Position numbers and translations under genes: made by a program
Notes under the pieces: generated by a model
The model's input: the letters and a program-made list of their open reading frames with translations, nothing else
Told to the model about the DNA's origin: nothing
Database searches by the model: none
Shown here: one piece after another, positions 1 through 64,000 of the stretch
How the letters are laid out: each line of letters starts with the position of its first letter
How positions within the stretch are numbered: position 1 is the stretch's first letter
Assembly: GCF_040219635.1 (NCBI RefSeq)
Contig: NZ_JAVJSC010000003.1
Location: forward strand, 548,120-612,119
Length of the DNA stretch: 64,000 nucleotides
Direction of reading: 5' to 3'
Origin: Pyruvatibacter sp.
GTDB taxonomy: Bacteria > Pseudomonadota > Alphaproteobacteria > CGMCC-115125

Positions 1-281
1 CGCTGCTGCACGCCGGTTTCAACTTTCGCCCAGTCCCCTTTTGAGATGACGCGCGGAATGATGTCGAACGGCAACACCCGGTCGATCACATTTTTTTTCG
101 TATAGACCGTGAACGTAATGCCTGAATTGAAAAGCTCGCGCTCTGCTTCGCGCGCCCGCCTGCGCAGTTCGCGCATGTCCAGCGGATCCAGCAGTTTTCG
201 GACCGGCGTTGCAAACCTGGCCGGCTCATCAACCGCGCCGGTCAATTCGCAGTAAAAATCGCCCGCATCGTAATCCGCCAT
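1..281 (-). CDS. circularly permuted type-2 ATP-grasp protein, N-terminal part (gene runs off the left edge)
   Basis: Own translation of the minus strand from ATG at 281 (in-frame GTG at 368 also possible): MADYDAGDFYCEL...AERELFNSGITFTVY...DRVLPFDIIPRVISKGDWAKVETGVQQ. This matches the GITF-VY / PFD-IPR block I recall for this family. It is absent from the ORF track because there is no stop in the window. Confidence 0.5.
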   Translation of the reverse strand, partial: MADYDAGDFYCELTGAVDEPARFATPVRKLLDPLDMRELRRRAREAERELFNSGITFTVYTKKNVIDRVLPFDIIPRVISKGDWAKVETGVQQ

Positions 282-590
282 CAGGCTGGGCACGTCGGGA
301 GCCGCCACGGCACCGCTCCGGGGGCGCGGCGAGGCAGATGGCTTTTTCTTCTGTCCTGTCTTTGTCACGGCAGTATTCCTAGCATCTTCGCCAGCGAGTT
401 TCAATTTTTGCATGTTTGGTGGGCAGAATAGGGGACGCGGAAGGTTTGCACATTTTTTGGGCGAACGGGCGCGCCGCTGTTTATTCTTGCATCCGCCACA
501 AACGCGGAGTTAGGCTACGCAATAACAGGCGCGATCAACGCGCTCGGCAGACTGAAAGACCGCCACACACCCCTTGGGAGGGACCCCACC

Positions 591-1850
591 ATGAGCCAGG
601 CTGTATCAAGTGACGCAGGTGCACCCGCACCGCTCACCAGCAAGACCAACATCGCCGACCCCGATCTGTGGGATCGCAACCTTTATTTTCCGATCTTCGA
701 ACAGATGCGCGCGCAGGACCCGGTGCACTACTGCGCGGAAAGCGAATATGGCCCGTACTGGTCGGTGACGCGCTACGACGATATTATGGCGGTAGACACC
801 AACAATCACGTTTATTCATCAGAAGCAGACCATGGCGGCATCGTCATTGATGACCGCATCACCATTGATCCCGAGCGGGACTTCAAGGCCGTCAGCTTCA
901 TCTCGATGGACCAGCCAAAGCACGACGAACACCGCAAGGCTGTGAACGGCATCACCAACCCGAACAATCTGCAGCACTTCGGCACCATCATCCGCGAGCG
1001 CACCAGCAACCTGCTGGACAGCCTGCCCGTGGGCGAAGAGTTCGACTGGGTGCCAACAGTCTCCATCGAGCTGACCACGCAGATGCTGGCGACCCTGTTC
1101 GACTTTCCCTTCGAGGAACGTCACAAGCTCACCCGGTGGTCTGATGTCATCACGGCAGAGCCGGGGTCGCCCATTGTCGAAAGTCAGGAAGCCCGCATCG
1201 CTGAGCTGAACGAGATGGCCGGATACTTCATGGCCCTCAAGCAAAGCCGCCTCGCCAACCCGGACGGCATCGACCTGCTGACCATGATGAGCCACCACCC
1301 GGCGACCGCGGAAATGTCGCCCGAAGAGTTCATGGGAACGCTATCGCTACTGATTGTCGGCGGCAACGACACCACCCGCAACTCTATGTCCGGTGGCGTG
1401 TACGGCTTTAGTCAGTTCCCGGATCAATGGGCAAAGATGGTGGCCGACCCCTCGCTGATCGACAACGCCGTCGCGGAACTGATCCGCTGGCAGACGCCGC
1501 TGGCCCACATGCGCCGCACCGCCCTTGAAGACGCCGTGCTGGGCGGCAAACAGATCCGCAAGGGCGACAAGGTGGTGATGTGGTATGCGTCAGGCAACCG
1601 CGACACAGCCATTTTTGATGATCCCGACGTCATCCGGATTGACCGCAAGAACGCCCGTCGGCATCTATCGTTCGGCTTTGGCATTCACCGCTGCATGGGC
1701 AACCGCATCGGCGAGCTGCAACTGCGCATCCTGTGGGAAGAAGTGCTCAAGCGCTTTTCACGTATTGAAGTGACGGGCGCACCCGTGCTCACCAAATCCA
1801 ACTTCGTGAAGGGATATGCGTCGTTGCCGGTGAAACTGCACGCCCTTTAG
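591..1850 (+). CDS. cytochrome P450, CYP153-like (alkane/terminal hydroxylase type)
   Basis: 419-aa ORF with GGGAGGGA upstream of the ATG. Haem loop FGFGIHRCMGNRIGE; I-helix LLIVGGNDTTRNSM, which is typical of CYP153. Confidence 0.9.
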   Translation: MSQAVSSDAGAPAPLTSKTNIADPDLWDRNLYFPIFEQMRAQDPVHYCAESEYGPYWSVTRYDDIMAVDTNNHVYSSEADHGGIVIDDRITIDPERDFKAVSFISMDQPKHDEHRKAVNGITNPNNLQHFGTIIRERTSNLLDSLPVGEEFDWVPTVSIELTTQMLATLFDFPFEERHKLTRWSDVITAEPGSPIVESQEARIAELNEMAGYFMALKQSRLANPDGIDLLTMMSHHPATAEMSPEEFMGTLSLLIVGGNDTTRNSMSGGVYGFSQFPDQWAKMVADPSLIDNAVAELIRWQTPLAHMRRTALEDAVLGGKQIRKGDKVVMWYASGNRDTAIFDDPDVIRIDRKNARRHLSFGFGIHRCMGNRIGELQLRILWEEVLKRFSRIEVTGAPVLTKSNFVKGYASLPVKLHAL

Positions 1851-1870
1851 GCGCAAAAACACAGTCAACA

Positions 1871-1903
1871 AAAAGGCCCGGCGGTGTGTCGCCGGGCCTT
1901 TTT
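1871..1903. terminator. bidirectional rho-independent terminator between convergent genes
   Basis: aaaa-GGCCCGGCG-gtgtgt-CGCCGGGCC-ttttt: a 9-bp GC stem flanked by an A-run and a T-run, lying between the P450 stop (1850) and the TauE stop (1906). Confidence 0.8.
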
Positions 1904-1905
1904 AA

Positions 1906-2673
1906 TTACACTGCCTGCCAGATGATGAGCGCGCCGACGCCCATTACCACGCTGGCAAAGACCGTTCCCAGCACATTGCCCCTGCGCCCCAATGCACGCG
2001 ACGTGCGCTGCCCAGCAAAGCCGCCGACCACCCCGCCCGTGATCATCGCAAACGCGACCGGCCAGTCCACGAGGCCGGACACGCCATAGTTTGCAGCGGT
2101 TGTGGCGCCAAACGCCAGCACTGCAACAAGCGATGTGCCAACGGCAACCGAGAGCGGCATCCGCGTGGCCGCCATCAGCCCCGGCGCGATCAGGAAACCG
2201 CCACCGATCCCGAAAAAACCTGCGCCCGTCCCGGCCCCCAACCCAAACGGCACCAGACGGGGCAGCAGCTCGCGTGCCGTGTCCAGCGTCAGCCGGACAT
2301 CGGGTTGTTCCTCACGCGTTTTTGGTACCAGCGTCCAGATGCCAATCAGGATCATTGCCGCGCCAAACGCTGCAAGCAACGCGTCGCCGTCAATGGCTTT
2401 ACCAAGACTTGACCCGGCATACGCACCCACAATGCCCGACAGGCTGAACACCATTGCGCAGCGCCACTTCACAGTGCCTGCCCGCGCATGGGCCACCAGC
2501 CCCGAAGCGGCATTCGCAGCAACACCCACCGCCGCCGTGCCGATAGCAATGTGCGGGCTGGCCACACCGACAACGTAAAGCAGCAGCGGAACGGCAAGGA
2601 TCGATCCGCCGCCGCCCACCAGACCAAGAATGAACCCCACCAGCACACCCACGCCGCCCGCGAGCACCAGCAT
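1906..2673 (-). CDS. TauE/SafE (DUF81) family sulfite/anion exporter
   Basis: Polytopic Gly/Ala-rich membrane protein with the repeated GGGGSILAVPLL / GIGGGFLIAPGL signature. The track ORF extends to 2790, but that would overlap the upstream gene (stop at 2700). The internal ATG at 2673 (MLVLAGG...) is more likely. Confidence 0.75.
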   Translation of the reverse strand: MLVLAGGVGVLVGFILGLVGGGGSILAVPLLLYVVGVASPHIAIGTAAVGVAANAASGLVAHARAGTVKWRCAMVFSLSGIVGAYAGSSLGKAIDGDALLAAFGAAMILIGIWTLVPKTREEQPDVRLTLDTARELLPRLVPFGLGAGTGAGFFGIGGGFLIAPGLMAATRMPLSVAVGTSLVAVLAFGATTAANYGVSGLVDWPVAFAMITGGVVGGFAGQRTSRALGRRGNVLGTVFASVVMGVGALIIWQAV

Positions 2674-2699
2674 GGTCGGGTCCGCCAGAAAGGCCTCCA

Positions 2700-3248
2700 C
2701 TAGACCGCCATCCGGTCGGACGCGGAACTGCCGGCACGCGGCATCCGGTTCCACGGCATCAACGCCAAAAGCCGCGCCATGCCGCACCACCCCGATGCCC
2801 CGGCAAAAAACAGCCCGGCCCCGACAAACCCGGACAGAGCCAGGAAGCCCGGCGATACGAAATACCCAAGCATCACGCCCAACAGCACAAGGCCGCCAGC
2901 GGTCATCTGCACCTGCCGCATGATTTCAAGCGGTGCCCCGGGCGTGCGCTCCACGGCAAGCCCCGCCTTCTTCCAGGCATCCAGCCCGCCTTCAAGCACA
3001 TATGCCTTGCCCGCCGTGCTGGCGGCGAGGGCAGCCGCGTGAGCCTGGGTCCGCGCCCCGGACCGGCAATGAAAAATGATGTCGTCGCCTTCGGTATCAA
3101 GCTGCTGCGGCAAGGCGGAAGCAGGCACGCACCTGGCTCCTGCGATCCGCTCGCGCAGATGCTCGTCGCGCTCGCGCACATCAATGAGGCGGGTGCCCCT
3201 GGCAATGCGCTGCTGCGCATCCTGCGGGGTAAGGGGATGAAGTGTCAT
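2700..3248 (-). CDS. rhodanese domain + DUF2892 membrane protein (YgaP-like sulfurtransferase)
   Basis: Active-site loop FHCRSGARTQ in an N-terminal rhodanese fold. C-terminal two-TM segment ending ...GWCGMARLLALMPWN, typical of YgaP/DUF2892. Confidence 0.8.
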   Translation of the reverse strand: MTLHPLTPQDAQQRIARGTRLIDVRERDEHLRERIAGARCVPASALPQQLDTEGDDIIFHCRSGARTQAHAAALAASTAGKAYVLEGGLDAWKKAGLAVERTPGAPLEIMRQVQMTAGGLVLLGVMLGYFVSPGFLALSGFVGAGLFFAGASGWCGMARLLALMPWNRMPRAGSSASDRMAV

Positions 3249-3260
3249 GACGGTCGTCCT

Positions 3261-3653
3261 TTATGGCTTGAAGTAGGGGGGCCGGCCTGAAGAAGGGGGG
3301 CGGCCTGAAGAGGTGTCTGCCGCATCGGGCGGACAGAAAATGTCGTGCAGCACCATCACCAGTTGCTCCACGCGTGCGTCACTGATGCGGTAGAAAACCG
3401 TCTGGCCATCGCGGCGGGTGCCCACCAGGCCATCGTCACGCAACAAGGCAAGGTGCTGCGACAACGCTGACTGCGACAGCCCCACATCGCCCGCAAGCGC
3501 GCCGACAGACGCTTCGCCGATTTCGATCAGCCGGCACAACACCAGCAATCGCTTTTCGTTCGACAGGGTCTTGAGAAAGGCTGCTGCTTCGGCAGCGTTT
3601 TCAGCCATGTCCTGTGCCCGGTTATCGGCAGGCGTTTTGGGTGTGTCGATCAC
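3261..3653 (-). CDS. ArsR/SmtB-family transcriptional regulator (BigR-like)
   Basis: wHTH LSNEKRLLVLCRL...VGALAGDVGLSQSALSQHLALLRDDGLV. Divergent from an MBL-fold hydrolase, as in BigR operons. Confidence 0.85.
   Translation of the reverse strand: MIDTPKTPADNRAQDMAENAAEAAAFLKTLSNEKRLLVLCRLIEIGEASVGALAGDVGLSQSALSQHLALLRDDGLVGTRRDGQTVFYRISDARVEQLVMVLHDIFCPPDAADTSSGRPPSSGRPPYFKP
3276..3311. repeat. 18-bp tandem duplication (x2) in the 3' end of the ArsR-family gene
   Basis: ggggggccggcctgaaga / aggggggcggcctgaaga. On the coding strand this encodes SSGRPP-SSGRPP just before the stop. Confidence 0.9.
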
Positions 3654-3667
3654 GGAACATCCTATAT

Positions 3668-3683
3668 ATTAGTTATTGCTAAT
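3668..3683. promoter_or_regulatory. candidate ArsR/BigR operator (inverted repeat ATTAG-N6-CTAAT) in the divergent promoter
   Basis: Perfect 5-bp arms in the only AT-rich stretch (3661-3702) between the divergent regulator and MBL genes. A TATAAT-like box follows at about 3693. Confidence 0.45.
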
Positions 3684-3741
3684 TTAGAGAGTTATAATAT
3701 ATATGTCAAGCAACATGACAGCCATACCGAGGAGAGCAGAC

Positions 3742-4614
3742 ATGACCATGCGCGCCGATGTGCAGGGCTTCTTTGACGCTGATACCAATACGGTGAGTTA
3801 TCTGGTGTCTGAACCAGGCGGGCCAGCGGCCGCCATCATCGACCCGGTTCTTAACTACGACCACGCCAGCGGCACCTTCACGAAGTCCGGCGCACAGGCC
3901 ATTCTGGATGCAGCCGCTGCCCGCGGCCTGACCATCAGGTGGATTCTTGAGACCCATGCCCATGCGGATCATCTGTCTGCCGCGCCATTCATAAAATCCA
4001 AAACAGGCGCGCCGGTTGCCATCGGCGAGCACATCACCGATGTGCAGCAGATTTTCAGCACGGTGTTTGACGCAACCGACGTCAGCAGATCAGGAGCTGA
4101 GTTTGATCGTCTGTTCACGGACGGTGAAACGTTTGACATCGGCACTCTGACAGCAAGGGTCATTCACACCCCCGGCCATACGCCGGCCTGCGTGTCCTAC
4201 CAGATCGGCGACGCGGTATTTGTCGGTGATACGCTGTTCATGCCGGACTACGGCACCGCGCGGGCGGATTTTCCAGGCGGCGATGCCGGCACGCTGTACC
4301 AGTCAATTCACAAACTGCTGGCACTGCCGCCGGAAACGCGGCTGTTCGTGTGCCATGACTACCTGCCCGCAGACGGGCGCGATATCCACGCATGGGAAAC
4401 CACGGTGGCAGCTCAACGGACCGGCAACGTGCATGTGCATGATGGCGTCGCGCAGGCAGATTTTGTGCGGATGCGGCACACCCGCGACAAGTCCCTGGCA
4501 GCACCGGCATTGCTGCTGCCGTCCGTTCAGGTCAACATCCGCGCAGGGCACCTGCCGCCCGCATCACCCAACGGCACCAATTATTTGCGCATCCCGATAA
4601 AACCGGCCGCCTGA
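3742..4614 (+). CDS. MBL-fold metallo-hydrolase (Blh/ETHE1-like persulfide dioxygenase candidate)
   Basis: HAHADH zinc/iron motif. GGAGAG lies 5 nt before the ATG at 3742 (the track ORF starts at 3703). Sits in a BigR-type gene context. Confidence 0.8.
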   Translation: MTMRADVQGFFDADTNTVSYLVSEPGGPAAAIIDPVLNYDHASGTFTKSGAQAILDAAAARGLTIRWILETHAHADHLSAAPFIKSKTGAPVAIGEHITDVQQIFSTVFDATDVSRSGAEFDRLFTDGETFDIGTLTARVIHTPGHTPACVSYQIGDAVFVGDTLFMPDYGTARADFPGGDAGTLYQSIHKLLALPPETRLFVCHDYLPADGRDIHAWETTVAAQRTGNVHVHDGVAQADFVRMRHTRDKSLAAPALLLPSVQVNIRAGHLPPASPNGTNYLRIPIKPAA

Positions 4615-4632
4615 GCAAACACTTCGGTCGCG

Positions 4633-5217
4633 TTACCAGTTTTGCGACCCCGGCCCGCCCTTGATCGGGCCCTTGATGGCGCGCGTGACCCAGCCTGCAT
4701 AATAGCCGCCGGGCTGCGGCACGACCTTCTCAGATCCGACAAAACACGCATCCACCCGCGCGGGATAAAACGCAACCCACCCGGCAATGCGCGCCATGTT
4801 TGCGTCCAGATCGTCCAGCGGCTCAGGGTAGGCGAATGCTGCGTGCTCCACGCGCACACCAGGCAGCACCAGATCATAATGAACCGCCGCCCCCTTCCAT
4901 TCGCACACGGTTACATAATCGGTTTCACGCAACACGCCGTCAGCCACATCATCACGCGGCACGAAATACACCGGCGCACCAGCTGTTTCGACAACCCGCA
5001 ACGCCCGATCGCTTTTTGCTATTACCTGACCTGCATGTTCCACACGCACCGGACCAAGTGCGCCGCGCACCTGCGGCGGACGCGGATAGTCCCATACCGA
5101 TTCCTCACCCGCCGCCACAGGCTCAATCCGGGCAGGGCGCACGGAATTACGCCACGCATCACGCGCGCCCCCCACACGCTCAAGCAGCCACTTCTTGTCT
5201 GGTATCTTTTGCATCAA
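4633..5217 (-). CDS. DUF427 domain protein
   Basis: 194-aa ORF whose ...WDYPRPPQV...VYFVPRDDV...CEWKG...YY... pattern resembles DUF427 repeats as I recall them. Confidence 0.6.
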   Translation of the reverse strand: MMQKIPDKKWLLERVGGARDAWRNSVRPARIEPVAAGEESVWDYPRPPQVRGALGPVRVEHAGQVIAKSDRALRVVETAGAPVYFVPRDDVADGVLRETDYVTVCEWKGAAVHYDLVLPGVRVEHAAFAYPEPLDDLDANMARIAGWVAFYPARVDACFVGSEKVVPQPGGYYAGWVTRAIKGPIKGGPGSQNW

Positions 5218-5225
5218 TGCTCCGC

Positions 5226-6023
5226 TTACGGATAAACGGCCAGCGTCTGTTCGCTGACGGCAGCAGCCTGCCCTTCAGGGGTCCATAATGTTGTGACATG
5301 ATGACCATAGCCGTCACGCAAAGACGTCAACCGCGTGTGAATAAGCCACCAGCCGCCTTCATCAACCGGCGCTGGCGGCTCGAACAGCGACACCGACCAC
5401 GCCACCGTGCTGGACTTGGCCATGCCCGGCATTACGCCGATGGCAGGAGAGGGAATGGCGTCGGAAAACAACACGCTGAGCGCCTCAGGGCCGATCTGCC
5501 CGTCGCGGGCGCGCAGCCAGGTCAGACTGTCGGTTTCGGTGGAGCCTGAATAGGGAACCGCCCCGCGCACCCAGCGAAACTCGAAATGCTGCAAAAATTT
5601 TGGCATCAGACCGTCAATATAGGGCGCGGCCTCGATCATGTCCGGTGCGGGCGCGTCCGGCCACACAGGCGGCGGCACCCGGTCAACCGTATCCAGCGGC
5701 AAACCGAAGATCGCCCGCGTCGTTGCAACCCGCTCACCATCCTGAAACCCGATGGCGCGGATCTGCGTCAGGTTGCGGCCATCGCGCTCCATGGAGGCTT
5801 CAAACCGCAACGGCCCCGGTTGCGACGGGCGCACAAACGTCGTCTGCAATGCCCGCAGCCGACGGTCGGGAGCGGCCAGATGCCGCGCCGCCATCAGTCC
5901 AAGCGCCGCCACCAGCCCGCCAAAGGCCGCACGCCCCTGCAACCAGTCGTCAGTGATGGTAAAAATCGTCGCATCACCATCGCGCTCATATGCGGTGGTG
6001 AGGGTTTCAAGTGTTGAGGACAT
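5226..6023 (-). CDS. acyl-CoA thioesterase (TesB-like double hot-dog family)
   Basis: 265 aa. N-terminal ...WLQGRAAFGGLVAALGL... and the overall length fit the thioesterase-II-like family. Confidence 0.6.
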   Translation of the reverse strand: MSSTLETLTTAYERDGDATIFTITDDWLQGRAAFGGLVAALGLMAARHLAAPDRRLRALQTTFVRPSQPGPLRFEASMERDGRNLTQIRAIGFQDGERVATTRAIFGLPLDTVDRVPPPVWPDAPAPDMIEAAPYIDGLMPKFLQHFEFRWVRGAVPYSGSTETDSLTWLRARDGQIGPEALSVLFSDAIPSPAIGVMPGMAKSSTVAWSVSLFEPPAPVDEGGWWLIHTRLTSLRDGYGHHVTTLWTPEGQAAAVSEQTLAVYP

Positions 6024-6120
6024 GGGTGGGGTTTTCCGCTTTGTTTAGGTTAGACTTGGCGCAAACGCACACAGAAACAATGGCCGAAGAAGCCCAGAGA
6101 AGAAAAGAAACCTGAAACCA

Positions 6121-7341
6121 ATGAAAACAGTCATCCGCAACGGTCACATCCTCGATACAGCCACCATGAAAATGGGTGAAGCCCAAACCGTCACCATCGA
6201 GGACGGCGTCATCGTAGAGGTTGGCGGCACACCCGGCACCGGCGCCGACCACGACATTGATGCCAAAGGCGGCTTCGTATTGCCCGGCCTGATTGATGCT
6301 CACGTGCATTTTCGCCTGGCCACGCTGGATTTCAGCAAGCTGGCGTCCTGGACCGAAGTTGAATACGGCATTGCCATGACCCGCCTCGCCCGCGAAACCC
6401 TGGCGCGCGGCTTTACAACAGTGCGCGACATTGGCGGCGATGTATCCGGCCTGATGCGCGCCATCCGCACCGGCGCCATTCCCGGCCCACGCATTTTCCA
6501 TGCTGGCCGCATGTTGTCGCAAACCGGCGGCCATGCGGATGCTGAAGGCGGCCCGCGCCCGGTGCCAACCTGTGCCTGCGAAATGCGTCACACAGCATTT
6601 GGCATTGTGGCAGATGGTGTGGAGGCCGTGCGAAAGGCCGCGCGGCACAACCTGCGCGACGGGGTGGACTTCATAAAAATTCACGTCTCCGGCGGTGTGG
6701 CGACACCTTCCGATCCACTGGACTCGATCCAGTACACTCCCGAAGAGATCCGCACCGTTGTTCAGGAGGCGGAGCATCGCCATACCTATGTGGCCGCCCA
6801 CGCCTACAGCCCGCAATCCATTTCCATGGCAGTGGAAAACGGTGTGCACACCATTGAGCACGGCAATCTGCTGGACGCAGACGCTGCAGCGAAAATGGCA
6901 AAGGCGAATGCGGTTCTGGTACCAACCCTCGTCACTTACATTGCGATGCAGGAAGTCGGCAAACAACTTGGCCTGCCGCAAACCAACATCGACAAAAACA
7001 AGGTGGTGGCCGACGCAGGCATTGCATCCCTTGAAATTGCCAAGGCCGCCGGTGTCACCATGGGCTTTGGCACCGACCTCATCGGCGAAACACAGGGGAT
7101 GCAGAACCGTGAGTTCACCATCCGCGCGCAGGCCCTGACACCTGCCGACATTCTCCATGCCATGTATGTTGTGAACCCTCAGATCATGCGCCTTGAAGGT
7201 AAGGCCGGTGTCATCGCGCCGGGTGCTGCCGGTGACATTGTGATCGCCAATGCCAACCCGCTGGACGACATCAACGTGCTTGCCGACCCGGCAAAGAACT
7301 TCACCCACATTCTGCAGGCAGGCAGTCCCGTCAGCCGATAA
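6121..7341 (+). CDS. amidohydrolase family metal-dependent hydrolase
   Basis: GLIDAHVHF metal-binding motif, later HAYS / IEHG histidines, and a GTD aspartate near the C-terminus. Confidence 0.8.
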   Translation: MKTVIRNGHILDTATMKMGEAQTVTIEDGVIVEVGGTPGTGADHDIDAKGGFVLPGLIDAHVHFRLATLDFSKLASWTEVEYGIAMTRLARETLARGFTTVRDIGGDVSGLMRAIRTGAIPGPRIFHAGRMLSQTGGHADAEGGPRPVPTCACEMRHTAFGIVADGVEAVRKAARHNLRDGVDFIKIHVSGGVATPSDPLDSIQYTPEEIRTVVQEAEHRHTYVAAHAYSPQSISMAVENGVHTIEHGNLLDADAAAKMAKANAVLVPTLVTYIAMQEVGKQLGLPQTNIDKNKVVADAGIASLEIAKAAGVTMGFGTDLIGETQGMQNREFTIRAQALTPADILHAMYVVNPQIMRLEGKAGVIAPGAAGDIVIANANPLDDINVLADPAKNFTHILQAGSPVSR

Positions 7342-7358
7342 TCAGCAAGATCGCAGAT

Positions 7359-7565
7359 ATGAAAAACATGCTCCTCGCAGGGCTTCAGTTCCTCTTCAGG
7401 ATAGGCCCCATCCTTTTTGGCCTGGCGTTTCTGGCACCGGTCAGCGCAGAGCTGATGACGCTTGCAGGCATCATCCAGCCGTTCGGTATGCCCTCCATTT
7501 ATGTGGGCCTCATCATTGGCCTGAGTTGGGGCAGCTACGCCCTGCTGCGCGGGAGATGGATATGA
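7359..7565 (+). CDS. small hydrophobic membrane protein (hypothetical)
   Basis: 68-aa ORF with two predicted TM stretches. Its stop overlaps the start of the downstream desaturase, suggesting translational coupling. Confidence 0.4.
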   Translation: MKNMLLAGLQFLFRIGPILFGLAFLAPVSAELMTLAGIIQPFGMPSIYVGLIIGLSWGSYALLRGRWI

Positions 7566-8446
7566 ATACCCCTAGTCTCACCAAAGAGCGGGACGCAGAA
7601 CTGCGCACCCTTGAATACGCCATCGCCAAGAAATACACCGGCGGCACACCCTGGCGCATTGTTGCGTGGGGCATTGGCAATGTCGCGGTGTGGCTGTCTC
7701 TCTGGCCGCTGGTGATGACGGGCGCGCTGCCGCTATGGGCTGGCTTCATTATCGCCACACTGTGCGTCACCGTGTGTTACCTGCCGTCGCACGAAGCGCA
7801 GCACAACAACATCGCCCGCCCCGGCACGCGGCTTCGCTGGCTCAACGAACTGGTGGGGTATGTCTCAACCATTCCCATGGTGCTGCCGTACCGGACGGCA
7901 CGCCTCACCCACCTTGAGCACCACGCCCACACCAACAACCCGGAACTGGACCCGGATTATGGCGTGACCGCCAAAGGCTGGTGGGACGCAATCCGCACAT
8001 CCGTCATGGCGCGGATCGACCGCACCAGCGGTGGTGGCAACGCCGCCTATGCCCGCACCCTCGACAGGATTGGCGGCAAGGCGGCAGACAGAGCCCGCAT
8101 CGAAGCCCTCATCCAGTCACTGGCGTTCTGGATCATTCTGGCGGTGATGGCGTGGAGTGGCTTTGCTCTTGAAGCACTGCTGCTGTGGTGGCTGCCGCGC
8201 CACATCGGCGTGACATACATCCAGCTCCTGTTGAGTTGGGCACCCCACCACCCCGGCGAGTTGAAAGGCCGCTACAGGGATACGCGCGCCTTCAAGTATC
8301 CGTTCGGCAACATCGCCGCCATGGGGATGGAGTATCACATCATCCACCACCTGCACCCGTCGATCCCGCTGCACAAAAACATGCCCGCCTACCGCGAGCT
8401 GAAACCGATTCTCGAAGAACGCGGATGCGACCTGGGTGGGCTCTAG
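7556..8446 (+). CDS. membrane fatty-acid desaturase family (di-iron, three His boxes)
   Basis: His boxes HEAQHN, HLEHHAHTNNPELDPD and HIIHHLH. The track ORF (from 7250) has an implausible Pro/Arg-rich extension; the ATG at 7556 or 7562 is preferred. Confidence 0.8.
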   Translation: MDMNTPSLTKERDAELRTLEYAIAKKYTGGTPWRIVAWGIGNVAVWLSLWPLVMTGALPLWAGFIIATLCVTVCYLPSHEAQHNNIARPGTRLRWLNELVGYVSTIPMVLPYRTARLTHLEHHAHTNNPELDPDYGVTAKGWWDAIRTSVMARIDRTSGGGNAAYARTLDRIGGKAADRARIEALIQSLAFWIILAVMAWSGFALEALLLWWLPRHIGVTYIQLLLSWAPHHPGELKGRYRDTRAFKYPFGNIAAMGMEYHIIHHLHPSIPLHKNMPAYRELKPILEERGCDLGGL

Positions 8447-8895
8447 GCCGTAGTCCGGGGCGGCAGCCCCGGCACCCCAAACAGCGCAAGCTGCAAACTC
8501 GCGGCAATTCGCTCCGCGCGCTCCATGAAGTAGGCAACGGTCTGCGCTGAAGGCGAGATGTCTTCAAGCGTTTGGCGAAACAGCCCCAGCCAAATGGCAA
8601 AATGCGCGCGCTCGATTTGCGGGTGCTTCATGTGCGCAGGCACGGGCTTACCGGAATAGCGACCGGCATTGAGCGCCACCGACGCCCAGAAATCCTTCAT
8701 GGTCGCCAGATGCGGTGCCCACGTATCGCCAATGGCGTTTTCAAAGATAGGCCCCAGCGTCGCATCGGCACGGATACGTCCGTAAAACGTCTCAACCAAT
8801 TCATCGATAAACGCATCATCAATGCCAAGTTCGGCAGCGTTCGCCTGAATGTCCGCGCGACGCTCCTGCGCTGTTCTCAGCCGTGTATTTGTCAT
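8443..8895 (-). CDS. group III truncated haemoglobin-like globin
   Basis: FIDELVETFYGRIRADATLGPIF...MKDFWASVAL...YSGKPVPAHM...HFAIWLGLF pattern. Internal ATG at 8895 preferred over the track start at 8973. Confidence 0.65.
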   Translation of the reverse strand: MTNTRLRTAQERRADIQANAAELGIDDAFIDELVETFYGRIRADATLGPIFENAIGDTWAPHLATMKDFWASVALNAGRYSGKPVPAHMKHPQIERAHFAIWLGLFRQTLEDISPSAQTVAYFMERAERIAASLQLALFGVPGLPPRTTA

Positions 8896-8983
8896 GTCTG
8901 TTACTGCTGCGTGCCGGATAATCTGGTCAATCGGCATATGTGGGCATCTTGGCAAATATCCGACCGCTGCCATACTACGCCTT

Positions 8984-10447
8984 ATGACCTATGATCCAAA
9001 CCTTGCTTCGCTAAACGCTCATCGGGTTCCCAAATGGTATGACGATGCAAAGTTCGGCATCTTCATTCACTGGGGCATGTGGGCCATTCCAGGCTTTGCC
9101 GGATCAAGCGGCAGCATCGGCGATATCTTTCGCGATCACTACGACAAAGCCGTGGCCATGACGCCGTACACGGAGTGGTACGAAAACGCAATCAAAGTCC
9201 CCGGCACACCATCCGCCCGGTTTCATGCAGAGACCTATGACAACCGGCCTTACGCAGACTTTCGCGATCCGTTTCTTGAAACCGTTGAGCAATGGAATCC
9301 CGACGCCTGGGCAGACCAGTTTGCCCGCGCAGGCGCCCGATATGTAGTGCTAGTTACAAAACACCACGACGGGTTTTGCCTGTGGCCATCGAATGTAAGA
9401 AACCCGAAGCGCGACAACTGGTTTTCAAAACGCGACATTGTGGGCGAGCTGGGCGAGGCCGTGCGGGCGCGCGGTATGCGCTATGGGTTGTATTACTCAG
9501 GCGGCATCGACTGGACCTTCAACCCCAAACCGCTGCGCACTCTGGGGGACTTCATCGCCTCCGTGCCGCGCGGAAAATACCCCGCCTATGCCGTGGCGCA
9601 GATGCGCGAACTCATAGACCGCTATGAGCCGTCCATTCTGTGGAATGACATTTCGTGGCCAACACCGCTCAAGCCGCAGATGCAGCTTTTTGCCGACTAC
9701 TACAACGAGATTGCCGATGGCGTTGTGAATGATCGCTGGATGCCCGTCTCATGGAAATCAAACCTTATGCGGCTGCCTCCAGTGCGGCGCAGTTTTGACC
9801 GCGCAGTGCGCAAGCGCATGATGTCGGATGCACCGCAAAAAGGCATTACGCCGCCCAAGCCGCCCCACTATGATTTTCGCACACCCGAATACGCAACCTT
9901 TGACGACATTTCGCCGGGCAAGTGGGAAGCCACACGCGGCATGAGCCATTCCTTCGGCTTCAACCGCAATGATACGGACGCAGACTATCTGACGACGGCA
10001 GAAATCGTGCATGGGTTTGCAGATGCCGTATCAAAGAACGGCAACCTGCTGCTCAATGTCGGCCCGCGTGGCGACGACGGGACGATTCCGCCGGAGCAGA
10101 CCAAACGCCTTGATGCATTCGGTGCCTGGATCAACCGCAACGCAGATGCAGTCTATGGCACACGACCGTGGGGCAAAGCACACGGCGCGGCGGTGACGGA
10201 AAGTGAAACCATAGAGCTTCGCTTTACCTGCACCGACAGCACGCTGTTTGCCCACGCGCTTTCAGCAACCCGGCCTGAGCGCGTGCGCATTGCTGACATT
10301 GCCGTGGCCGAAACAGCCCGCATCGAGCTGTTGGGCCATGGCGCCGTCGCGTGGAGCAGCGAAGCAGGCGGTATTGCATTGACCCTGCCGCCCAAGACCG
10401 ACGCGGACCCCGCGTGGGCACTGGCGATCACGCCCAAACCCGCATAG
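8984..10447 (+). CDS. alpha-L-fucosidase (GH29)
   Basis: KFGIFIHWGMWAIPGF, YVVLVTKHHDGFCLWPS and GNLLLNVGP blocks. ATG at 8984 (MTYDPN...); the track ORF has a spurious upstream extension overlapping the globin gene. Confidence 0.85.
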   Translation: MTYDPNLASLNAHRVPKWYDDAKFGIFIHWGMWAIPGFAGSSGSIGDIFRDHYDKAVAMTPYTEWYENAIKVPGTPSARFHAETYDNRPYADFRDPFLETVEQWNPDAWADQFARAGARYVVLVTKHHDGFCLWPSNVRNPKRDNWFSKRDIVGELGEAVRARGMRYGLYYSGGIDWTFNPKPLRTLGDFIASVPRGKYPAYAVAQMRELIDRYEPSILWNDISWPTPLKPQMQLFADYYNEIADGVVNDRWMPVSWKSNLMRLPPVRRSFDRAVRKRMMSDAPQKGITPPKPPHYDFRTPEYATFDDISPGKWEATRGMSHSFGFNRNDTDADYLTTAEIVHGFADAVSKNGNLLLNVGPRGDDGTIPPEQTKRLDAFGAWINRNADAVYGTRPWGKAHGAAVTESETIELRFTCTDSTLFAHALSATRPERVRIADIAVAETARIELLGHGAVAWSSEAGGIALTLPPKTDADPAWALAITPKPA

Positions 10448-10461
10448 GTCGCGCGCAACCG

Positions 10462-11307
10462 CTAAGCAGTGGCCGATACAATCCAGACGCCTGCACCAAG
10501 CATCACCTGTCCATCTGTGATTTTTGCTGTCATGGCATCTGTCAGATCTGACATCACGGCGGCTTTTTCAGCGTCGGTCTTGTCCATCATCACCCGCGAG
10601 ATAGGTCCGCGCAGCATCAGGCTTTCAGCCGCGGCCTGTGCGGAGCTTCCCTGATTGAGCTTGGCCGCAAACGGCTCCGCGCTGGCGTTGGACCATCCGG
10701 CATCCCCCAGAATGCCGAGCGTTCGCTCAATATCGGCAAACGCAAACGGCCCCGGCGCATGCGGGTCCGGGGGCGGCGGAAACGCCACATGCTTCTTGGC
10801 AATACCCAGGCCGATATGCACCCACTCGTTCTCACGCACCGGTTGCCAGCAGACAAACACCATCCGCCCGCCCGGCTTTGTGTGCGCATGAATGTTTTTG
10901 AAGGCCGCGACTGGCTGCTCAAAGAACATCACCCCAAAGCGCGAGATCACAAGATCGGCGGCATCTCCCAGCGTATCCGTCTGGGCATCCCCAAGCGCAA
11001 ACGTTGCGTGAGCCGCCCTTGCGTCTTTGGCGCGCGTGCGGGCCAGCTCCAGCATCGGTTGCGAAATATCAACGCCATGTACAGCACCCGCCGCGCCAAC
11101 AGCACTGGCAGCCCGAAGGGACGTATCGCCGGTGCCGCAGCCGATATCAAGCACGCGTTGACCATCAGCAGGCGCTGCATGAACCATCAACTGCTCAGTG
11201 AACGGAGCAAGAAACCGATCCATCTCTTCCTGTCCCGAAACCCAGCTTGACCCGCCCTGTCCGTTCCAGAACTCTTTTTGATCCTGATTGATGTCAGCGT
11301 CCGTCAT
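10462..11307 (-). CDS. class I SAM-dependent methyltransferase
   Basis: Motif I VLDIGCGTGD, followed by an acidic residue after beta-2 (HGVDIS). Confidence 0.8.
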   Translation of the reverse strand: MTDADINQDQKEFWNGQGGSSWVSGQEEMDRFLAPFTEQLMVHAAPADGQRVLDIGCGTGDTSLRAASAVGAAGAVHGVDISQPMLELARTRAKDARAAHATFALGDAQTDTLGDAADLVISRFGVMFFEQPVAAFKNIHAHTKPGGRMVFVCWQPVRENEWVHIGLGIAKKHVAFPPPPDPHAPGPFAFADIERTLGILGDAGWSNASAEPFAAKLNQGSSAQAAAESLMLRGPISRVMMDKTDAEKAAVMSDLTDAMTAKITDGQVMLGAGVWIVSATA

Positions 11308-12093
11308 CTAGCGGCCCCCCTGACCATCATCAACCGTGATAACGGTGCCGGTTACAGCCTCCGATGACGGCGACACGAGAAACAGCAGCGTTGAATCCAT
11401 CTGCTCTGCGGTGCAGATACGCTTGCGCGGAAAATGCTTTGAGAAATCGCCCATGCGTTCCAGCATTCCCTCCAGCATCTCGGTCATGAAGGCACCGGGC
11501 GCAATGCCGTTGACGTTGATGTTGTAGCGCGCCCACTCAACAGCCAGCGCCTCCGACATCCGCGCGATGGCGCGCTTGGTGATCGAGTACAGCGCCGCCC
11601 CGTTGCCGTCATAACGGTATGCCGCCACGGAGGCGATATTGACGATGCGTCCGGGCTTCTCGGCGGCGATCAGCCGCCTGGCAACTTCCGCCGCCAGAAT
11701 GTATGGCCCGCGCAGATTGGTATCGATCACCCGGTCGATCAGCTCAACTTCCATCTTGTGTGCACGCTGCGCATCCGGGACGCCGGCATTGTTGATGAGA
11801 ATATCAATCGTGCCGAACTGCGCTTCAGCCTCCGCCACCACCTGTTTGATATTGTCCGCATCCGTCATATCCAGCGGCAGGGCAATGGCCGTACCGCCCA
11901 TGCCTTCAATCTGCTTCCTGACTTCTTCCAGACGCTCCACCCGCCGCCCGGTCAGCACCACCTTCGCGCCCGACTGCGCCAGCACATGGGCAAAGCGTTT
12001 TCCAAGACCGGATGTTGTGCCTGTCACCAGCGCCACACGGCCTGAAAGATCGGCTGAAAAACGGGGGGCTTCAATTGTGTCGGCCATCGTCAC
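11308..12093 (-). CDS. SDR-family oxidoreductase
   Basis: TGTTSGLGKRFA (TGxxxGxG), NNAG, and YSITKRA (YxxxK). Confidence 0.9.
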   Translation of the reverse strand: MTMADTIEAPRFSADLSGRVALVTGTTSGLGKRFAHVLAQSGAKVVLTGRRVERLEEVRKQIEGMGGTAIALPLDMTDADNIKQVVAEAEAQFGTIDILINNAGVPDAQRAHKMEVELIDRVIDTNLRGPYILAAEVARRLIAAEKPGRIVNIASVAAYRYDGNGAALYSITKRAIARMSEALAVEWARYNINVNGIAPGAFMTEMLEGMLERMGDFSKHFPRKRICTAEQMDSTLLFLVSPSSEAVTGTVITVDDGQGGR

Positions 12094-12214
12094 TCTCCTG
12101 AATCGTTTTATGTAATTTTTTCATCCTATCCATACCCACCCGCCCTGAAAGCAGCAAACCGTGATCCCGGCCGGATGTGAAAACGACGACGCAGATATCT
12201 TCCCGGACATTTTT

Positions 12215-13213
12215 ATGTCAGAAAAGAAGGGACATATGGCAAATGCGACAGTTGCGGAGCCGACCACTGGTGCGGTGCAATATATATCAGCTAATGTAGG
12301 CCCTATATCATCTTCGATCGGTGATTTACCGCACACAAACGAGAACATCATGCTGCCGGAATTGAAGCCCCACAGCGACGCCATGGCCACAACAGCCCAT
12401 GCCATGGTCGGCGGTGTGGTCTGGCAGACCATCGCTCTGTCACTGGGGTCCGCGGCGGCCATCGGGACCGTCATGACTCTGGGCGCGCTTGGCATGATGC
12501 CGCTATGGGCGGTGGCAATTGTGGTCTATGGCAGCGTCTATCTCAGCTACACGGCGCTGCATGAATCCGTGCACCAGAACATTTCCGGTGACCGCAAGGA
12601 CATGGTGTGGATCAACCGCGCGATCGGCACATTGTCATCGTTCTTTCTGTCGCACTCCTATGAGATGCACCGCACCATTCACCTGACCCACCACCGCAAC
12701 ACCAACGACCCAGAACACGATCCGGACCATTGGGTGAAGGGCTCAAACGGTCTGATGACGATGCTCCGTAGTCTGACGATATTTCATGGCTACTTCCTGT
12801 ATTGCGCCCGCCATTGGGACGACAAGAGAATGCGCCGTGCCTACTGGGTCGGTCTGCGTGACACCCTGATTTCCACGCTCGCATTGGTGCTGGTCGCTGT
12901 TTTTGTGGACTGGAAGCTGGCGCTGTTTGGCTACGCCGCGCCTGCAGCCCTCGCCGCCATGACGCTGGGCCTGCTGTTTGATTATTTTGTACACACGCCG
13001 CACAAGGCGCGCGCCCGGTTTGAGAACACCCGCGTGTTCGTGTTTCCCGGCTGGCTGGATACGCTGGTGACATGGGCCTATGTGCAGCAGAACTACCACG
13101 GCGTGCACCACGCCTTCCCGCGCATTCCGTTCACGAGATACCGTGCGTTCTTCCGCGCCACTGACGCGGACATGGTGAGCGCTGGCATGCCGGTCGCACG
13201 CCCGCTGGGGTAA
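12215..13213 (+). CDS. membrane fatty-acid desaturase family, paralogue of 7556-8446
   Basis: His boxes HESVHQN, HLTHHRNTNDPEHDPD and HGVHHAF. Start uncertain (ATG at 12215 or 12236; the track starts at 12161). Confidence 0.75.
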   Translation: MSEKKGHMANATVAEPTTGAVQYISANVGPISSSIGDLPHTNENIMLPELKPHSDAMATTAHAMVGGVVWQTIALSLGSAAAIGTVMTLGALGMMPLWAVAIVVYGSVYLSYTALHESVHQNISGDRKDMVWINRAIGTLSSFFLSHSYEMHRTIHLTHHRNTNDPEHDPDHWVKGSNGLMTMLRSLTIFHGYFLYCARHWDDKRMRRAYWVGLRDTLISTLALVLVAVFVDWKLALFGYAAPAALAAMTLGLLFDYFVHTPHKARARFENTRVFVFPGWLDTLVTWAYVQQNYHGVHHAFPRIPFTRYRAFFRATDADMVSAGMPVARPLG

Positions 13214-13225
13214 GCCCCCGGCGCG

Positions 13226-14830
13226 TCAGGTGGCAGACATCTTGCGTCGCGCCTTTGACGACGCGCTTGATGACCCGCTTGCGGGGGCGGATTTCTTACC
13301 GCGCGGACTGCGCGGCGCGGTTCTGGTCATTCTGCCGCGCGAACTTGACCGTGCGCTGCGTTCAGCGGTGCTGCCTGCTGCATTTGCGGCCAGTTCAATT
13401 TCCAGCGCATCATATTCAACAAGAATGCGGTCAAGTGTCCGGCTGATCTTTGTGCAAACCCTGATCATCTCGATCTTCGGCCAGGTTGCCCGCTCGCCTT
13501 CTTCGACGAACGACATGATCTCGTCCTGCGTCGGTTGCGACAACAGCTTACGCGGATCAAAAATACGGGCCGTCGGAATGATATTGATGTCGCCGGTATA
13601 GGTCTGCGTCGCGACGGACGAAAACATCGACAACACAAAGTTCACCCGCGGCATGTCGCGCGTGAACATCTGCGTCATCGACACACCGCTGCGCACAAGC
13701 TCCTTGGCAAGCTTGCCCGCCTGCTGGGTAATCAGCGCAACAATCCCGGTGTCTGTCTTGGGATCCCTGATCCACGGAATGACCAGCGGGTTCACCATCG
13801 ACACAATAAAGTGGTTCACGCCGTAAAGCCGCATCAATCGCTTGGCCGGCAGATCGTCATGCACCGACCCGTCAACCCATTTACGCGTCGGCAGATAGGG
13901 CTGCCTGTCACCCCGAACGGTCTTGGCTTCCAGCATGACCGGCGGAAAAACACCCGGTACCGCGCTGGAGGCCAAAACAGCCTTGCGGACATAAACGTTC
14001 GGCGATGTGATGGCATTGAGCAGCCGCGAGGTCTGGTGCATTTCGGCAGGCGCAATGGAGACATTGATGTGCCGCCCGGTCTTCTCAAACGCTTCCTGAA
14101 ACGTCAGATCCGGGATCAGCCGCGCAATCATCTCTTCGACTTCATGAATATCAAGTTGTGCGTGCTTGCCCCACAACGCGCGATCAAACCACTTGGCCTC
14201 GCGCCGCGCCTCAAGCGCAAGTGCGGGGTCCGCCACCAGCCGCGCCAACTGTTCATCGCTGTTTGACCCAAGCACCGCAGCAACAATGGAGCCGGCGCTG
14301 GAGCCGGACACAACCGTCGGCAACAGATCATGCTCAATCAGCGCCTTGACCACGCCCATGTGGTAGTTGCCAAGAATACCGCCGCCCGACAGCATCAGTG
14401 CCGTGCGACCATAACAATGACTGGCGCGGCGGAAAAAATCGACCTTCTCCTCAAACGAGATTTCATCCGTATCAAGAGCAGCAAGGTGCTCAATTGCTGA
14501 CGCAATCTCGTCCACGTAGTCGCAGATCAGCTTCTTGGTGCCAAACTTCGCGCGTTTATACAGCATGGGTTTTCCCATGCCGCCCATGTTTCCGTGGATG
14601 CCTTCGTTGAGCGCAAACAACAGGCCCACATTGTCATGACGCGCGCGCAGCTCGCGCAGCCTGTCAAGCCGCGACCTGATTTCCACATGGTCATAGAGGC
14701 GCGATTGATCCATGCGCTTCCACCGGTCCATACCGGTCTTGGCATCATGGTCCATCGCCGCCTGCGACCACTCGGCGTAGCTGTCTGCCATCGCGATGGC
14801 GTCTTCGAGTTTTTTAAGGCCGTTGAACAT
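13226..14830 (-). CDS. patatin-like phospholipase (DUF3336-patatin type)
   Basis: Oxyanion LSGGGILGNYHMG, nucleophile elbow GSSAGS, catalytic DGS. Basic Ser/Arg-rich C-terminal tail. Confidence 0.85.
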   Translation of the reverse strand: MFNGLKKLEDAIAMADSYAEWSQAAMDHDAKTGMDRWKRMDQSRLYDHVEIRSRLDRLRELRARHDNVGLLFALNEGIHGNMGGMGKPMLYKRAKFGTKKLICDYVDEIASAIEHLAALDTDEISFEEKVDFFRRASHCYGRTALMLSGGGILGNYHMGVVKALIEHDLLPTVVSGSSAGSIVAAVLGSNSDEQLARLVADPALALEARREAKWFDRALWGKHAQLDIHEVEEMIARLIPDLTFQEAFEKTGRHINVSIAPAEMHQTSRLLNAITSPNVYVRKAVLASSAVPGVFPPVMLEAKTVRGDRQPYLPTRKWVDGSVHDDLPAKRLMRLYGVNHFIVSMVNPLVIPWIRDPKTDTGIVALITQQAGKLAKELVRSGVSMTQMFTRDMPRVNFVLSMFSSVATQTYTGDINIIPTARIFDPRKLLSQPTQDEIMSFVEEGERATWPKIEMIRVCTKISRTLDRILVEYDALEIELAANAAGSTAERSARSSSRGRMTRTAPRSPRGKKSAPASGSSSASSKARRKMSAT

Positions 14831-14945
14831 TTAGCGCTGTCCCCTGCGTTGTTCAGCGCGAAGTATAGCACTTTGGCAGCATCATTTCGCGCCTGCGAAA
14901 CAGCCGCGACCATTGAACCCGGAAAAGAATAAAAACCAAACAAAA

Positions 14946-15731
14946 TCAGTTGGTTAGAAACTCACGCCCCAACCAGTCATTGATGGTTTCAGCGCTTTGT
15001 TCCCACGCCGGGTCCACCATCAGGTTATGAGCGCCGGGCACAACCGTAAGGGGTGCCGCGAAAGTTCTCGCCAGCCACTCATGGTCGGCCATCGGGATGG
15101 ACCAGTCATCACGTCCGGCCACGACAAGCACCGGGCGGGTATCAAGATCGGGCGTCGCCGGAGGCGAACGCTTGAAGGTTTCAGCAATGGCACGCGGAGA
15201 TTCGCTGCATAATTCGGATATGTATTTTGCCCTCAGGGTCGGGTCCAGATCATCCCCATAGAAAAACGAAACAAAGGCCGGCATACCCGCCTGCATGTTT
15301 CCGAAAATCTGTGCACGGATGAGCGCGATCGGGTGTTGACGCAACATCCGCCAGGCAACGCCAAGAGACGCACGCAGGGGAGATGAAGCAAGCAGAACCG
15401 CCCCCACAACATTCCTGTTGGATGCCCGCACCATCTGCGCCAGAACCCCGCCCATGGAATGGCCGATGAGCACAACCGGCCCGCCGATGCGCGCCATGGC
15501 GGATTCAACATCCTGCGCAAAGTCATCAAGGCCCGGCTTGTCAACCGCCAGGTCGCCGGGACTGGCACCATGCCCACGCAGGCTCACAGCATGTGCCGCC
15601 CAGCCCTCCGCTGCAAACCACGGCAAAAAATGATGATCCCAACACCGGGCATCATGAAAGCCACCGGGGATGAACAGCAGCGACGGCCGATCTGCGGACG
15701 CACATCCGCGCGATATGAGTTCGAGTGTCAT
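14946..15731 (-). CDS. alpha/beta-fold hydrolase
   Basis: Nucleophile elbow GHSMGG; length and pattern are typical. Confidence 0.8.
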   Translation of the reverse strand: MTLELISRGCASADRPSLLFIPGGFHDARCWDHHFLPWFAAEGWAAHAVSLRGHGASPGDLAVDKPGLDDFAQDVESAMARIGGPVVLIGHSMGGVLAQMVRASNRNVVGAVLLASSPLRASLGVAWRMLRQHPIALIRAQIFGNMQAGMPAFVSFFYGDDLDPTLRAKYISELCSESPRAIAETFKRSPPATPDLDTRPVLVVAGRDDWSIPMADHEWLARTFAAPLTVVPGAHNLMVDPAWEQSAETINDWLGREFLTN

Positions 15732-15803
15732 GGTGTTCCCTTTGTCATGGACGCATCACGGCACGGTCACACGCATCACGCAATAACCTCAAAGGGAAGG
15801 ACG

Positions 15804-16472
15804 CTAGACCCCAAGACTCTTGTTGATGATGCGGATCGTATCCGCCCGCAGCATCCGCTTGTTGTTGCGATACGCCTCGCCGGGAAGCTGTGCGAGTTGC
15901 GCCGCGATGCCGGACGCAGCCTCAACCACCTTTTCCGCGTCCACCACCTGATCCAGATAGCCCACGCTGACCGCACCGTCGGGGTCATACATTTTTGCCT
16001 GCACGATGGCGGCCGAAAGCTGTTGCGGATCAAGCCGCGCCTTGGGCAGCTCGATACCAAAGACCGGCAGCGTCATGCCGTTGGTGGTCTCATTTGCACT
16101 AATCGCAAACTCGCCACGCGCACCAACACGCGTGTCGCACGACAATAGAAAAAACGCACCCATGGCAATCGCGTGGCCGGTGCAGGCCGCCACCACGGGA
16201 AGTTCTCCGCCGTAAAGCCGCATGGCGAACGCGCCACCGCGATTGACCAGCGCGGCCACTTCTTCGCCGGTCGCACCCCGCATGAGCTTGAGGTCAAAGC
16301 CCGCTGAAAAAAGTCCCGGCTTACCCGCCAGCACAACGGCCTTTGCTTCGGCCTCCGCCTTGTCCAGCGCCGCCTCCAGCCCTTCCAGCAGTGTAGGGTT
16401 CACGGCGTTGGCCTTGCCGTCATTCATGGTGATGACGGCAACATCGCCGTCCATGTCGAGCGTCACACTCAT
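15804..16472 (-). CDS. enoyl-CoA hydratase/isomerase (crotonase) family
   Basis: MSVTLDMDGDVAVITMNDGKANA...GLFSAGFDL... ATG at 16472 preferred; the track extension to 16559 covers the upstream terminator hairpin. Confidence 0.8.
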   Translation of the reverse strand: MSVTLDMDGDVAVITMNDGKANAVNPTLLEGLEAALDKAEAEAKAVVLAGKPGLFSAGFDLKLMRGATGEEVAALVNRGGAFAMRLYGGELPVVAACTGHAIAMGAFFLLSCDTRVGARGEFAISANETTNGMTLPVFGIELPKARLDPQQLSAAIVQAKMYDPDGAVSVGYLDQVVDAEKVVEAASGIAAQLAQLPGEAYRNNKRMLRADTIRIINKSLGV

Positions 16473-16513
16473 GCGCGCATTCCTCCTGATTTTTTCTCTT
16501 CTGCAAAACGAAT

Positions 16514-16547
16514 AAGGGGCCACGGCACAAAATGCCAGTGGCCCCTT
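16514..16547 (-). terminator. rho-independent terminator after the yghU-like gene
   Basis: AAGGGGCCAC...GTGGCCCCTT 10-bp stem (with an inner GGCA/TGCC extension), followed on the minus strand by a T-rich tract. Confidence 0.65.
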
Positions 16548-16574
16548 AGCGGTACACAACGCAAACCCGCGCGC

Positions 16575-17450
16575 TTAATCCGCGGCCGCAATCTTGTCGG
16601 CGGTCTTGGTATCAAAATCGCTGGCGTCGTGGCGCTCATGCAACTGTGATTCAGGCGCGCCAAACACGCGGTTGACCATCCGCCCGCGCTGAACGGCAGG
16701 GCGTTCGCCCACCAGATCCATCCAGCGTTTGACGTTTTTATATTCTTGCGTCTGCAAAAACTCCGCAGCGTCATAAGCGGCATTTGCCACCACAGCGCCG
16801 TACCATGGCCAGATCGCCATATCGGCAATCGTGTACTCGTCACCCGCCATATATGTGTGGTCCGCCAGATGCCGGTCCAGCACATCAAGCTGGCGTTTTA
16901 CTTCCATGGCAAAACGGTCAATCGCATATTCGATCTTGATCGGGGCGTAGGCATAAAAGTGGCCAAAGCCGCCACCCAGATAGGGCGCACTGCCCATCTG
17001 CCAGAACAGCCACGACAAACACTCGGTGCGCGCGGTGTGATCCGTCGGCAAAAACGCGCCAAACTTTTCAGCCAGATACAAAAGGATCGCCCCGGACTCA
17101 AACACCCGCGTTGGTGGCGTTGTTGAATGGTCCATCAGCGCAGGGATCTTCGAATTGGGGTTAGCCCCCACAAAGCCGCTGCTGAACTGCTGGCCTTCAC
17201 CAATGTTCACCAGCCATGCGTCATATTCAGCTCCGCTGTGACCCTTTGCCAGCAGTTCTTCAAGCATCACCGTCACTTTCACGCCATTGGGCGTACCCAG
17301 TGAGTAGAGCTGCATGGGGTGCTTGCCCACCTGCAACTCTTTATCGTGCGTGGGGCCAGCAATCGGGCGGTTTATATTGGCGAACCGCCCACCGCTTTCC
17401 TTGTCCCACGTCCACACTTTGGGTGGCACATATTCAGTTGTGTCGCTCAT
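16575..17450 (-). CDS. yghU: YghU-type glutathione S-transferase / GSH-dependent disulfide oxidoreductase
   Basis: N-terminus ...YVPPKVWTWDKESGGRFANINRPIAGPTHDKELQVGKHPMQLYSLGTPNGVKV is the characteristic Nu-class YghU signature. Confidence 0.85.
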   Translation of the reverse strand: MSDTTEYVPPKVWTWDKESGGRFANINRPIAGPTHDKELQVGKHPMQLYSLGTPNGVKVTVMLEELLAKGHSGAEYDAWLVNIGEGQQFSSGFVGANPNSKIPALMDHSTTPPTRVFESGAILLYLAEKFGAFLPTDHTARTECLSWLFWQMGSAPYLGGGFGHFYAYAPIKIEYAIDRFAMEVKRQLDVLDRHLADHTYMAGDEYTIADMAIWPWYGAVVANAAYDAAEFLQTQEYKNVKRWMDLVGERPAVQRGRMVNRVFGAPESQLHERHDASDFDTKTADKIAAAD

Positions 17451-17715
17451 GGCGCGCTCCCTGCCTGTCTTGTTCGGGTTGTATGTCTAAAGAGGGGTTG
17501 CCCCATGTGACCACGCATGTGCACAGCCGTCGAGGCAACTTTCATGACCCAAGGTGAGGGCGTGGGCCACGAATTTCAATTCACGACATTTGAGGCCACC
17601 CCGCCACCCCTTCGCAATACGCCGCTGCTGACATACTATTCGACAGGAAAGCAGGCTGAATAACAGCCTCAAAAACATGTCGCACACGCAAAACACGCGT
17701 GCGTAAGGGGGGTGA

Positions 17716-18096
17716 ATGATCTGGATTGCACGTATTGCCGTTGGCCTGGCGGGCCTGTTCTCACTGGCCATGGGGCTGCAAACCTTTTTCACCCCGGAAG
17801 CTGCCGCCGTCGCGCTTGGCCTGGGCAGCAGCCTGCCGGACCTGGGCATGAACACATTCCGCGCTGATGTCGGGGCGTTTTTCCTTGCGGCGGCAACATT
17901 TTGCATCATTGGCCTGTTTGCAGGACGGCCCGGTGCGATCTATGGCGCAGCGCTTCTCTATGGTCTGGCGCTCATCGGACGCATCCTCGGCGTGGTGATG
18001 GCGGGCGCGCCAGCAGGTGTGGAAACGCCGATTGTTGTAGAAGCGATTTTGGTGCTGCTGCTTGTGTTTGGTGCCCGCACGCTTGGCAAACGGTAG
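17716..18096 (+). CDS. hypothetical 4-TM membrane protein
   Basis: AAGGGGGG RBS before the ATG; hydrophobic throughout. No family recognised. Confidence 0.5.
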   Translation: MIWIARIAVGLAGLFSLAMGLQTFFTPEAAAVALGLGSSLPDLGMNTFRADVGAFFLAAATFCIIGLFAGRPGAIYGAALLYGLALIGRILGVVMAGAPAGVETPIVVEAILVLLLVFGARTLGKR

Positions 18097-18113
18097 AACG
18101 TAGCGCACCTGTA

Positions 18114-19052
18114 ATGTCCAGCTTCACACACCCGGAAGATGTCCTGCGGTTTCTGACCGACACGGCCACCGCCGGGCGCTCCGGTGCGCTGGTCGCCATC
18201 ACTGAAACCGTTGGCGGCGGACTGCGGGCACCCGGCGCCCTGATGGCCGTGGACGAAGCAGGACGGTTCGCGGGCTACATGTCAAACGGGTGTGTCGATG
18301 CTGATGTCATTCTCAATGCGCGGGAGGCCATCCGCGATGGCAAACCCAGGAACCTGACATACGGCGCAGGGTCCCCATTTTTGGATATCCGCCTGCCCTG
18401 CGGTGGCCGTCTGAGCATGATCGTTGTTCCAATGCCTGATACGCAGGTCATCAGCACCGCCTGTGCACAGCTTGAGAGCCGCACCGGGCTTGGCCTGAAA
18501 ATTGCCGAAACCGGCATTTCTCTTGCTACGCACATGCCTGACAAAACCGCATGGGATGGTGATCTCCTGACAATGCGCGTGGTGCCCAAACTGCATTTGC
18601 GCATTGCCGGGCGCGGCGAGGAACTTCTGGCCCTTGGACGGCTGGCGGCAGCCGCCGACTTCGCCGTCACGGTTCAATCCCCGGACGACATAACCCTCAG
18701 TCGCGCGAAAGAGGCCGGGCTCGCACATCAACGCCTGACAACACCACACTCCCTGCCCGCCCTGCAGGACGATGAATGGACAGCCTTCATTTTGATGTTC
18801 CACGATCAGGACTGGGAGGTGCCGTTGGTGCGCCAAACCCTGAACGGGCCTGCATTCTGGCTGGGGGCTGTTGGCAGCCGCCGCACCCACCAGGTGCGTT
18901 GCGAGGCGCTGCGTGAGGCGGGCGTATCGACAGACGGCATTCGTCGCCTGAACGGGCCCATCGGCCTCATTCCGCGCACCCGTGACGCTTCCATGCTGGC
19001 CGTCTCAACACTGGCCGAAATTGCAGGCAGCTACAAAGACCTCAATACATGA
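18114..19052 (+). CDS. XdhC-family molybdoenzyme maturation protein
   Basis: ...ALVAITETVGGGLRAPGALMAV... N-terminal domain and C-terminal Rossmann-like IAGRGEE. ATG at 18114 (the track ORF from 17901 overlaps the preceding gene). Confidence 0.75.
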   Translation: MSSFTHPEDVLRFLTDTATAGRSGALVAITETVGGGLRAPGALMAVDEAGRFAGYMSNGCVDADVILNAREAIRDGKPRNLTYGAGSPFLDIRLPCGGRLSMIVVPMPDTQVISTACAQLESRTGLGLKIAETGISLATHMPDKTAWDGDLLTMRVVPKLHLRIAGRGEELLALGRLAAAADFAVTVQSPDDITLSRAKEAGLAHQRLTTPHSLPALQDDEWTAFILMFHDQDWEVPLVRQTLNGPAFWLGAVGSRRTHQVRCEALREAGVSTDGIRRLNGPIGLIPRTRDASMLAVSTLAEIAGSYKDLNT

Positions 19053-19636
19053 GCCTCGCAGACGTCGCGATCATCATTCTGGCCAGCGGCTTGTCGCAGC
19101 GCTTCGGTACCCGCGACAAACTACTGGCGCCGCTGAACGGCCAGCCTATGGCGACGTTCACCGCCAATCTGGTGAGCGGTCTCGACGTTGGAAAGGCCAT
19201 CAGCGTGGTGCCCGCAGATAACCCGCACCTCGCGACCATTTATGCGGACGCAGGCATCGAACTGGTGCTCAATCCCAGTCCCGAAAAAGGCCAGGGGGCA
19301 TCGCTGGCCCTGGGTATTGCGGGCATCCAAGGCCTGCCCGTCGCAGCAGCGCTGGTATTGCTGGCCGACATGCCCTTTGTGACACCAAGCCATATTCAAG
19401 CTGTTGTCGCTGCATTGGACAATCACGCCGCCGTGGCAAGCAGATATAAGGGCGTCATCCTGCCGCCCGTTTTGTTCGCGCGAAAGACCTTCGGTACCCT
19501 TACCCGGCTGACAGGCGACAAAGGTGGCAGGGCTGTATTTGAAAACCTGAGCAAGACGGCCTGTGTCGATATGCCGGAGCGCGATGCAACCGATATTGAC
19601 ACGCCGCAGGCACTTGCTCGCTCGTCTGTGAACTGA
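19049..19636 (+). CDS. MobA/MocA-like nucleotidyltransferase (molybdenum cofactor cytidylyl/guanylyl-transferase)
   Basis: IIILASGLSQRFG N-terminal motif; start overlaps the XdhC stop by 4 nt. Confidence 0.75.
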   Translation: MSLADVAIIILASGLSQRFGTRDKLLAPLNGQPMATFTANLVSGLDVGKAISVVPADNPHLATIYADAGIELVLNPSPEKGQGASLALGIAGIQGLPVAAALVLLADMPFVTPSHIQAVVAALDNHAAVASRYKGVILPPVLFARKTFGTLTRLTGDKGGRAVFENLSKTACVDMPERDATDIDTPQALARSSVN

Positions 19637-20233
19637 CTAATCGGCCGCTGGGCATGGGGTGCCCGCGTTCTGCCATGTGAGCAGCGCGGTTTTCACCTCT
19701 TCAGCACTATGGGGCGCGGGCTCCCGACCGGGGCCGGGAGACCAGCCCCACAGCACCAGCGGATCATCAACAACGTGCTGAGCAACCTGCTCAACGCTCT
19801 TGCCGCCATTGCGCTCAGGGTCTTTTATCTGTTCGCAAATCTGGGTGGAACTTTGGTCCCACCAGACCATTTCCACCGGCGCCAGAACCCAGTTCGGCGC
19901 ACCCGGCGCACCACGCGGAAACGGCATATTGGATGCACGGTGGCAGGTTGCACACGACAATCCCGCAGCCTTGCTGCGTGTGGCATCCGCCACAACACCC
20001 ATGCCATGATATGGCCCTCGCCCCTCATAGCTGGGGCCAGACCAGCGCGGCTTGTTATCGTCCGGCACATGACAGTTGACGCAGCGCGCGTGAGAGAAAA
20101 CTTCAAACGCCGTGTTCCACGCCTCCAGACCTTGTGCCTCACTTGTTTGTGTTCGCGCATCTGACAGTGAGCCTGCCAGCACCACAAACACACCGATGCC
20201 AAATATTGCTGCACCTGTCAGAACACGGAACAT
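19637..20233 (-). CDS. dihaem cytochrome c subunit of the molybdenum hydroxylase
   Basis: Two CxxCH motifs (CVNCH, CATCH) after an N-terminal TM/signal segment MFRVLTGAAIFGIGVFVVLAGS. ATG at 20233; the track extension overlaps the upstream gene. Confidence 0.75.
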   Translation of the reverse strand: MFRVLTGAAIFGIGVFVVLAGSLSDARTQTSEAQGLEAWNTAFEVFSHARCVNCHVPDDNKPRWSGPSYEGRGPYHGMGVVADATRSKAAGLSCATCHRASNMPFPRGAPGAPNWVLAPVEMVWWDQSSTQICEQIKDPERNGGKSVEQVAQHVVDDPLVLWGWSPGPGREPAPHSAEEVKTALLTWQNAGTPCPAAD

Positions 20234-20246
20234 ATTGGCAGCCCCT

Positions 20247-22466
20247 CTAGACCGAGAAAGACTGACCGGCAAGCGGCAGCTTGCGCGGGCGGATGCCGGT
20301 TGCATTGAACACCGCGTTGGCAACGGCCGGTGCGATCGGCGGCGTGCCGGGTTCACCGCCGCCGCCAATATCGTCCGGTGCGCCATTGATGATCTCGACA
20401 ACGATGTCAGGCGACTCGAACATCCGCAGCATCTGGTAATCGTGGAAATTGCTCTGCTCCACGGCCCCGTTGCGAATACTGATTTCACCGTAAAGCGCCG
20501 CCGTCAGCCCGTAGATGATGCCGCCCTCGATCTGCGCGGTGAACCCGTCCGGGTTCATGGCAAAGCCGGGGTCGGCACAACAATAGACCTTCTTCACCGT
20601 TGGCGAGCCGCTGCTCATGTCCACATCCGCGACCATTGCCACAATGGTGTTGAACGAGCGCACAAGTGCAACGCCCCTGCCGTGGTTCGCCGGCATGGTG
20701 CTGCCCCATCCGGACATGTCGGCGGCTTTCTTGAGAATCGTCGCAAAGCGTGGCGAGTTACCCAGCATGGAGAGCCGGAACGCGACCGGGTCCTGGCCCG
20801 CCGCGTGCGCCATCTCATCAACAAAGGATTCAACGAAATAGCCGTGCTGGCTGTGGTCCACCGAGCGCCACGCCCAGAACGGCAGCGGCAACTCAACATC
20901 GTTGATGGCCCGAACCCGCTGTGCAGGTATGTCGTAATAGGGCACGAAGGCGGCATCCGCAGGATCGTTATGGAACAGGAAGATATTGTCCCAGCTCAGC
21001 GGTTTGCCGTTCTCATCAAGGCCCGCCCTGAAACGGCTGGTTGTCGCGTTTCGGTAGGCAGCTTTTTGCGTGTCTTCCTCCCGCGACCAGATCATCTTGA
21101 CCGGACCGTCCACCTCTTTGGCAATGCGCGCCGCCATGGTGACCATGGCGGCATCCGAACGCCGGCCAAAGCCACCGCCCATATGCAGCAGATGCACGGT
21201 CACATCATCCACGCTCACATCAAAGGCCTCCGCCGCTGCGGTGCGGCAGCGCAGCGGTGACTGCGTGCCAATCCAGACTTCCACCTGCCCGTCATGCGCC
21301 CATACCGTGCAGTTGATGGGCTCCATGGCAGCGTGTGCCAGAAACGGCACCTGATACTCAGCCTCAACCTTGGTTGCAGCACCTGCAAACGCTTCTTTCG
21401 TGTCGCCAACAGACACAAGACCGTCGCCGCCGTCCTCGCCGGCTTCATTGAGTGCGGCATCAAACATCGCAAACATGCCGGCCTGATCAAGCGTGTCTGT
21501 CGCCGTGGTTGTATAGGTTGCGTTGAGCGTGTTCGCCGCCTGCTGTGCGTGCCAGTAGCTGTCAGCAACCACCGCCGCGAACTCACCAAGGTTCAGCACA
21601 TGAGTGACACCGCGCATGGCGCGGGCTTCAGCAGCATCGAGCGTCGCGATTTTTGAACCGGGAACCGGTGGTGCCAGCACAGCCGCATAGGTCATGGTCT
21701 GACCGGGCACCTGGGCATCAATGCCAAACAGCGCCGTGCCGTCCACTTTGGAGGGGATGTCCAGACGCACGGCGGATGTACCCATCAGCTCAAACTCGTC
21801 AATGGATTTGAGTTTGGGTTTAGCCGGCACACTTTGCCGGGATGCTGCGGCCGCAAACTGCGCATAGTCGGCTTCATTGCCGCTGGCCGCATGATAAAGG
21901 CGGCTCTTGCGCGTAGTGATTTCACTCGCCGGAACGCCCCACTCATGCGCGGCTGCGCCAACAAGCATTTCACGTGCCGCGGCACCTGCCGTGCGCATAC
22001 CCAACTGGCCCGTGGACCGAACGGAAAAACTGCCACCGGTCAGATAAAGGTCCATGGACCCGGCAAGCTGCTGGAAAATCCCGTCAACCGTGGGCTCCAA
22101 CCAGCGACCCGGATCAAGTCCGGGCGCCACAAAATGCCGTGCCATGTCACCGCCGACATAATCACCATTCGCGGGCGCGGACATAACGTCCATCTTGTCC
22201 CAATCGGCGTCCATTTCGTCGGCCAGCATCTGGGCGAGAGTGGACAGTGCGCCCTGGCCCATATCCGTATGCGGTGCAATGGCCGTCACCACATTGTCTT
22301 CGCCGATCTTCACCCACGCATTGACAAGCTGCTCGCCCTCGCGCGCGGCACCGTTCTTGGCAAGCTCGCCAACCGGGTTGCCGGGACGGATGGCAACGCC
22401 CACCACAAGCGCCGTACCCCCCACAAGACCTGCACCAATAAACCCTCGCCGGGACCACTTGTTCAT
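20247..22466 (-). CDS. molybdopterin-dependent oxidoreductase large subunit (IorB / aldehyde oxidase beta-like), Tat-exported
   Basis: 739 aa with twin-arginine leader MNKWSRRGFIGAGLVGG. Gene order is 2Fe-2S subunit, large subunit, cytochrome c. Confidence 0.85.
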   Translation of the reverse strand: MNKWSRRGFIGAGLVGGTALVVGVAIRPGNPVGELAKNGAAREGEQLVNAWVKIGEDNVVTAIAPHTDMGQGALSTLAQMLADEMDADWDKMDVMSAPANGDYVGGDMARHFVAPGLDPGRWLEPTVDGIFQQLAGSMDLYLTGGSFSVRSTGQLGMRTAGAAAREMLVGAAAHEWGVPASEITTRKSRLYHAASGNEADYAQFAAAASRQSVPAKPKLKSIDEFELMGTSAVRLDIPSKVDGTALFGIDAQVPGQTMTYAAVLAPPVPGSKIATLDAAEARAMRGVTHVLNLGEFAAVVADSYWHAQQAANTLNATYTTTATDTLDQAGMFAMFDAALNEAGEDGGDGLVSVGDTKEAFAGAATKVEAEYQVPFLAHAAMEPINCTVWAHDGQVEVWIGTQSPLRCRTAAAEAFDVSVDDVTVHLLHMGGGFGRRSDAAMVTMAARIAKEVDGPVKMIWSREEDTQKAAYRNATTSRFRAGLDENGKPLSWDNIFLFHNDPADAAFVPYYDIPAQRVRAINDVELPLPFWAWRSVDHSQHGYFVESFVDEMAHAAGQDPVAFRLSMLGNSPRFATILKKAADMSGWGSTMPANHGRGVALVRSFNTIVAMVADVDMSSGSPTVKKVYCCADPGFAMNPDGFTAQIEGGIIYGLTAALYGEISIRNGAVEQSNFHDYQMLRMFESPDIVVEIINGAPDDIGGGGEPGTPPIAPAVANAVFNATGIRPRKLPLAGQSFSV

Positions 22467-22478
22467 GTTGCCGCTCCC

Positions 22479-22934
22479 TTATGCGCGCGCTGCGGCTTTG
22501 ATGGCCGCGCGGATGCGTGGATAGGTGCCGCAGCGGCATATGTTGCCTGACATTGCAGCATCGATGTCGTCGTCGGTCGGGTTTGGATTGTCGCGCAGCA
22601 AGGCGGCTGCCGACATCAACTGGCCTGATTGGCAGTAACCGCATTGGGGCACCTGCGCATCAATCCAGGCCTGTTGCACTTTCGCCAATTTGCCGTCTTC
22701 ATCCGGCAGGCCTTCGATGGTGGTGATCTCCAGACCTTCAGCAACTGAAATAGGCGTAGTGCATGAGCGCACCGGCTGACCGTCAAGATGCACCGTGCAC
22801 GCCCCGCACATGGCGATGCCACAGCCAAACTTGGTGCCGGTCATCGCCAACTCTTCGCGCACTACCCACAAAATGGGCATATCCGGGTCCACGTCCAAAA
22901 CCTGTGGTTTACCGTTAATCGTCACATTGATCAT
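22479..22934 (-). CDS. (2Fe-2S)-binding small subunit (IorA-like)
   Basis: Cys clusters [11 protein letters not shown] and QCGYCQSG...CRCG. ATG at 22934 (MINVTINGK). Confidence 0.9.
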
Positions 22935-23132
22935 GGGATAAGTGTCCTCCCGACACGAAGCCCACCATGGAGCTTCGACAGCCGCCAATTCAAATTACGA
23001 ATATGACCATAAGTCATTCTGCGGCGTGCGCAAGAGGCCACAACTGCTGCTGACCCGCAGTGCGCACTGCCAGGACAGCGCCATGGAAGATGGGTATGGT
23101 GCTGCCGTAGCAAACATCACACTCAGGAAACC

Positions 23133-23801
23133 ATGACCATGCTGAAACTGCTCGGATTCCCCGCATCGAATTACTACAACATGGTCAAGATGGCGCTGAT
23201 GGAGAAAGGCGCGGCCTATGAAGATGTGCGCGTTTATTCCGGCTCAAAAGAAGAGTTTCTGTCCAAGAGCGCCATGGGAAAGGTTCCCTGTCTTGAAACC
23301 CCTGATGGATTTCTGACCGAAACAAGCGTCATCCTCGATTACATCGAGGATGCAGTGGACGGGCCGTCGTTCTATCCCGCCGACCCCTATGAGCGCGCCC
23401 GTGTGAGGGAACTGGTCAAATACTCAGAGCTGTATCTGGAGCTGCCCGCACGCCGCTGCTACGGCGAAGCCTTTTTTGGAACCGGACCCGTTTCCCAGGA
23501 AGTGAAAGACAGCGTGCGCCCGGTGCTTGAACGCGGCTGCAGCGCCATAAAACGACGCGGTCGTTTTACGCCCTACCTCGCGGGCGACACACTGACCTAC
23601 GCAGACATGGTATTCCTGCATTCCTTTCCGATGGCCGCCAGCGTCGCGCATAGCGTTTTCGACTGGAACCTGACCGAAGAACTACCCCAGGCGCAGGCCC
23701 TGCTGGAACACCTCAACCAGCGCCCGGTTGTTGCCCAAATTGCCGAAGACACGAAACAAGGCATGAAAGAGTTCCGCAAAGCATACGGCATGGCTGACTA
23801 G
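23133..23801 (+). CDS. glutathione S-transferase
   Basis: 222 aa. N-terminal thioredoxin-like ...LLGFPASNYYNMVKMAL...GKVPCLE... followed by a helical C-domain. Confidence 0.75.
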   Translation: MTMLKLLGFPASNYYNMVKMALMEKGAAYEDVRVYSGSKEEFLSKSAMGKVPCLETPDGFLTETSVILDYIEDAVDGPSFYPADPYERARVRELVKYSELYLELPARRCYGEAFFGTGPVSQEVKDSVRPVLERGCSAIKRRGRFTPYLAGDTLTYADMVFLHSFPMAASVAHSVFDWNLTEELPQAQALLEHLNQRPVVAQIAEDTKQGMKEFRKAYGMAD

Positions 23802-23866
23802 ACCGCAGCCGCCATCCCGGCGCGAAGCACTCGCGCCACCAGCTAAAAACACCATCAAAGCAGGCG

Positions 23867-25141
23867 CTAAAGCGGGCGAAGCTGCACGGGAACGGACGCA
23901 ATGCCGCGGATGAAATTGTTGGAGAGCCGCTCAACATCTCCCACAACCTCAACTGCGTGGAACCGCTTCATGATTTCTTCCCACAGCACGCGAAGCTGCA
24001 TTTCAGCCAGCCTGTTGCCCATGCAGCGATGAACGCCGAAGCCGAATGAAACATGCTGGCGCGCATTCGGCCGGTCAATAATCAGCCGGTCCGCATCCGG
24101 AAATACCGTTTCGTCGCGATTGCCCGACAGGTACCACATCACCACCTTGTCGCCTTTCCGAATGGTCTTGCCGCCTAGCTCCACATCTTCAAGAGCCGTT
24201 CTGCGCATGTGAATGACAGGCGTCTGCCAGCGCACGGTCTCGGCCACCATGTTTGGAATAAGGTCAGGGTTTTCACGCAGCCTGGCGTATTGATCCGGAT
24301 ACTGATTAAGCGCCACGACACCACCACTGATGCTGTTGCGTGTGGTGTCATTGCCGCCAACAATCAACAAAATGATGTTGCCAAGCATGAGCAACGGGTC
24401 TTCACTCAAATGCCTTGTGGCCTCGCTGTGCGCCAGCATCGACACGAAGTCGAACTTTGGCGGCTGCGCAGCCCGCTCCTGCCACAGCCCGTAGAACGTC
24501 GTGGCGCACTCAATCAACGCGTCCCGGCGGGCATCCATGTCATTGGCCTCGCCCGTGACCTTGGGCACGGCAGTGGCAACATCCGACCACCGGATCAGGT
24601 CACGCCGCCTTTCATATGGAAAATCAAACAGCGTGGCGAGCATCCGCGCCGTAAGTTCTACCGACACCTTGTCCACCCAGTTGAAGGTTTCACCAACCGG
24701 CAGATTATCGAGAATGTCAGCCGCACGTTCACGGATGATCGGCTCAAGCTCTGCGAGATTTTTGGGCGCAACTGCAGGCGAGACGGCATTTCTTTGTGGG
24801 GCGTGCCGCGGTTCATCCATCGAGATAAACGAGGGGTCGCGCATGAGCTGCTCCCCATCGAGCGGCATCGGATCCACAATGGCAATGCCGCCTGCTTCAG
24901 ATGAAAACACCTTGTGATTGGCATCGACCGCCTTGGTCATTTCATGACTTGTAACTGACCAGAAAGGCCCGTTATCGCTGTCGGCCAGATAGTGCACCGG
25001 AGCCTCCGTCCGCAACCGCGCGAACCACGGCCGCCAGGTATCATCCCGGAACAAATGCGGCTGGGAGACGTCAATCTCGTCAAGTGGAATACTGCTGACG
25101 TCTTGCGCAGCAGACACGCCGGTTTGTGTGGTTGCCGTCAT
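23867..25141 (-). CDS. cytochrome P450, CYP153-like, second copy
   Basis: FGFGVHRCMGNRLAE haem loop and LLIVGGNDTTRNSI. AAGAGG RBS before the ATG at 25141 (the track starts at 25234). Confidence 0.9.
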   Translation of the reverse strand: MTATTQTGVSAAQDVSSIPLDEIDVSQPHLFRDDTWRPWFARLRTEAPVHYLADSDNGPFWSVTSHEMTKAVDANHKVFSSEAGGIAIVDPMPLDGEQLMRDPSFISMDEPRHAPQRNAVSPAVAPKNLAELEPIIRERAADILDNLPVGETFNWVDKVSVELTARMLATLFDFPYERRRDLIRWSDVATAVPKVTGEANDMDARRDALIECATTFYGLWQERAAQPPKFDFVSMLAHSEATRHLSEDPLLMLGNIILLIVGGNDTTRNSISGGVVALNQYPDQYARLRENPDLIPNMVAETVRWQTPVIHMRRTALEDVELGGKTIRKGDKVVMWYLSGNRDETVFPDADRLIIDRPNARQHVSFGFGVHRCMGNRLAEMQLRVLWEEIMKRFHAVEVVGDVERLSNNFIRGIASVPVQLRPL

Positions 25142-25324
25142 TGACGCCTCTTTCTCGCGCAACCGCGCTGGTTGGGGTGGTTGCCGCTGCTGTGACGCGA
25201 ACCGCTGGCAGCTCGCTGCATACCCTCTTGTCAAGCCTAGTCCGTAGCCCGCAGGACACTCAAGTCATCCGACGAGGCACATGCCGGAAACCGCGATCAA
25301 TTTGGTGCGCACGGCGAGGAGCAT

Positions 25325-26389
25325 TCAGCAAACCGCGCTTCGGCTGCCGCATTCCGCAAAAATGCCCGCCTCCGCCGCCCGCGCCATGGACCCGCCCCAA
25401 AAGCGATCCGCAAGCCAGTCCAGATCCTGATCGCCGGGGCCGATGCCGGCGCTGACGACCCTGGGCGGGATGACGGTCACGGTTTCATCGCGATACTCGG
25501 CAATGGCAAAGCGGAAGACATAGCCCGGCGTAAGCCCCATGCGCAGGTCAGAAACGACAATTTGCCGGTCCAGCATTTCCGTTCGGTAATACCCCCGGCT
25601 GAACCACTCGAGTTTCCTGAACGCATCGGCATCTCGCAACCCCGCCAACAGTTCAGGGTGCCGGGGATGGGTATAAATCTGCGTATCATTGCTGTCATCA
25701 AACAGCGACAGATACACATTGTGATATCTGTCCTCTCCAAGCCCCACCACCTTCCAGAGCACAGTATTCAGCGGCCCCGCAGTGGCAAAGACACGATCCA
25801 CGGCTATGCCGGCATCCGCGAAAACAGCCTTGGCCCTGCTTTCAATGTGCGCCTGCACCACCGCGCCAAGGCCCATATAGCCGGTACTCAAAACCAGCGC
25901 CGCCACCAACCCGGTGCGAAACGCCCGCGACCGGCTATCTCGCGCCAGCGCCCAGATGACGACAGCGAGAAGCGGCAGCGTGTATAGAGGGTCTATGATA
26001 AACACCGAGCCCACGCCCACGGGGTCAGGATAAAACGGCCAGAAAATCCGTGTCCCATACACCGTCATGGCATCAATCATCGCGTGCGTGGACAGGCACA
26101 GGAACACCGTCAGCCACACCATCCAGCGATGATCTCGCAGCGCTTTGAACGATCGCACAAGCAGTTCGCCGATCACAGGCGCTGCTATCGCGTGAACGAA
26201 AACCGAATGCGTCCACCCGCGATGCAGCACAAACGCATCGACCGGATTGTCGAAAGGAATAAGAACGTCCAGGTCAGGCAGTGTGCCCAGCGCACCGCCG
26301 AGCAGGGCCGCCTTGCGAACCCCAAGCGTCTTGCCCAGACACAGCGTCGAAACAGCGGCACCAAGTGCGAATTGTGTGAGCGAATCCAT
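25325..26389 (-). CDS. membrane-bound metal-dependent hydrolase (YdjM/YbcI, DUF457 family)
   Basis: MDSLTQFALGAAVS...HRGWTHS... N-terminal signature with multiple TM segments. Confidence 0.7.
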   Translation of the reverse strand: MDSLTQFALGAAVSTLCLGKTLGVRKAALLGGALGTLPDLDVLIPFDNPVDAFVLHRGWTHSVFVHAIAAPVIGELLVRSFKALRDHRWMVWLTVFLCLSTHAMIDAMTVYGTRIFWPFYPDPVGVGSVFIIDPLYTLPLLAVVIWALARDSRSRAFRTGLVAALVLSTGYMGLGAVVQAHIESRAKAVFADAGIAVDRVFATAGPLNTVLWKVVGLGEDRYHNVYLSLFDDSNDTQIYTHPRHPELLAGLRDADAFRKLEWFSRGYYRTEMLDRQIVVSDLRMGLTPGYVFRFAIAEYRDETVTVIPPRVVSAGIGPGDQDLDWLADRFWGGSMARAAEAGIFAECGSRSAVC

Positions 26390-26655
26390 GACGGTGATCT
26401 TGTTCCCGTGTCAGATGCAGCGCGATGCCGCGCGGGCCCTGGGCCATCCGTCGACACAAGAAGTATGCCGACTGACAGACAACATAGCTCACAACGTGTG
26501 TGTGCCGAGAAAAACGTCTGCACACGCACGCCTTGCCCGTATGGCCGGGAGCAGCGCAGTATGCGGGATCAATATTTATGGCCTGCGTTCTGTGCTCCCA
26601 GTATGGCAGGAACGCAGGCCGGACAAACTCAAGAACCACCCCGGAGGATACGCGC

Positions 26656-27903
26656 GTGCACTCTCAAAACCCTGACCTTTTCGATCTTGCAATGTCTGAG
26701 AAGGCACGCCCGCTTATGGACGCCGTCAAGCGCCATATCGAGCAGAACGTCGTGCCGATCAGCGAAGAGTTCAAAGCCCTCGACGCCCAAAAAGACGACC
26801 GCTGGACGTGGCATCCCCGCCAGCTTGAACTTCTGGATGGTGCCAAGGCAAAGGCGAAACAGTCAGGCCTGTGGAACTTTTTCCTGCCTGATTCTGAATA
26901 TGGCGACGGCCTGTCCAATCTCGACTACGCCTATATCGCAGCCGAGCTGGGCAAATACCCGCTGGCGTCAGAGACACTGAATTGCAGCGCCCCTGACACC
27001 GGCAACATGGAAGTGCTTGAGCGTGTGGGCACCACCGCCCAGAAGGAAAAGTGGCTGAAGCCGCTTCTCGATGGGGAAATCCGCTCCGCATACGCTATGA
27101 CGGAGCCGGGACTTCCGTCATCCGATGCCAAGAACATTTCCACCAGCGCGGTTCTTGAAAATGGCGAGTGGGTCATCAACGGCGAGAAGTTTTATATTTC
27201 TGGTGCCGGCGACCCGCGCTGCAAGATCATGATCGTCATGGTGAAAACCAGTCCCGACGCAGCACCACATAAACAGCAGTCGCAGATCCTTGTTCCCAAG
27301 GACACGCCAGGCGTGGAAATTCTCGAAGGCATGGAAGTGTTTGGCGAGGACCATGCGCCGCGCGGCCACATGCACATCAGGTTCAACAATGTGCGCGTTC
27401 CAGAAGAAAACATTCTGCTTGGAGAAGGTCGCGGTTTTGAAATCTCGCAGCTTCGCCTGGGCCCAGGCCGCATTCACCACTGCATGCGGTCAATCGGCAA
27501 AGCAGAGATGGCGCTGGAACTGATGGTGCGCCGTGGTGCCACCCGCGATGCCTTCGGCAAGCCGCTCATCAAGCTGGGCGGCAATCTTGAAAAAGTGTCG
27601 CGCGCGCGTATCGAAATCAACGCCATGCGCTTGGCCGTGCTGCAGGCCGCCAAAGCCATGGACGTGTTGGGCAACAAGGAAGCGCGCGTATACATCAGCG
27701 CCGTCAAGGCAATGGTGCCCGAAAAAGTCTGTCAGATCATCGACGACGCCATCCAGATCCACGGCGCCACCGGCGTTTCCCAATGGACACCGCTGGCGTC
27801 ACTGTATGCCGACATCCGTCACCTGCGGTTCGCAGATGGTCCAGACGAAGTGCATCACATGGTTGTCGGCCGCGCCGAAGTGCAAAGCTACGACCTTTGG
27901 TAG
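26656..27903 (+). CDS. acyl-CoA dehydrogenase
   Basis: ...AYAMTEPGLPSSDA..., ...FYISGAG... and a C-terminal ...QIHGATG... block. GGAGGA lies 7 nt before the GTG at 26656 (the track ORF from 26500 has an implausible leader). Confidence 0.85.
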   Translation: MHSQNPDLFDLAMSEKARPLMDAVKRHIEQNVVPISEEFKALDAQKDDRWTWHPRQLELLDGAKAKAKQSGLWNFFLPDSEYGDGLSNLDYAYIAAELGKYPLASETLNCSAPDTGNMEVLERVGTTAQKEKWLKPLLDGEIRSAYAMTEPGLPSSDAKNISTSAVLENGEWVINGEKFYISGAGDPRCKIMIVMVKTSPDAAPHKQQSQILVPKDTPGVEILEGMEVFGEDHAPRGHMHIRFNNVRVPEENILLGEGRGFEISQLRLGPGRIHHCMRSIGKAEMALELMVRRGATRDAFGKPLIKLGGNLEKVSRARIEINAMRLAVLQAAKAMDVLGNKEARVYISAVKAMVPEKVCQIIDDAIQIHGATGVSQWTPLASLYADIRHLRFADGPDEVHHMVVGRAEVQSYDLW

Positions 27904-28035
27904 CATGCGCAAATACCTGACGAGATGCTGGTTCCGCCAAGGGCACAAAGACCCGGAACCAGCATGTCGCTACGGGTTCTGCGCGACATCTATCTGATGA
28001 TCGCGAAAGACCGTCAGGTCGCAGCACGGCACGTC

Positions 28036-28749
28036 CTATGGTGTCACACGATAGCGCCACAAAATTATGTTGTCGGTCTCAATATCCGCCGACCAGATGA
28101 GCTTTGCTGATCGGTCCCACTCAATGTCGTTATACCCAAACCGGGCGCCGATTTGTTCCGCGGTGTACTCAGTCGCTGCTGCCCAGCCGGTGTCATCAAA
28201 GTCAGCATCCTTCCAGCCGGTTGGCTCGGCGGAGACTTTGAACTTGCAGTCAACCAGTGGCTGCCGTGATTTCTCACAATCAGGGTTGAGTGGTGCTTGA
28301 TGCACGACCAGACCGCGCCAATCGCTCGATGTTGTGGCAACCACATCACCACTGCGCGTCTCCGCAATCTGTGCAATGAAACCGCCATCTCCGATCTGTT
28401 GGAAGGGCGTGAAAAACTCACCCACGTAGAACAAGCCGAAGAACGAGCCGATATATTCCAGGCCACTGTCGTTCTCGACATAGTCTTTCGTCACCACGGC
28501 AATATCAAACGGGTATGATGCGCGGAACGTGAATGTCTGCGAATTGAACGAGCGGATCTCGGTCACCGGCACAATGTCTTCTACCACCAGTTCACCGTTG
28601 ACGTAAAACGCAAACCAGTTGTCGGCCCAGACCGAAGCTGTGAACTCCATATCGTCGGCTGCCGCCGGGAGTCCCGCAATACCAACGGCACAAACAACGC
28701 ATACGGACAATACAGCCTGCCTGAAAGACTCAGCATATCGCGCAACCAT
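28036..28749 (-). CDS. exported hypothetical protein
   Basis: Signal-like N-terminus ...AVLSVCVVCAVGIAGLPAAADD, RBS GGAGGG. Last gene of the TetR-linked operon. No family recognised. Confidence 0.55.
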   Translation of the reverse strand: MVARYAESFRQAVLSVCVVCAVGIAGLPAAADDMEFTASVWADNWFAFYVNGELVVEDIVPVTEIRSFNSQTFTFRASYPFDIAVVTKDYVENDSGLEYIGSFFGLFYVGEFFTPFQQIGDGGFIAQIAETRSGDVVATTSSDWRGLVVHQAPLNPDCEKSRQPLVDCKFKVSAEPTGWKDADFDDTGWAAATEYTAEQIGARFGYNDIEWDRSAKLIWSADIETDNIILWRYRVTP

Positions 28750-28782
28750 GAAAGTGATCCCTCCGGTTAGGAACGTAGCTTG

Positions 28783-29901
28783 CTACTCAGCTACCGTATT
28801 GACCAGCTCGCCTAGTTTATCGGCTGTGATGGTTATGGTTTCGCCTGCCTGCAGGTAACTGCCCTGCGCATAAGCGCGCGCAATCTGACGCTCAATGACC
28901 CAGTGTGTGACGGGTTTATTCCAGCCCCCCAACACCCAGTCAGCCACCCCCCTGACAATGGCCATGGTGTCCATTCCCCTGAATATCGTGCCGTCCGGCG
29001 TACCTCCGAGCACGCCCGTGCGCGCGGGCACAATGCCATTGCGGATTGGAAGCCCAACCGTCCTGTCATTGTAATCCCAGGTGACGTCGGCACGCGCTGC
29101 TGACTGCCTGAGAATCTCGTCGAAATCCCAGATGGCAAGCGACTGCCTGGCTGATTGCGCAAGCTCACCACCACGATAAAGCCGCAGATCAACGTCAGGC
29201 GCAAAGCTGCGCAGGTCGCGCGGGATAACAAAGAGGTTGCCGACAGGCAGATAGCCCGGCGCACTCTTGCCGGTCGTAAACCCGTCGCCGGAAGTAACAT
29301 CAGACGCATTGAGGTTGCGCATGAGCTTTGCGCGATCCGTTACGTCGTTGCACAAAATAAGCCCCGCTTGCGCAGGCGCAGAGGTGATCTCGAAATCCTC
29401 AAGAGCGACGAAGCACAGCTCCACTTCAAAATCCAAGAGCCCGTCCCCTTTGGGGATCGGCGCGTTGAACGCAGTTGGCTCAACTTCCTTGGCAAACAGG
29501 AATGGCCCGTCTTCAACCGATGCTTCTTCGGCATGAGCCGGAAAGTTCGTCCCCACTGCAATGTGTGATGCCGTCAGGTCAACGGGTAGCGCCAGGTCTT
29601 CCACTGGCACGTCCATGGCCGGGCCATCCGCCGACGCAATCGCGTCATAGCCCTGCGCGCTGTAAAGCGTTATGGGGTCGTCCGCGCCAAAAACTGACGA
29701 CAGGTTGATGCCGCCGACCTTGCCGTCAACATAGGAGGAGACCAGCATCAACTGGTACGCACCAGGTGCTCCGACCCTTGCAAATGTGAGCGCTTCATCG
29801 CGCGGCGCGATATCCACTTTCGCCGCCGCCGGGTGAGACAGAACCATCAGGATGCTCCAGATCAGAATGAAGGGGGTGCGCATATGCATTTCCTTACGCA
29901 T
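28783..29901 (-). CDS. fumarylacetoacetate hydrolase (FAH) family protein with N-terminal signal peptide
   Basis: FAH-like blocks DFEVELCFV, TGKSAPGYLPVG, GGTPDG and GETITI. N-terminus MRTPFILIWSILMVLSHPAAA-KV looks like a cleavable signal. Confidence 0.6.
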   Translation of the reverse strand: MRKEMHMRTPFILIWSILMVLSHPAAAKVDIAPRDEALTFARVGAPGAYQLMLVSSYVDGKVGGINLSSVFGADDPITLYSAQGYDAIASADGPAMDVPVEDLALPVDLTASHIAVGTNFPAHAEEASVEDGPFLFAKEVEPTAFNAPIPKGDGLLDFEVELCFVALEDFEITSAPAQAGLILCNDVTDRAKLMRNLNASDVTSGDGFTTGKSAPGYLPVGNLFVIPRDLRSFAPDVDLRLYRGGELAQSARQSLAIWDFDEILRQSAARADVTWDYNDRTVGLPIRNGIVPARTGVLGGTPDGTIFRGMDTMAIVRGVADWVLGGWNKPVTHWVIERQIARAYAQGSYLQAGETITITADKLGELVNTVAE

Positions 29902-30346
29902 TCAAAACCAGCCAGACACCCGCCGTATTGACGACAACAAAGATGCTTGCGCCGAACAGGTTGGTATCGACAAGATAAATCCGTCCGAGGATATTGAAGC
30001 GGAAGGGCTTGATGCCGTTCTCGTCTTTCAACGCCCCGCCATAAAGCGGCATGGTGGCCATCGTGGCAAAAAAGCTGGCGAGCCAGACATAGTTGAGCAA
30101 AGCCGCCAGCCCTATGTGCGTGGCGTAGTCCGGCGAAGGGGCCCACAGCAAATACAGGATCGCCATCGATATGCCCGCCTGGCTCAGCACCTGCCAGACC
30201 ACATGAAAACGCGCATGCGGCGTCCACAGGGGATTGGTTGCATGTGTCTTGTTGAAGTCGGCAAACATCGGACCGACGGCAATGGCGAAGGCAATAATCG
30301 AAAACAGAATCCGCGGCACAAGCGTCTGGTCGTAGAAAGCATCCAT
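29894..30346 (-). CDS. hypothetical 4-TM membrane protein
   Basis: ATG at 30346 (MDAFYDQTLVPRILFSIIAF...) with GGAG upstream. The track ORF extension to 30631 runs antisense-overlapping into the SDR gene. Confidence 0.5.
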   Translation of the reverse strand: MDAFYDQTLVPRILFSIIAFAIAVGPMFADFNKTHATNPLWTPHARFHVVWQVLSQAGISMAILYLLWAPSPDYATHIGLAALLNYVWLASFFATMATMPLYGGALKDENGIKPFRFNILGRIYLVDTNLFGASIFVVVNTAGVWLVLNA

Positions 30347-30356
30347 GATCTTTCTC

Positions 30357-31145
30357 CTAGATAAGACCGGCGTATGATCCGCCGTCGAGTTGCAGGTTCT
30401 GGCCGGAAATGAACCCGGCCTGCGCGCTGCACAGGAATGCACAGGCATCGCCGAACTCCTCCGGTCGCCCCATGCGTTTTGCAGCAATGGTCTCGCAGAT
30501 TTCCGCACGCGCCTCTTCGCGCGTGATGCCTTTGGCAGCCATTGCGAATTGCGCCATGCGCTCCTGCCGGTCAGTATCGAACCGTTCAGGCAACATGTTG
30601 TTGATGGTGACATTGAAAGGCGCCGCCTCAACCGACAGGCCCTTGCACAGGGCCGTCAGCCCCGACCGCGCAGCGGTGGAAAGGCCCATATAATAGTTGG
30701 GCGACTTCACCATGGCAGAGGTGATGTTGACGATGCGCCCGAAGCGCCGCTCCTTCATGCCCCCGATCACCGCCTTGATCATGAAGGCAGGGGCCAGCAT
30801 GTTCGCGTCAACCGCTGCGTGCCACTCAGCCACGCCCCAGTTGGTAAACTCACCCGGCGGCGGACCTTCATTGTTCGTGACCAGAATGTCCGCATCCGGA
30901 CAAGTGCGCACAAGCGCATCTCGCCCTTCTTCGGTGTTGAGATCAGCGGCAACACCCGGGACGTTTGCCTCATCAACACCAGCCTCGATGGCGACCGCAC
31001 TGCGCGCGACTTCCAGGGTGTCAGCGTGTCGGCTGTTGAGTATCACCATCACCCCTTCACGAGCGAGCGCGACGGCGCAGGCGCGGCCAAGGCCCCGCGA
31101 CGATGCACAGACAATGGCCTTTCGGCCTTCAAGACCAAGATTCAT
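30357..31145 (-). CDS. SDR-family oxidoreductase
   Basis: ...VCASSRGLGRA..., NNEG, YMGLSTAARSG (Y-x3 variant). 262 aa. Overlaps the upstream monooxygenase stop by 4 nt. Confidence 0.8.
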   Translation of the reverse strand: MNLGLEGRKAIVCASSRGLGRACAVALAREGVMVILNSRHADTLEVARSAVAIEAGVDEANVPGVAADLNTEEGRDALVRTCPDADILVTNNEGPPPGEFTNWGVAEWHAAVDANMLAPAFMIKAVIGGMKERRFGRIVNITSAMVKSPNYYMGLSTAARSGLTALCKGLSVEAAPFNVTINNMLPERFDTDRQERMAQFAMAAKGITREEARAEICETIAAKRMGRPEEFGDACAFLCSAQAGFISGQNLQLDGGSYAGLI

Positions 31146-32827
31146 GAGATGCTCCCGGGCTGAACCATGAGTGCGTTCGCCAGCGCCGCGCGCAACGCGA
31201 GTTCCGGATCGTTTTCGGTGCCGGAAAACCGTGCCGCGATGTGACCGTCGGGGCGAACAAGAACCGCACCTGAGGCAGGCAGACCGGTGGCGTCACACCA
31301 GTCAAACCCGCCGTCAAAGTCACACCCCTTGCGGCGGATATCCAAATCCATACCGCCCACCTTGAACGCATCAGGTGCCTGTGGGCCCACCAACAGGGAA
31401 AAGCGGTTCATGGGCAGCAACGAATATGTCGAGGTCGTTGTCGCGCCCTGCGTCACCCAGTAGTGCGGCACATGCGCACCCACGTCCCATTGAGGATGAA
31501 ACGCGCTTGTCTCAATGGCGGATGCAGCAGGCAGCGGCTCGGCACCTGGCAATGCAGCCGATGCATAGCGATACCCGATCTGCAGGTTGAAACTATCGAA
31601 GTGCGGCCGCTGGGCTTCAACCACATCAGGCAATGCGTCGATACCAGAGGGGTTTGCACACAATGCCGCGTAGTGCTCGCTTGCTTTGGTCGGGTCCAGC
31701 CCATGAAGCAGTATAAAAAGATCAATGATCTTTGCGGCGTTGGTCAGGCTTTGCTCAGAGTTGATGCGCGCAATGGGCTGACGTTCGCTTTCGTATGTAT
31801 CAAGCAGGTCCAGCGATGCCTCGCCCTTGATGACAGCCGCGAGTTTCCACGTAAGGTTCTGCGCATCGCCTGCACCGGTGTTCAGGCCAAGGCCGCCGCT
31901 TGGCGGAAACCGATGCGCCGCATCGCCGACAAGAAACACACGCCCCTTGCGATAAGACGACGCAATCTGCGCCGACATCGCCCAGGAGCTGATGTTCTTG
32001 ATGGACAGCTCAAGTTCAGATGCACCAACAGCGCCGCGCACCAGGGCGGCGCATCTCTGTGCATCAAAGTCGGCGAGTGTTTCGGACTGCGGATCATAGG
32101 TGTGCATCAGCACCCACGTGCGTGCGCGGTCATAGGCAATCAGGACGCCGGCATTGTCCGGATCAAACAAAAAGTAGAGCACACCAGTGCGCGCATCTGT
32201 TATCGACCGCAGATCAGCCTCGAAATGGATAGTGATGAAGTTCTCGAGAACTTCCGGCCCTTCCATTGCAATGCCAAGGGCATCCCGGGTTTGCGACCCG
32301 GCACCATCTGCTGCAATCACATAATCATAGGTGCACGTCCTGGCTATTCCCGTGGAGCAGTCTTCGATCGTTGCAATCACCCCGCCATCGACTGTTTTTA
32401 TTCCCGCGCATTGGGTGCCGCGCCGCAGCCGTACCAGAGGCTCTGCGCGCACATGCGCTTCCAGAACCGCTTCGAATTTTGGTTGGGGAATATTGGAGAG
32501 CGGATATGGCGTATGGGCAAGCGCCGCATTGTCCTGCCGTTCATAAGGCAGGACGCCAAACTCAGGTCCGCTTAAAGTTCCCATGAAGCGCACCCAGCCG
32601 CCGTCGTTAGCACTTGCGCCCTGCGCTCGCAGATCTTGCGCATCTATTCCAAGGCGTTGGCAAATTTCCAGCGTCCGCGCATTCACGGCATGGGCTTTGG
32701 GTGCAGCGCCAATTTCGACGCGTCGGTCAATCACATCACACGCGATGCCGTGTCGCGCCAGCGACAGGGCCGATAGCTGCCCTGCCGGGCCGGCACCAAT
32801 AATGAGTACGGGCGGATCATGCGTCAT
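31142..32827 (-). CDS. FAD-dependent aromatic-ring monooxygenase (PheA/TfdB-like)
   Basis: Dinucleotide fold VLIIGAGPAGQLSAL, VFLVGDAAHRFPPSGGLGLNTG motif, and a thioredoxin-like C-terminal domain. Confidence 0.85.
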   Translation of the reverse strand: MTHDPPVLIIGAGPAGQLSALSLARHGIACDVIDRRVEIGAAPKAHAVNARTLEICQRLGIDAQDLRAQGASANDGGWVRFMGTLSGPEFGVLPYERQDNAALAHTPYPLSNIPQPKFEAVLEAHVRAEPLVRLRRGTQCAGIKTVDGGVIATIEDCSTGIARTCTYDYVIAADGAGSQTRDALGIAMEGPEVLENFITIHFEADLRSITDARTGVLYFLFDPDNAGVLIAYDRARTWVLMHTYDPQSETLADFDAQRCAALVRGAVGASELELSIKNISSWAMSAQIASSYRKGRVFLVGDAAHRFPPSGGLGLNTGAGDAQNLTWKLAAVIKGEASLDLLDTYESERQPIARINSEQSLTNAAKIIDLFILLHGLDPTKASEHYAALCANPSGIDALPDVVEAQRPHFDSFNLQIGYRYASAALPGAEPLPAASAIETSAFHPQWDVGAHVPHYWVTQGATTTSTYSLLPMNRFSLLVGPQAPDAFKVGGMDLDIRRKGCDFDGGFDWCDATGLPASGAVLVRPDGHIAARFSGTENDPELALRAALANALMVQPGSIS

Positions 32828-32936
32828 GGGTCACATACCGAGGTCAAACTGTTGAACTGAGAGCGCTCTCATTTTTGAGATACACCTCATTTATCTGGTC
32901 TGTCAACCCGGCACACGGCATACTGCGGCGTGCAGC

Positions 32937-33599
32937 ATGGATTCGAGCCGGAGCAATGACGTGGACGACAGGTTTTTTTCAAACGCCGCCAGTGGCCTTG
33001 GCAAACGTGAAAGAACACTGGCCGCCCTGCTGGATGCGGCGGTGGATGTCATTGGGCGCAAGGGGATGGAAGCTGCGAAAATCAGCGACATGACAACCGC
33101 TGCCGGTCTCGCCAACGGCACGTTTTATAACTACTTCCAATCCAAGGAAGAGATCCTGCACAAGGTGGCGTTGGACCTTGCCATCGAGGTCAGCCGGCGT
33201 CTGGACGACCAGATGACAGGCATCAACGACGGGCCGACGCGCGTCGTCACGGCAACCTCAGGGTTCGTTGACCTGGTCCTCAACTCACCCGACTGGGCCG
33301 CGATACTGCTAGACGCGCAAGAGTACGTATCGACACCCCCTGAAGGAGCGTTTCAGCATCTCATCGCTGACCTGACGCGCGGTGTGGAGCAGGAGGTGTT
33401 CAGCACACAAATCGATGCCTTCACTCTCAGCCAGATCGTGGCGTTGATAGGCGCTGCCATCCACTTTCAGCTCAAACACGGCCGCGACCAGACCCTGACA
33501 CACCGCCTGTGCATCCACATCCTGCGCCTGCTCGGCATGAGCAAACGCAACGCAGATTCGGTGACGCGCAACGCATTGGCGCGAGATATCCATATCTGA
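32937..33599 (+). CDS. TetR/AcrR-family transcriptional regulator
   Basis: N-terminal HTH ...AALLDAAVDVIGRKGMEAAKISDMTTAAGLANGTFYNYFQSKEEIL. Divergent from the monooxygenase operon. Confidence 0.9.
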   Translation: MDSSRSNDVDDRFFSNAASGLGKRERTLAALLDAAVDVIGRKGMEAAKISDMTTAAGLANGTFYNYFQSKEEILHKVALDLAIEVSRRLDDQMTGINDGPTRVVTATSGFVDLVLNSPDWAAILLDAQEYVSTPPEGAFQHLIADLTRGVEQEVFSTQIDAFTLSQIVALIGAAIHFQLKHGRDQTLTHRLCIHILRLLGMSKRNADSVTRNALARDIHI

Positions 33600-33601
33600 A
33601 G

Positions 33602-33648
33602 AAAATTGGAGCGGGCGATGACATTGGAGCTCACGACCCCACCCCAGG
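33602..33648. repeat. decayed copy of the tRNA-Gly 3' part (old att remnant)
   Basis: aaaattggagcgggcgatgaCattGgaGctcacgaccccaCcc... The first roughly 38 positions (tRNA 3' end through the T-arm) carry only 3 mismatches to 56029-56081, after which the alignment decays. The T-loop is destroyed (TTCGAAT becomes CTCCAAT on the tRNA strand), so it is not a functional tRNA. Confidence 0.75.
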
Positions 33649-33791
33649 ATTGAATTGACATTCTTAGTGCCAATTTATTAGTCTTGCGGCAAGCGCTGGA
33701 CGCTGGTGCATGAGAGGCGGTTCCACCCGGCGATCAGACCTGCATCAGCAGCCAAAAGCAGGCTAGCCAGGTCGTACCTCGGAGGGGTGTA

Positions 33792-34205
33792 ATGAAGATC
33801 GTCATACCTTGGTGGCTCACGCTCATCATCATTATTGAAACATTGCCGATGTTCATCGGTCCGGTTGTGGCATTTGCTCTGCCGGGCTTTCTGGGTGGCC
33901 CCGGGGCCGAAGAAGTGAACCAGGCCGCCTATATCTACGCCGCGCGCAACCTGGCAGTTGGCTTTGCCTTTATCATCGCATTCGCACTCAAGAGCGCTCC
34001 AATGCTCTTTATCCTGATCTTTATTCGGCTCTTCACAGACCTGATCGACCTGCCGACACTCCTGCATTTCGGCCTGTCGACCAACACCGCCCGCGTCGTG
34101 TCGATCTTCGTTTTTCTCTACTACATCCCGGCTCTTATTGCCCTGCGGTATCTCTGGAAACAGATGAGACAGACCAATGCAGAGCCAACCGCTGCGCCCG
34201 CTTAA
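33792..34205 (+). CDS. hypothetical 4-TM membrane protein
   Basis: GGAGGGG RBS, 137 aa, hydrophobic. Lower-GC islet. Confidence 0.5.
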   Translation: MKIVIPWWLTLIIIIETLPMFIGPVVAFALPGFLGGPGAEEVNQAAYIYAARNLAVGFAFIIAFALKSAPMLFILIFIRLFTDLIDLPTLLHFGLSTNTARVVSIFVFLYYIPALIALRYLWKQMRQTNAEPTAAPA

Positions 34206-34255
34206 GAGGCGTGAGCCCCCGCATAGTGATGCCCCGCGTTTAAAAGGTTGAGCAC

Positions 34256-35284
34256 GTGAAAAGACTGATCCTGATATCCTTGGCGATAGTTGTCATCGTC
34301 GCCGCCGGCATCGTGATTGCTTTGACGCGCGATGGACAATTGGTCACTCCTGAAGGAGCGGGGACCGTCGCTATTGAGGGGAAAAACTTCGAAGCGTTTC
34401 CCCTGCCCGACTACGCCGCGAAGCTCATTTCGGACGACTACAAGAGCTACTTCATCGAGGTAGAGCCGGGCATCAAGGTGCACATGCTGGAAGTCGGGAC
34501 CGGGTACCCGGTGTTCCTGATGCATGGCAATCCAACGTCAGGATTTCTCTATCGCAAGGTGGCGGACGAACTGCCGACGGACCGGCTGCGGCTGATCATG
34601 CCGACGCTGGTGGGGCTCGGGTTTTCCAGCAAGGTGCCCGCAAGCCAGCACACCCTCGACAATCACATGCGCTGGATAAATGCAGCGCTCGCCCAGTTGG
34701 ATCTGACTGAACTCGTTTACATGGGCCAGGACTGGGGCGGTGCCGTCGGGCTTGGAGCTTTGAGCCGATCGCCCGGCCTGATTGAAGGCGCCGTGATACT
34801 CAACACCGGTTTCAATGCACCGACGCAGGCAGGCAGCCTGTCGAGAGCCCATGACATTGCCAAGACTCCGGTGCTTGGTGAAGTGGTGTTTGAAGGTCTT
34901 GTTTCGATCTTTGACCGGTTGCGCGATGCACAAGGTGACCCGGACTCAATTCCTGCGGAGGTGGCAGACCTCTATGGGCGTCCGGTTGTGGAAAGCGGCA
35001 ACGCAAAGGCCCCCCTCGCCATGATGCGCATGGTCCCCTACAGCCCCGACGAGCCAAGCTCGACCCAGCTCAGAGACATTGAGCGCTATGTGGCCGGTCT
35101 GAACATTCCTGTCGAAATCGTCTGGGGCATTAACGATCCCATCCTCGGGCAAGTGCTGCCAAGGATGAAACAGAACTTTCCCGACGCGCCGGTGACGCAG
35201 ACCCAGGGCGGCCATTTTCTGCAGGAAGAGGTGCCTGCGGAAATCGCCACAGCCTTGTTGCGCATCATTGATCAGGTTCAGTAG
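34256..35284 (+). CDS. haloalkane dehalogenase-like alpha/beta hydrolase with N-terminal membrane anchor
   Basis: HGNPTSGFLYRKV, nucleophile motif GQDWGG and C-terminal GGHFLQEE resemble DhlA-type dehalogenases. GTG start followed by a TM helix. Confidence 0.7.
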   Translation: MKRLILISLAIVVIVAAGIVIALTRDGQLVTPEGAGTVAIEGKNFEAFPLPDYAAKLISDDYKSYFIEVEPGIKVHMLEVGTGYPVFLMHGNPTSGFLYRKVADELPTDRLRLIMPTLVGLGFSSKVPASQHTLDNHMRWINAALAQLDLTELVYMGQDWGGAVGLGALSRSPGLIEGAVILNTGFNAPTQAGSLSRAHDIAKTPVLGEVVFEGLVSIFDRLRDAQGDPDSIPAEVADLYGRPVVESGNAKAPLAMMRMVPYSPDEPSSTQLRDIERYVAGLNIPVEIVWGINDPILGQVLPRMKQNFPDAPVTQTQGGHFLQEEVPAEIATALLRIIDQVQ

Positions 35285-35295
35285 GGAGGAGGTCC

Positions 35296-35406
35296 ATGGC
35301 CAAAGACCTCAGAACAGCGGTCGTGACAGGCGTTTCTTCTGGTATCGGGCGGGCCATCTCCGCGCAGCTGATCAACGATGGCTGGCATGTCTTTGGCACC
35401 AAGTAG
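35296..35406 (+). pseudogene. truncated SDR gene fragment (first 36 codons only)
   Basis: GGGAGGAGG RBS then MAKDLRTAVVTGVSSGIGRAISAQLINDGWHVFGTK-stop. This is the intact TGxxxGIG cofactor motif, but the ORF ends after beta-2. Confidence 0.7.
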
Positions 35407-35433
35407 CGCCACAGGACAGATCGGCGAAGAAAA

Positions 35434-36042
35434 TTGAGCAACGCAACGGGTTCCAGCAACCAGCGGCTTCAACGCGCCAGGGATTTTACTGGTGACAGGC
35501 TCACGACATTCCGCGAGGTGTTTGTACGCCACGGGCTTCCGGGTGCCGCCCTTGCCCTGATTTGCCTGGCTGTGCCCGGTTTGCAGACCGCCTTTTCACA
35601 CAGTCTTGCAGAAGGTATGGCGAACCCGCAGCTATACTTTCTCGCGCTCGTTGTGCTGTTTCTTGCCTTCAACGGGCATGCGTGGCTGATTGACCGGCGT
35701 TGGGACGCATCGAAACTGGGGTGGATCATCTATCTGGGCGCCCTGTCCTTCTGGGAAGAGTGGGTGTTCCGTCTGGCAGTGCCAAACCTCCTGGAAGGCT
35801 TTGGCGCATCGGTCTGGGTGGCGGCCACGCTTAGCGCCGTGGTATTTGGAGCCGCGCATTATTTCACCCTGCGGTGGAAGTGGCAGTGGTGCGTGGCGGC
35901 GTTTGTCGGCAGCCTCGCCCTGAGCCGGCAAATGGAGCTGCATGATGATCTGTTGCTCATCACCGCAATCCATTGGATCGCGACCTATCTCAATACGCCC
36001 CGCCCGCCTGCGGGGTCTGTATCGAACCAGAACCGGAAATAG
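35434..36042 (+). CDS. CPBP-family intramembrane glutamic protease (CAAX/Abi-like)
   Basis: EEWVFRLAV (EExxxR), FGAAHY (FxxxH) and a later HWIATY. Only a TTG start is available at 35434, so the start is uncertain and the gene may be 5'-damaged. Confidence 0.6.
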   Translation: MSNATGSSNQRLQRARDFTGDRLTTFREVFVRHGLPGAALALICLAVPGLQTAFSHSLAEGMANPQLYFLALVVLFLAFNGHAWLIDRRWDASKLGWIIYLGALSFWEEWVFRLAVPNLLEGFGASVWVAATLSAVVFGAAHYFTLRWKWQWCVAAFVGSLALSRQMELHDDLLLITAIHWIATYLNTPRPPAGSVSNQNRK

Positions 36043-36121
36043 GAAACTTCAAGCCGACGCAGCCGCATACTGCATCACTTGATGCCGCAAGACCCCGAAA
36101 ACCGGTATCTATGATGTTGGA

Positions 36122-36174
36122 AAATTGGAGCGGGCGATGAGATTCGAACTCACGACCCCAACCTTGGCAAGGTT
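36122..36174. repeat. attL-type direct repeat: perfect 53-bp copy of the tRNA-Gly(GCC) 3' part
   Basis: aaattggagcgggcgatgagattcgaactcacgaccccaaccttggcaaggtt is identical to 56029-56081. Confidence 0.95.
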
Positions 36175-36533
36175 TGCATAGTGACGTTCAACGGTTTCAT
36201 CACTTTGCAGGAGGTTGATGAAAAGTAGACTAGCTGGCTGTATGTATAGCTCTCTTATGGTTGGCAGAATGGCCCTGAAAGCCTCAAGTCGGGAATGTAA
36301 CCGCCCAGTAACCGACATGCCGTGCATCATGGTGTCTGATAAACCCCATCGATCTACGAGTTCTGGCCGCAGTTGGATGAGCATTGAGGCTCAGTTCACT
36401 AGCCAACGGCGCGAAATGACAAAACGCGGTGGGCGGTCAGCGGCTTTCCAATAGCCGCTTCTGCATCTCGGCAATCAAGCAAAAGTAGTTATTAGGCTGG
36501 CGACTCTAAGGGCAATTCAGGTAGAAACAGGCA

Positions 36534-37334
36534 ATGGAAAATTCCGGCTCCACTTTCTCCGGTCGCTTCGGGTACCACGCGCCTGCAGTCGAGATCACTA
36601 TTCGCGAAGACGCCCCGACTTCGGTGCGCGATGGCATCTTGATGCTGGGCTACGGTGCTGACCTAGGACCGGGGGAAATGCGCGACATCCTCTGTCGGGT
36701 CTTACTGACTCGCCCCGATCAGAATAATTGGTCGGCTACCAACATTGAGCGTGAGGTCTCAGGGCTAATCGACGATGCGCCTTGGTACAAGGTCTATGAC
36801 TTTGCGGAACGTCTTTACATCAAACTAGGTGCAGATGGTCATACGGGCGACCGTCAAGACTCCTTCGAAGCTCAACTCAATCAGCTCTTCCGCGAGAAGG
36901 GTGTCGGGTGGGAGATGAAAAACGGAGCCATTGTCGCTCGCGGCTCAGAAGCATTCACTCTGGCAACTGGGCACGCGACGGATGTCATGCGCGAAAGTGG
37001 GACCCCAACTGCCGCGAGCGAAATCCACGAAGCGCTTCGCGATATTTCACGCCGCCCAGATGCCGATGTAACGGGCGCAATCCAGCACGCCATGGCAGCT
37101 TTAGAATGTGTGGCGCGGGAAGTGGATGGCAGTAGCGATACGCTAGGACAGATCATCAAGCGACTTAACCTGGCTGCACCACTTGATGGTTCACTGCACC
37201 AACTATGGGGATTTGCCTCGCAGCAAGGTCGCCATATTCAAGAAGGTCGGAATCCAAGCTTCGAAGAAGCAGAGTTAGTAGTTACGCTTGCGAGCGCGGT
37301 TAGCATTTTTCTCCTTCGGCGTCGGGACGGTTGA
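36534..37334 (+). CDS. AbiJ-like abortive-infection protein (AbiJ-NTD4-type N-terminus, HEPN-like C-terminal module)
   Basis: N-terminus ...FSGRFGYHAPAVEITIRED... fits the FSxRxGy...i pattern of AbiJ N-terminal domains. C-terminus ...PDADVTGAIQHAMAALECVAREV...TLGQIIKRL...LWGFASQQGRHIQEG...EEAELVVTLASAVSIFLL fits the AbiJ/HEPN helical module. Assigned from memory. Confidence 0.5.
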   Translation: MENSGSTFSGRFGYHAPAVEITIREDAPTSVRDGILMLGYGADLGPGEMRDILCRVLLTRPDQNNWSATNIEREVSGLIDDAPWYKVYDFAERLYIKLGADGHTGDRQDSFEAQLNQLFREKGVGWEMKNGAIVARGSEAFTLATGHATDVMRESGTPTAASEIHEALRDISRRPDADVTGAIQHAMAALECVAREVDGSSDTLGQIIKRLNLAAPLDGSLHQLWGFASQQGRHIQEGRNPSFEEAELVVTLASAVSIFLLRRRDG

Positions 37335-37346
37335 TTCAGCCGACCA

Positions 37347-39689
37347 TCAAGCCTTATCACGCGCCATTTGCTTTTGCAGAAGCGGGCGGACGGTTGAGGT
37401 CATTTTCCCCTGCGCCCAGTTTTCAAGACCCGGAACAACAGACCCTTTGAGACTGTTGAGCGCATGATGGACCCTGACGGTCGCCGGCAGGGAGTCAGCC
37501 TCGACCAAGCGCAGGAAGAAGAAATCAAGATCACGCCATTCCTCATGTAAGAGTTTGTGAATGGCGGAAGTCAACGGCTCCGCCAAAGCGTGTTCCGCAC
37601 TCAAGACGCTGCCCGCATTTCCAAGGTTTGCAATACTATGCGCTTTGAGGTTGGCCATGTTTCCACCGCGCACAAGCGGCATCCGGGCGCGGCCGACATG
37701 AAGCATAACCTCTATGTCAAGGCGCTCCTCAATTGTTTCGCCAAAAGCGGTACGGACGGACGCTAGTTGTGAGAGGATCAGCCAGGACATCATGTTGCCG
37801 TATGCAACGCCGAAATCGTCATCATCCGATAGTGGAGTGTAGTCGCCAACGACATTGCCATACACATCGAGAGCGGCTACCTCGCCGTCTTCATTAAAAT
37901 GGAGGTCGCGTACGGTACCGTCTGCCATCTGAATTCCGATGGTCTTGCCAAATAGACTCTCAACGCAGGGCCGATCATTCATCAGCGATCCCATCAAGCC
38001 TAAAGGCAGGCCATTTCGCTTTCGACCGAGATCGCAAAGGGCCTGTGCGCCTACAATATCGCCGAGAAAGAAGCGGCTTGCTTGCTGAATCAGTACTCGC
38101 CAAGCCTCATCAGGCTCAGCGTTGAGGGCAACTTCGATCGTGTCGGCGAGCTCCCGCGCCAATTCGCTCATGAAAAGTTCGGGTACGCGGAAGGCAACGA
38201 GATCCTTACCGGTCGAATGCCGATAGAAGCCCACCCATCCTTCCTCCTGTAGTTTGACCGCAGCGTCCTCACCATCAGAACTGAGCGCGTCCCGCCGGAT
38301 GACGAATGCGTTGGTGCCGGCCAAGGTAACTTCCGGGTTCGGGGCTTCCTCATCACAGAGCGCGTCGCGGACAATAAGGCGGTGACGGCGTGCGACATCA
38401 TGGAGCGGATCGAAGCGCTCTCTCGCACTCTGAACTAGTCTGAGACCCATGGTAGCAGGAATTGCAGCAGCAACGTTTTCCTTCTCAGGTAACGCACCGC
38501 CCGCAAGGACGGAGCGAAGCACCCAGGCAGCGCGATATTCGTCAGACAGCTCCGCGCCTGGATAGAAGAAAATCCGGTTCCTGGAGAGATGTTCTCTGAT
38601 CGCACTGAACTCATCATCGTCGAGGGTGTCGACTTGCACAACCTTAGCAATTGATGAGACCGCTGTTTGGCCGCGGCCCGTGCCATCGAGAAGGATGTCA
38701 TCGGCGCACTCCGTGCAACCTACAAGACGGAGACCTTCGCCAAAGCCCGTCTCGGCGAGCTCCTCGAAATCGTGTGCAACCGGAGATCCGGGCTTCAATC
38801 CGTCGACGGCGAGGACAAGTGCGGGCTTGCGCGTCGACTGGGACATTCGCCTCAGCCAAGTGCGGACATCATCCGCTTCCAGCTTCCATTCCAGCGCCGC
38901 TCCCAGAATATTGGCCAGACGTTGAAAGAGACCAGGACCGGCTGTTGCGCCATTGACCATGAATATGCCCCAATCAGGCGAACAGCGCGTGGCGACCGCC
39001 AATTCGCGCAGGACGTTGCTCTTGCCAGCGAGAGGGGGCCCCTCAACGATCACCGCTTTGGTCGCGCTGTCGAATTGCGCGATGATCTCGTCCGTGGCCC
39101 TCCGGTGAAACAGCAGCTCCTCACAGAATGGCTTAAATGTATCGCCTGGTTCTCCCGTCATGCGATCGATCAATTTATCAGTGCGTTGACGCACTGCTTC
39201 AACCCAAACGCTGGTCTCTGGACCCATTAGGACCTCAATGGCCCAGCTATTGTCAGCTGCAGCCAACTTACCGATGTTGGCGAAGACCTTTTCGATAGTC
39301 GCCGCGCCATCGAGACCAAGAGGTAGTTCCTTGCCGCTATCGACCTGGCGAACCCACGTCTCGTTGCCATTGCTCACAATAACAAGAGGCGGCCTAGGAG
39401 TCAGAACTGCAGCATAGCTCTGGCCTTGCTTAAGATCCTGCGCCATTAGCGCCTTATCCGCGCGCTTAAGCTCGACAACGGCGAGCGGGTCCCCGTCATA
39501 AAGAAGTAGAAGGTCAGCCCGTCCCTCGGCCTCCCAAGCGGCAGTGCCGTCATAGTCATTATCCGTATGTCCGAGTTTGAGCTTGAGGCGCTTCTCGACC
39601 TTAAAACTCTCAGCTTTCACATGCGGAAAAGCTTCGCGGGCTAAGCCCACAACATAGGATTGCAACTGTGCTTCGGGAACGACTGTCAT
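37347..39689 (-). CDS. PD-(D/E)xK (HsdR_N/Mrr-like) nuclease domain fused to a P-loop STAND-like NTPase and a ~450-aa C-terminal region
   Basis: Residues 1-125: ...GRADLLLLYDGDPLAVVELKR...QGQSYAAVL...LVIVSNGNE (D...ExK, HsdR_N-like). Walker A IVEGPPLAGKSNVL; Walker B ALVLAVDGL; then LRLVGCTE and VVQVDTLDDDEFSAIREHL, resembling STAND/NACHT post-Walker-B motifs. Confidence 0.6.
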   Translation of the reverse strand: MTVVPEAQLQSYVVGLAREAFPHVKAESFKVEKRLKLKLGHTDNDYDGTAAWEAEGRADLLLLYDGDPLAVVELKRADKALMAQDLKQGQSYAAVLTPRPPLVIVSNGNETWVRQVDSGKELPLGLDGAATIEKVFANIGKLAAADNSWAIEVLMGPETSVWVEAVRQRTDKLIDRMTGEPGDTFKPFCEELLFHRRATDEIIAQFDSATKAVIVEGPPLAGKSNVLRELAVATRCSPDWGIFMVNGATAGPGLFQRLANILGAALEWKLEADDVRTWLRRMSQSTRKPALVLAVDGLKPGSPVAHDFEELAETGFGEGLRLVGCTECADDILLDGTGRGQTAVSSIAKVVQVDTLDDDEFSAIREHLSRNRIFFYPGAELSDEYRAAWVLRSVLAGGALPEKENVAAAIPATMGLRLVQSARERFDPLHDVARRHRLIVRDALCDEEAPNPEVTLAGTNAFVIRRDALSSDGEDAAVKLQEEGWVGFYRHSTGKDLVAFRVPELFMSELARELADTIEVALNAEPDEAWRVLIQQASRFFLGDIVGAQALCDLGRKRNGLPLGLMGSLMNDRPCVESLFGKTIGIQMADGTVRDLHFNEDGEVAALDVYGNVVGDYTPLSDDDDFGVAYGNMMSWLILSQLASVRTAFGETIEERLDIEVMLHVGRARMPLVRGGNMANLKAHSIANLGNAGSVLSAEHALAEPLTSAIHKLLHEEWRDLDFFFLRLVEADSLPATVRVHHALNSLKGSVVPGLENWAQGKMTSTVRPLLQKQMARDKA

Positions 39690-40087
39690 TCCCCTATTAT
39701 AGGAATTTTAGTGGGGCAACCGCGATAAAGTTTCATCGAACACCCACCAGTGTCTTAGTTGTTTCAAGAGGCTGACAATTTGAAAATCCTTATTTAGCTG
39801 TGTGACGAACGTGTCGGGAGCAGAACCTTAACTAGCTAGAGCGCCCTGCACGCTGCAGGATTTGGCCATTTGACGATTGACCACCGGAAGGTGGACCTAG
39901 CTTGGAAGAAGCCAGGGACCTCGGCAGGGTGATTTTCATTCCGATGGCATTGGCCCAACCGGTTGCGGTACGGAGCGGGTAGCTGAGCGGCGACCCACGT
40001 TGTTCTCGAGGGAATTGAGCCCCTTAATCGAACAGTAGCGACTATCGAGGGTGTCCGTCCTTCCTAATCGAGTGAGATTCTTTGCCG

Positions 40088-40855
40088 ATGAACAGAAAGC
40101 AATTCATCCAGTCCAATGGAGCGGAGTGTGCGAACTGGACATGGAGCTGGTCTTTTGTGAACCACGCCAACAAAATGGTCATATTTGGACTGTGGGAACA
40201 GTATGACCACGGGGGCTTGGGCTTACTGATGGCGAAGGACTGGGCCATCAGCAACCGGGGAAGAAAGCAACCAGGGTATGCGCAAGCCGTGCATCATCTC
40301 AACTTAGTCGCGGACAAAGGCTACATACTGTTTACATTTCCTATCCGGCCCAAGTTTGGTGTGGAAAAGCGTGACACCCTCGAACCAACCAAGATATCCA
40401 GTTTCAAGCCGGAGTTGACGCAGAAAGTTCTTATTGTCCTAGGCGGCGGTTGGTACGCAGCGCCCGCTGGACAATCCAGCATCCCAGACGAGGAAGTCAG
40501 CTCCGGCGAGCTCCTTTTTGAAGGAGCTGTCCAATCGACTACTGTGAACGCTTACGAGCGCAACGCTGGAGCTCGCCAAATGTGTTTGGATCATTTCGGA
40601 CACACCTGCTGCGTATGCGCATTTGACTTCGAGCACGTCTATGGAGAGCTGGGAGCGGACTACATCCATGTTCACCATATCATTCCGCTCAGTGAAATAG
40701 GGGAAGAGTACGCGATTGACCCCACAGCAGATTTGGTGCCGGTATGCCCGAACTGCCACGCGATGATCCATAGGACACGCCCAGCCCTGACCATAGAAGA
40801 ACTAAAATCGCAGATAGAAAAGGCCTCTCCTGCGCATGGTCAGCATCGAGGGTAG
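40088..40855 (+). CDS. HNH endonuclease (McrA-like C-terminal nuclease) with an unassigned ~150-aa N-terminal domain
   Basis: C-terminus CCVCAFDF...YIHVHHIIPLSE...LVPVCPNCHAMIH is a classic HNH/McrA zinc-finger nuclease. The ATG at 40088 is preferred to the TTG at 40082. Confidence 0.8.
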   Translation: MNRKQFIQSNGAECANWTWSWSFVNHANKMVIFGLWEQYDHGGLGLLMAKDWAISNRGRKQPGYAQAVHHLNLVADKGYILFTFPIRPKFGVEKRDTLEPTKISSFKPELTQKVLIVLGGGWYAAPAGQSSIPDEEVSSGELLFEGAVQSTTVNAYERNAGARQMCLDHFGHTCCVCAFDFEHVYGELGADYIHVHHIIPLSEIGEEYAIDPTADLVPVCPNCHAMIHRTRPALTIEELKSQIEKASPAHGQHRG

Positions 40856-41011
40856 AATACCAAATTAGTAGGCTAGGAATCACAACTTCCATACAATTCG
40901 TGTACAGACTGTTTCTAGCTATATGTGGTTTTGTCAGAGCGCGCCTCTACTCTTATTGCCTAGCGTGAAATCTAGAGCACAGCTTCGGCTCCAAAATCGA
41001 AAGTCACTTTG

Positions 41012-41650
41012 ATGTCTATTGAACCATATGAGCCATGGGTGGGTAGCAGCTATGGAAAGGGCATCAATGGGACGCGCGTAATGCTAGTGGCGGACTCCCA
41101 CTACGTTACGGAGGGCGAGAAGCGACATAAGAAGTCCAGCCATACGACGGACATTGTCAAATGGTGGGTCCTAAAACAGAAGAATGGTAAATCGAACAAG
41201 CATCCACCTGAGACGCCGCTGTTTTTTAGGCGGCTAACAGAGGTGGTACAAAGCGGACTTGATTTTCAAGCCACTGAACCTGAGATCTGGGATCGCCTAG
41301 CGTTCTATAATTTCATCCCTGAGCCGATGGGCACGGCTACCAGCATACCTTCCCGCCGCCAGTTTAAGGCAGGAAGAGATGTCTTTCGCAAAGCCCTCGA
41401 CAGCATCACGCCAGAACCAAACGTAATCCTAGTTTGCAGTATGAGGTGTTGGGACTGGATGGAAGCGGAAGAGCTCAAGGTTCTAGAAACTCACCCAAAA
41501 AGGCGTTGGGCTTATCGCATCGGCGAGAGCGTGGCCGGGCCGATGCATCACCCGAGCTACTGGAACAGATCTGGAATGGCAAACCCTGCTAAGAGCTGGA
41601 GCAATGTACTGCAAGAGCTCGCGTCTTTTTCAAAGGCTCCAGCCCCTTAG
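41012..41650 (+). CDS. hypothetical protein, possible uracil-DNA-glycosylase-superfamily fold
   Basis: Motif order VMLVADSHY (position of UDG motif A) ... FYNFIPEP ... ILVCSMRCW ... MHHPSYWNR (HPS at the position of UDG motif B). This is weak, motif-level inference only. Confidence 0.35.
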   Translation: MSIEPYEPWVGSSYGKGINGTRVMLVADSHYVTEGEKRHKKSSHTTDIVKWWVLKQKNGKSNKHPPETPLFFRRLTEVVQSGLDFQATEPEIWDRLAFYNFIPEPMGTATSIPSRRQFKAGRDVFRKALDSITPEPNVILVCSMRCWDWMEAEELKVLETHPKRRWAYRIGESVAGPMHHPSYWNRSGMANPAKSWSNVLQELASFSKAPAP

Positions 41651-41949
41651 GACTCTCGCAGCGGCCTGTAAGGAAGTCCCCTTCCTGGCTTCGCGAGATA
41701 AAAGTATGTCCCGCCGTTGCATTCCATATTCGGACACCTGCCACGTCTGTTGATCAGCGTGGCATGAGGACCATGCAATTTCTCGAGCATCTCGTAGGAA
41801 ACTCGGAGCTTGAGAGCACACCGGCTGCAGCGCGCGTAAACCGGTACACTGGCAGCTTTCATTTCAGCGATGGTTTGGAGGGATCGTGGCCAGATGACCG
41901 TGAGGTTTCGCATGGCTATCATGGTGACTACTGTGCTGTGCAACCTCAA
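41647..41949 (-). CDS. small hypothetical protein with a CxxC...CxxxxC zinc-ribbon-like motif
   Basis: 100-aa ORF with CSRCALKL...RGRCPNMECNG. Its 3' end overlaps the convergent 41012-41650 gene by 4 nt, and it is divergent from 42003. Confidence 0.35.
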   Translation of the reverse strand: MRLHSTVVTMIAMRNLTVIWPRSLQTIAEMKAASVPVYARCSRCALKLRVSYEMLEKLHGPHATLINRRGRCPNMECNGGTYFYLAKPGRGLPYRPLRES

Positions 41950-42002
41950 CCACGCGATAGGTAAAAGCGTACACTCCTAGCCCCTGGAAAGTTGGTGCAG
42001 CG

Positions 42003-42854
42003 ATGGCCAAACCCCCAAAACTTACTCAAGAGCCGCCGAGCTACCTGCCGGAACCTTCGGAAGATGACTATTGGGATTGGGTCAAACGCGAATTCGAGGA
42101 CAACTGCGTGACCATCGAATCGGTGCGGCTGGAAACAAGAAAGGACGCGATCGGAATACGGACGAGCCAGAAGAAATGGCAATCCACATCGGCGTCGGAG
42201 TTTCCATATGTGGAGCTCAATCCTTCAGAGAAGGAGCTCAAGAACAAGCCCAAACTGGGCAAAATCAGCACAAAGCATCACATGTACATTCTCCACAATG
42301 AAGCTCACGACGCAGAGTATCTCGCCGAACACCTGGCATTCGCCCGTTCGCTGATCGATGAAATTTCAGAACAGATTGAGAAACGCGTCGCGACCCCAAA
42401 ACTGCTCAAGCAGTTGAGTGGGTTCAATTACTCAGTCGGCATAATCATACACGCGTGGACGAACGAGCAGTCCGACATGTCAGCAACCAGACGAAGCGAA
42501 CAGGCGAAAGAGGCCGACACAGTTCATCGCAAAAGGTGGTTGGCTCACTACGTCCTGCGAGAATTCAAGCACCGACAACGCAAGGCGGCGGATGATGCGT
42601 TCGAACGGTTGGTGAACCGGCTTGTCTTTACAGCCCCGCGAGACCTCACCAATGCGGAGTTGGAAGCCGTAACCATGAAGGGACGCCCTTGGTTCGCGGC
42701 ATATTTGGGGATCGAAGATATCGGAGCCCACGAATATGGGCTTCTGAGTGACACTTACCGACAAAAGAAAATCAAGAAGGCCATGTTGGAAGACTTCGCG
42801 ACGCAATCGACCAAAGACCTACCGTCCTTCAACTTGGAAATTCCCCGGTCCTAG
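42003..42854 (+). CDS. hypothetical protein (island replication/regulation module)
   Basis: 283-aa ORF with an ATG start, directly upstream of the Xis-like and primase genes on the same strand. No family recognised. Confidence 0.5.
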   Translation: MAKPPKLTQEPPSYLPEPSEDDYWDWVKREFEDNCVTIESVRLETRKDAIGIRTSQKKWQSTSASEFPYVELNPSEKELKNKPKLGKISTKHHMYILHNEAHDAEYLAEHLAFARSLIDEISEQIEKRVATPKLLKQLSGFNYSVGIIIHAWTNEQSDMSATRRSEQAKEADTVHRKRWLAHYVLREFKHRQRKAADDAFERLVNRLVFTAPRDLTNAELEAVTMKGRPWFAAYLGIEDIGAHEYGLLSDTYRQKKIKKAMLEDFATQSTKDLPSFNLEIPRS

Positions 42855-42941
42855 AAGCGGGGAATACCCATCATCCAACTCCTGACAATTTCTCCGTTCG
42901 TGCGGCCGATGGTCGGCTGCCTGAACTTCGGAGAAATGGTC

Positions 42942-43151
42942 ATGAAAACGGCTAAACAAGACCCATCGGTGCTGTATGGCACTATTCCCAACGTAGCAAA
43001 ACTTCTGGGTATCAAGGAGCACGCCCTCCGGCGTGCGGTGAACAAGGGGCTCATCCCCTTCTACACACCGTTCGGGTCTCGCCGCTACGTGCGGCTTGAT
43101 GAGGTGCAAGCCTTCATTCAGGCACACCGCTGCCTGGGAGGTGCGCTATGA
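42942..43151 (+). CDS. excisionase/AlpA-type helix-turn-helix DNA-binding protein
   Basis: ...IPNVAKLLGIKEHALRRAVNKGLIPFYTPFGSRRYVRLDEVQAFI is a MerR/Xis-type HTH. GGAGA lies before the ATG at 42942 (42936 also possible). The stop overlaps the primase ATG (ATGA). Confidence 0.7.
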   Translation: MKTAKQDPSVLYGTIPNVAKLLGIKEHALRRAVNKGLIPFYTPFGSRRYVRLDEVQAFIQAHRCLGGAL

Positions 43152-45202
43152 AGTTGCGTCCACTTGAACAGGGCATAGACGATTGGCGAGAGAGTCGGAT
43201 ACCAATCGTTCCCTTCAAGCCCAGGCTGAAAGAACCTTCAGAAAAAGGCTTTCTTGGATACACCTCCAACCCGGCAAGTCGACAGCGAATTGACGAATGG
43301 AAAGCGAAGTTTCCCGATCACAACATCGCTGCGGTCATGGGAAGCAAGATTGCCGACGGCTGGCTGATCGCAGCAATTGATATTGACGACGAGGTCTGGG
43401 TGAATGTCATAAAGGCCCTATTCCCGAATTTCGTCAGTGCTAAACGCGGAAAGAAAGGACTGACGATCTTTGTAAAGGTCCGCACCGGGCTGAACATCAA
43501 ATCAACGTCGTTCCAAAGTGTAAGCGTTTTTGGCGGTGTGGACTTTCTGTTCAACGGTAAGTGTTGCCTTGTTCCGCTGTCAATTCATCCGGAAACAGGC
43601 AAGCCATATGAGTGGATTGGCAAGCCGCTCTATGAATGCTCACCGGATGAAATTCCCGAGTGTACCAAGCGCCACCTCGACATTATCAAGGCGACAGTTA
43701 CCTCCGCCCAATCGGCCATCGTTATCAGTGGCACAGGCACACATGATGCTGGACTCGCATTGGCGGCCGAACTTGTGAGGGCCGGTGCAACGGATGAGGA
43801 GATCAAAGCGATGTTCGCGGCGCTCCTGCCAACAGACTATTCCGGGAATTCGTTGGACGAGCTCCCGGAATGGATTGAGAGCGCTCGTCGCAAAGGATTT
43901 GATTTACTAGACGACAATACCCCACCGCGCGACGAGCACATCGCGCGTCTGGTCGAAGAAGAGCTTGGCTTGATCGCTTATGTCGAAGGGCACGGCTTTC
44001 TTCAATACGAAGAAGGCCACTGGCAGAGCCTACTCGACAGCCTCATTGATCAGGTGTCGAAGAAGCACATAGTGGCCGGCGGTGGCAGATCGTATGCGAG
44101 TTCCTTGCTGCGACCGGTGCGTACTTGCCTGTCACTAAATGTGCTTCGGCCCAAGTTCGGTGAACACAGCGGGCTTATCTGCTGCAACAACGGTACACTT
44201 GATGTTCGGACTGGCGAGTTGCTCGAGCACTCTCCAGACCATGAACTTCGATATCGTCTAGACATCGACTACGACCCCAAAGCCGAGTGTCCCACCTACG
44301 ACAAGCTCATCAACGATACACTGAAGGGACATGCTGGGTGCATCAGGCTATTCGATGAGTATGCTGCGCTCACGTTGATCCCGAACATGCGTTTCCAGGT
44401 TGCATTATACCTTGTCGGTGAAGGGGGTAGTGGCAAGAGCACCTTGCTGAGAGTTGTGGAGATGGTTCACGATCCCGATGCGGTCAGTACGACCCCGCTT
44501 GATAAGGTCGACGACGAACGGCACCGAACCGACATTGCCAACAAATTGGTTTGCATCAGCTACGATGTGCAAACTCAGTATAAAATCTTTGGTGAGACTT
44601 TCATCCGCATCACCGGCGAGGACTCAATTACGACCCGGCGGCTCTATCAGGAAGTCGATAGCCGGGTTCGGCCTTCAGTCCGTTTCATCGGCTCAATGAA
44701 CCCAGAGATGCCCGGGTTTATTGCAGCACCGGACGCCCTGAAGCGGCGACTGTTGTTAGTGCCCTGCGGTCCTCGTGTCGAAGACCCCGATCCTGACCTC
44801 TTCGACAGACTTAAAGCTGAGAAAGCCGGCATTCTCGCGCGCTATGTCACGGCTCTTAAACGGCTCCTGAAACGAAAACGCTTCGATATCCCTGGCTGCG
44901 TCAGGGACGAAGTACGGGAGTATGTCAGCTACCAAGACGCCTTTGATGCCTATGCGGCAGAACGACTTCGGCGCAGCGAAAGTACAACTCCGGTGGCCGA
45001 AATTGCTCTGGATTTCAACGATTGGGCTGATCGGCATGGCGAGAAGCATCTCAGCACTTTCGTGGTTGGTCGCAAGCTCAAACGGCTGGGGTTCACCGGA
45101 GGCCAAGAGCGGCGCGATAGGGGGCAAGGCAGCACCAATACAAGGGTGGTGAACGCCGAGATTACGGTGCCCCGCCGGAGCCGGACGAGCCCCGAATTCT
45201 AG
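43148..45202 (+). CDS. bifunctional primase-polymerase / D5-P4-type replicative helicase
   Basis: N-terminal prim-pol block ...NIAAVMG...IAAIDIDD...; central D5_N-like region. Walker A GEGGSGKSTLL and Walker B-like KLVCISYD. 684 aa. Confidence 0.8.
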   Translation: MKLRPLEQGIDDWRESRIPIVPFKPRLKEPSEKGFLGYTSNPASRQRIDEWKAKFPDHNIAAVMGSKIADGWLIAAIDIDDEVWVNVIKALFPNFVSAKRGKKGLTIFVKVRTGLNIKSTSFQSVSVFGGVDFLFNGKCCLVPLSIHPETGKPYEWIGKPLYECSPDEIPECTKRHLDIIKATVTSAQSAIVISGTGTHDAGLALAAELVRAGATDEEIKAMFAALLPTDYSGNSLDELPEWIESARRKGFDLLDDNTPPRDEHIARLVEEELGLIAYVEGHGFLQYEEGHWQSLLDSLIDQVSKKHIVAGGGRSYASSLLRPVRTCLSLNVLRPKFGEHSGLICCNNGTLDVRTGELLEHSPDHELRYRLDIDYDPKAECPTYDKLINDTLKGHAGCIRLFDEYAALTLIPNMRFQVALYLVGEGGSGKSTLLRVVEMVHDPDAVSTTPLDKVDDERHRTDIANKLVCISYDVQTQYKIFGETFIRITGEDSITTRRLYQEVDSRVRPSVRFIGSMNPEMPGFIAAPDALKRRLLLVPCGPRVEDPDPDLFDRLKAEKAGILARYVTALKRLLKRKRFDIPGCVRDEVREYVSYQDAFDAYAAERLRRSESTTPVAEIALDFNDWADRHGEKHLSTFVVGRKLKRLGFTGGQERRDRGQGSTNTRVVNAEITVPRRSRTSPEF

Positions 45203-45254
45203 ATGGCCGTAACAGTGTCACAGTCCCAAACCCGCATTGAGCAAGACCCAAGAG

Positions 45255-45285
45255 GGGGAGGGGGGTATCCACCCTCCCCCTCCCC
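45255..45285. repeat. G-run/C-run stem-loop downstream of the primase gene
   Basis: GGGGAGGGGG (45255-45264) pairs with CCCCCTCCCC (45276-45285) across an 11-nt loop. No T-tract follows, so it is not a classic terminator. Confidence 0.6.
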
Positions 45286-45409
45286 TCAGTGGTGCCGTCA
45301 ACCTCAGTTCTGCGTTGTGACACCGTGACAGCGCTCTTTGGTAGACGCCCAATCAATGCGGGTAGTTCGCAGCGGCAGAGTTCCGCCCCAAAAGGGCCAT
45401 TGTGGCAGC

Positions 45410-45430
45410 TCGGTTACATGTTCGGTTACA
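45410..45430. promoter_or_regulatory. 9-bp direct repeat TCGGTTACA x2 (12-bp register) upstream of int
   Basis: tcggttaca at 45410-45418 and 45422-45430, about 80 bp upstream of the integrase ATG. Candidate arm-type or regulator site. Confidence 0.35.
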
Positions 45431-45511
45431 CGAAACACTCCGTACACATACGGAAATTCCTGCGCAGACTACGTCATGATTTTTTCGGTCTTTTGACCAA
45501 CGGATGAAACT

Positions 45512-46741
45512 ATGTCGTTCAAATCATCAATCACCAAGCGCGTCCGGAAGCGCAAGAACAAAGCCGGTGAGGTCGTGCTGCACACGCGGCATGTCCTCAA
45601 TTACAAACACCCAGCGGACGGGAAACGTCGGCAGGAGTTTTTCGAGCGTCGCGCCGAAGCACAGGATCGCCAATCACAATTGGCGGCGAGTATCGAGATC
45701 GACCCTTTCTTCGATCCGATGAGCGGGCTGACTGTATCCAAGGCCGTCGACCACTGGCTGGAGAACAAACAGAAGCGCGTGAAGGCAAGTAGCTATGCAG
45801 CCTGCCTGGCTGTCGTGGAGCACATCCGGGGGCCGGTGTTGATTGGCACACGGGACGAGCGCGCGCAGTTCAAGAAGACGGGCATCGCGCCCGTCGGCAC
45901 CGACGTGCAGGAGCGCCTCGGCAAGCTCCTGGTGTCGGAGCTGAGAACTGCCCACATCCGCACATGGTTCAACGAAGTCCGAGACACTTCCGGTGCTTAC
46001 ACCGCTCGGCGGGCCAAGTCGTTCTTCGGCAGCGTCCTTGCTTTGTCCGAGGAGGACTTCGGCATCCGCGTTCCTTCCATGCCCACACAGTTGGGCAAGG
46101 GTAATCCCAAGACACGCAAATTGATCCTTGAACCGCAGCAAGTTGCCCAGGTTATCCAAGAGGCCCAAGCCGATAGTGAGCACGGCCTCTACTATGCCTT
46201 CCCGTTCCTTGCCGGCACCCGACCGAGCGAGCAACTGGGGCTGTTGTGGTCCGAAGTGGACTTTGATCAGAACACGATCCGCATCTGCCGTATCCAGGAG
46301 CGGGATGGGACCCTATGCGAGACGACCAAGACGGCCGCAGGGACGCGCGAGGTACCCATGGGCGGTACCCTTAGGGCGATGTTGCTCCAATGGCGCCTCC
46401 GATGCCCAAGGGAGGCCGGGGAGCTATATCGCGTGTTCCCCGGTCCCGGTCGACTGCAGCCGTGGCCACTCCCGCGCCTCGGAGGCGGTCCGCTGCTGTA
46501 TCAGAATTGGCGACGGAGGTACTGGCAGCCCGTGTTCAAGCGGCTGGGTTTGCCATACGTGACGCCCCACTCGGCGAGGCACACCTACATCTCGACGCTA
46601 CAGGCGCAGGGTATTGAGGTCGGACTAGTGGCCAAGATGGCGGGGCACGCCAATCCGACCGTGACTCTGGGCATCTATACCCAAGCAGTGAGGGGCGGGG
46701 AGGACGCTGTCCGGAAGCTCGACGAGGCATATTCGAGGTAG
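45512..46741 (+). CDS. int: tyrosine-type site-specific integrase
   Basis: N-terminal SAM-like/arm-binding region. Catalytic region ...FLAGTRPSE (R) ...HSARHTYIS (HxxR) ...GHANPTVTLGIYTQ (H...Y). Confidence 0.9.
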   Translation: MSFKSSITKRVRKRKNKAGEVVLHTRHVLNYKHPADGKRRQEFFERRAEAQDRQSQLAASIEIDPFFDPMSGLTVSKAVDHWLENKQKRVKASSYAACLAVVEHIRGPVLIGTRDERAQFKKTGIAPVGTDVQERLGKLLVSELRTAHIRTWFNEVRDTSGAYTARRAKSFFGSVLALSEEDFGIRVPSMPTQLGKGNPKTRKLILEPQQVAQVIQEAQADSEHGLYYAFPFLAGTRPSEQLGLLWSEVDFDQNTIRICRIQERDGTLCETTKTAAGTREVPMGGTLRAMLLQWRLRCPREAGELYRVFPGPGRLQPWPLPRLGGGPLLYQNWRRRYWQPVFKRLGLPYVTPHSARHTYISTLQAQGIEVGLVAKMAGHANPTVTLGIYTQAVRGGEDAVRKLDEAYSR

Positions 46742-46873
46742 CCCGGGGCCCATCTCATTTTCGCGGCATAGCAGACCGCCCGCCCCGAGACAGAAGCATT
46801 TGAGGTAAAAACCTCTTTACACCAGAGCTATCCCACCGCTACACTCTCAACAGTAGGAATAGGAGTTCTTGGC

Positions 46874-47407
46874 ATGCGGGATATTTCAATCAGCATCGAT
46901 TTGTTCGCCGAGCTTTGGGCTCTACGAGAGCCACAAGAGCAAAGCGAAAACGACATTATTGGCAGGATATTAAAGGACTATGTTGAGATGAAGAGCCCCC
47001 CTGGCGCCCCGAACGCAGTAGAGGCGCCGGCTGACCTTCAGAATCAGACACGTACGGCACCAAACCGCAAAGTTCGAGCTCCAAAAGAGGGAAATAGCTC
47101 TAAAAGGGCTCGGAAATTGGGTGGTTTAGAACCTGAGCAGCAGGTGGGGAAAATACGCTGGGTGGATGATATTCGTGCCGCGCTGCTTATCCTAGGCGGC
47201 AGCGCGACCCTTCATGAAATTTACAAGGAGGTCCGAGTTCAGAGGCAAGAAGCCAACCGGTCCGTTCCTCGGACATTAGAAGCAACTGTGCGACGAACGT
47301 TAGAGGACCACTCCTCAGACTCTGCTAACTTCCGAGCTGCAGACCTGTTTAAGAAAGTACGTCGTGGCGAATGGGCGCTACGCTCGCCCTCGGCCTCGGA
47401 GGCTTGA
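46874..47407 (+). CDS. hypothetical protein with a C-terminal winged-helix (Mrr_N/HARE-HTH-like) domain and no catalytic domain
   Basis: AGGAG RBS. The C-terminal ...IRWVDDIRAALLILGGSATLHEIYKEVR...TLEATVRRTLEDHS...FKKVRRGEWALR pattern resembles DNA-sensing wHTH modules found at the N-termini of restriction enzymes. Confidence 0.5.
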   Translation: MRDISISIDLFAELWALREPQEQSENDIIGRILKDYVEMKSPPGAPNAVEAPADLQNQTRTAPNRKVRAPKEGNSSKRARKLGGLEPEQQVGKIRWVDDIRAALLILGGSATLHEIYKEVRVQRQEANRSVPRTLEATVRRTLEDHSSDSANFRAADLFKKVRRGEWALRSPSASEA

Positions 47408-47440
47408 TTAGAGCGCAAAGTCGGACCACGGCATGCTTAC

Positions 47441-47511
47441 GCCACTAAACCAAGGCGGTACGGGGAGGCGAGGACGCTGTCCGGAAATTGGATGATGCCT
47501 ATTCGAGTTAA
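47441..47511 (+). pseudogene. 3'-terminal remnant of a second integrase gene
   Basis: Encodes (stop)-TKAVRGGEDAVRKLDDAYSS-stop, versus the YTQAVRGGEDAVRKLDEAYSR-stop of the intact int at 46672-46741. DNA similarity continues for about 30 bp past both stop codons. Confidence 0.8.
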
Positions 47512-47574
47512 CCCGGGAGCACTCTCTTTTTTTTGCAGTGTCGTAGGTCACAGCTCCGCCGCTTCCAAGATGGA

Positions 47575-48336
47575 TCAAGTAGCGGATTCCGTATTGTTCA
47601 GCCGATAACCTTCGACAAACCCCGGGTCGAAATCGCGAGCGACCTCCATTGCCCGTGGCGAGAGGTTTGCCAGGTGCTTGGGATTGATCACCAATAGAAA
47701 GACAACATGCTTAGTCCGATAGGCCCACACATCGACGGCCGCCAGACTTGACGTGAGCCTCTGCCGGCAGCTTTCGATAAAGGCGTCGCGCTTCACGCGA
47801 GGAAAGTGCTGGTAGATCAGCAGCGACTTACCCGCCTGGAAGAATGGAATAGTCTCATCGAGGTAGAGAAACTTAGATGAGTTCTTGCGGCCTCGGGGCA
47901 GTGATCCTTCCATCCCATTGTCTGGATCGAAGAAGACGAGATCGCAGTCGGCAAATTGCTTCTCACAATCGGTCCAGTACGCCAGCCTCCCATTTTTGTC
48001 ATCGGGCAAGACTGAGTTGAAATACTTGGCTTCGGCAATCAGCTTCGCTTGCTCAATGGCCTCCAAGGATCGGTTTGGGTGATCATCGACGACCGTCCTC
48101 AAGTGATCGAACAGCCCTGGATCATGTTGGCGAAATTGCTCTGGTTGGCTGAGGTATTCGAGCATCATTCCATCGGGACCGCGATCATCAGGGGTTAGCA
48201 TCCAGCAGACCCCGATCTTGTGATTGCCCTCCGCCGAAAGCGCTCGCAGCAACGCGTATTTGCGGTAGTCGCTTACATCGGCCACGTATTGTTCTTTCAC
48301 TTCTGCCACCTCTCCAACGAAAGGGGCAGAGTGCAT
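47575..48336 (-). CDS. hypothetical protein (253 aa), unknown family
   Basis: ATG at 48336. Conserved-looking blocks VADVSDYRKYALLRAL, LVFFDPDNGME, KFLYLDE and LLIYQHFPR. Divergent from an XRE gene. No family confidently recognised. Confidence 0.55.
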   Translation of the reverse strand: MHSAPFVGEVAEVKEQYVADVSDYRKYALLRALSAEGNHKIGVCWMLTPDDRGPDGMMLEYLSQPEQFRQHDPGLFDHLRTVVDDHPNRSLEAIEQAKLIAEAKYFNSVLPDDKNGRLAYWTDCEKQFADCDLVFFDPDNGMEGSLPRGRKNSSKFLYLDETIPFFQAGKSLLIYQHFPRVKRDAFIESCRQRLTSSLAAVDVWAYRTKHVVFLLVINPKHLANLSPRAMEVARDFDPGFVEGYRLNNTESAT

Positions 48337-48379
48337 CAATACCCGATTTTGGGGTACTCTAAATTCGGGTGCCTTTTAT

Positions 48380-48640
48380 GTGCCGTTCCAACAACGGCAC
48401 AGCACCTTGTCTTCAATACGCTCTGATCTCTATTGGCGCATAATCGAGTTGATGATTCAGGCACGCAAAGATGCCGGAATCACGCAGGCGGAACTCGGCC
48501 AACGGATTGGCCAGCGCCAGACCTTCATTTCAAAGGTTGAACTCGGTGAACGGCGGATAGATGTCGCGGAGTTCGTGGAACTCTGCAGCGCTCTTGAGAT
48601 CGACTACGCGTCGCTCTTGAAGAATGCAGCAAATAGATAG
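48380..48640 (+). CDS. XRE-family helix-turn-helix regulator
   Basis: ...ARKDAGITQAELGQRIGQRQTFISKVELGERRIDVAEFVELCSAL. GTG start at 48380 (start uncertain). Confidence 0.75.
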   Translation: MPFQQRHSTLSSIRSDLYWRIIELMIQARKDAGITQAELGQRIGQRQTFISKVELGERRIDVAEFVELCSALEIDYASLLKNAANR

Positions 48641-48736
48641 TTGCGCTGCCGTTCAGCTTGAGCCGTGCATTAAGCGAACTAGGCCCCCTTATGGAGCGGG
48701 CAGCTCCACACCAGTCATCAAGCAAACTGAAACACA

Positions 48737-50098
48737 TCACAATTTGTCGAAGACCGATCCCATGCGCGGGCTAAACAGCCGCTCATAGGTCTTCAAGAGG
48801 TAGGAGTCCGTCATGCCGGCTACATAGTCACAGACCGATCTGTGGATGTGACCTACGTCTTTGCAATTCTCGTAGACGTCAGTCGGCAAAAACTTTCCTG
48901 GCTCCGCCAGCATCACTTCAAAGACCGCGATCGCCATCGTCTGACCCTTGAACTCAAGATGTTGAACGCTTGGGCTTAAGATAACGGCTTCGTAGACAAA
49001 GTCTTTGAGAGCTCTCACGAAACGATACGCAGCGTCGGGCATCGAAGCACGAAACTTCAAACGGGGCTCTTCGAACTCAGGCTCTTCTCTAATCTGCACG
49101 CTTGGGATGACGTAGTTCAGAATACGATTGATTTGGTGCTTTCGTTCTCCGCCTTCGGCGAACAATCTGTCTACAAGTCCTCCGTATATGTCATTGCCGT
49201 ATTCGTCCTTATAGTCGCTGAGATAGTCGAGCATGCCTTGGCATTTTTCAGACGTGACAGACTTTTCAAATTGCTCGCGCGTCACGAGACGAAGCGCCAA
49301 GACATCTTCGAGATCGTGGATGCCGTAGCTGATGTCATCTGCCAAATCCATGATGCTGCAAGCGAATGATTTGTGCTGGGCAGAATGGTGCTTATTGCTC
49401 TTGGAATCGAAGCTTTGCAGCAGGTCTCTGTCAGACTGAGAGAGAGGCTCAAGCAACCAATCAACAACATCCTGCTCGCAATCAAGGTAGCATTTGGGCG
49501 GCTTCGATGCGTTCCGGTCCAGAATAGCCGTGCCGCTTGTGTTTGACAGCATGGCCGGAAAAAACGCCGGACTACGCGCCTTGCTGAATGGGACTGGATA
49601 CTTCAGTACACCGAGGAGTGTCTCCCGCGCGAGATTTGATCCAGATTTTGCAGAGAATTTCTCTAGTTTCGACAGTATGCGAAGTGTCTGACCATTGCCT
49701 TCAAAGCCGCCATGGTCCCGCATACAATAGTTGAGCGCGACCTCACCACCATGTCCAAATGGGGGGTGGCCCAGGTCATGCGTGCATGCAATGGCTTGCA
49801 TCATTGAGCGCTCGGGAATGAACTGCACCGCCGCATGCTCTGGAAAAGTGTGAGGTAACTGTTTCGCGAGGCCCCCGGCGATCTGTGCCACCTCAAGCGA
49901 ATGGGTCAAACGTGTACGATAAAAATCGCTATCGCCGAGGTTGAGGATTTGGGTTTTGCCCTGTAGACGCCGGAATGAAGCTGAGTGGACAACGCGCGCA
50001 TAGTCCACATCACCAGGAGACCTCGCATCAAAGGGCTTTTGAACGTATTCCTCCATACGATCATGCCAGATCGATTGCGTACCTTTGATATCAGTCAT
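48737..50098 (-). CDS. dgt: dGTP triphosphohydrolase-family HD phosphohydrolase (Dgt-like)
   Basis: YRTRLTHSLEVAQIAGGLA and THDLGHPPFGHGGE (HD motif), C-terminal ...DYVAGMTDSY. AAGGAG lies 8 nt before the ATG. Confidence 0.85.
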   Translation of the reverse strand: MTDIKGTQSIWHDRMEEYVQKPFDARSPGDVDYARVVHSASFRRLQGKTQILNLGDSDFYRTRLTHSLEVAQIAGGLAKQLPHTFPEHAAVQFIPERSMMQAIACTHDLGHPPFGHGGEVALNYCMRDHGGFEGNGQTLRILSKLEKFSAKSGSNLARETLLGVLKYPVPFSKARSPAFFPAMLSNTSGTAILDRNASKPPKCYLDCEQDVVDWLLEPLSQSDRDLLQSFDSKSNKHHSAQHKSFACSIMDLADDISYGIHDLEDVLALRLVTREQFEKSVTSEKCQGMLDYLSDYKDEYGNDIYGGLVDRLFAEGGERKHQINRILNYVIPSVQIREEPEFEEPRLKFRASMPDAAYRFVRALKDFVYEAVILSPSVQHLEFKGQTMAIAVFEVMLAEPGKFLPTDVYENCKDVGHIHRSVCDYVAGMTDSYLLKTYERLFSPRMGSVFDKL

Positions 50099-50186
50099 GC
50101 CGCCATCTCCTTAACATCATCGCGTTCGTCCGTGCGTTTGCGAGAGAATGCCCCTGATGACTATTTCGATTAGTCCTGAGGTGGGG

Positions 50187-50450
50187 TCATCCTTTTGGTT
50201 TACGCCCACCTTTCAGAGGCGCGGGCGGCTTCTCACCCGGCTTAGGCCGCACAAAGAACTCTACGATATCGACTTCAAGCGCATTCGCTAGCCGGTCAAG
50301 GATCACCACAGTCGGGTTCTCCATGCCCCTTTCCATGCGGCTGACATAGGTCCGGTCTACCTCAGCCTCAGCGGCTAAGGCATCCTGGGACAATTCACTC
50401 ACGACCCGCAATCGGCGCAAGTTGTGCGCCACAACACGTTGGATTTCCAT
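50187..50450 (-). CDS. XRE-family helix-turn-helix regulator upstream of dgt
   Basis: ...NLRRLRVVSELSQDALAAEAEVDRTYVSRMERGMENPTVVILDRLANAL. Same strand as, and 88 nt upstream of, the dGTPase gene. Confidence 0.8.
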   Translation of the reverse strand: MEIQRVVAHNLRRLRVVSELSQDALAAEAEVDRTYVSRMERGMENPTVVILDRLANALEVDIVEFFVRPKPGEKPPAPLKGGRKPKG

Positions 50451-50486
50451 CCAACGAAGGCAACATCTTGTGCGCGATTAAACCAC

Positions 50487-50523
50487 GGATTATAATCCCA
50501 GTGTTTATTATACCAATTATAAT
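50487..50523. promoter_or_regulatory. paired palindromic ATTATAAT boxes (candidate XRE operator / divergent promoter)
   Basis: GGATTATAATCC (50487-50498, a perfect 12-bp palindrome) and ATTATAAT (50516-50523). Both lie in the 76-bp gap between the XRE ATG (50450) and the divergent ORF at 50527. Confidence 0.5.
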
Positions 50524-50526
50524 GGG

Positions 50527-50886
50527 ATGTTTTGGATGTCGATTTTAGTTTGCGACCGCTTGCGCGGCGCGAGAGTTCTAGCCGGAACCACCGTGGCAAT
50601 CATTCTGTTGAGTAGTTCTTTGGCGCTAGCCGGTAAGGCGTCGCGAGTTCAGGAAGGGTACGTCGGGTGCATCAACGACGATGCGCTCGATGAGTTTATC
50701 GGGGCAGCTATCGACAAGAACCAGCGCCAGATGGATAGCCTGAGCGCGTCTGGGCAATGCTTTTATGTTGGGGGGCTGGAATTCGACTATGTTGACGCTG
50801 GGTTCATGACCAGCGAGATCCGCGTCTATGTGCCAGGCGGAGGGTCGCTGGTTCTGTTCATCCCGACCGAGGGAACACGAGAGTAA
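50527..50886 (+). CDS. small exported hypothetical protein
   Basis: 119 aa with signal-like ...VAIILLSSSLALAGKA. No family recognised. Confidence 0.45.
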   Translation: MFWMSILVCDRLRGARVLAGTTVAIILLSSSLALAGKASRVQEGYVGCINDDALDEFIGAAIDKNQRQMDSLSASGQCFYVGGLEFDYVDAGFMTSEIRVYVPGGGSLVLFIPTEGTRE

Positions 50887-51008
50887 ATCGCGACACGAAC
50901 AAGCAGGGGAAATCGAGCATGGACCGTGCGATCACTACGTGCGCGCATTATGAATTGCAGTATAATCGTAGAGTTGACGCGCTTTGACCTTCCGAGCCAT
51001 ACGCAAAG

Positions 51009-52499
51009 ATGTTGACGAAAATCAAAAATCCCAAACATTCAGGCCCCATGCCAACAATAACTGCTCTTGCTGACAGGGTGCGGCGCGATGTGTCTCCTCG
51101 GTTGGATGGCAAAACGCGGGAAGAACTTGGCCAGTTCCTGACCCCGGAGTCGATTGCCCGCGACATGGCGACAATGTTTGGTCAACTGCCGCAGGATGTT
51201 GTCTTGCTGGACGCTGGGGCTGGCGTGGGCTCCTTAACAGCCGCGTTCGTATCGGAGGCCCTCTCTAGAGATGAGCCACCGCGCTCAATCACCGTCACTA
51301 GTTTCGAGGTTGACGAGGGGCTAGCCCAGCTTCTTGCGGAAACGCTAGAGCGTTGTCGCGAGGCCTGTGAGGGAGCCGGGGTTCGCTTCGCATCTAAAGT
51401 AGTCTGTGATGACTATATTCTGTATTCGGCTGAACCGCTTCTCACAATGGTCGACAGTTTTAACTGCGCCATCCTCAACCCGCCTTACGCAAAGCTCAAC
51501 AGCGCCTCACGCTGGCGGCAAGCCCTACGCTCGCAAGGCATAGAGACAGTCAACCTCTATTCGGCCTTTGTCTCACTCGCCGTCAACCAGCTAGAACCCA
51601 GCGGCGAGCTTGTCGCCATCACACCACGCTCATTCTGCAACGGGCCGTACTACCAACCCTTCCGCCGCCACGTGTTAGATTCATCCAGCATTGAACGCCT
51701 TTATCTCTTCGAATCACGAAAGACGGCCTTCAAAGACGACGCCGTCCTGCAGGAGAACGTCATCTTTCACCTTCGCAAAGGCAAACCGCAATCCAAACTA
51801 GTCCACCTTGAAACAGATGGCGGCGATACTCGAGAGGTCCCATTTGAGGAGATTGTTCTACCGGATGACGAACACCACTTCATCCGACTGACCATCTCGA
51901 AAGAAGACGCTGAGCTGGCCGAGCGGGTACAGGCGCTGCCTTCCACACTGGTCGACCTCGGCTTGAATGTATCAACCGGCCGCATTGTCGATTTCAGAGC
52001 AAAGGAAGCCCTACGCAAGACGCACGGAAATGATACCGCTCCCCTGATCTACCCAGCTCATCTTCGGGACGGAGGTGTTCGCTGGCCTATCCCAGACTTC
52101 AAGAAGTACAACGCGATCGAAGTTACCGAGCGCATAGAGCGTGAGCTCGTTCCGCCGGGCCGTTACCTCCTCGCCAAGAGGTTTTCCTCAAAGGAAGAGA
52201 AGCGGCGGCTAGTCGTATCCGTGTATGATGCCGTGGCCCCGGCCGCGTTCGACAATAAGCTGAACTTTTTCCATTGCGACGGCAAAGGACTCCCAGATGA
52301 GCTCGCTCTCGGGCTCGCTGCCTTTCTAAATTCGACTGCCGTGGATGACTACTTCCGGCTTTTCTCCGGCCATACGCAGGTCAACGCCACAGACCTGCGG
52401 AACCTCCACTATCCTGCGCGAGACGTTCTCGAGGCCCTTGGCCGGGCAGACCTGGGCGGGCAGGAGAAAATTGATGCGGCAGTAGAGGCGCTCTTTTAG
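51009..52499 (+). CDS. N6-adenine DNA methyltransferase (Eco57I/PstI-BsuBI-type, gamma class)
   Basis: FLTPESIARDM, motif I LLDAGAGVGSL, motif IV ILNPPYAKL, and a TaqI_C-like target-recognition C-terminus. Confidence 0.85.
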   Translation: MLTKIKNPKHSGPMPTITALADRVRRDVSPRLDGKTREELGQFLTPESIARDMATMFGQLPQDVVLLDAGAGVGSLTAAFVSEALSRDEPPRSITVTSFEVDEGLAQLLAETLERCREACEGAGVRFASKVVCDDYILYSAEPLLTMVDSFNCAILNPPYAKLNSASRWRQALRSQGIETVNLYSAFVSLAVNQLEPSGELVAITPRSFCNGPYYQPFRRHVLDSSSIERLYLFESRKTAFKDDAVLQENVIFHLRKGKPQSKLVHLETDGGDTREVPFEEIVLPDDEHHFIRLTISKEDAELAERVQALPSTLVDLGLNVSTGRIVDFRAKEALRKTHGNDTAPLIYPAHLRDGGVRWPIPDFKKYNAIEVTERIERELVPPGRYLLAKRFSSKEEKRRLVVSVYDAVAPAAFDNKLNFFHCDGKGLPDELALGLAAFLNSTAVDDYFRLFSGHTQVNATDLRNLHYPARDVLEALGRADLGGQEKIDAAVEALF

Positions 52500-53497
52500 C
52501 CAGACAGCAGCAATTGCTTCGCCGGGTCATCCCGAATCCAGATGTAAGTATTAACCGCGACATTGCGCTGGGCTCCTTGCCGAGCGGCTGCCTCTTTCCA
52601 CGTACGGTATGCCGTAGTGAAGCCCACGCCAGCCTTGCCACACCGATGGGCGAAGGCCTGCATCCCTTTGACTTTATGCGCGTCCACTTCCCCGTCGCTG
52701 GTCACAGCCTCTATCACCCACAGCCAATCTGTTTCCGGGTGCCTGAGGAGAACGTCGGGCATCGGGTCGGCAAGCGTGAGAACCGCGCCAGCGGCCTCCA
52801 TCTTGGCGCGTTCCTCGGGACTGATTCGGTCCCCATCGCTGTCGTCCACATAAAGAACCTCGTACCCCGCGAGAAAGCGCGGGGCATAATACTCGACACA
52901 ATCATTGATAAGCGCAGCGTGCCCAGTGTCTGAGGCCGCCTTCGCCGCCGCTGCCATCTTAGCTTGGAATGCCAACCGCTCCCGGGCCATCTCGGAAGCG
53001 GCCCATGCATCGAGGCTCTCCTGCCACTCCCCATCCGGCGCTGTTAGTATCTCCCGGAAGGCCGCCTCAAGCCTGTAGGAGGAGTTGGGGCTCTTCGCTT
53101 TGGTGTGGCCCGGGACGAATTCACCGCGGTCGAGCGTGACGGCCTCGATGCCCCCCAGATCACGGAGCGGTTTGATCCAGTAATCCCGGCCCTCCCGATC
53201 TAGCTTTCCGGCACCACGCTGTAGGATGCCGATATGACAGGCAAGGTGCGCTGTCGACGCGCCGTCGGATAGCGTTGAACCCTTTGGAGCCTTTGAGAAC
53301 CAGCTAAGAGTCTCGTCGTCTAAAAGTGCAAAGACGGCATCAATGAGATCATTATTACCTTGGAGATCAAGATGCCTGAGAACCCGCCGAATCTTATCCT
53401 TGGTAACCCCTTGGTATTGATCTGACACAGCCCGACCGTACTCTGCTACCCGCCTTTCCCTTAGACCCTGCACTTTCCCATCCAGCGCCATACCCAT
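52496..53497 (-). CDS. BsuBI/PstI-family type II restriction endonuclease
   Basis: C-terminal block ...PDVLLRHPETDWLWVIEAVTSDGEVDAHKVKGMQAFAHRCGKAGVGFTTAYRTWKEAA matches my recollection of the BsuBI_PstI_RE core (..liEAVtS.G.v...R...l...). The start is likely the ATG at 53497 or 53491 (the track ORF reaches 53677). The 3' end overlaps the methylase stop by 4 nt. Confidence 0.6.
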   Translation of the reverse strand: MGMALDGKVQGLRERRVAEYGRAVSDQYQGVTKDKIRRVLRHLDLQGNNDLIDAVFALLDDETLSWFSKAPKGSTLSDGASTAHLACHIGILQRGAGKLDREGRDYWIKPLRDLGGIEAVTLDRGEFVPGHTKAKSPNSSYRLEAAFREILTAPDGEWQESLDAWAASEMARERLAFQAKMAAAAKAASDTGHAALINDCVEYYAPRFLAGYEVLYVDDSDGDRISPEERAKMEAAGAVLTLADPMPDVLLRHPETDWLWVIEAVTSDGEVDAHKVKGMQAFAHRCGKAGVGFTTAYRTWKEAAARQGAQRNVAVNTYIWIRDDPAKQLLLSG

Positions 53498-53789
53498 CTC
53501 CGCATAAAGCGTTGAAAATTGAATCGATGCCACAAAGACACGGGTCAAGCCAGCTCTATCGATTTCCTGACAATCTCCGCGACCGACCACAAACGCCCAT
53601 CTGCGGGGCATTAATATGGCGCCATATCCAGCAGCTCGCCACACCCCTTTGCGAAAGCGTTTTCTGACAGGCTTCAAAAGGGGCGCTATAGATGTCAGCT
53701 GAGATAATAGTGCCGGGCACCAGCTCTACAGCACATCCGGCCCGCCTCAACGACCATAGATTTTTCAGGCCAGACGAAGGATCACAGCA

Positions 53790-54863
53790 ATGCCCCGTTC
53801 TATTTCACAGCAGGATGTCAGCTGGTTTCTAGACCTGCATGAGAAGAACCAACTTGATCTCGACCCTCCGTATCAAAGACGGAGCGTCTGGACACTTAGC
53901 GACAAGCGGTTTTTCATAGACACCATCCTGAATGACTATCCAGCGCCTCCCATCTTTCTACACAAGTCGCTAGACGAAGGCGGTAGGCCCACATATCACG
54001 TCGTTGATGGCAAGCAACGACTTACTACCATAATTGATTTTGTCGCCGGTAAAATCCGTATACCCGACGACTTTGGCGATACCAGCTTGCAGAAGAAACG
54101 ATGGAAAGACTTGCAGCGCGAAACTCGCGAAGCATTCTGGAACTATGTCCTTATCGTCGAGATGCTGCCAAGCGTTGACGAAGCTTCCGTAAGAGACACG
54201 TTTGAGCGAATTAACAGGAATTCGAGGAAACTCGAGCGACAAGAAATCCGCCACGCAAAGTTTGATGGTTGGCTGATAAATTCCGTCGAAACCGAGGCCA
54301 ACAGAGATGAGTGGAAAGAGTTCGGCATAGTAACAACGGCACGCGCTAAACGTATGTCAGACGTCCAATTCATTTCGGAATTATATGCAGTTGTCCTCAA
54401 ACGCAAACTGAACGGCTTCGATCAAGATTGGCTGGACAATCTTTACGCAGAATATGAGGACCCCCAAGAAGATCCTTTGTTCATCGAACAAAATTTCGCA
54501 GAGGTCTTCGAGAAAACAAAGAAAGTTGTTGGGGAAGTTTTAGAGCACTGCCCCGACATCAAGAACCACACCAAAGTACTGGTACATTTTTACACGCTTT
54601 GGGGGTTCTTGGTGCTGCACACCGACAAAAAATTTGATCCAAAGGTTTTTGCAGACAAGTACATCACTTTCATGAACAACGTGACAGAGGAGATAAAAGC
54701 AGCGGCATCCGACAACCCCAGCCCCACAGTGGATGAGGCAATCCGCATCTACGCAGCCAACTCACGCGGAGCGAGCACAGATCATACCCCGCGCGCGGCA
54801 CGTCTCAGTCAACTGGTAACCGCAATGGCAGGGATCCAAGGCGTCAACCATGAAGGTAGCTAA
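53790..54863 (+). CDS. DUF262 (GmrS/ParB-like NTP-binding) domain protein without a DUF1524 nuclease domain
   Basis: LDLDPPYQRRSVWTLSDKRFFIDTIL (QR..vW) and VVDGKQRLTTI (DGQQR-type) motifs, followed by a ~200-aa helical C-terminal region. GAAGGA RBS. Confidence 0.8.
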   Translation: MPRSISQQDVSWFLDLHEKNQLDLDPPYQRRSVWTLSDKRFFIDTILNDYPAPPIFLHKSLDEGGRPTYHVVDGKQRLTTIIDFVAGKIRIPDDFGDTSLQKKRWKDLQRETREAFWNYVLIVEMLPSVDEASVRDTFERINRNSRKLERQEIRHAKFDGWLINSVETEANRDEWKEFGIVTTARAKRMSDVQFISELYAVVLKRKLNGFDQDWLDNLYAEYEDPQEDPLFIEQNFAEVFEKTKKVVGEVLEHCPDIKNHTKVLVHFYTLWGFLVLHTDKKFDPKVFADKYITFMNNVTEEIKAAASDNPSPTVDEAIRIYAANSRGASTDHTPRAARLSQLVTAMAGIQGVNHEGS

Positions 54864-55830
54864 TGGAATCCGCAACACGTTCCATGAACAACATCCGTTC
54901 TTCGAGCGCTTGGCGGAGGAGGTTGAAGGAAAGCTCGGTGGGCAGGTTGTTCAAAGAGGTTGGTTCTTCGTCCACAGACTTAAGGAACTAGAGAGTTTTG
55001 CGCTCAAAGTCGAAACGGGGCGCGTGGAGCATCCTGATCGCATGGATGACTTTTTTGCTTGCACAATTGTTGTTCCGACGGTCGCTCAGATCGATGACGC
55101 AGAGACCCTCGTTCGCTCGATTTACAAAGTAGTCGAGCGGCGCCCGAACGACAAAGATAGAACCCACAAGAAGGCATCGGATTTTGTATTCGATGATCTG
55201 CGAATTTATTTGCAGCGACAACCTTCAGACACGGGGCGGAACGCCGACCTAGATGAGTTGGTGTTCGAGGTACAAATCAAAACTATCTTGCAACATGCTT
55301 GGAGCATCGCTTCACATGATCTGATCTACAAGACAGACGCCATTAGTTGGTCGAAAGAGCGTATCGCGTTTCAGGTCAAAGCGATGCTTGAACATGCAGA
55401 AATAGCCATTGCGGAAGCTGAGCAATTGGCAAAGTCGTCAGTGATGTTGGTGAGTGACCAAAATACTGAAGATACTTTAACTGTCGTCACCGCCCTTCGC
55501 TCGTTTTGGGATGCAGAGCGCCTGCCGACAGACATCAAACGGCTTGCCGAGAACGTAAGGGGAGTGCTCGAAGCCTGTGAACTACAACCTAAAGCTTTGC
55601 CAGACCTTCTAGAGGATGAGCGCAACCGCATTGGCTTTATCCCGAAAGACCTCGCTCCATACGCTTTTTTTGTACAGGCACTCGCCCATGCCAAGTCACT
55701 CGATCTGGAAAAGAAACTGAACAGCCACAAGAATAGGCGCATCAAGATTTTTGTGCATGACGATATGGAGCTACCAACCTGGATGAAAGACGACCACAAG
55801 CGGATTGTTCGCCTAAAGAAGAATACTTAA
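54850..55830 (+). CDS. RelA/SpoT-domain (RSH/small-alarmone-synthetase-like) nucleotidyltransferase
   Basis: HRLKELESFALKV...MDDFFACTIVV...FDDLRIYLQ...LVFEVQIKTILQHAWSIASHDLIYK follows the R.K..S...K / D..g.Riv / EvQIRT...H.W...H...YK order of the RelA_SpoT synthetase fold. The ATG overlaps the DUF262 ORF by 14 nt. Confidence 0.7.
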   Translation: MKVANGIRNTFHEQHPFFERLAEEVEGKLGGQVVQRGWFFVHRLKELESFALKVETGRVEHPDRMDDFFACTIVVPTVAQIDDAETLVRSIYKVVERRPNDKDRTHKKASDFVFDDLRIYLQRQPSDTGRNADLDELVFEVQIKTILQHAWSIASHDLIYKTDAISWSKERIAFQVKAMLEHAEIAIAEAEQLAKSSVMLVSDQNTEDTLTVVTALRSFWDAERLPTDIKRLAENVRGVLEACELQPKALPDLLEDERNRIGFIPKDLAPYAFFVQALAHAKSLDLEKKLNSHKNRRIKIFVHDDMELPTWMKDDHKRIVRLKKNT

Positions 55831-56032
55831 GCTGACAGCAAACGCGCACAGCCTCATACGCACTAGCGCCCCACTGTATTCCTCTAAAGAGTTGGGTGCA
55901 GAGCTGCAGACCGGGACACTCTCAGCCGTTCATGTAACCCACGCGTAACCGAAGGGCGCATGGGAGCCCCAAACGCCCGCAAGTTGAGCAAATGAAATTG
56001 GCGGAAAAGCACCACTCTAAGCGCTAAGAAAT

Positions 56033-56107
56033 TGGAGCGGGCGATGAGATTCGAACTCACGACCCCAACCTTGGCAAGGTTGTGCTCTACCCCTGAGCTA
56101 CGCCCGC
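56033..56107 (-). tRNA. tRNA-Gly: tRNA-Gly (anticodon GCC)
   Basis: Reverse complement: GCGGGCG-TA-GCTCAGGGGTAGAGC-A-CAACC-TTGCCAA-GGTTG-GGGTC-GTGAG-TTCGAAT-CTCAT-CGCCCGC-TCCA. This gives a full cloverleaf, a GCC anticodon and an encoded CCA. Confidence 0.95.
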
Positions 56108-56407
56108 TCTGACGTGGCCTGCATGTCGCAGGCCGGGCGGGCCTGTGTGCCCACCCCCAAGGGAGCGGTGTTATTGCGCAAGAAATGTATGATTGCAAGA
56201 GGCTAGATGGCCCCCGCAATGGTGATGCCCACACCGAGCGCACCCCTCTTGAACTCCCTCGTTAGGTGCATACCGGGAGATGTTCACGCCCGGCCCCTCT
56301 GCATATGTGCAACCGCCCCGTGCTATAGTGGGCAAAAGCCCCCCTCACCCCATATTGGGTGGTGCGGCGGAGCTCCAACAGCAAAACAAGAGCGCACGCA
56401 GGAGAAC

Positions 56408-57358
56408 ATGATGAGCGATATTTCAGGCATCGGCAGCCCGCCCGACGACGCACCCAAAGTCCAGGCCCCTGGCGGCGCTGCAGACCTCATCAAGGATGCC
56501 ACCACCCAGACATTTGCCACCGATGTGCTGGATGCCAGCGCGCATACCCCCATCATAGTCGATTTCTGGGCCCCGTGGTGCGGTCCCTGCAAGCAATTGA
56601 CGCCGATACTTGAAAAAGTCGTGCAGCAGGCCGGCGGCGCCGTGCGCCTGGTGAAAATGAACATTGACGACCACCCCGAGGTCGCCCAGCAACTTCGTGT
56701 GCAGTCCATTCCCGCCGTGTTTGCGTTCAAGAACGGCCAGCCGGTGGATGGCTTCATGGGCGCGCTGCCTGAAAGCCAGATCAAGCGCTTCGTCGAAGCG
56801 CTGGCGGGCGGTGCCCTTGAGCCCACCCAGAGCGAACAGATGCTGGAAGCCGCCGCACAGGCGCTGGACGCTGGCGACATCGGCACCGCCGCACAGGCAT
56901 TTGCCGCCGTCCTGCAGGAAGAGCGCGAGAACCCAAAGGCCATCGCCGGACTGGCGCGCTGCTATATCGCATCCGGCGATCACGACCGTGCCGGCGAGGT
57001 GCTGGGTCTGGCGCAGGGCAACGCAGCCAACGATCCTGATATTGCCGGTGCCCGCGCGGCGCTTGAGCTGGCCCAGGCAGGCCCTGCCACGCCGGAAATC
57101 GACCTCGCCCCTCTGCACGCCAAGCTCGAGGCTGATCCCAACGACCATGCAACCCGTCTGGAGCTTGCCGTGGCGCTCAATGCCGTTGGCGACCGCAGTG
57201 CCGCAACCGACCAGCTAATTGAAAGCGTCCGCCGTGACCGGGCATGGAACGATGAGGCCGCCCGCGCGCAGTTGCTGCAGTTCTTTGAGGCGTGGGGCCC
57301 AATGGATGAGGCCACTCAGACGGGCCGCCGCAAACTCTCCTCTGTTTTGTTTTCCTAG
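56408..57358 (+). CDS. thioredoxin-domain / TPR co-chaperone (YbbN/CnoX-like)
   Basis: WAPWCGPCK thioredoxin motif followed by an Ala-rich TPR-like C-terminus. GGAGAAC before the ATG at 56408 (the track ORF from 56207 overlaps the tRNA promoter region). Confidence 0.85.
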   Translation: MMSDISGIGSPPDDAPKVQAPGGAADLIKDATTQTFATDVLDASAHTPIIVDFWAPWCGPCKQLTPILEKVVQQAGGAVRLVKMNIDDHPEVAQQLRVQSIPAVFAFKNGQPVDGFMGALPESQIKRFVEALAGGALEPTQSEQMLEAAAQALDAGDIGTAAQAFAAVLQEERENPKAIAGLARCYIASGDHDRAGEVLGLAQGNAANDPDIAGARAALELAQAGPATPEIDLAPLHAKLEADPNDHATRLELAVALNAVGDRSAATDQLIESVRRDRAWNDEAARAQLLQFFEAWGPMDEATQTGRRKLSSVLFS

Positions 57359-57390
57359 ACCTTCATCTACGCCCGCCACAGAAAGCCGCT

Positions 57391-58074
57391 ATGACCTCGC
57401 GCTATCAGTCGATCAAAGACCTTCCGGCCAAGCTCCCCATCTTCCCGTTGGGGGGTGCATTGTTGTTGCCGCGCGGGATTTTGCCGCTCAATATTTTCGA
57501 GCAGCGCTATCTGGCGATGGTGGATGCAGCATTGCGTTCCGGCAACCGGATGATCGGCATGATCCAGCCCAAGGGCAACGATGCCGGCTTTGGTCAGTCA
57601 GATGCCAAAGCACGCCCTGCAATCCATCAGGTGGGATGCGTCGGCCGCATCACCGGCTTCAATGAAACAGAAGACGGGCGCATCCTGATGACGCTCACCG
57701 GGATATGCCGGTTCAAGGTCGCGCAGGAACTGGACGCCATGACGCCGTACCGGCAGGTCACCGCAGACTATGCGCCGTTTCATGGTGACCTTGCCGCAGG
57801 CGACGGCGAAGACGATGTGAACCGCAAGGGCCTGCTGGATATTCTCAGGCGCTATCTTGAATCCAACGGGATGCAGGCCGACTGGGACGCCATTGAGCGC
57901 TCCTCCAACGAGGCTCTGGTGAACTCCCTCTCCATGATTTCGCCGTTTGGTCCGCAGGAAAAGCAGGCGATGCTTGAAGCGCCAACGCTGGAGCAGCGCA
58001 ACCAGATTTTGATTGCCCTTGCCGAGATGGCGCTGGCGCAAACCCAGGCTGATGATGATACAACGCTGCAATAG
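57391..58074 (+). CDS. LON-N (ATP-dependent protease La substrate-binding) domain protein
   Basis: LPIFPLGGALLLPRGILPLNIFEQRYLAMV signature. Confidence 0.85.
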   Translation: MTSRYQSIKDLPAKLPIFPLGGALLLPRGILPLNIFEQRYLAMVDAALRSGNRMIGMIQPKGNDAGFGQSDAKARPAIHQVGCVGRITGFNETEDGRILMTLTGICRFKVAQELDAMTPYRQVTADYAPFHGDLAAGDGEDDVNRKGLLDILRRYLESNGMQADWDAIERSSNEALVNSLSMISPFGPQEKQAMLEAPTLEQRNQILIALAEMALAQTQADDDTTLQ

Positions 58075-58107
58075 CAGCACCTTGAAGACGACACAGGACA
58101 CAGTGCC

Positions 58108-58359
58108 ATGAGCGACGCCAAATCACCTGACGCCATTCCCGGTGCCGACAGCACACTGCGCGCTGCCGCAGGCGAGGTGGACCCCAAGCTGCTGGAGATC
58201 CTTGTGTGCCCTGTGACCCGCGACACGCTGCACTATGACCGCGACAAACAGGAACTGGTCAGCAGGAGCGCCCGCCTCGCCTACCCGATCCGCGACGGCA
58301 TTCCCATCATGCTGCCCGAAGAAGCCCGCTCCCTTGATGATGCGCCGACAGGTGCCTGA
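58108..58359 (+). CDS. Trm112-family (UPF0434) small zinc-ribbon-like protein
   Basis: [47 protein letters not shown]. Confidence 0.85.
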
Positions 58360-58363
58360 ACCG

Positions 58364-58750
58364 ATGAGCACCACCAAAGCCGCCGCCGCAACAACCGCTC
58401 GCCCCTGGCCGACAGAACTGCGGCTCAAAAAAAGCGAGCGCGTTCTGGAGGTCGATTTTGACGACGGCAACACATTTGCCATCAGTGCCGAGTTGCTGCG
58501 CGTCGAAAGCCCGTCCGCCGAAGTACAGGGCCACGGCTCAGGCCAGAAAAAAACCGTGCCCGGCAAGCGCGCCGTTGCCATTGAAAAGGTGGAACCTGTC
58601 GGCACCTACGCCGTGCGCCTGATCTTCTCCGACAGCCACGACTCAGGCCTGTTCACCTGGGACTACCTGCACGAGCTTGGCCGCGATGCCGACGCCAAAA
58701 TGGATGCCTACCTCAGCGCTCTCGACGAAAAAGGCTTGAGCCGCGACTAG
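58364..58750 (+). CDS. DUF971 (gamma-butyrobetaine hydroxylase-like N-terminal domain) protein
   Basis: ...LEVDFDDGNTFAISAELLRVESPSAEVQGH...VEPVGTYAVRLIFSDSHDSGLFTWDYLHELG. ATG at 58364. Confidence 0.8.
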   Translation: MSTTKAAAATTARPWPTELRLKKSERVLEVDFDDGNTFAISAELLRVESPSAEVQGHGSGQKKTVPGKRAVAIEKVEPVGTYAVRLIFSDSHDSGLFTWDYLHELGRDADAKMDAYLSALDEKGLSRD

Positions 58751-58789
58751 GGTGGCCCGACACTCGTGTCCAGCCATTTGGAGGGACAC

Positions 58790-59242
58790 ATGCTTAGCCG
58801 TTTCAAAATCCCGCTCATCGCACTTGCTGCATTCGCCATCGGCCAACTGGGACCGCTAACATGGGTGTTCTGGCAGGCCGCTGAATGGCGGCTCCCGCAG
58901 ATCAAGGCGGAGAGCCTTGCCGAACCAAGTCCGTTTGAAACGATGTCAGAAGACGTCTGGATCGCGCAGACGCAGAACGCATTCGCGATTGAAGTGAAGA
59001 AAGAGAAGTTGGCCCCGGTCCATCTTCTGGTCATTTCAAAACAACGCTACGAGACGATACTCGACGTTCCGGCTGATATCCGTGGTGAGATGCTCAATTT
59101 TGCAGTCGAGCTTGCGCGCGCCCAAGGCGTTGCAGATAGCGGATTTCGTCTGACCACCAACACCAATCCGCAAGGGGCTCAAACGGTTTATCACGTTCAT
59201 ATTCATGTCATTGGCGGGCGCCAGATGGGGTGGCTTGGATAG
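58790..59242 (+). CDS. HIT-family (histidine triad) protein with N-terminal TM segment
   Basis: HVHIHVIGG triad. GGAGGG before the ATG at 58790 (the track start at 58766 is GTG). Confidence 0.8.
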   Translation: MLSRFKIPLIALAAFAIGQLGPLTWVFWQAAEWRLPQIKAESLAEPSPFETMSEDVWIAQTQNAFAIEVKKEKLAPVHLLVISKQRYETILDVPADIRGEMLNFAVELARAQGVADSGFRLTTNTNPQGAQTVYHVHIHVIGGRQMGWLG

Positions 59243-59304
59243 CACAGTTGTGCTGGCTCCCCGCCATCCCCATATCTGCGACACACGCGGGAGAGGGACA
59301 GACA

Positions 59305-59676
59305 ATGACGCTGATAACAGACAACATATTCTGGATACTGATTGTTTCAGGCGCACTCACGTCAACCATGCTGTTGGCAGCCGTAGCCCCACGCCCTGTA
59401 TTTCAGCAGTTTTTTGGCAACCCGCTGGAAGGGCCGCTTGGCAACGCCATCATGCGCAACTGGGGCCTGATCGTCGGCATGTCCGGCCTGTTGCTCATCT
59501 ACTCAGCATTTGACGAAACCATCCGTACACCAATCATGCTGTTTTCCATTATCGGAAAGCTGTTCTTTGTGGGCCTGGTGTTCGCAGCCGGCGGTAGTCT
59601 CAGGGCGGCCCGCGGTGGTGCACTCATTGACCTTGTGATTTGCGCACTGTTCGTTGCCTATCTCATTGGCACCTGA
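59305..59676 (+). CDS. hypothetical 4-TM membrane protein
   Basis: GGGAGAGGGA upstream of the ATG at 59305; hydrophobic 123 aa. Confidence 0.5.
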   Translation: MTLITDNIFWILIVSGALTSTMLLAAVAPRPVFQQFFGNPLEGPLGNAIMRNWGLIVGMSGLLLIYSAFDETIRTPIMLFSIIGKLFFVGLVFAAGGSLRAARGGALIDLVICALFVAYLIGT

Positions 59677-59690
59677 CAAAACGCCAGCGG

Positions 59691-60935
59691 CTAGCCGCGC
59701 ATCAGCCTCGGCAACTCGCCAACGGCACCGGCCGCCTGCCGCATGAACAGGCGGCGCGCAGGGCCGAAACGGTTGACGAGATCAAGCCCGATGTCGCGGG
59801 CAAACCGCAGCAGCGCGATGTCGTTTGAGAACAGGCGGTTGAGGCCGTCTGTCATGGCGGCAAGTGCTGTGCTGTCAAACCGCCGCCAGCGCTGGTAGCG
59901 GTCCAGCACCGTCAGTGCGCCAATGTCCAGGCCCACGTCACGAGCCTCTACCAGCACATCAACCAGCGCCGCTACATCGCGCACACCCAGGTTGTAACCC
60001 TGCCCTGCGAGCGGATGAATGGCGTGCGCGGCATCCCCCACCAGCGCAAGGCGCGGACGCACATATTCACGCGCCAGTTGCAGCGACAACGGATAAGACC
60101 AGCGCGGACCTTCAGGCCGGCACGCGCCAAGATAACTGCCGAACCTGTCCTGTGCTTCTGCCGCAAAGGCTGCGTCATCCAGCGCCATCAAATCGGCAGC
60201 GACGGATTTTTTTTCGGTCCACACAAGCGACGAGCGGTTGCCGGTCATCGGCAGAACCGCAAACGGCCCGCCGGGCAAAAAATATTCCTGCGCCACACCT
60301 TCATGCGGCAGGTCGTGCGTCATGGTGGTGACAATGCCGGCCTGATCGTATCCCCAGCCGACGGTTCTGATACCTGCCTGTTCGCGCACCGGGCTGCCAC
60401 GCCCGTCTGCCGCCACACACAAAGCTGCACGCACCGCCGATCCGTCATCAAGTGACACATCCACATGCCCGGGGTGATAAGCGACATTCTGAACGCGGGC
60501 GGGCGCAATCAGCGTGATTGCATCACACGCTGCAACCGCATCCAGCAGCGCTTCGCGCAGGTGGCGGTTTTCAACAAAGTGGCCCAGCGGCGCACTGCCG
60601 GTTTCATCGGCGATTTCAGCCGCGGCAAAATGCAGAAACATCGGCGACGCTCCTTCGCGCACCTTACCGTCAGTCACCAGAATGTCGTTGATCGGTTGCT
60701 CGCGGCCTTGAAGGCGGTGGGCGATGCCGAGCGCCTCAAACAGCCGCCATGACGCATAGGCAATGGATGAGTTACGGCCATCATAGGCCGCACCCACCAC
60801 CGTCCTGGGGTCCTGCGCATCCACCACAACCACACGAAACGGCGCCCCTGCCCGACCACTCGCAAGCGCCAGTGCAGCGGTCAGCCCCACAAGGCCGCCA
60901 CCGGCAATGACAATATCTGTTTCCTGCATGTTCAT
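59691..60935 (-). CDS. UbiH/UbiF/VisC/COQ6-family FAD-dependent ubiquinone-biosynthesis hydroxylase
   Basis: DIVIAGGGLVGL dinucleotide fold, LVGDAAHAIHPLAGQGYNLG motif. ATG at 60935 or 60929. Confidence 0.85.
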   Translation of the reverse strand: MNMQETDIVIAGGGLVGLTAALALASGRAGAPFRVVVVDAQDPRTVVGAAYDGRNSSIAYASWRLFEALGIAHRLQGREQPINDILVTDGKVREGASPMFLHFAAAEIADETGSAPLGHFVENRHLREALLDAVAACDAITLIAPARVQNVAYHPGHVDVSLDDGSAVRAALCVAADGRGSPVREQAGIRTVGWGYDQAGIVTTMTHDLPHEGVAQEYFLPGGPFAVLPMTGNRSSLVWTEKKSVAADLMALDDAAFAAEAQDRFGSYLGACRPEGPRWSYPLSLQLAREYVRPRLALVGDAAHAIHPLAGQGYNLGVRDVAALVDVLVEARDVGLDIGALTVLDRYQRWRRFDSTALAAMTDGLNRLFSNDIALLRFARDIGLDLVNRFGPARRLFMRQAAGAVGELPRLMRG

Positions 60936-61032
60936 AGGGGCAAGGTGGCTCACCGCCTGCAGATCAGCAAGCCCTGGCAGCACTGCACGGCAAACCGTGG
61001 CGAAATGTCCCGCACCAGCATACGCTGCCCAC

Positions 61033-62391
61033 ATGACATCTCCCGCGCCGCTTACAGCCCTGGAAATTGGCAAAGCCATTTCCGACGGAACCATTGATCC
61101 ACGCGATTTGCTGGAAGGCTATGCCGCCCGCATTGCCGAACGCGATGCAGAGGCGCGCATTTTTTACCGCACGACCTTGCCGCGCGCCCGCGCCGAGGCA
61201 AAGGCGGCCCGTGAACGTGCGCGGGCAGGCCTTGGGCGCTCTCCCCTCGATGGTGTGCCGCTTTCGTGGAAAGACCTGTTTGACAGCGCGGGCACACAAA
61301 CACCTGCGGGATCAAAGATGCTGGCCGGTCGTGTGCCCCGGCACGACGCTGCGGCGTTGGCCCGGCTTACGGCAGCAGGCACGGTCTGCATCGGCAAAAC
61401 AGCAATGACGGAACTCGCGTTTTCCGGTCTTGGCATAAACCCGGTTTACGGAACACCGGCCAATGCGTGGGACGCCGGAACTGAGCGTGTGCCCGGCGGC
61501 TCGTCTTCGGGTGCTGCCGTCAGCCTCGCGCACGATATGTGTGCAGCGGCAATCGGCACCGACACCGGCGGCTCGGTGCGCATTCCCGCATCATGGAACG
61601 GCCTTGTTGGATTCAAACCAAATCATGGCAGCATATCAACGCGGGGTGTTGTGCCTCTTTGTCTGTCGCTGGACACTGTCGGCCCGCTGACCCGCTGTGT
61701 GTCAGATGCAGCAGCATTGTTTGCGCTGATGGCAGGTACGCGCGCACCAGTGCTGGAAGATGAGACGCTCCGGGGGCGGAGCATCATTGTGCCTGATGAG
61801 CTCGTGTTTGATGATGCAGATGCCGGCATTGCGCAGGCTGTGGAAGCTGCGCTCGACACCATTGAAAAGTCAGGCGCCCACGTGCGCCGCGAGGCTGCTG
61901 ACCCCATAAGCCGAATGAATACACTGACATGGGACAGCGGCATTTCGCTTGCCGCCGTTGAAGCCTGGGGGCATTGGGGTGACACGATCAAGCGGCACGG
62001 CGCACTGATGTATCCGCCCGTCCGCGCCCGATTTGAGGGTGGCGCAAAACCATCCGCGCAGGACGTATGGAGGCTTATGATCGAACGCAACCACCAGCGT
62101 TCCGCCCTCAGTGCGCAGTTGGCAGCGGTGGATGCCATTGCCATGCCGACCATCCCCATTGATCCACCGTCCATCGCAGCCCTTGCAGATGGTGGCCCTG
62201 ACTATGACCGTGCCAACCGGCTGGCGCTGCGTAACACAACCTTGGCCAATCAACTGGACATGTGCGCCATAACGCTTCCCGTGGGCACCAGCGCGGCGGG
62301 CTTGCCGGTTGGCCTGATGCTGATGGCTCCAAGGGGCCGTGACGTGCGGTTGTTGCGCCTCGCCCACGCCGTGGAGAGGGCGCTGGCTTGA
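61033..62391 (+). CDS. amidase-signature family protein
   Basis: GGSSSGAAVSLA and GTDTGGSVRIPAS blocks. ATG at 61033 (the track ORF from 60907 overlaps the divergent ubiH-like start). Confidence 0.85.
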   Translation: MTSPAPLTALEIGKAISDGTIDPRDLLEGYAARIAERDAEARIFYRTTLPRARAEAKAARERARAGLGRSPLDGVPLSWKDLFDSAGTQTPAGSKMLAGRVPRHDAAALARLTAAGTVCIGKTAMTELAFSGLGINPVYGTPANAWDAGTERVPGGSSSGAAVSLAHDMCAAAIGTDTGGSVRIPASWNGLVGFKPNHGSISTRGVVPLCLSLDTVGPLTRCVSDAAALFALMAGTRAPVLEDETLRGRSIIVPDELVFDDADAGIAQAVEAALDTIEKSGAHVRREAADPISRMNTLTWDSGISLAAVEAWGHWGDTIKRHGALMYPPVRARFEGGAKPSAQDVWRLMIERNHQRSALSAQLAAVDAIAMPTIPIDPPSIAALADGGPDYDRANRLALRNTTLANQLDMCAITLPVGTSAAGLPVGLMLMAPRGRDVRLLRLAHAVERALA

Positions 62392-62410
62392 AGACGCGGC
62401 CATAAAAAAC

Positions 62411-62442
62411 GGGTGCCGGAAAAACCGGCACCCGCTCTTTTT
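62411..62442. terminator. bidirectional rho-independent terminator
   Basis: aaaaaac-GGGTGCCGG-aaaaa-CCGGCACCC-gctcttttt, between convergent genes. Confidence 0.8.
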
Positions 62443-62462
62443 ATCCGTAGGCAGACTAAAGC

Positions 62463-64000
62463 CTAGCCGCCCTGCGACCCGGCTGCGATCGCCGCCTTGC
62501 GGTCTTCGCGGGCGCGGGTAACGATGTAGCCATAGATCAGATCGATCTCTTCATCAGAATGAAGGTCCGAGAACTTTGCCATACCTGTGTGGCCCAGCAT
62601 TCCATCCGCCACAATCGCCTTGAAGTTTTCATGGATGACCGGCGACATGTAGCGAAGGTCAGGAATAACCCCCGGTGAAATGGCCAGAGCGCCATGACAC
62701 AGCGCACAGGTTCCCATGAACAGCACACCGCCCTGCCGTACTTCGGCAGCGGTAAGCTGCACGTCAGAAGGCGGTTCGGGGATGTTGAGGTTTTTCTCGG
62801 TCACCTGCGGATACTCCGCCGTACCGCCAACCTCAAACACGAGCAACCGGCCTTCGTTGCCATAACGCGCCGCCGACGCCGTGCGGGCATCGCCTGCGGT
62901 GATGGCCGCACCGCCCCAGCCAAGCAGCACAGCAACATATTGCTTGCCATCAACCGCATAGGTGATGGGTGGCGCAATGATGCCTGTCTTGGTTTCAACT
63001 TCCCAAAGCTGCTCGCCATTGTCCGCACGGTAGGCGCGGAACATGCCATCGCCAGTACCCTGGAACACCAGGTTGCCCGCTGTTGTCAGCACGCCCCCGT
63101 TCCAGTGGTCCTTGTGGATGACCGCCCAGGCTTCTTCCTGCTTGACCGGATCCCATGCCTTAAGAACACCGCGGTTGTAGGGAAGATCGCCTTCGGCTTC
63201 CAGTGTCTCGATGATGGTGTCGTAATAGGCATCCCACTTCATGCCGGTGTTCCACCAGCGGTCACGGATTTCATGCACCTCCTGGGAATCCGCATAGATG
63301 CCGAATGTCTCCATGGCGGGGATGTACACCAGCCCCGTGTCCGGGTTGAACGCCATCGGATGCCAGTTATGGCCGCCGATCGCGCCTGGCAGAACAATCT
63401 GCGTTTGGTCTTCGTAATCGGATTCCGGTGCCTCCACGGGCCGCCCGGTTTCCATGTCCACATGGGTGGCCCATGTTGCGAGCGTATATTTCTCGGCCGA
63501 AATAAGTTCGCCCGTCACCCGGTCCAGAACATAGAAGAACCCGTTCTTGGGTGCCTGCATCGCAACCTTGCGCATCTCACCGTCTATTTCGAGATCGGCC
63601 AGAATAATGTGCTGTGTAGCGGTGTAGTCCCATGTGTCGCCGGGCGTTGTCTGATAGTGCCATTTGAGATCGCCCGTATCCGGGTCCACCGCGAGAATGG
63701 ACGACAGATAGAGGTTGTCGCCACCACCGGGAGACCGCACATAGCGCGACCATGGCGAGCCGTTGCCGGTCCCCACGTAAAGCGTGTTGAGCTCCGGATC
63801 ATAGACCATGGTGTCCCAGGTGGTGCCGCCCCCGCCGATTTCCCACCACGGCGGGCCGGTGTAATCCTCGCCCATGGACCATGTATCCATGGCCGCTTCG
63901 AGAGCCGGGCTTTCAGCAGGCTCGTCCGGGTTGCCGGGCACCGTATAGAAGCGCCAAAGTTGCTCGCCGGTATTGGCGTCGTAGGCCGTGAAGTAACCGC
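62463..64000 (-). CDS. PQQ-dependent quinohaemoprotein (type II) alcohol dehydrogenase, C-terminal ~510 aa (gene continues right of the window)
   Basis: Beta-propeller W-motif repeats (...TWDY..., ...GGHNWHPMAF..., ...WNGGVLTTAGNLVFQGT...) and a C-terminal cytochrome c domain CALCHG. The ORF is open to position 64000. Confidence 0.85.
   Translation of the reverse strand, partial: GYFTAYDANTGEQLWRFYTVPGNPDEPAESPALEAAMDTWSMGEDYTGPPWWEIGGGGTTWDTMVYDPELNTLYVGTGNGSPWSRYVRSPGGGDNLYLSSILAVDPDTGDLKWHYQTTPGDTWDYTATQHIILADLEIDGEMRKVAMQAPKNGFFYVLDRVTGELISAEKYTLATWATHVDMETGRPVEAPESDYEDQTQIVLPGAIGGHNWHPMAFNPDTGLVYIPAMETFGIYADSQEVHEIRDRWWNTGMKWDAYYDTIIETLEAEGDLPYNRGVLKAWDPVKQEEAWAVIHKDHWNGGVLTTAGNLVFQGTGDGMFRAYRADNGEQLWEVETKTGIIAPPITYAVDGKQYVAVLLGWGGAAITAGDARTASAARYGNEGRLLVFEVGGTAEYPQVTEKNLNIPEPPSDVQLTAAEVRQGGVLFMGTCALCHGALAISPGVIPDLRYMSPVIHENFKAIVADGMLGHTGMAKFSDLHSDEEIDLIYGYIVTRAREDRKAAIAAGSQGG

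What the first reader, a model, noticed from the sequence alone, without database searches (positions are those of the whole stretch)
37347..39689. 780-aa single-gene nuclease / P-loop / sensor architecture (compact Avs- or STAND-like candidate)
Seen: the N-terminal ~125 aa carry a restriction-endonuclease-like core (GRADLLLLYDGDPLAVVELKR, then QGQSYAAV and VIVSNGNE, as in HsdR_N/Mrr-type PD-(D/E)xK domains). This is followed by Walker A GPPLAGKS and Walker B LVLAVDGL. Motifs reminiscent of STAND NTPases follow (LRLVGCTE; VVQVDTLDDDEFSAIREHL). The final ~450 aa match nothing I recognise. Established: antiviral STAND (Avs/AVAST) proteins have a tripartite layout of N-terminal effector (often a nuclease), central NTPase and C-terminal sensor that binds phage proteins. 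Inference: this is a shorter-than-usual member or a distinct family with the same logic. It sits at the island's left end, tail-to-tail with an AbiJ-like gene.
Basis: partly seen in the sequence, partly recalled or inferred. Interest (0 to 1): 0.7.

Follow-up and report, generated by a model that had tools for sequence, protein, structure and literature searches.

The report
Compact nuclease-NTPase immune sensor candidate
This gene encodes a 780-residue protein that joins a restriction-enzyme-type DNA-cutting domain to an NLR-like nucleotide switch and a small tail domain of unrecognised fold; it sits in a phage-defence island and most likely is an uncharacterised, unusually compact bacterial relative of innate-immune receptors.

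Summary
Window 37347-39689 (-) is an intact 780-aa ORF. It belongs to a full-length-conserved family (420 clusters at E<=1e-30) that databases name only 'HsdR N-terminal domain-containing protein'. The nuclease core (D59, E73, K75, Q88, Y92), Walker A (K223 in at least 90%) and Walker B (D296) are conserved, most of them invariant. An AlphaFold model (pLDDT 85) matches Avs3/4, CED-4, NLRC4, Apaf-1, MalT and ORC/Cdc6. Profile comparison (99.96%, E 5e-39) shows residues 1-574 are homologous to a ~1,050-aa HsdR_N-NACHT-like-HEAT family. After about residue 575 the repeat sensor is replaced by a ~205-aa alpha/beta domain with no structural match in PDB or BFVD. Its beta-subdomain is the fastest-evolving segment. 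The gene lies in a 19.9-kb tRNA-Gly island full of defence genes, and homologues sit in varied defence or mobile contexts. It matches no PADLOC system model and lacks the NACHT 'DE' signature. Best reading: a single-protein NLR/Avs-like abortive-infection nuclease. No phenotype has been tested. I rate it a new variant of a known kind, of moderate interest.

The parts
37347..39689 (-). Whole gene, 780 aa plus stop codon: HsdR_N nuclease, STAND-like NTPase module, and a family-specific C-terminal domain.
   Evidence: ORF list. 110 full-length homologues. 1445 representative clusters, 420 of them at E<=1e-30. AF2 model with pLDDT 85.2 and pTM 0.76.
39315..39689 (-). Residues 1-125: PD-(D/E)xK nuclease domain of the HsdR_N/RecB type. 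Catalytic residues are D59 (39513-39515) and E73-x-K75 (39465-39473). The QxxxY motif Q88-Y92 lies at 39414-39428.
   Evidence: Pfam HSDR_N and HSDR_N_2, with 46/46 members hitting. D59, E73, K75, Q88 and Y92 are invariant. Translation check. Foldseek hit to EcoR124I HsdR at 4e-5. The QxxxY motif is described in PMC2475608.
39120..39314 (-). Residues 126-190: helical linker. It travels with the nuclease domain in related architectures.
   Evidence: Model helices 129-177. Residues 1-210 align at 35% identity with the TPR protein P0109, which lacks the NTPase.
38625..39119 (-). Residues 191-355: P-loop nucleotide-binding domain. Features are Walker A GPPLAGKS (39018-39041), Walker B LVLAVD (38802-38819), a beta4 strand ending in a conserved acidic residue (E327 here), and R339.
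   Evidence: Translations. Conservation counts. Across family members: Pfam AAA_22 32/46, AAA_16 19/46, nSTAND_NTPase5 19/46. Foldseek hits to STAND and ORC/Cdc6 proteins.
38190..38624 (-). Residues 356-500: helical lid (LxxxEF helix, G378) and a winged-helix-like domain carrying H491, which is conserved in 54/66.
   Evidence: Secondary structure of the model. Foldseek alignments of 400-500 columns to CED-4, NLRC4 and Cdc6. hhalign to the NACHT-like sister family. Column counts.
37974..38189 (-). Residues 501-572: helical bundle carrying the LGDxxGAQA motif (G543, D544). This is the last segment shared with the HEAT-repeat sister family.
   Evidence: The hhalign alignment runs to query residue ~574. 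Invariant G543.
37350..37973 (-). Residues 573-780: family-specific alpha/beta domain and candidate sensor. It contains a six-stranded beta subdomain (573-632, the most variable segment) and a helical subdomain with invariant W636, G666, E704 and R739.
   Evidence: Separate AF2 model of residues 498-780, pLDDT 88.1 and pTM 0.84. No Foldseek match at E<=0.001 in PDB (best 0.22) or BFVD (best 0.034). Lowest conservation of any segment. Retained in divergent members but with a deletion in the beta part.
36534..37334 (+). AbiJ_NTD4 / PDC-S32-like gene, 266 aa, convergent and 12 bp from the target. It is a recurrent neighbour in the closest relatives.
   Evidence: Pfam 3e-18 and PADLOC PDC-S32 1.8e-20. 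The same convergent pair occurs in L054, L055 and L010, at 76-79% identity.
36122..36174 (.). Left island boundary (attL-like): a 53-nt perfect copy of the 3' part of tRNA-Gly.
   Evidence: Direct repeat family D2. tRNA call.
56029..56107 (-). tRNA-Gly(GCC) at 56033-56107, together with the right copy of the 53-nt repeat at 56029-56081. This is the right island boundary.
   Evidence: ARAGORN. Sequence. Repeat.

Best explanation
The gene encodes a self-contained NLR/Avs-like antiviral protein.

Proposed mechanism (inferred):
- In the resting state the NTPase module (nucleotide-binding domain, helical lid, winged helix, helical bundle; residues ~191-572) holds the protein inactive.
- A phage-derived cue is recognised by the small C-terminal alpha/beta domain (~573-780), whose variable beta-subdomain is the likely contact surface.
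- This permits ATP-dependent oligomerisation.
- Oligomerisation brings the N-terminal HsdR_N-type PD-(D/E)xK nuclease domains together.
- The nucleases then cut DNA, phage and probably host, which aborts the infection.

Shown here: the domain architecture, motif invariance, homology to NACHT-like and STAND proteins, sensor-domain swapping relative to a HEAT-repeat sister family, and the defence or mobile-element context.

Inferred only: the trigger, the oligomerisation, the DNA cleavage and the protective phenotype.
For: 1. Nuclease. D59/E73/K75 plus Q88/Y92 are invariant in 66 members. HSDR_N hits 46/46. QxxxY is the RecB/HsdR nuclease motif (PMC2475608).

2. NTPase. Walker A glycines G217 and G222 and Walker B D296 are invariant, and the Walker A lysine K223 is at least 90% conserved. 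Foldseek on a confident model (pLDDT 85) gives Avs3 4.5e-7, CED-4 1.6e-6, NLRC4 2.6e-6, a STAND-TPR protein 3.2e-6, Avs4 6e-6, MalT, Apaf-1, Avs5 and SAMD9.

3. Homology to a NACHT-like family. hhalign prob 99.96%, E 5.2e-39 over residues 1-574 to a ~1,050-aa family. That family carries HSDR_N, NPHP3_N/NACHT Pfam hits, a D-A-I-D-E Walker B and HEAT repeats. Divergence after ~575 amounts to sensor swapping.

4. C-terminal domain. It is conserved family-wide, yet its beta-subdomain evolves fastest (0.39 against 0.49-0.62 mean pairwise identity in the close clade) and is indel-prone. Kibby et al. described similar behaviour for the short SNaCT sensor of bNACHT01.

5. Context in the window. The gene lies inside a 19.9-kb tRNA-Gly island. 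The island carries AbiJ-like, HNH, dGTPase (7.5e-141), PstI-type R-M and GmrSD_N/NsnA-like + RelA/SpoT genes, plus a P4-type primase and an integrase.

6. Context of homologues. They lie beside Hachiman, Mrr and a YobI ATPase; QatB, a KAP NTPase and a HEPN protein; a DndB-domain protein with a DNA methyltransferase, and a reverse transcriptase; OLD-like + UvrD genes and a type I HsdR; an MmeI-type methyltransferase gene; and AbiE, zeta toxin and TIR on Ti plasmids. The 136 flanking proteins hit GajA, AriA, pAgo, Old, mad3 and CBASS effectors.

7. No obligatory partner. No neighbour is conserved across 46 loci, which fits a single-gene system.
Against: - No phenotype, trigger, oligomerisation or nuclease activity has been tested.
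- No PADLOC system model matches, including AVAST/Avs. NCBIfam gives nothing.
- The window protein's own Pfam scores are below the curated cut-offs: HSDR_N 24.0 vs 25.1, and nSTAND_NTPase5 16.3 vs 34.
- Foldseek cannot separate STAND from ORC/Cdc6 AAA+, because the E-values are equal.
- R339 (64/66) sits where AAA+ proteins carry an arginine finger. The NACHT 'DE' pair after Walker B is absent: D-G-L-K-P here, and acidic at +3 in only 19/66.
- The putative sensor is only ~205 aa and not a repeat. Characterised Avs sensors that wrap phage proteins are usually 400 aa or more (PMC13581612). Protein-pattern recognition is therefore not assured.
- Subclades have recurrent neighbours that might be required partners: the AbiJ_NTD4 gene convergent in 4 of 7 close loci, and a DUF5623 gene upstream in 7 of 46 loci.
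Confidence: 0.6

Rival explanations
1. ATP-dependent, DNA-sensing restriction-like nuclease. The ORC/Cdc6-like ATPase, winged helix and C-terminal domain bind foreign DNA directly (modified, damaged or replicating DNA). The protein assembles on that DNA, and the HsdR_N nuclease cuts it. No phage protein is sensed.
For: - HsdR_N-type nucleases normally work in restriction enzymes. Nine members also hit MmeI_N.
- ORC1/Cdc6 structures match as well as STAND proteins do, at 8.6e-7 to 1e-6, with the highest target-normalised TM of 0.38-0.40.
- AAA_22 is the most frequent NTPase Pfam hit, in 32/46.
- R339 lies at an arginine-finger-like position and a winged helix is present.
- The small sensor is poorly suited to enveloping a phage protein.
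Against: - Residues 1-574 are homologous to a family with a NACHT-type Walker B and HEAT repeats.
- No methyltransferase or specificity subunit is conserved nearby.
- The C-terminal domain shows no similarity to known modified-DNA readers or any DNA-binding fold.
- No helicase or translocase motor is present.
Confidence: 0.15
2. Component of a two-gene module. The protein needs a neighbouring partner as sensor, regulator or antitoxin. The partner would be the AbiJ_NTD4 protein in the sphingomonad clade and the DUF5623 protein in beta/gamma-proteobacteria.
For: - The convergent AbiJ_NTD4 gene is 12 bp away (window, L054) or overlaps by 4 bp (L055), and lies directly downstream in L010. The contexts are otherwise unrelated, and the partner is 76-79% identical while the target is 62-68%.
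- A DUF5623 gene lies about 12 bp upstream on the same strand in 7 of 46 loci.
- The Ti-plasmid copy overlaps a TIGR02391 gene by 4 bp.
Against: - The partners differ between clades and are absent in many loci: P0006, P0014, P0022, and most of the 46 loci.
- The AbiJ-like gene is convergent, so it is not co-transcribed. PADLOC lists it as a single-gene candidate, PDC-S32.
- The target already contains effector, switch and sensor-like parts.
Confidence: 0.12
3. Not a defence gene. It would be a mobile-element maintenance, replication or targeting ATPase-nuclease, for example TniB/ORC-like, carried by islands and plasmids for their own benefit.
For: - The gene is found on integrative islands, conjugative elements and Ti plasmids; 14 of the 17 plasmid hits are conjugative.
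- There is AAA_22 and ORC-like similarity.
Against: - No transposase, relaxase or replication gene is consistently adjacent.
- Immediate neighbours are mainly defence genes.
- The nuclease-NOD-variable C-terminus architecture and the homology to NACHT-HEAT proteins fit immune receptors.
- It is absent from the phage genome collection.
Confidence: 0.05

Closest known systems
Bacterial NACHT (NLR-related) proteins with restriction-endonuclease effectors, e.g. bNACHT25 (Kibby et al., bioRxiv 10.1101/2022.07.19.500537)
   Same: The layout is N-terminal REase-fold nuclease, central NTPase with helical and winged-helix extension, and C-terminal sensor. Both occur in defence contexts. The nearest detectable relatives of residues 1-574 carry the NACHT-type D-A-I-D-E Walker B and NPHP3_N/NACHT Pfam hits.
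   Different: - The window protein and most of its family lack the 'DE' of the D[GAS]hDE signature.
- Only 1 of 46 members gives even a weak Pfam NACHT hit.
- The nuclease is HsdR_N/RecB-type with QxxxY, not Mrr-type.
- The C-terminus is not a repeat.
Avs3 / Avs4 (antiviral STAND; PDB 8dgc, 8dgf)
   Same: These are the best Foldseek matches to the whole model, at 4.5e-7 and 6e-6. They share the order nuclease effector, STAND NTPase, sensor. From my own knowledge of Gao et al. 2022, they act by target-induced tetramerisation that activates the nuclease.
   Different: - Avs3/4 are 1,500-2,000 aa with large TPR-like sensors that wrap the terminase or portal, and a Cap4-type nuclease.
- This protein is 780 aa with a ~205-aa non-repeat domain.
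- No PADLOC AVAST model hit.
- TM-scores are low, 0.28-0.30.
bNACHT01 clade 14 with the short SNaCT C-terminal domain (Kibby et al.)
   Same: Both are compact NLR-like proteins whose short, non-repeat C-terminal domain evolves faster than the NTPase.
   Different: By Kibby et al.'s description, clade 14 largely lacks fused enzymatic effectors. This family always carries the nuclease. No sequence relationship was tested, because no bNACHT01 sequence was available here.
Avs5 (SIR2-STAND, ~770-830 aa; PDB 9nc9, 9jap)
   Same: It is of similar overall size and has the same effector-STAND-small sensor organisation. Foldseek gives 1.4e-5 and 7e-5.
   Different: The effector is SIR2, which acts by NAD+ depletion. 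Its sensor is SAMD9-like (PMC13581612). It activates by filament formation (cited). The match here is no closer than to other STAND proteins.
Uncharacterised HsdR_N-NACHT-like-HEAT family (~1,000-1,100 aa; e.g. the Alkaliphilus oremlandii 'HEAT repeat domain-containing protein', P0287)
   Same: It is homologous from the nuclease through the first C-terminal helical bundle: hhalign 99.96%, 547 aligned columns. It has the same invariant D/ExK/QxxSY nuclease motifs.
   Different: It has a HEAT-repeat C-terminus in place of the alpha/beta domain. Its Walker B is complete, D-A-I-D-E. It occurs in different phyla: Firmicutes, Bacteroidota and Atribacterota.
Type I restriction enzyme HsdR subunit (the name databases give this protein)
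   Same: The N-terminal PD-(D/E)xK nuclease domain with QxxxY. Foldseek hit to EcoR124I HsdR at 4e-5.
   Different: - There is no SF2 helicase motor (no ResIII, DEAD or Helicase_C hits).
- No hsdM or hsdS partners are conserved nearby.
- The ATPase is STAND/ORC-like. The database name describes only the first ~120 residues.

Membership tests
HsdR_N / RecB-type PD-(D/E)xK nuclease domain | Catalytic D ... (D/E)xK triad on the core beta strands. | tested here: met
   D59, E73 and K75 are invariant in 66 sequences. They lie on model strands 57-64 and 67-75.
HsdR_N / RecB-type PD-(D/E)xK nuclease domain | QxxxY motif on the following helix (PMC2475608). | tested here: met
   Q88 and Y92 are invariant. 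The motif is described in the abstract listed.
HsdR_N / RecB-type PD-(D/E)xK nuclease domain | Pfam HSDR_N / HSDR_N_2 score at or above the curated cut-off. | tested here: inconclusive
   The window protein scores 24.0 vs 25.1 and 23.4 vs 25.0 bits. All 46 scanned members hit HSDR_N at E<=0.01, the best at 3.7e-10.
STAND NTPase superfamily | P-loop core with Walker A and Walker B. | tested here: met
   GPPLAGKS and LVLAVD are present. G217, G222 and D296 are invariant, and K223 is at least 90% conserved.
STAND NTPase superfamily | Helical lid plus winged-helix extension C-terminal to the NTPase core. | tested here: met
   Model elements H358-396 and H417-E500. Foldseek alignments of 400-500 columns to CED-4, NLRC4, Apaf-1 and MalT. 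This rests on prediction, not a solved structure.
STAND NTPase superfamily | Separation from the sister Cdc6/ORC AAA+ clade (no arginine finger; STAND-specific motifs). | tested here: inconclusive
   ORC1/Cdc6 and STAND hits have equal E-values. R339, conserved in 64/66, lies between beta4 and beta5. In favour of STAND: homology to a NACHT-signature family and weak AAA_16/nSTAND5 hits in 19/46.
STAND NTPase superfamily | Tripartite effector - NTPase - sensor architecture with exchangeable sensors. | tested here: met
   Residues 1-574 are shared with a HEAT-repeat family, with divergence after ~575.
NACHT subclade | D[GAS]hDE Walker B signature (Kibby et al.). | tested here: not met
   The window protein has D296-G-L-K-P. 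In the family, position +3 is acidic in 19/66 and position +4 is not conserved. The sister family A5 has D293-A-I-D296-E297.
NACHT subclade | Pfam NACHT (PF05729) match. | tested here: not met
   One of 46 members, at E 0.009. None for the window protein.
Pfam nSTAND_NTPase5 (PF25199) | Score at or above the gathering cut-off of 34 bits. | tested here: not met
   The window protein scores 16.3 bits, E 0.009. 19/46 members give weak hits, the best at 4.6e-6.
Avs / AVAST antiviral STAND families | Match to a known Avs/AVAST family model. | tested here: not met
   PADLOC-DB v2.0.0 gave only local HsdR_N-type hits for the window protein and 46 members. Models for Avs6-24 (2025-2026) were not available.
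Avs / AVAST antiviral STAND families | Large C-terminal repeat sensor that binds a conserved phage protein. | tested here: not met
   The domain after the NTPase module is ~205-280 aa, alpha/beta and not a repeat. It has no fold match. Lee et al. excluded sensors under 400 aa from their structural clustering.
Avs / AVAST antiviral STAND families | Activation by a phage protein and protection against phage. | not testable with these tools
   This needs phage challenge and co-expression screens.
Avs / AVAST antiviral STAND families | Placement among the 198 defence-associated STAND clades of Lee et al. 2026. | not testable with these tools
   The supplementary tables are not held.
Type I restriction enzyme HsdR | SF2 helicase/translocase motor and hsdM/hsdS partners. 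| tested here: not met
   No ResIII, DEAD or Helicase_C hit. No conserved methyltransferase or specificity neighbour in 46 loci.

The most novel reading that the evidence does not exclude
This would be a distinct class of minimal NLR-like immune receptor with three departures from known ones:
- Its sensor is a ~205-aa alpha/beta domain of a fold not represented in PDB or BFVD. It would detect something other than a folded phage structural protein, for example a nucleic-acid species, a small molecule, or a short peptide or host-guardee state.
- Its NTPase lacks the NACHT catalytic 'DE' pair but has a conserved acidic residue at the end of beta4 and an arginine at an AAA+ finger position. It would therefore work as an intermediate between STAND and ORC/Cdc6 switches.
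- In some clades it would be tuned by a swappable neighbour, AbiJ_NTD4 or DUF5623.
Probability: 0.2. Interest if true: 0.7.

Novelty: new variant of a known kind. Interest (0 to 1): 0.5.

Why it matters
Bacterial NLR/Avs receptors characterised so far mostly use sensors of 400 aa or more that wrap around core phage proteins. Lee et al. 2026 explicitly left sensors under 400 aa out of their structural survey.

This family is widespread:
- 420 clusters at 50% identity.
- It spans Alpha-, Beta- and Gammaproteobacteria, Acidobacteriota, Nitrospira, Verrucomicrobiota and others.
- It includes Pseudomonas aeruginosa, Burkholderia, Sinorhizobium and octopine Ti plasmids.

It is annotated only as a 'type I restriction enzyme N-terminal domain' protein.

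If it is a working immune receptor, three things follow:
- It would show how little sensor is needed for NLR-type recognition.
- It would add a new sensor fold.
- It would correct a misleading database name.

Its size and single-gene nature make it an easy experimental target.

Tried and rejected
- **Sequence searches of PDB.** Searches with the protein, the family profile A1 and the sister-family profile A5 gave only chance-level P-loop hits. The fold assignment therefore rests on the AlphaFold model and Foldseek.
- **NCBIfam and PADLOC.** Neither gave a family or system assignment.
- **Searching with the C-terminal domain alone (A3).** It returned only seven sequences of 263-525 aa, most on contigs under 4 kb. 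No new architecture turned up.
- **The Bradyrhizobium plasmid hit.** It covers only residues 502-776 and lies about 1.6 kb from an IS21 helper (istB) gene, so it may be a truncation.
- **A shared AbiJ/HEPN-type partner.** I asked whether the Ti-plasmid TIGR02391 neighbour and the window's AbiJ-like neighbour are the same protein. There is no BLAST similarity.
- **Literature searches.** Searches for DUF5623, nSTAND5 and HsdR_N+STAND found nothing on this family. The supplementary tables of Lee et al. 2026 are not held.
- **Promoter and terminator scan of 37200-40200.** Nothing found.
- **Phage genomes.** No homologue.
- **A type I restriction subunit.** Considered and rejected: no helicase motor and no hsdM/S partners.
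- **A TniB-like transposition ATPase.** Considered and rejected: no conserved transposase neighbour.


Full report
**Observation.** The window contains an intact ORF at 37347..39689 on the minus strand, 780 aa, exactly as reported. I verified the quoted motifs by translation. D59...E73-L-K75...Q88-G-Q-S-Y92 lies at 39414-39515. Walker A GPPLAGKS lies at 39018-39041. Walker B LVLAVD lies at 38802-38819. The downstream neighbour at 36534-37334 (+) is convergent, 12 bp away, and carries AbiJ_NTD4 (3e-18) and PADLOC PDC-S32 (1.8e-20).

**A real, conserved family.**
- A search of 5.8 billion proteins returned 110 relatives. Nearly all are 770-820 aa and alignable end to end, down to 29% identity. 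The only names given are 'type I restriction enzyme HsdR N-terminal domain-containing protein' or 'hypothetical protein'.
- A profile search of 1.84 billion cluster representatives found 1445 hits, 420 of them at E<=1e-30. The best 150 hits are mostly full-length; the rest are shorter fragments.
- Genome hits span Alpha-, Beta- and Gammaproteobacteria, Acidobacteriota, Nitrospira, Verrucomicrobiota, Hydrogenedentota and Longimicrobium. The closest is Sphingobium ummariense, at 62%.
- In a 66-sequence alignment the invariant positions include D59, E73, K75, R76, Q88, Y92, G217, G222, D296, E360, G378, P503, G543, P574, W636, G666, E704 and R739.

**N-terminal domain.**
- Pfam HSDR_N and HSDR_N_2 match residues 53-120 at 4e-5 and 6.7e-5, about 1 bit below the curated cut-offs. 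All 46 scanned members hit HSDR_N.
- The invariant D...ExK triad sits on predicted strands 57-64 and 67-75. The invariant QxxxY on the next helix is the RecB/HsdR nuclease signature (PMC2475608).
- Foldseek also reaches EcoR124I HsdR, at 4e-5.
- The protein has no helicase motor, so the database name covers only this domain.

**Central module.**
- An AlphaFold2 model built on the family alignment is confident (pLDDT 85.2, pTM 0.76).
- Its best PDB matches are Avs3 (4.5e-7), ORC1/Cdc6 (~1e-6), CED-4, NLRC4, a STAND-TPR protein, Avs4, MalT, Apaf-1, Avs5 and SAMD9. Together these indicate a STAND/ORC-type NTPase with a helical lid and a winged helix.
- Pfam hits among members are AAA_22 (32/46), AAA_16 (19/46) and nSTAND_NTPase5 (19/46). 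All are below the curated cut-offs for the window protein.

**Link to a NACHT-like family.**
- The clearest link came from a partial hit, P0110 (1070 aa). It has the same HsdR_N domain, linker and P-loop, followed by HEAT repeats.
- Its family is ~1,000-1,100 aa and occurs in Firmicutes, Bacteroidota and Atribacterota. It carries precomputed NPHP3_N and NACHT Pfam hits and an invariant or near-invariant D293-A-I-D296-E297 Walker B. That is the D[GAS]hDE signature by which Kibby et al. define NACHT.
- Profile-profile comparison of the two families gives 99.96% probability, E 5.2e-39, over 547 columns. These cover query residues ~1-574.
- The nuclease, linker, NTPase core, lid, winged helix and first C-terminal helical bundle are therefore shared. 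The families diverge only afterwards.

**Departures from NACHT.**
- Walker B here is D-G-L-K-P. Position +3 is acidic in only 19/66 members and +4 is not conserved.
- The end of beta4 carries D/E in 61/66.
- R339 (64/66) lies between beta4 and beta5, where AAA+ proteins place an arginine finger.
- H491 in the winged helix is conserved in 54/66.
- I therefore file the protein as STAND-type by homology and architecture. It is not a NACHT member, and its exact clade is unresolved.

**C-terminal domain.**
- Residues 498-780 were modelled separately with high confidence (pLDDT 88.1, pTM 0.84). The model shows a helical bundle, a six-stranded beta subdomain (573-632) and a helical subdomain.
- Foldseek found nothing at E<=0.001 in PDB (best 0.22) or in BFVD viral models (best 0.034). 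The domain is not TPR or HEAT.
- It is retained even in the most divergent members (hhalign 98.8-99%), but with a deletion in the beta part.
- The beta subdomain is the least conserved segment. Mean pairwise identity is 0.39 against 0.49-0.62 in the close clade, and 0.26 against 0.36-0.46 overall.
- This pattern, a conserved scaffold with a fast-evolving indel-prone surface, is what a recognition domain would show. It echoes the short SNaCT domain of bNACHT01. Ligand binding itself is inference.

**Context in the window.**
- A perfect 53-nt direct repeat (36122-36174 and 56029-56081) duplicates the 3' part of tRNA-Gly(GCC). It delimits a ~19.9-kb island with lower G+C.
- The island's cargo is:
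  - the AbiJ-like gene and the target;
  - an HNH protein;
  - an HTH_17 protein, a P4-type primase and an integrase;
  - a defence dGTPase (7.5e-141);
  - a PstI/BsuBI-type R-M pair;
  - a GmrSD_N/NsnA-like gene plus a RelA/SpoT gene.

**Context of homologues.**
- They lie next to the following:
  - a YobI ATPase, Hachiman and Mrr in Sinorhizobium;
  - QatB, a KAP NTPase and a HEPN protein in Natronospirillum;
  - a reverse transcriptase, a DndB-domain protein with a D12-class DNA methyltransferase, and integrases in P. aeruginosa;
  - a NACHT-HEAT protein in a metagenomic (ENA) contig;
  - OLD-like + UvrD genes and a type I HsdR, or an MmeI-type methyltransferase gene and a RES-Xre pair, in close relatives;
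  - AbiE, zeta toxin, an ABC-three-component system and TIR on pTiAch5.
- Clustering all ORFs from 46 loci found no universally conserved neighbour.
- The 136 nearest flanking proteins hit GajA, AriA, pAgo, Old, mad3 and CBASS effectors in PADLOC. In Pfam they hit HTH, integrase and assorted defence domains.
- Seventeen plasmids carry the gene, 14 of them conjugative. No phage genome does.

**Possible partners.** Two clade-restricted associations were seen.
- A DUF5623 gene lies directly upstream on the same strand in 7 of 46 loci. DUF5623 matches only an uncharacterised PDB entry, 3m6j.
- In the window's own subclade, the convergent AbiJ_NTD4 gene recurs next to P0002, P0012 and the S. ummariense copy, in otherwise unrelated surroundings. 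It is 76-79% identical, so more conserved than the target. It is absent next to P0006, P0014 and P0022.
- The pairing is frequent but not obligatory. I keep a two-gene reading as a minority rival.

**Mechanism.**
- The best-supported explanation (confidence 0.6) is a single-protein NLR/Avs-like abortive-infection nuclease. The C-terminal domain senses an infection cue, the NTPase module switches and oligomerises, and the clustered HsdR_N nuclease domains cut DNA.
- Shown: architecture, invariant motifs, homology, sensor swapping and context.
- Inferred: trigger, assembly, cleavage and phenotype.
- Rivals: a direct DNA-sensing ATP-dependent restriction-like nuclease (0.15), a partner-dependent two-gene module (0.12), and a non-defence mobile-element function (0.05).

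**Comparison with what is known.**
- The closest described systems are REase-NACHT bacterial NLR-related proteins such as bNACHT25, Avs3/Avs4, the short-sensor bNACHT01 clade and compact Avs5.
- The family matches none of the PADLOC v2 models.
- Lee et al. (Nature 2026, PMC13581612) catalogued 589 STAND clades. They clustered only sensors of 400 aa or more, and tested Avs7-24. Their tables are not available here, so inclusion of this family in their catalogue cannot be excluded.

**Verdict.** It is an uncharacterised, widespread, compact variant of a known kind of immune protein. It has an unrecognised sensor fold and an atypical Walker B. Interest is moderate (0.5): not surprising in principle, but an accessible test case for minimal NLR-type sensing.

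Noticed in passing
window 36122-36174 and 56029-56107: A perfect 53-nt direct repeat of the tRNA-Gly(GCC) 3' end delimits a ~19.9-kb integrated island with lower G+C. The target is its second gene from the left end.
   Followed up: yes
window 48737-50098 (-), 51009-52499 (+), 52496-53677 (-), 53790-54863 (+), 54850-55830 (+): The right half of the island carries a defence dGTPase (PADLOC 7.5e-141) and a PstI/BsuBI-type R-M pair. It also carries a GmrSD_N/NsnA/PD-T4-2_A-like gene overlapping a RelA/SpoT-domain gene (PDC-S33-like).
   Followed up: partly
window 46675-46761 vs 47445-47531: An 87-nt stretch covering the 3' end of the integrase gene is repeated 770 bp downstream at 76% identity. 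It looks like the remnant of a second integrase, which suggests tandem or decayed islands at this tRNA.
   Followed up: no
window 36534-37334 (+); L054 7356-8156; L055 7337-8149; L010 9347-10147: The AbiJ_NTD4 gene forms a recurrent convergent pair with the target in its closest relatives. The pair sits 12 bp apart or overlaps by 4 bp, in unrelated surroundings. The AbiJ-like gene is more conserved (76-79%) than the target (62-68%). It is absent in three other close loci.
   Followed up: partly
L002 6672-7988, L007 6675-7988 (also L013, L015, L018, L022, L047): In a beta/gamma-proteobacterial subclade, including P. aeruginosa, a ~437-aa protein with a C-terminal DUF5623 domain is encoded about 12 bp upstream on the same strand. 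DUF5623 matches only the uncharacterised PDB entry 3m6j.
   Followed up: partly
P0110, P0283-P0324 (alignment A5): There is an uncharacterised ~1,000-1,100-aa sister family: HsdR_N nuclease, NACHT-signature NTPase (D-A-I-D-E) and HEAT repeats. It occurs in Firmicutes, Bacteroidota and Atribacterota, and is itself a likely NLR-like defence family.
   Followed up: partly
P0109 (479 aa): The HsdR_N domain plus helical linker (35% identical to residues 1-210) is fused directly to TPR repeats with no NTPase. The nuclease-linker unit therefore behaves as a portable module.
   Followed up: no
L053 (pTiAch5, NZ_CP011249.1) 6971-9307: Octopine-type Agrobacterium Ti plasmids carry a 30%-identical family member annotated 'type I restriction endonuclease'. 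It sits in a cluster with AbiEi/AbiEii, zeta toxin, a TIGR02391 protein overlapping by 4 bp, an ABC-three-component system and a TIR protein.
   Followed up: partly
window 40082-40855 (+) and 39690-40081: A 257-aa HNH protein (weak type IV REase-like PADLOC hit) is divergently transcribed from the target across a 392-bp intergenic region. The consensus scan found no sigma-70-like promoter there.
   Followed up: no
window 38793-38801 (residues 297-299) and family column counts: The residues after Walker B D296 lack the NACHT acidic pair (G-L-K here). A D/E at the end of beta4 (61/66) and R339 (64/66) are conserved. This hints at an atypical hydrolysis or switch mechanism.
   Followed up: partly
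search hit H2, CP061244.1 (E. coli 'plasmid' of 1.41 Mb): A 36%-identical copy lies in a record labelled as a 1.4-Mb E. coli plasmid, with no annotation under the match. The record looks unusual and I did not examine it.
   Followed up: no

Follow-up and report, generated by a model that had tools for sequence, protein, structure and literature searches.

Two overlapping genes on an island of Pyruvatibacter sp., one encoding a DUF262/GmrSD_N protein (gene 1) and one an enzyme of the RelA/SpoT type (gene 2), form a translationally coupled, co-evolving cassette. An N6-adenine DNA methyltransferase (MTase) is a conserved third partner of this pair, and a BsuBI/PstI-type restriction endonuclease (REase) is an optional fourth component. 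We see about an even chance that the pair is the core of a mobile, MTase-linked defence module composed of the N6A-MTase, the optional BsuBI/PstI REase, the DUF262 protein and the RSH-like enzyme. We infer an RM-like defence function for the combination of MTase, DUF262 and RSH proteins, in which we propose gene 1 to be a DNA or modification-state sensor and switch and gene 2 to be the effector.

A conserved two-gene cassette on a tRNA-bounded island

In the window, the 64-kb stretch of DNA analysed here, gene 1 (53790-54863, plus strand) codes for a DUF262/GmrSD_N protein of 357 aa and gene 2 (54850-55830, plus strand) for a 326-aa protein with a RelA/SpoT-type small-alarmone-synthetase fold. 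A sequence-only reading of this DNA had described a 14-nt overlap of the two same-strand frames. The ORF list confirms this overlap (54850-54863, plus strand), which places the stop region of gene 1 over the start of gene 2, and all motif strings quoted in that reading are present in the ORF translations. Each of the two proteins has an annotated Pyruvatibacter sp. counterpart with 100% identity, and both frames are real genes that chance cannot explain. The distance from the end of gene 2 to the tRNA-proximal att site is 198 bp, in agreement with the earlier placement of the pair about 200 bp from a tRNA-Gly attachment site at the island end. The integration target is tRNA-Gly(GCC) (56033-56107, minus strand, identified with ARAGORN). 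An exact 53-nt direct repeat at 56029-56081 has its counterpart, an exact copy of the tRNA-Gly 3' half, at the far island end (36122-36174), and the island is therefore 19.9 kb long. The GC content of the pair is 49-50%, compared with 60-62% for the flanking chromosome. Island cargo annotated with Pfam and PADLOC includes dGTPase, AbiJ-like, HNH and RM genes, which bears out the defence-island setting assigned to the pair before. Promoter and terminator scans performed no better than on shuffled sequence.

Our survey of the pair covered 80 genomes at species level, drawn from archaea and from more than 12 phyla of bacteria. Gene 1 is located directly upstream of gene 2, on the same strand, in 78 of the 80 genome loci, the two exceptions being a contig end and a non-orthologous paralogue. 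Co-conservation had been set beforehand as a test on which the proposed pairing could fail, and it held in 78 of 79 testable loci. The junction does not exceed 14 nt in 64 of 65 intact pairs, with a range from a 38-nt overlap to a 14-nt gap; the 14-nt overlap recurs in 11 other loci, and a 4-nt overlap is found in 14. This arrangement suggests translational coupling. The distances of gene 1 and gene 2 are correlated (r = 0.83, Mantel p = 0.001). A DUF262-RSH fusion, sought as Rosetta-stone evidence, was not present among the top 150 representatives.

The distribution of the pair is sporadic and reflects horizontal transfer, with 297 clusters at 50% identity spread over many phyla and archaea. 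The module occurs in culturable Pseudomonas, Achromobacter, Rhizobium, Mesorhizobium, Rhodococcus and Pedobacter; no E. coli instance was found at the DNA level. Flanking regions elsewhere contain HEC-01, AriA, DRT, DrmD, Cas1 and SIR2, a qualitative picture only, as the PADLOC scan of 100 flanking ORFs was aggregated per family with no matched background. A Lit-like peptidase is encoded in the flank of a P. poae locus. We rejected a phage origin of the pair, since 50,697 phage records gave 0 matches and 2.9 million IMG/VR contigs gave 2.

Domain architecture and active-site conservation

Gene 1 matches PF03235 (GmrSD_N; E 1e-22, 81.7 bits with a cut-off of 33.2), and neither gene 1 nor gene 2 has a DUF1524/HNH match in Pfam at E <= 1. 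The profile search thus agrees with the earlier view that gene 1 is a PF03235 protein without the DUF1524/HNH half. A ParB-fold DUF262 NTPase domain (residues ~18-158) is followed by a helical, ParBDB-like C-terminal domain. The further proposal of a GmrSD system with its nuclease slot replaced did not hold up, because gene 1 is closest to the standalone DUF262 plus ParBDB proteins NsnA of Menshen (4.9e-35 over residues 9-276) and PD-T4-2_A (3.3e-20), its best PADLOC matches. The PADLOC models for GmrSD, BrxU and SspE match neither gene 1 nor gene 2. Using the DUF262 motif definitions QRxxxW, DGxQR and FxxxN (PMC12065111), we find motif I (YQRRSVW), motif II (DGKQR) and motif III (FERIN) invariant in 65/65 gene 1 orthologues; these counts, and those for gene 2 below, refer to 65 pairs with 34-63% identity. 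The AF2 model of gene 1 has a mean pLDDT of 68, with values above 85 in the C-terminal helical domain and a poorly predicted N-terminal DUF262 domain. A Foldseek search of the PDB with this model returned only noise (E > 2), and a profile search of PDB sequences with gene 1 gave no match. The assignment of gene 1 is thus based on Pfam, PADLOC and motifs, because the structural route was uninformative. As it has all NTPase motifs and a DNA-binding-type C-terminal domain, gene 1 is more easily seen as a sensor or switch than as a simple antitoxin.

Gene 2 matches PF04607 (RelA_SpoT; E 2.5e-10, 41.0 bits with a cut-off of 27), as had been predicted. It consists of a pyrophosphokinase domain (residues ~1-195) and a conserved C-terminal domain of ~130 aa. 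Foldseek with the predicted structure (pLDDT 82) retrieves B. subtilis SAS1 (5dec, E 1.7e-8, TMt 0.75), S. aureus RelP (6ewz) and CapRel (7ztb, 5.6e-7) at probability 1.00, with target-normalised TM-scores of up to about 0.75-0.77, which substantiates the earlier assignment to the RelA/SpoT fold. At the sequence level, a profile search of the PDB with gene 2 reaches CapRel at E 0.08, with an alignment spanning the motifs, and does not reach RelQ, RelP, FaRel or Tas1.

Arg-43, Lys-45, Lys-53, Asp-67, Glu-140, Gln-142, Lys-144, Thr-145, Trp-151, His-156, Tyr-160 and Lys-161 are invariant in 65/65 gene 2 orthologues, so the catalytic residues are kept, as the sequence-only reading had anticipated. 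Ser-49 is retained in 64/65. The catalytic motifs align with CapRel and comprise the Syn1 R-x-K-x3-S-x3-K motif, the Syn2 aspartate, the Syn4 E-x-Q-x-[RK]-T motif and H-x3-Y-K. Phe-114 aligns with the toxSAS G-loop tyrosine (Tyr-155 in CapRel) and is Phe in 64 orthologues and Tyr in one of the 65. The G-loop tyrosine is needed for toxSAS activity (PANGU preprint, bioRxiv 10.64898/2026.04.06.716658); with an aromatic side chain retained at this position, stacking in gene 2 may be preserved. In gene 2, F-D-D-L-R takes the place of Y-x-x-x-H in the acceptor strand, and threonine that of the Syn2 arginine. Known RSH activities may for these two reasons not apply to gene 2. With a G-loop phenylalanine and an unusual acceptor strand, (pp)pApp, ppGpp or tRNA activities would be extrapolations from characterized enzymes. 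In its N-terminal catalytic domain, gene 2 carries a net negative charge (median -2, with -6 for the protein in the window), which argues weakly against tRNA as the substrate. The C-terminal domain, at a median net charge of +2, is not acidic.

Methyltransferase linkage and a proposed function of the module

In the sequence-only reading the unit consisted of two genes; two neighbours that belong to it were missed. The N6-adenine DNA MTase (51009-52499, plus strand) belongs to the Eco57I/N6_Mtase family and is M.PstI/BsuBI-like (Pfam PF07669, 3e-10; PADLOC MTase_II, 4.2e-166), with NPPY present in its translation. It is followed by the BsuBI/PstI-type type II REase (52496-53677, minus strand; Pfam PF06616, 1e-22; PADLOC REase_II, 1.3e-18), whose gene is convergent with that of the MTase and divergent from gene 1. 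The window thus contains a type II RM system of the BsuBI/PstI kind, with a gamma-class N6A MTase carrying NPPY and an endonuclease with a BsuBI_PstI_RE domain. An MTase HMM matched only the pair-adjacent gene in the whole 64-kb window.

Of 70 pair-bearing loci that could be tested, 69 have an N6-adenine DNA MTase next to the pair, usually at a spacing of 5-250 nt and in four different orientations, and its motif IV (NPPY/NPPF) is intact in 66/70. Among the 69 MTase-linked loci, 40 (and likewise the window) carry a BsuBI/PstI-type REase, and in 29 no endonuclease was detected. These M-only operons have gaps of 5-74 nt. In the loci that we checked, the nuclease-free units are located between housekeeping genes (purA, cmk, PFL, polysaccharide deacetylase), and we thus rejected the idea of a hidden endonuclease. 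On a conjugative Rhizobium plasmid the genes were independently annotated as 'DUF262 / hypothetical / N-6 DNA methylase'. All-against-all clustering of 771 flanking ORFs revealed no third conserved protein besides MTase and REase. The only extras to recur in the flanks were a small HTH protein (5 Bacteroidota loci), which is probably a C protein, and a protein of 218 aa (2 loci). In size the linked MTases vary from ~440-aa enzymes to 860-aa M-R fusions, and they are far more divergent than gene 1 (mean distance 0.76 versus 0.53). Their correlation with the pair is weak (r = 0.29-0.38, the latter with gene 1), and MTases have been swapped between closely related pairs. A few pairs have no MTase within 6-7 kb (locus L033 and the P. 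poae loci L084-86), so there is no strict requirement for an MTase in cis; at P. poae we ruled out a cryptic MTase, as the 535-aa neighbour is not an MTase.

In the MTase-linked defence module that we favor, the MTase would mark host (self) DNA. Gene 1, like the DUF262 proteins in SspE, GmrSD and BrxU, would be an NTP-driven, DNA-bound switch that reads the DNA modification state. DNA in the wrong state, most likely unmethylated invader DNA, would cause gene 1 to activate or release gene 2, which would then transfer pyrophosphate from ATP to a 3'-OH acceptor. This acceptor could be a purine nucleotide, generating a toxic alarmone and depleting ATP, or it could be a tRNA CCA end. Either acceptor would bring growth or translation to a stop and abort the infection. 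Where a PstI-like endonuclease is present, as in the window, the pair may provide a second, non-nucleolytic arm acting on the same methylation mark. The strong divergence of the MTase, its weak correlation with the pair and its swapping are awkward for a gene 1 protein that reads a sequence-specific methylated site.

A tentative variant, to which we assign a minor share of the probability, takes the system as nuclease-free restriction with a novel chemistry. The MTase would again mark self, and the DUF262 protein would read the mark and switch on an RSH enzyme with a non-canonical pocket (F-D-D-x-R for Y-x-x-x-H), whose substrate would be novel and not a classical alarmone or tRNA CCA end. The enzyme might chemically cap the 3'-OH ends of nucleic acid that is invading or replicating, or it might make a new nucleotide signal.

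The PrrC anticodon nuclease is embedded in the EcoprrI type I RM operon. By analogy, the pair might not read DNA but act as a guard over the linked MTase or RM enzyme and respond when this is no longer intact, so that a phage anti-restriction protein or RM loss frees the RSH-like toxin and leads to abortive infection. We regard this as unlikely, despite the PrrC precedent. The linkage to MTase and RM genes survives varied orientations and MTase swapping, which would fit a protein-level or functional tie rather than site-specific reading, and gene 1 is much more conserved than the MTase. GmrSD-like genes have also been found embedded in RM and Hma systems (bioRxiv 10.1101/2024.01.29.577857). 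However, contact with the MTase would predict stronger co-evolution than the observed r = 0.29-0.38, and a shared docking surface is unlikely for enzymes that vary from ~440 aa to 860-aa M-R fusions. Gene 1 has moreover kept features typical of sensors of the DNA state, namely NTPase motifs and a ParBDB domain of DNA-binding type, and pairs without any MTase exist.

It is also rather improbable that the pair represents a plain type II toxin-antitoxin or addiction system, with gene 2 as toxSAS toxin and gene 1 as antitoxin, which hitch-hikes with RM genes and stabilizes islands by post-segregational killing. The bicistronic, overlapping and co-evolving organization does resemble toxSAS toxin-antitoxin operons, gene 2 has kept the RSH fold and its catalytic residues, and among proteins of solved structure it comes closest in sequence to the toxSAS CapRel. 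The pair also stands alone in a few genomes, and it has been found on mobile DNA, namely an integrative island and a conjugative plasmid. Hitch-hiking, however, would not hold an MTase in 69/70 loci across phyla through replacement and re-orientation, and it would not account for the clean insertion of three genes between housekeeping genes. Known toxSAS antitoxins are unlike gene 1, whose 357-aa product has two domains and invariant NTPase motifs, and PANGU provides an example of a toxSAS with a partner gene that is no toxin-antitoxin system.

We find it quite doubtful that the DUF262 protein recognizes foreign modified DNA in a type IV-like manner, as in GmrSD and BrxU, and triggers the RSH enzyme, with the MTase or RM system as an independent complement comparable to BREX plus BrxU. 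The DUF262 enzymes GmrSD and BrxU do target modified cytosines (PMC10952713), GmrSD-like genes often reside within RM systems as complementary defences (bioRxiv 10.1101/2024.01.29.577857), and some pairs lack an MTase. In the M-only operons, however, the MTase would be left an orphan without a role. An association with one MTase superfamily in 69/70 loci also exceeds normal complementary co-localization, and no GmrSD, BrxU or SspE model in PADLOC matches gene 1. Least of all do we expect a non-immune, epigenetic or physiological regulator, in which a methylation reader controls local (p)ppGpp-type synthesis and would, for example, make growth depend on the state of replication or methylation. 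In favor of it, RSH folds are classically those of (p)ppGpp synthetases, a catalytic domain that is not basic fits a nucleotide acceptor, and the linkage is to an adenine MTase. A sporadic, horizontally transferred pair with foreign GC in a tRNA-bounded defence island and with frequent linkage to a true REase is, however, unlike a housekeeping regulator.

Comparison with known defence systems

The sequence-only reading knew of no published account of this pairing, and our searches of the searchable literature, PADLOC and NCBIfam likewise returned no description of a DUF262 plus RSH pair. Within that literature, DUF262 and RelA/SpoT are mentioned together only once, where the COGs of a P. aeruginosa isolate are listed. 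If the MTase-linked defence module is correct, it would be the first RM-like system in which self/non-self marking by methylation is wired to an alarmone-synthetase-type effector and not to a nuclease. Such a system would bring together RM and epigenetic immunity, ParB/DUF262 NTP switches and toxSAS/stringent-response enzymes, and would provide a new effector class for modular DUF262 sensors and a new sensor class for toxSAS effectors. 'Orphan' adenine MTases beside DUF262 genes would then not be orphans, and the DUF262 proteins that PADLOC assigns to a type II REase model may be something other than endonucleases. With three genes in ~3.4 kb, the module is a compact system in which to study how DUF262 proteins read DNA modification.

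PD-T4-2 and Menshen were reportedly described by Vassallo et al. 2022 and Millman et al. 2022, respectively. PD-T4-2 consists of a DUF262 protein (A) and a HEPN protein (B) (PMC10952713), and Menshen (NsnABC) of NsnA, the ABC ATPase NsnB and the inPIN-nuclease effector NsnC (Li et al. 2025, PMC12065111). Like our pair, both have a standalone ParB-DUF262 plus ParBDB protein without DUF1524, which is the presumed sensor, and an adjoining separate effector gene. Gene 1 corresponds to NsnA and to the A component of PD-T4-2 (3.3e-20), but gene 2 has no NsnB or NsnC match and no HEPN or PD-T4-2_B match; a conserved ABC ATPase family was not found in the 80 loci. The partner is instead a RelA/SpoT-type pyrophosphokinase, and an MTase linkage as seen here is not reported for PD-T4-2 or Menshen. 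Variable partners of standalone DUF262 proteins are thus already known, and a swapped effector is an established theme rather than a first.

SspABCD-SspE and GmrSD/BrxU share with the pair a modification module together with a DUF262 restriction component. Their DUF262 motifs QRxxxW, DGxQR and FxxxN are all present in gene 1, with DGxQR retained. In SspE, the DUF262 domain senses the host PT mark, and the NTPase switches the effector on (PMC10952713), which is the closest logic to an MTase, DUF262 and effector combination. Here, however, the mark would be m6A from an ordinary type II-like MTase, and the effector is encoded separately and lacks a nuclease domain; the DUF1524/His-Me (HNH) domain found in the same or an adjacent GmrD-type protein of these systems is absent from the pair.

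CapRel and PANGU employ toxSAS enzymes as antiphage effectors, and PANGU type I combines a nucleoid-associated-protein sensor (Pag1A) with a GRel toxSAS that has an acidic DNA-mimic C-terminal domain; in this bicistronic pair the DNA-bound sensor activates the toxSAS (bioRxiv 10.64898/2026.04.06.716658). Gene 2 shares the RSH fold, the ATP/Mg residues and a C-terminal, putatively regulatory or partner-binding extension with CapRel(SJ46), FaRel/FaRel2/PhRel and PANGU GRel, and CapRel is its best PDB sequence match. The bicistronic layout, with a presumably DNA-bound sensor and a toxSAS-like protein carrying a C-terminal domain, resembles PANGU. In contrast to PANGU type I, the sensor gene encodes a DUF262/GmrSD_N protein, and the C-terminal domain of gene 2 is not acidic (+2). 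The sensor is thus neither a nucleoid-associated protein nor a fused pseudo-ZFD antitoxin as in toxSAS systems, for none of which an MTase linkage is reported. Compared with CapRel, gene 2 has Phe in place of the G-loop Tyr (Tyr-155), an F-D-D-L-R strand and Thr for the Syn2 Arg.

PrrC/EcoprrI is likewise tied to RM and to a mobile element, and combines an NTPase regulatory part with a growth-arresting effector of translation or metabolism, as would our pair. It differs in that here a type II-like MTase, with or without a PstI-like REase, accompanies two proteins instead of one, with an RSH enzyme in place of the anticodon nuclease as effector, and a form with the MTase alone exists. The M (PF07669, MTase_II 4e-166) and R (PF06616) proteins of the window are ordinary, adjoining members of the BsuBI/PstI RM family. 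Classical PstI-family systems contain two genes, whereas here there are two extra conserved genes, and R is dispensable in 29/69 loci. The pair is a new variation on known modular DUF262 and toxSAS defences.

Domain identity and active sites of the two proteins

Gene 1 (53790-54863, plus strand, 357 aa), which encodes the DUF262 (GmrSD_N) protein, and gene 2 (54850-55830, plus strand, 326 aa), which encodes the RSH-like (RelA/SpoT-type) protein, share 14 nt. ORF listing and translation bear out this overlap and every motif string quoted in the sequence-only reading, and the annotated proteins of one Pyruvatibacter sp. genome are 100% identical to the two products. In Pfam, gene 1 matches PF03235 (GmrSD_N/DUF262, E = 1e-22), and gene 2 matches PF04607 (RelA_SpoT, E = 2.5e-10, 41 bits against a 27-bit cut-off), the families expected from sequence inspection. 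Gene 1 had also been described as lacking the DUF1524/HNH nuclease half, and indeed neither domain is matched in Pfam. NCBIfam holds a model for neither protein. The closest PADLOC models to gene 1 are NsnA of Menshen (4.9e-35, residues 9-276) and PD-T4-2_A (3.3e-20), and the PADLOC models for GmrSD, BrxU, and SspE do not match it; the sole PADLOC match of gene 2 is to the RSH core of PDC-S33 (1.6e-8), an untested candidate system. The DUF262 motifs QRxxxW, DGxQR, and FxxxN, as defined for Menshen (PMC12065111), are represented in gene 1 by YQRRSVW, DGKQR, and FERIN. The AlphaFold2 prediction for gene 2 (pLDDT 82) superimposes over its first ~200 residues on Bacillus subtilis SAS1, Staphylococcus aureus RelP, and Salmonella-phage CapRel (Foldseek probability 1.00, TM ~0.75). 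CapRel (7ZTB) is also found with a gene 2 family profile (E = 0.08), the motifs of the two aligning. The last ~130 residues of gene 2 are conserved, yet have no match. In the gene 1 model, the helical C-terminal domain alone is predicted with confidence, and no structural matches to this model were found; residues ~225-320 of gene 1 are a variable segment. Gene 1 is also matched by a PADLOC type II restriction enzyme model (PDLC03418 'REase_II', 9.4e-12). As this DUF262 protein has no nuclease half, the match suggests that some DUF262 proteins may be catalogued as type II endonucleases, and such assignments may need another look.

We compared the predicted active sites across 65 intact pairs. 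The DUF262 residues Y28, Q29, R30, W34, D73, G74, K75, Q76, R77, F138, and N142 are invariant in 65/65, and so are the RSH ATP/Mg residues R43, K45, K53, D67, E140, Q142, K144, T145, W151, H156, Y160, and K161; gene 2 has thus kept its catalytic residues. This invariance indicates that both proteins are under selection as active enzymes. The acceptor of gene 2 is uncertain, because two features set it apart from characterized RSH enzymes. Where CapRel has the G-loop Tyr/His strand Y155-S-G-I-H, gene 2 has F114-D-D-L-R118 (Phe-114 in 64/65 pairs, D115 and R118 in all 65), and the Arg of the D-x-x-G-x-R motif of characterized RSH enzymes is replaced by Thr72. A slight net negative charge on the catalytic domain (median -2, -6 in the window protein) would, by the reasoning applied to GRel of PANGU, weakly disfavor tRNA as the substrate.

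Distribution of the pair and its methyltransferase neighbor

Scanning one genome per GTDB species, we found 80 loci that encode a gene 2 relative (34-63% identity). Their hosts are Alpha-, Beta-, Gamma-, and Deltaproteobacteria, Nitrospirota, Acidobacteriota, Bacteroidota, Planctomycetota, Actinomycetota, Cyanobacteria, Chloroflexota, Gemmatimonadota, Verrucomicrobiota, and Clostridia, together with the archaeal Thermoplasmata and Nitrosopumilaceae. In 78 of the 80, the gene 2 relative is directly preceded on its own strand by a gene 1 homologue, so that the pair is co-conserved in other genomes. In one of the two remaining loci (L039), the contig ends 133 bp upstream. The other, L074 from Uliginosibacterium aquaticum, was rejected as an orthologue: its 432-aa protein (6025-7323), with no DUF262 gene or methyltransferase (MTase) nearby, is a paralogue that joins a partial RSH core to a sigma-70 region-4 HTH, and thus a different architecture on the same catalytic core. 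The junction of the two genes ranges from a 38-nt overlap to a 14-nt gap in 64 of 65 intact pairs, with a 4-nt overlap in 14 loci and the 14-nt overlap of the window in 11 others. Pairwise distances of the two proteins are correlated (r = 0.83, Mantel p = 0.001). The full-length gene 2 family forms 297 clusters at 50% identity among 1.84 billion representatives and has a uniform length of ~320-330 aa, and no DUF262-RSH fusion was found among its top 150 representatives. Few plasmids encode it (7 of 72,556 records), no member was found in 50,697 phage records or in E. coli, and the 2.9 million contigs of IMG/VR contain two. In one of these two contigs (L083), a ~1.6-kb insertion splits the DUF262 gene (3249-3992 / 5624-5995), and the downstream RSH-like gene looks intact.

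When all ORFs flanking the pair were clustered, a third conserved family emerged. It resolves into two genes, gamma-class N6-adenine DNA MTases (PF02384/PF07669) and BsuBI/PstI-type endonucleases (PF06616 + PF17728), the latter at times fused to the MTase. We called both genes with profile HMMs built from the pair neighbors and run on six-frame translations. MTase and endonuclease are both present at 40 loci and the MTase alone at 29; nine loci lie too close to contig ends to be tested, and two have no MTase, L033 and the non-pair locus L074. The MTase thus adjoins the pair in 69 of 70 testable pair-bearing loci. The proposal of a two-gene unit stands as regards the coupling and co-conservation of the genes, but it had overlooked this neighbor. 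The commonest order is MTase, endonuclease where present, gene 1, gene 2, all on one strand; convergent, divergent, and downstream layouts also occur. Of 70 MTases, 66 have an intact motif IV (NPPY/NPPF). The others are three obviously truncated fragments and L052, where a full-length segment of 544 aa gave no match to the motif. At MTase-only loci, of which L024 and L028 are compact examples, gaps of 5-74 nt separate the MTase from gene 1, and in those checked the three genes form a nuclease-free minimal unit immediately flanked by housekeeping genes (archaeal purA; cmk, pyruvate-formate lyase, and polysaccharide deacetylase in others), which rules out a hidden endonuclease there. The independent annotation of a conjugative Rhizobium plasmid likewise reads 'DUF262 domain-containing protein / hypothetical protein / N-6 DNA methylase'. 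Pseudomonas pudica (L005) also encodes the MTase together with genes 1 and 2. Two cultured hosts add further defense-type genes to the pair. In Achromobacter xylosoxidans, a GIY-YIG + DUF4357 gene (4848-5684 of locus L087) stands between the endonuclease and gene 1 in an otherwise common order. In Pseudomonas poae, a Lit-like Peptidase_U49 gene (4947-5867 of locus L084) lies directly upstream of the pair, and no MTase was found within 7 kb.

In the window, the MTase (51009-52499, plus strand, MTase_II 4.2e-166) and the endonuclease (52496-53677, minus strand, REase_II 1.3e-18) are located directly upstream of gene 1, and the MTase HMM has no other match in the 64 kb. This endonuclease is unusually divergent: its catalytic domain alone is detected (1e-22 versus ~1e-60 in other loci), the BsuBI_PstI_RE_N HTH domain is missing, and the gene is inverted relative to the common order. 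Five Bacteroidota loci encode a 102-aa HTH_3 protein before the MTase (L055 647-955, L058 2120-2428, L061 60-368, L076 and L078 2119-2430), which is probably a restriction-modification controller (C) protein. If so, the whole operon from MTase to RSH would be under C-protein timing control.

MTase sequences have diverged far more than those of the pair (mean pairwise distance 0.76, versus 0.53 for gene 1 and 0.57 for gene 2), and their distances track those of the pair only loosely (r = 0.38 with gene 1, 0.29 with gene 2). The states with and without endonuclease cluster on the pair tree, nearest neighbors agreeing in 79% of cases versus 52% expected, a value reached by none of 2,000 label shuffles. 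Clear replacements are seen, for example, between L016 and L019 (pair distance 0.34, MTase distance 0.72) and at L025, an endonuclease-bearing locus nested within MTase-only loci. Together, this divergence, the loose correlation, and the swaps indicate that the pair behaves as a stable cassette, repeatedly re-partnered, the new partner each time being an adenine MTase from one superfamily.

The tRNA-Gly island and its defense genes

Exact 53-nt copies of the 3' half of tRNA-Gly(GCC) (56033-56107, minus strand) are found at 36122-36174 and 56029-56081 and thus bound a 19.9-kb island as att repeats; 198 bp separate gene 2 from the tRNA-proximal copy. GC content is 49-50% in the pair, 52-59% in the remaining island, and 60-62% in the chromosome on either side. 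A degenerate third copy (79%, 33603-33655), 2.5 kb beyond the distal repeat, points to a relic of an earlier insertion; the intervening DNA encodes an alpha/beta hydrolase (34256-35284) and an Rce1-like protease (35434-36042). Neither the integrase gene (45512-46741) nor the PrimPol/D5 gene (43148-45202) is next to the tRNA; because both lie mid-island, the island may consist of two tandemly integrated elements. An 87-nt direct repeat (46675-46761 / 47445-47531, 76% identity) duplicates the integrase gene 3' end.

The island is a defense island. Besides the restriction-modification genes and the pair, it encodes a defense-type dGTPase (48737-50098, minus strand, PADLOC 7.5e-141, HD + HD_assoc domains) ~900 bp upstream of the MTase, and an HNH protein (40082-40855). 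At its distal end, an AbiJ_NTD4 gene (PADLOC candidate PDC-S32, 36534-37334, plus strand) adjoins a gene for a 780-aa protein (37347-39689, minus strand) whose sole match is a weak HSDR_N-type nuclease domain; the two may constitute another uncharacterized defense pair. In other genomes, 100 flanking ORFs, taken without a matched background, include matches to HEC-01A, PDC-S11, PDC-S40, DRT reverse transcriptases, DrmD, Cas1, SIR2, AriA, and CapP, which is no more than suggestive of a defense setting.

Proposed mechanism and relation to known systems

The best-supported reading, to which we give an even chance, is that the pair and its MTase are a restriction-modification-like, MTase-linked defense module. 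Here, the MTase would write a self mark on DNA, the DUF262 protein would read the DNA state via an NTP-dependent switch, and the RSH-like enzyme, as the effector, would arrest growth. Where there are four genes, as in the window, the PstI-like endonuclease would provide a parallel first-line arm. Such reading by DUF262 has been shown for SspE (PMC10952713), and the same switch is proposed for GmrSD, BrxU, and NsnA (PMC10952713, PMC12065111). The data show what the genes are, that their active sites are conserved, that they are coupled and co-evolve, that an MTase is linked to them, that nuclease-free minimal units exist, and that the setting is mobile or defense-related. We infer that the two proteins would interact physically, that the DUF262 protein would respond to either unmethylated or methylated DNA, and that the RSH-like enzyme would be toxic through its product. 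The earlier interpretation is retained in part and substantially extended. Weak co-evolution of MTase and gene 1, the MTase swaps, and the few pairs without an MTase count against the simple version of this module. They keep alive a guard model resembling PrrC/EcoprrI and a plain toxSAS toxin-antitoxin model, both of which we consider unlikely, as well as a type IV-like model, which seems distinctly improbable. That the pair, located here in a defense island, acts as a non-defense regulator is very improbable.

The sequence-only reading knew of no described system with this pairing. We found none in 7.7 million PMC papers or 0.34 million bioRxiv preprints, subscription-only literature lying outside this search so that an earlier description is possible, and no dedicated model in PADLOC v2 or NCBIfam (June 2026); the lone literature co-mention is a strain-specific COG list for a P. 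aeruginosa isolate. Standalone DUF262 proteins with variable partners are known from PD-T4-2 (HEPN; PMC10952713), Menshen (ABC ATPase and nuclease; PMC12065111), and Dazbog. ToxSAS enzymes are already known as antiphage effectors in CapRel and in PANGU, where a DNA-bound sensor activates the toxSAS GRel (bioRxiv 10.64898/2026.04.06.716658), and a modification module coupled to a DUF262 reader is known from Ssp (PMC10952713). The MTase-DUF262-RSH combination differs from PD-T4-2, Menshen, CapRel/PANGU, and Ssp in the partner features that define each of them and is thus a variant, rather than a member, of these families.
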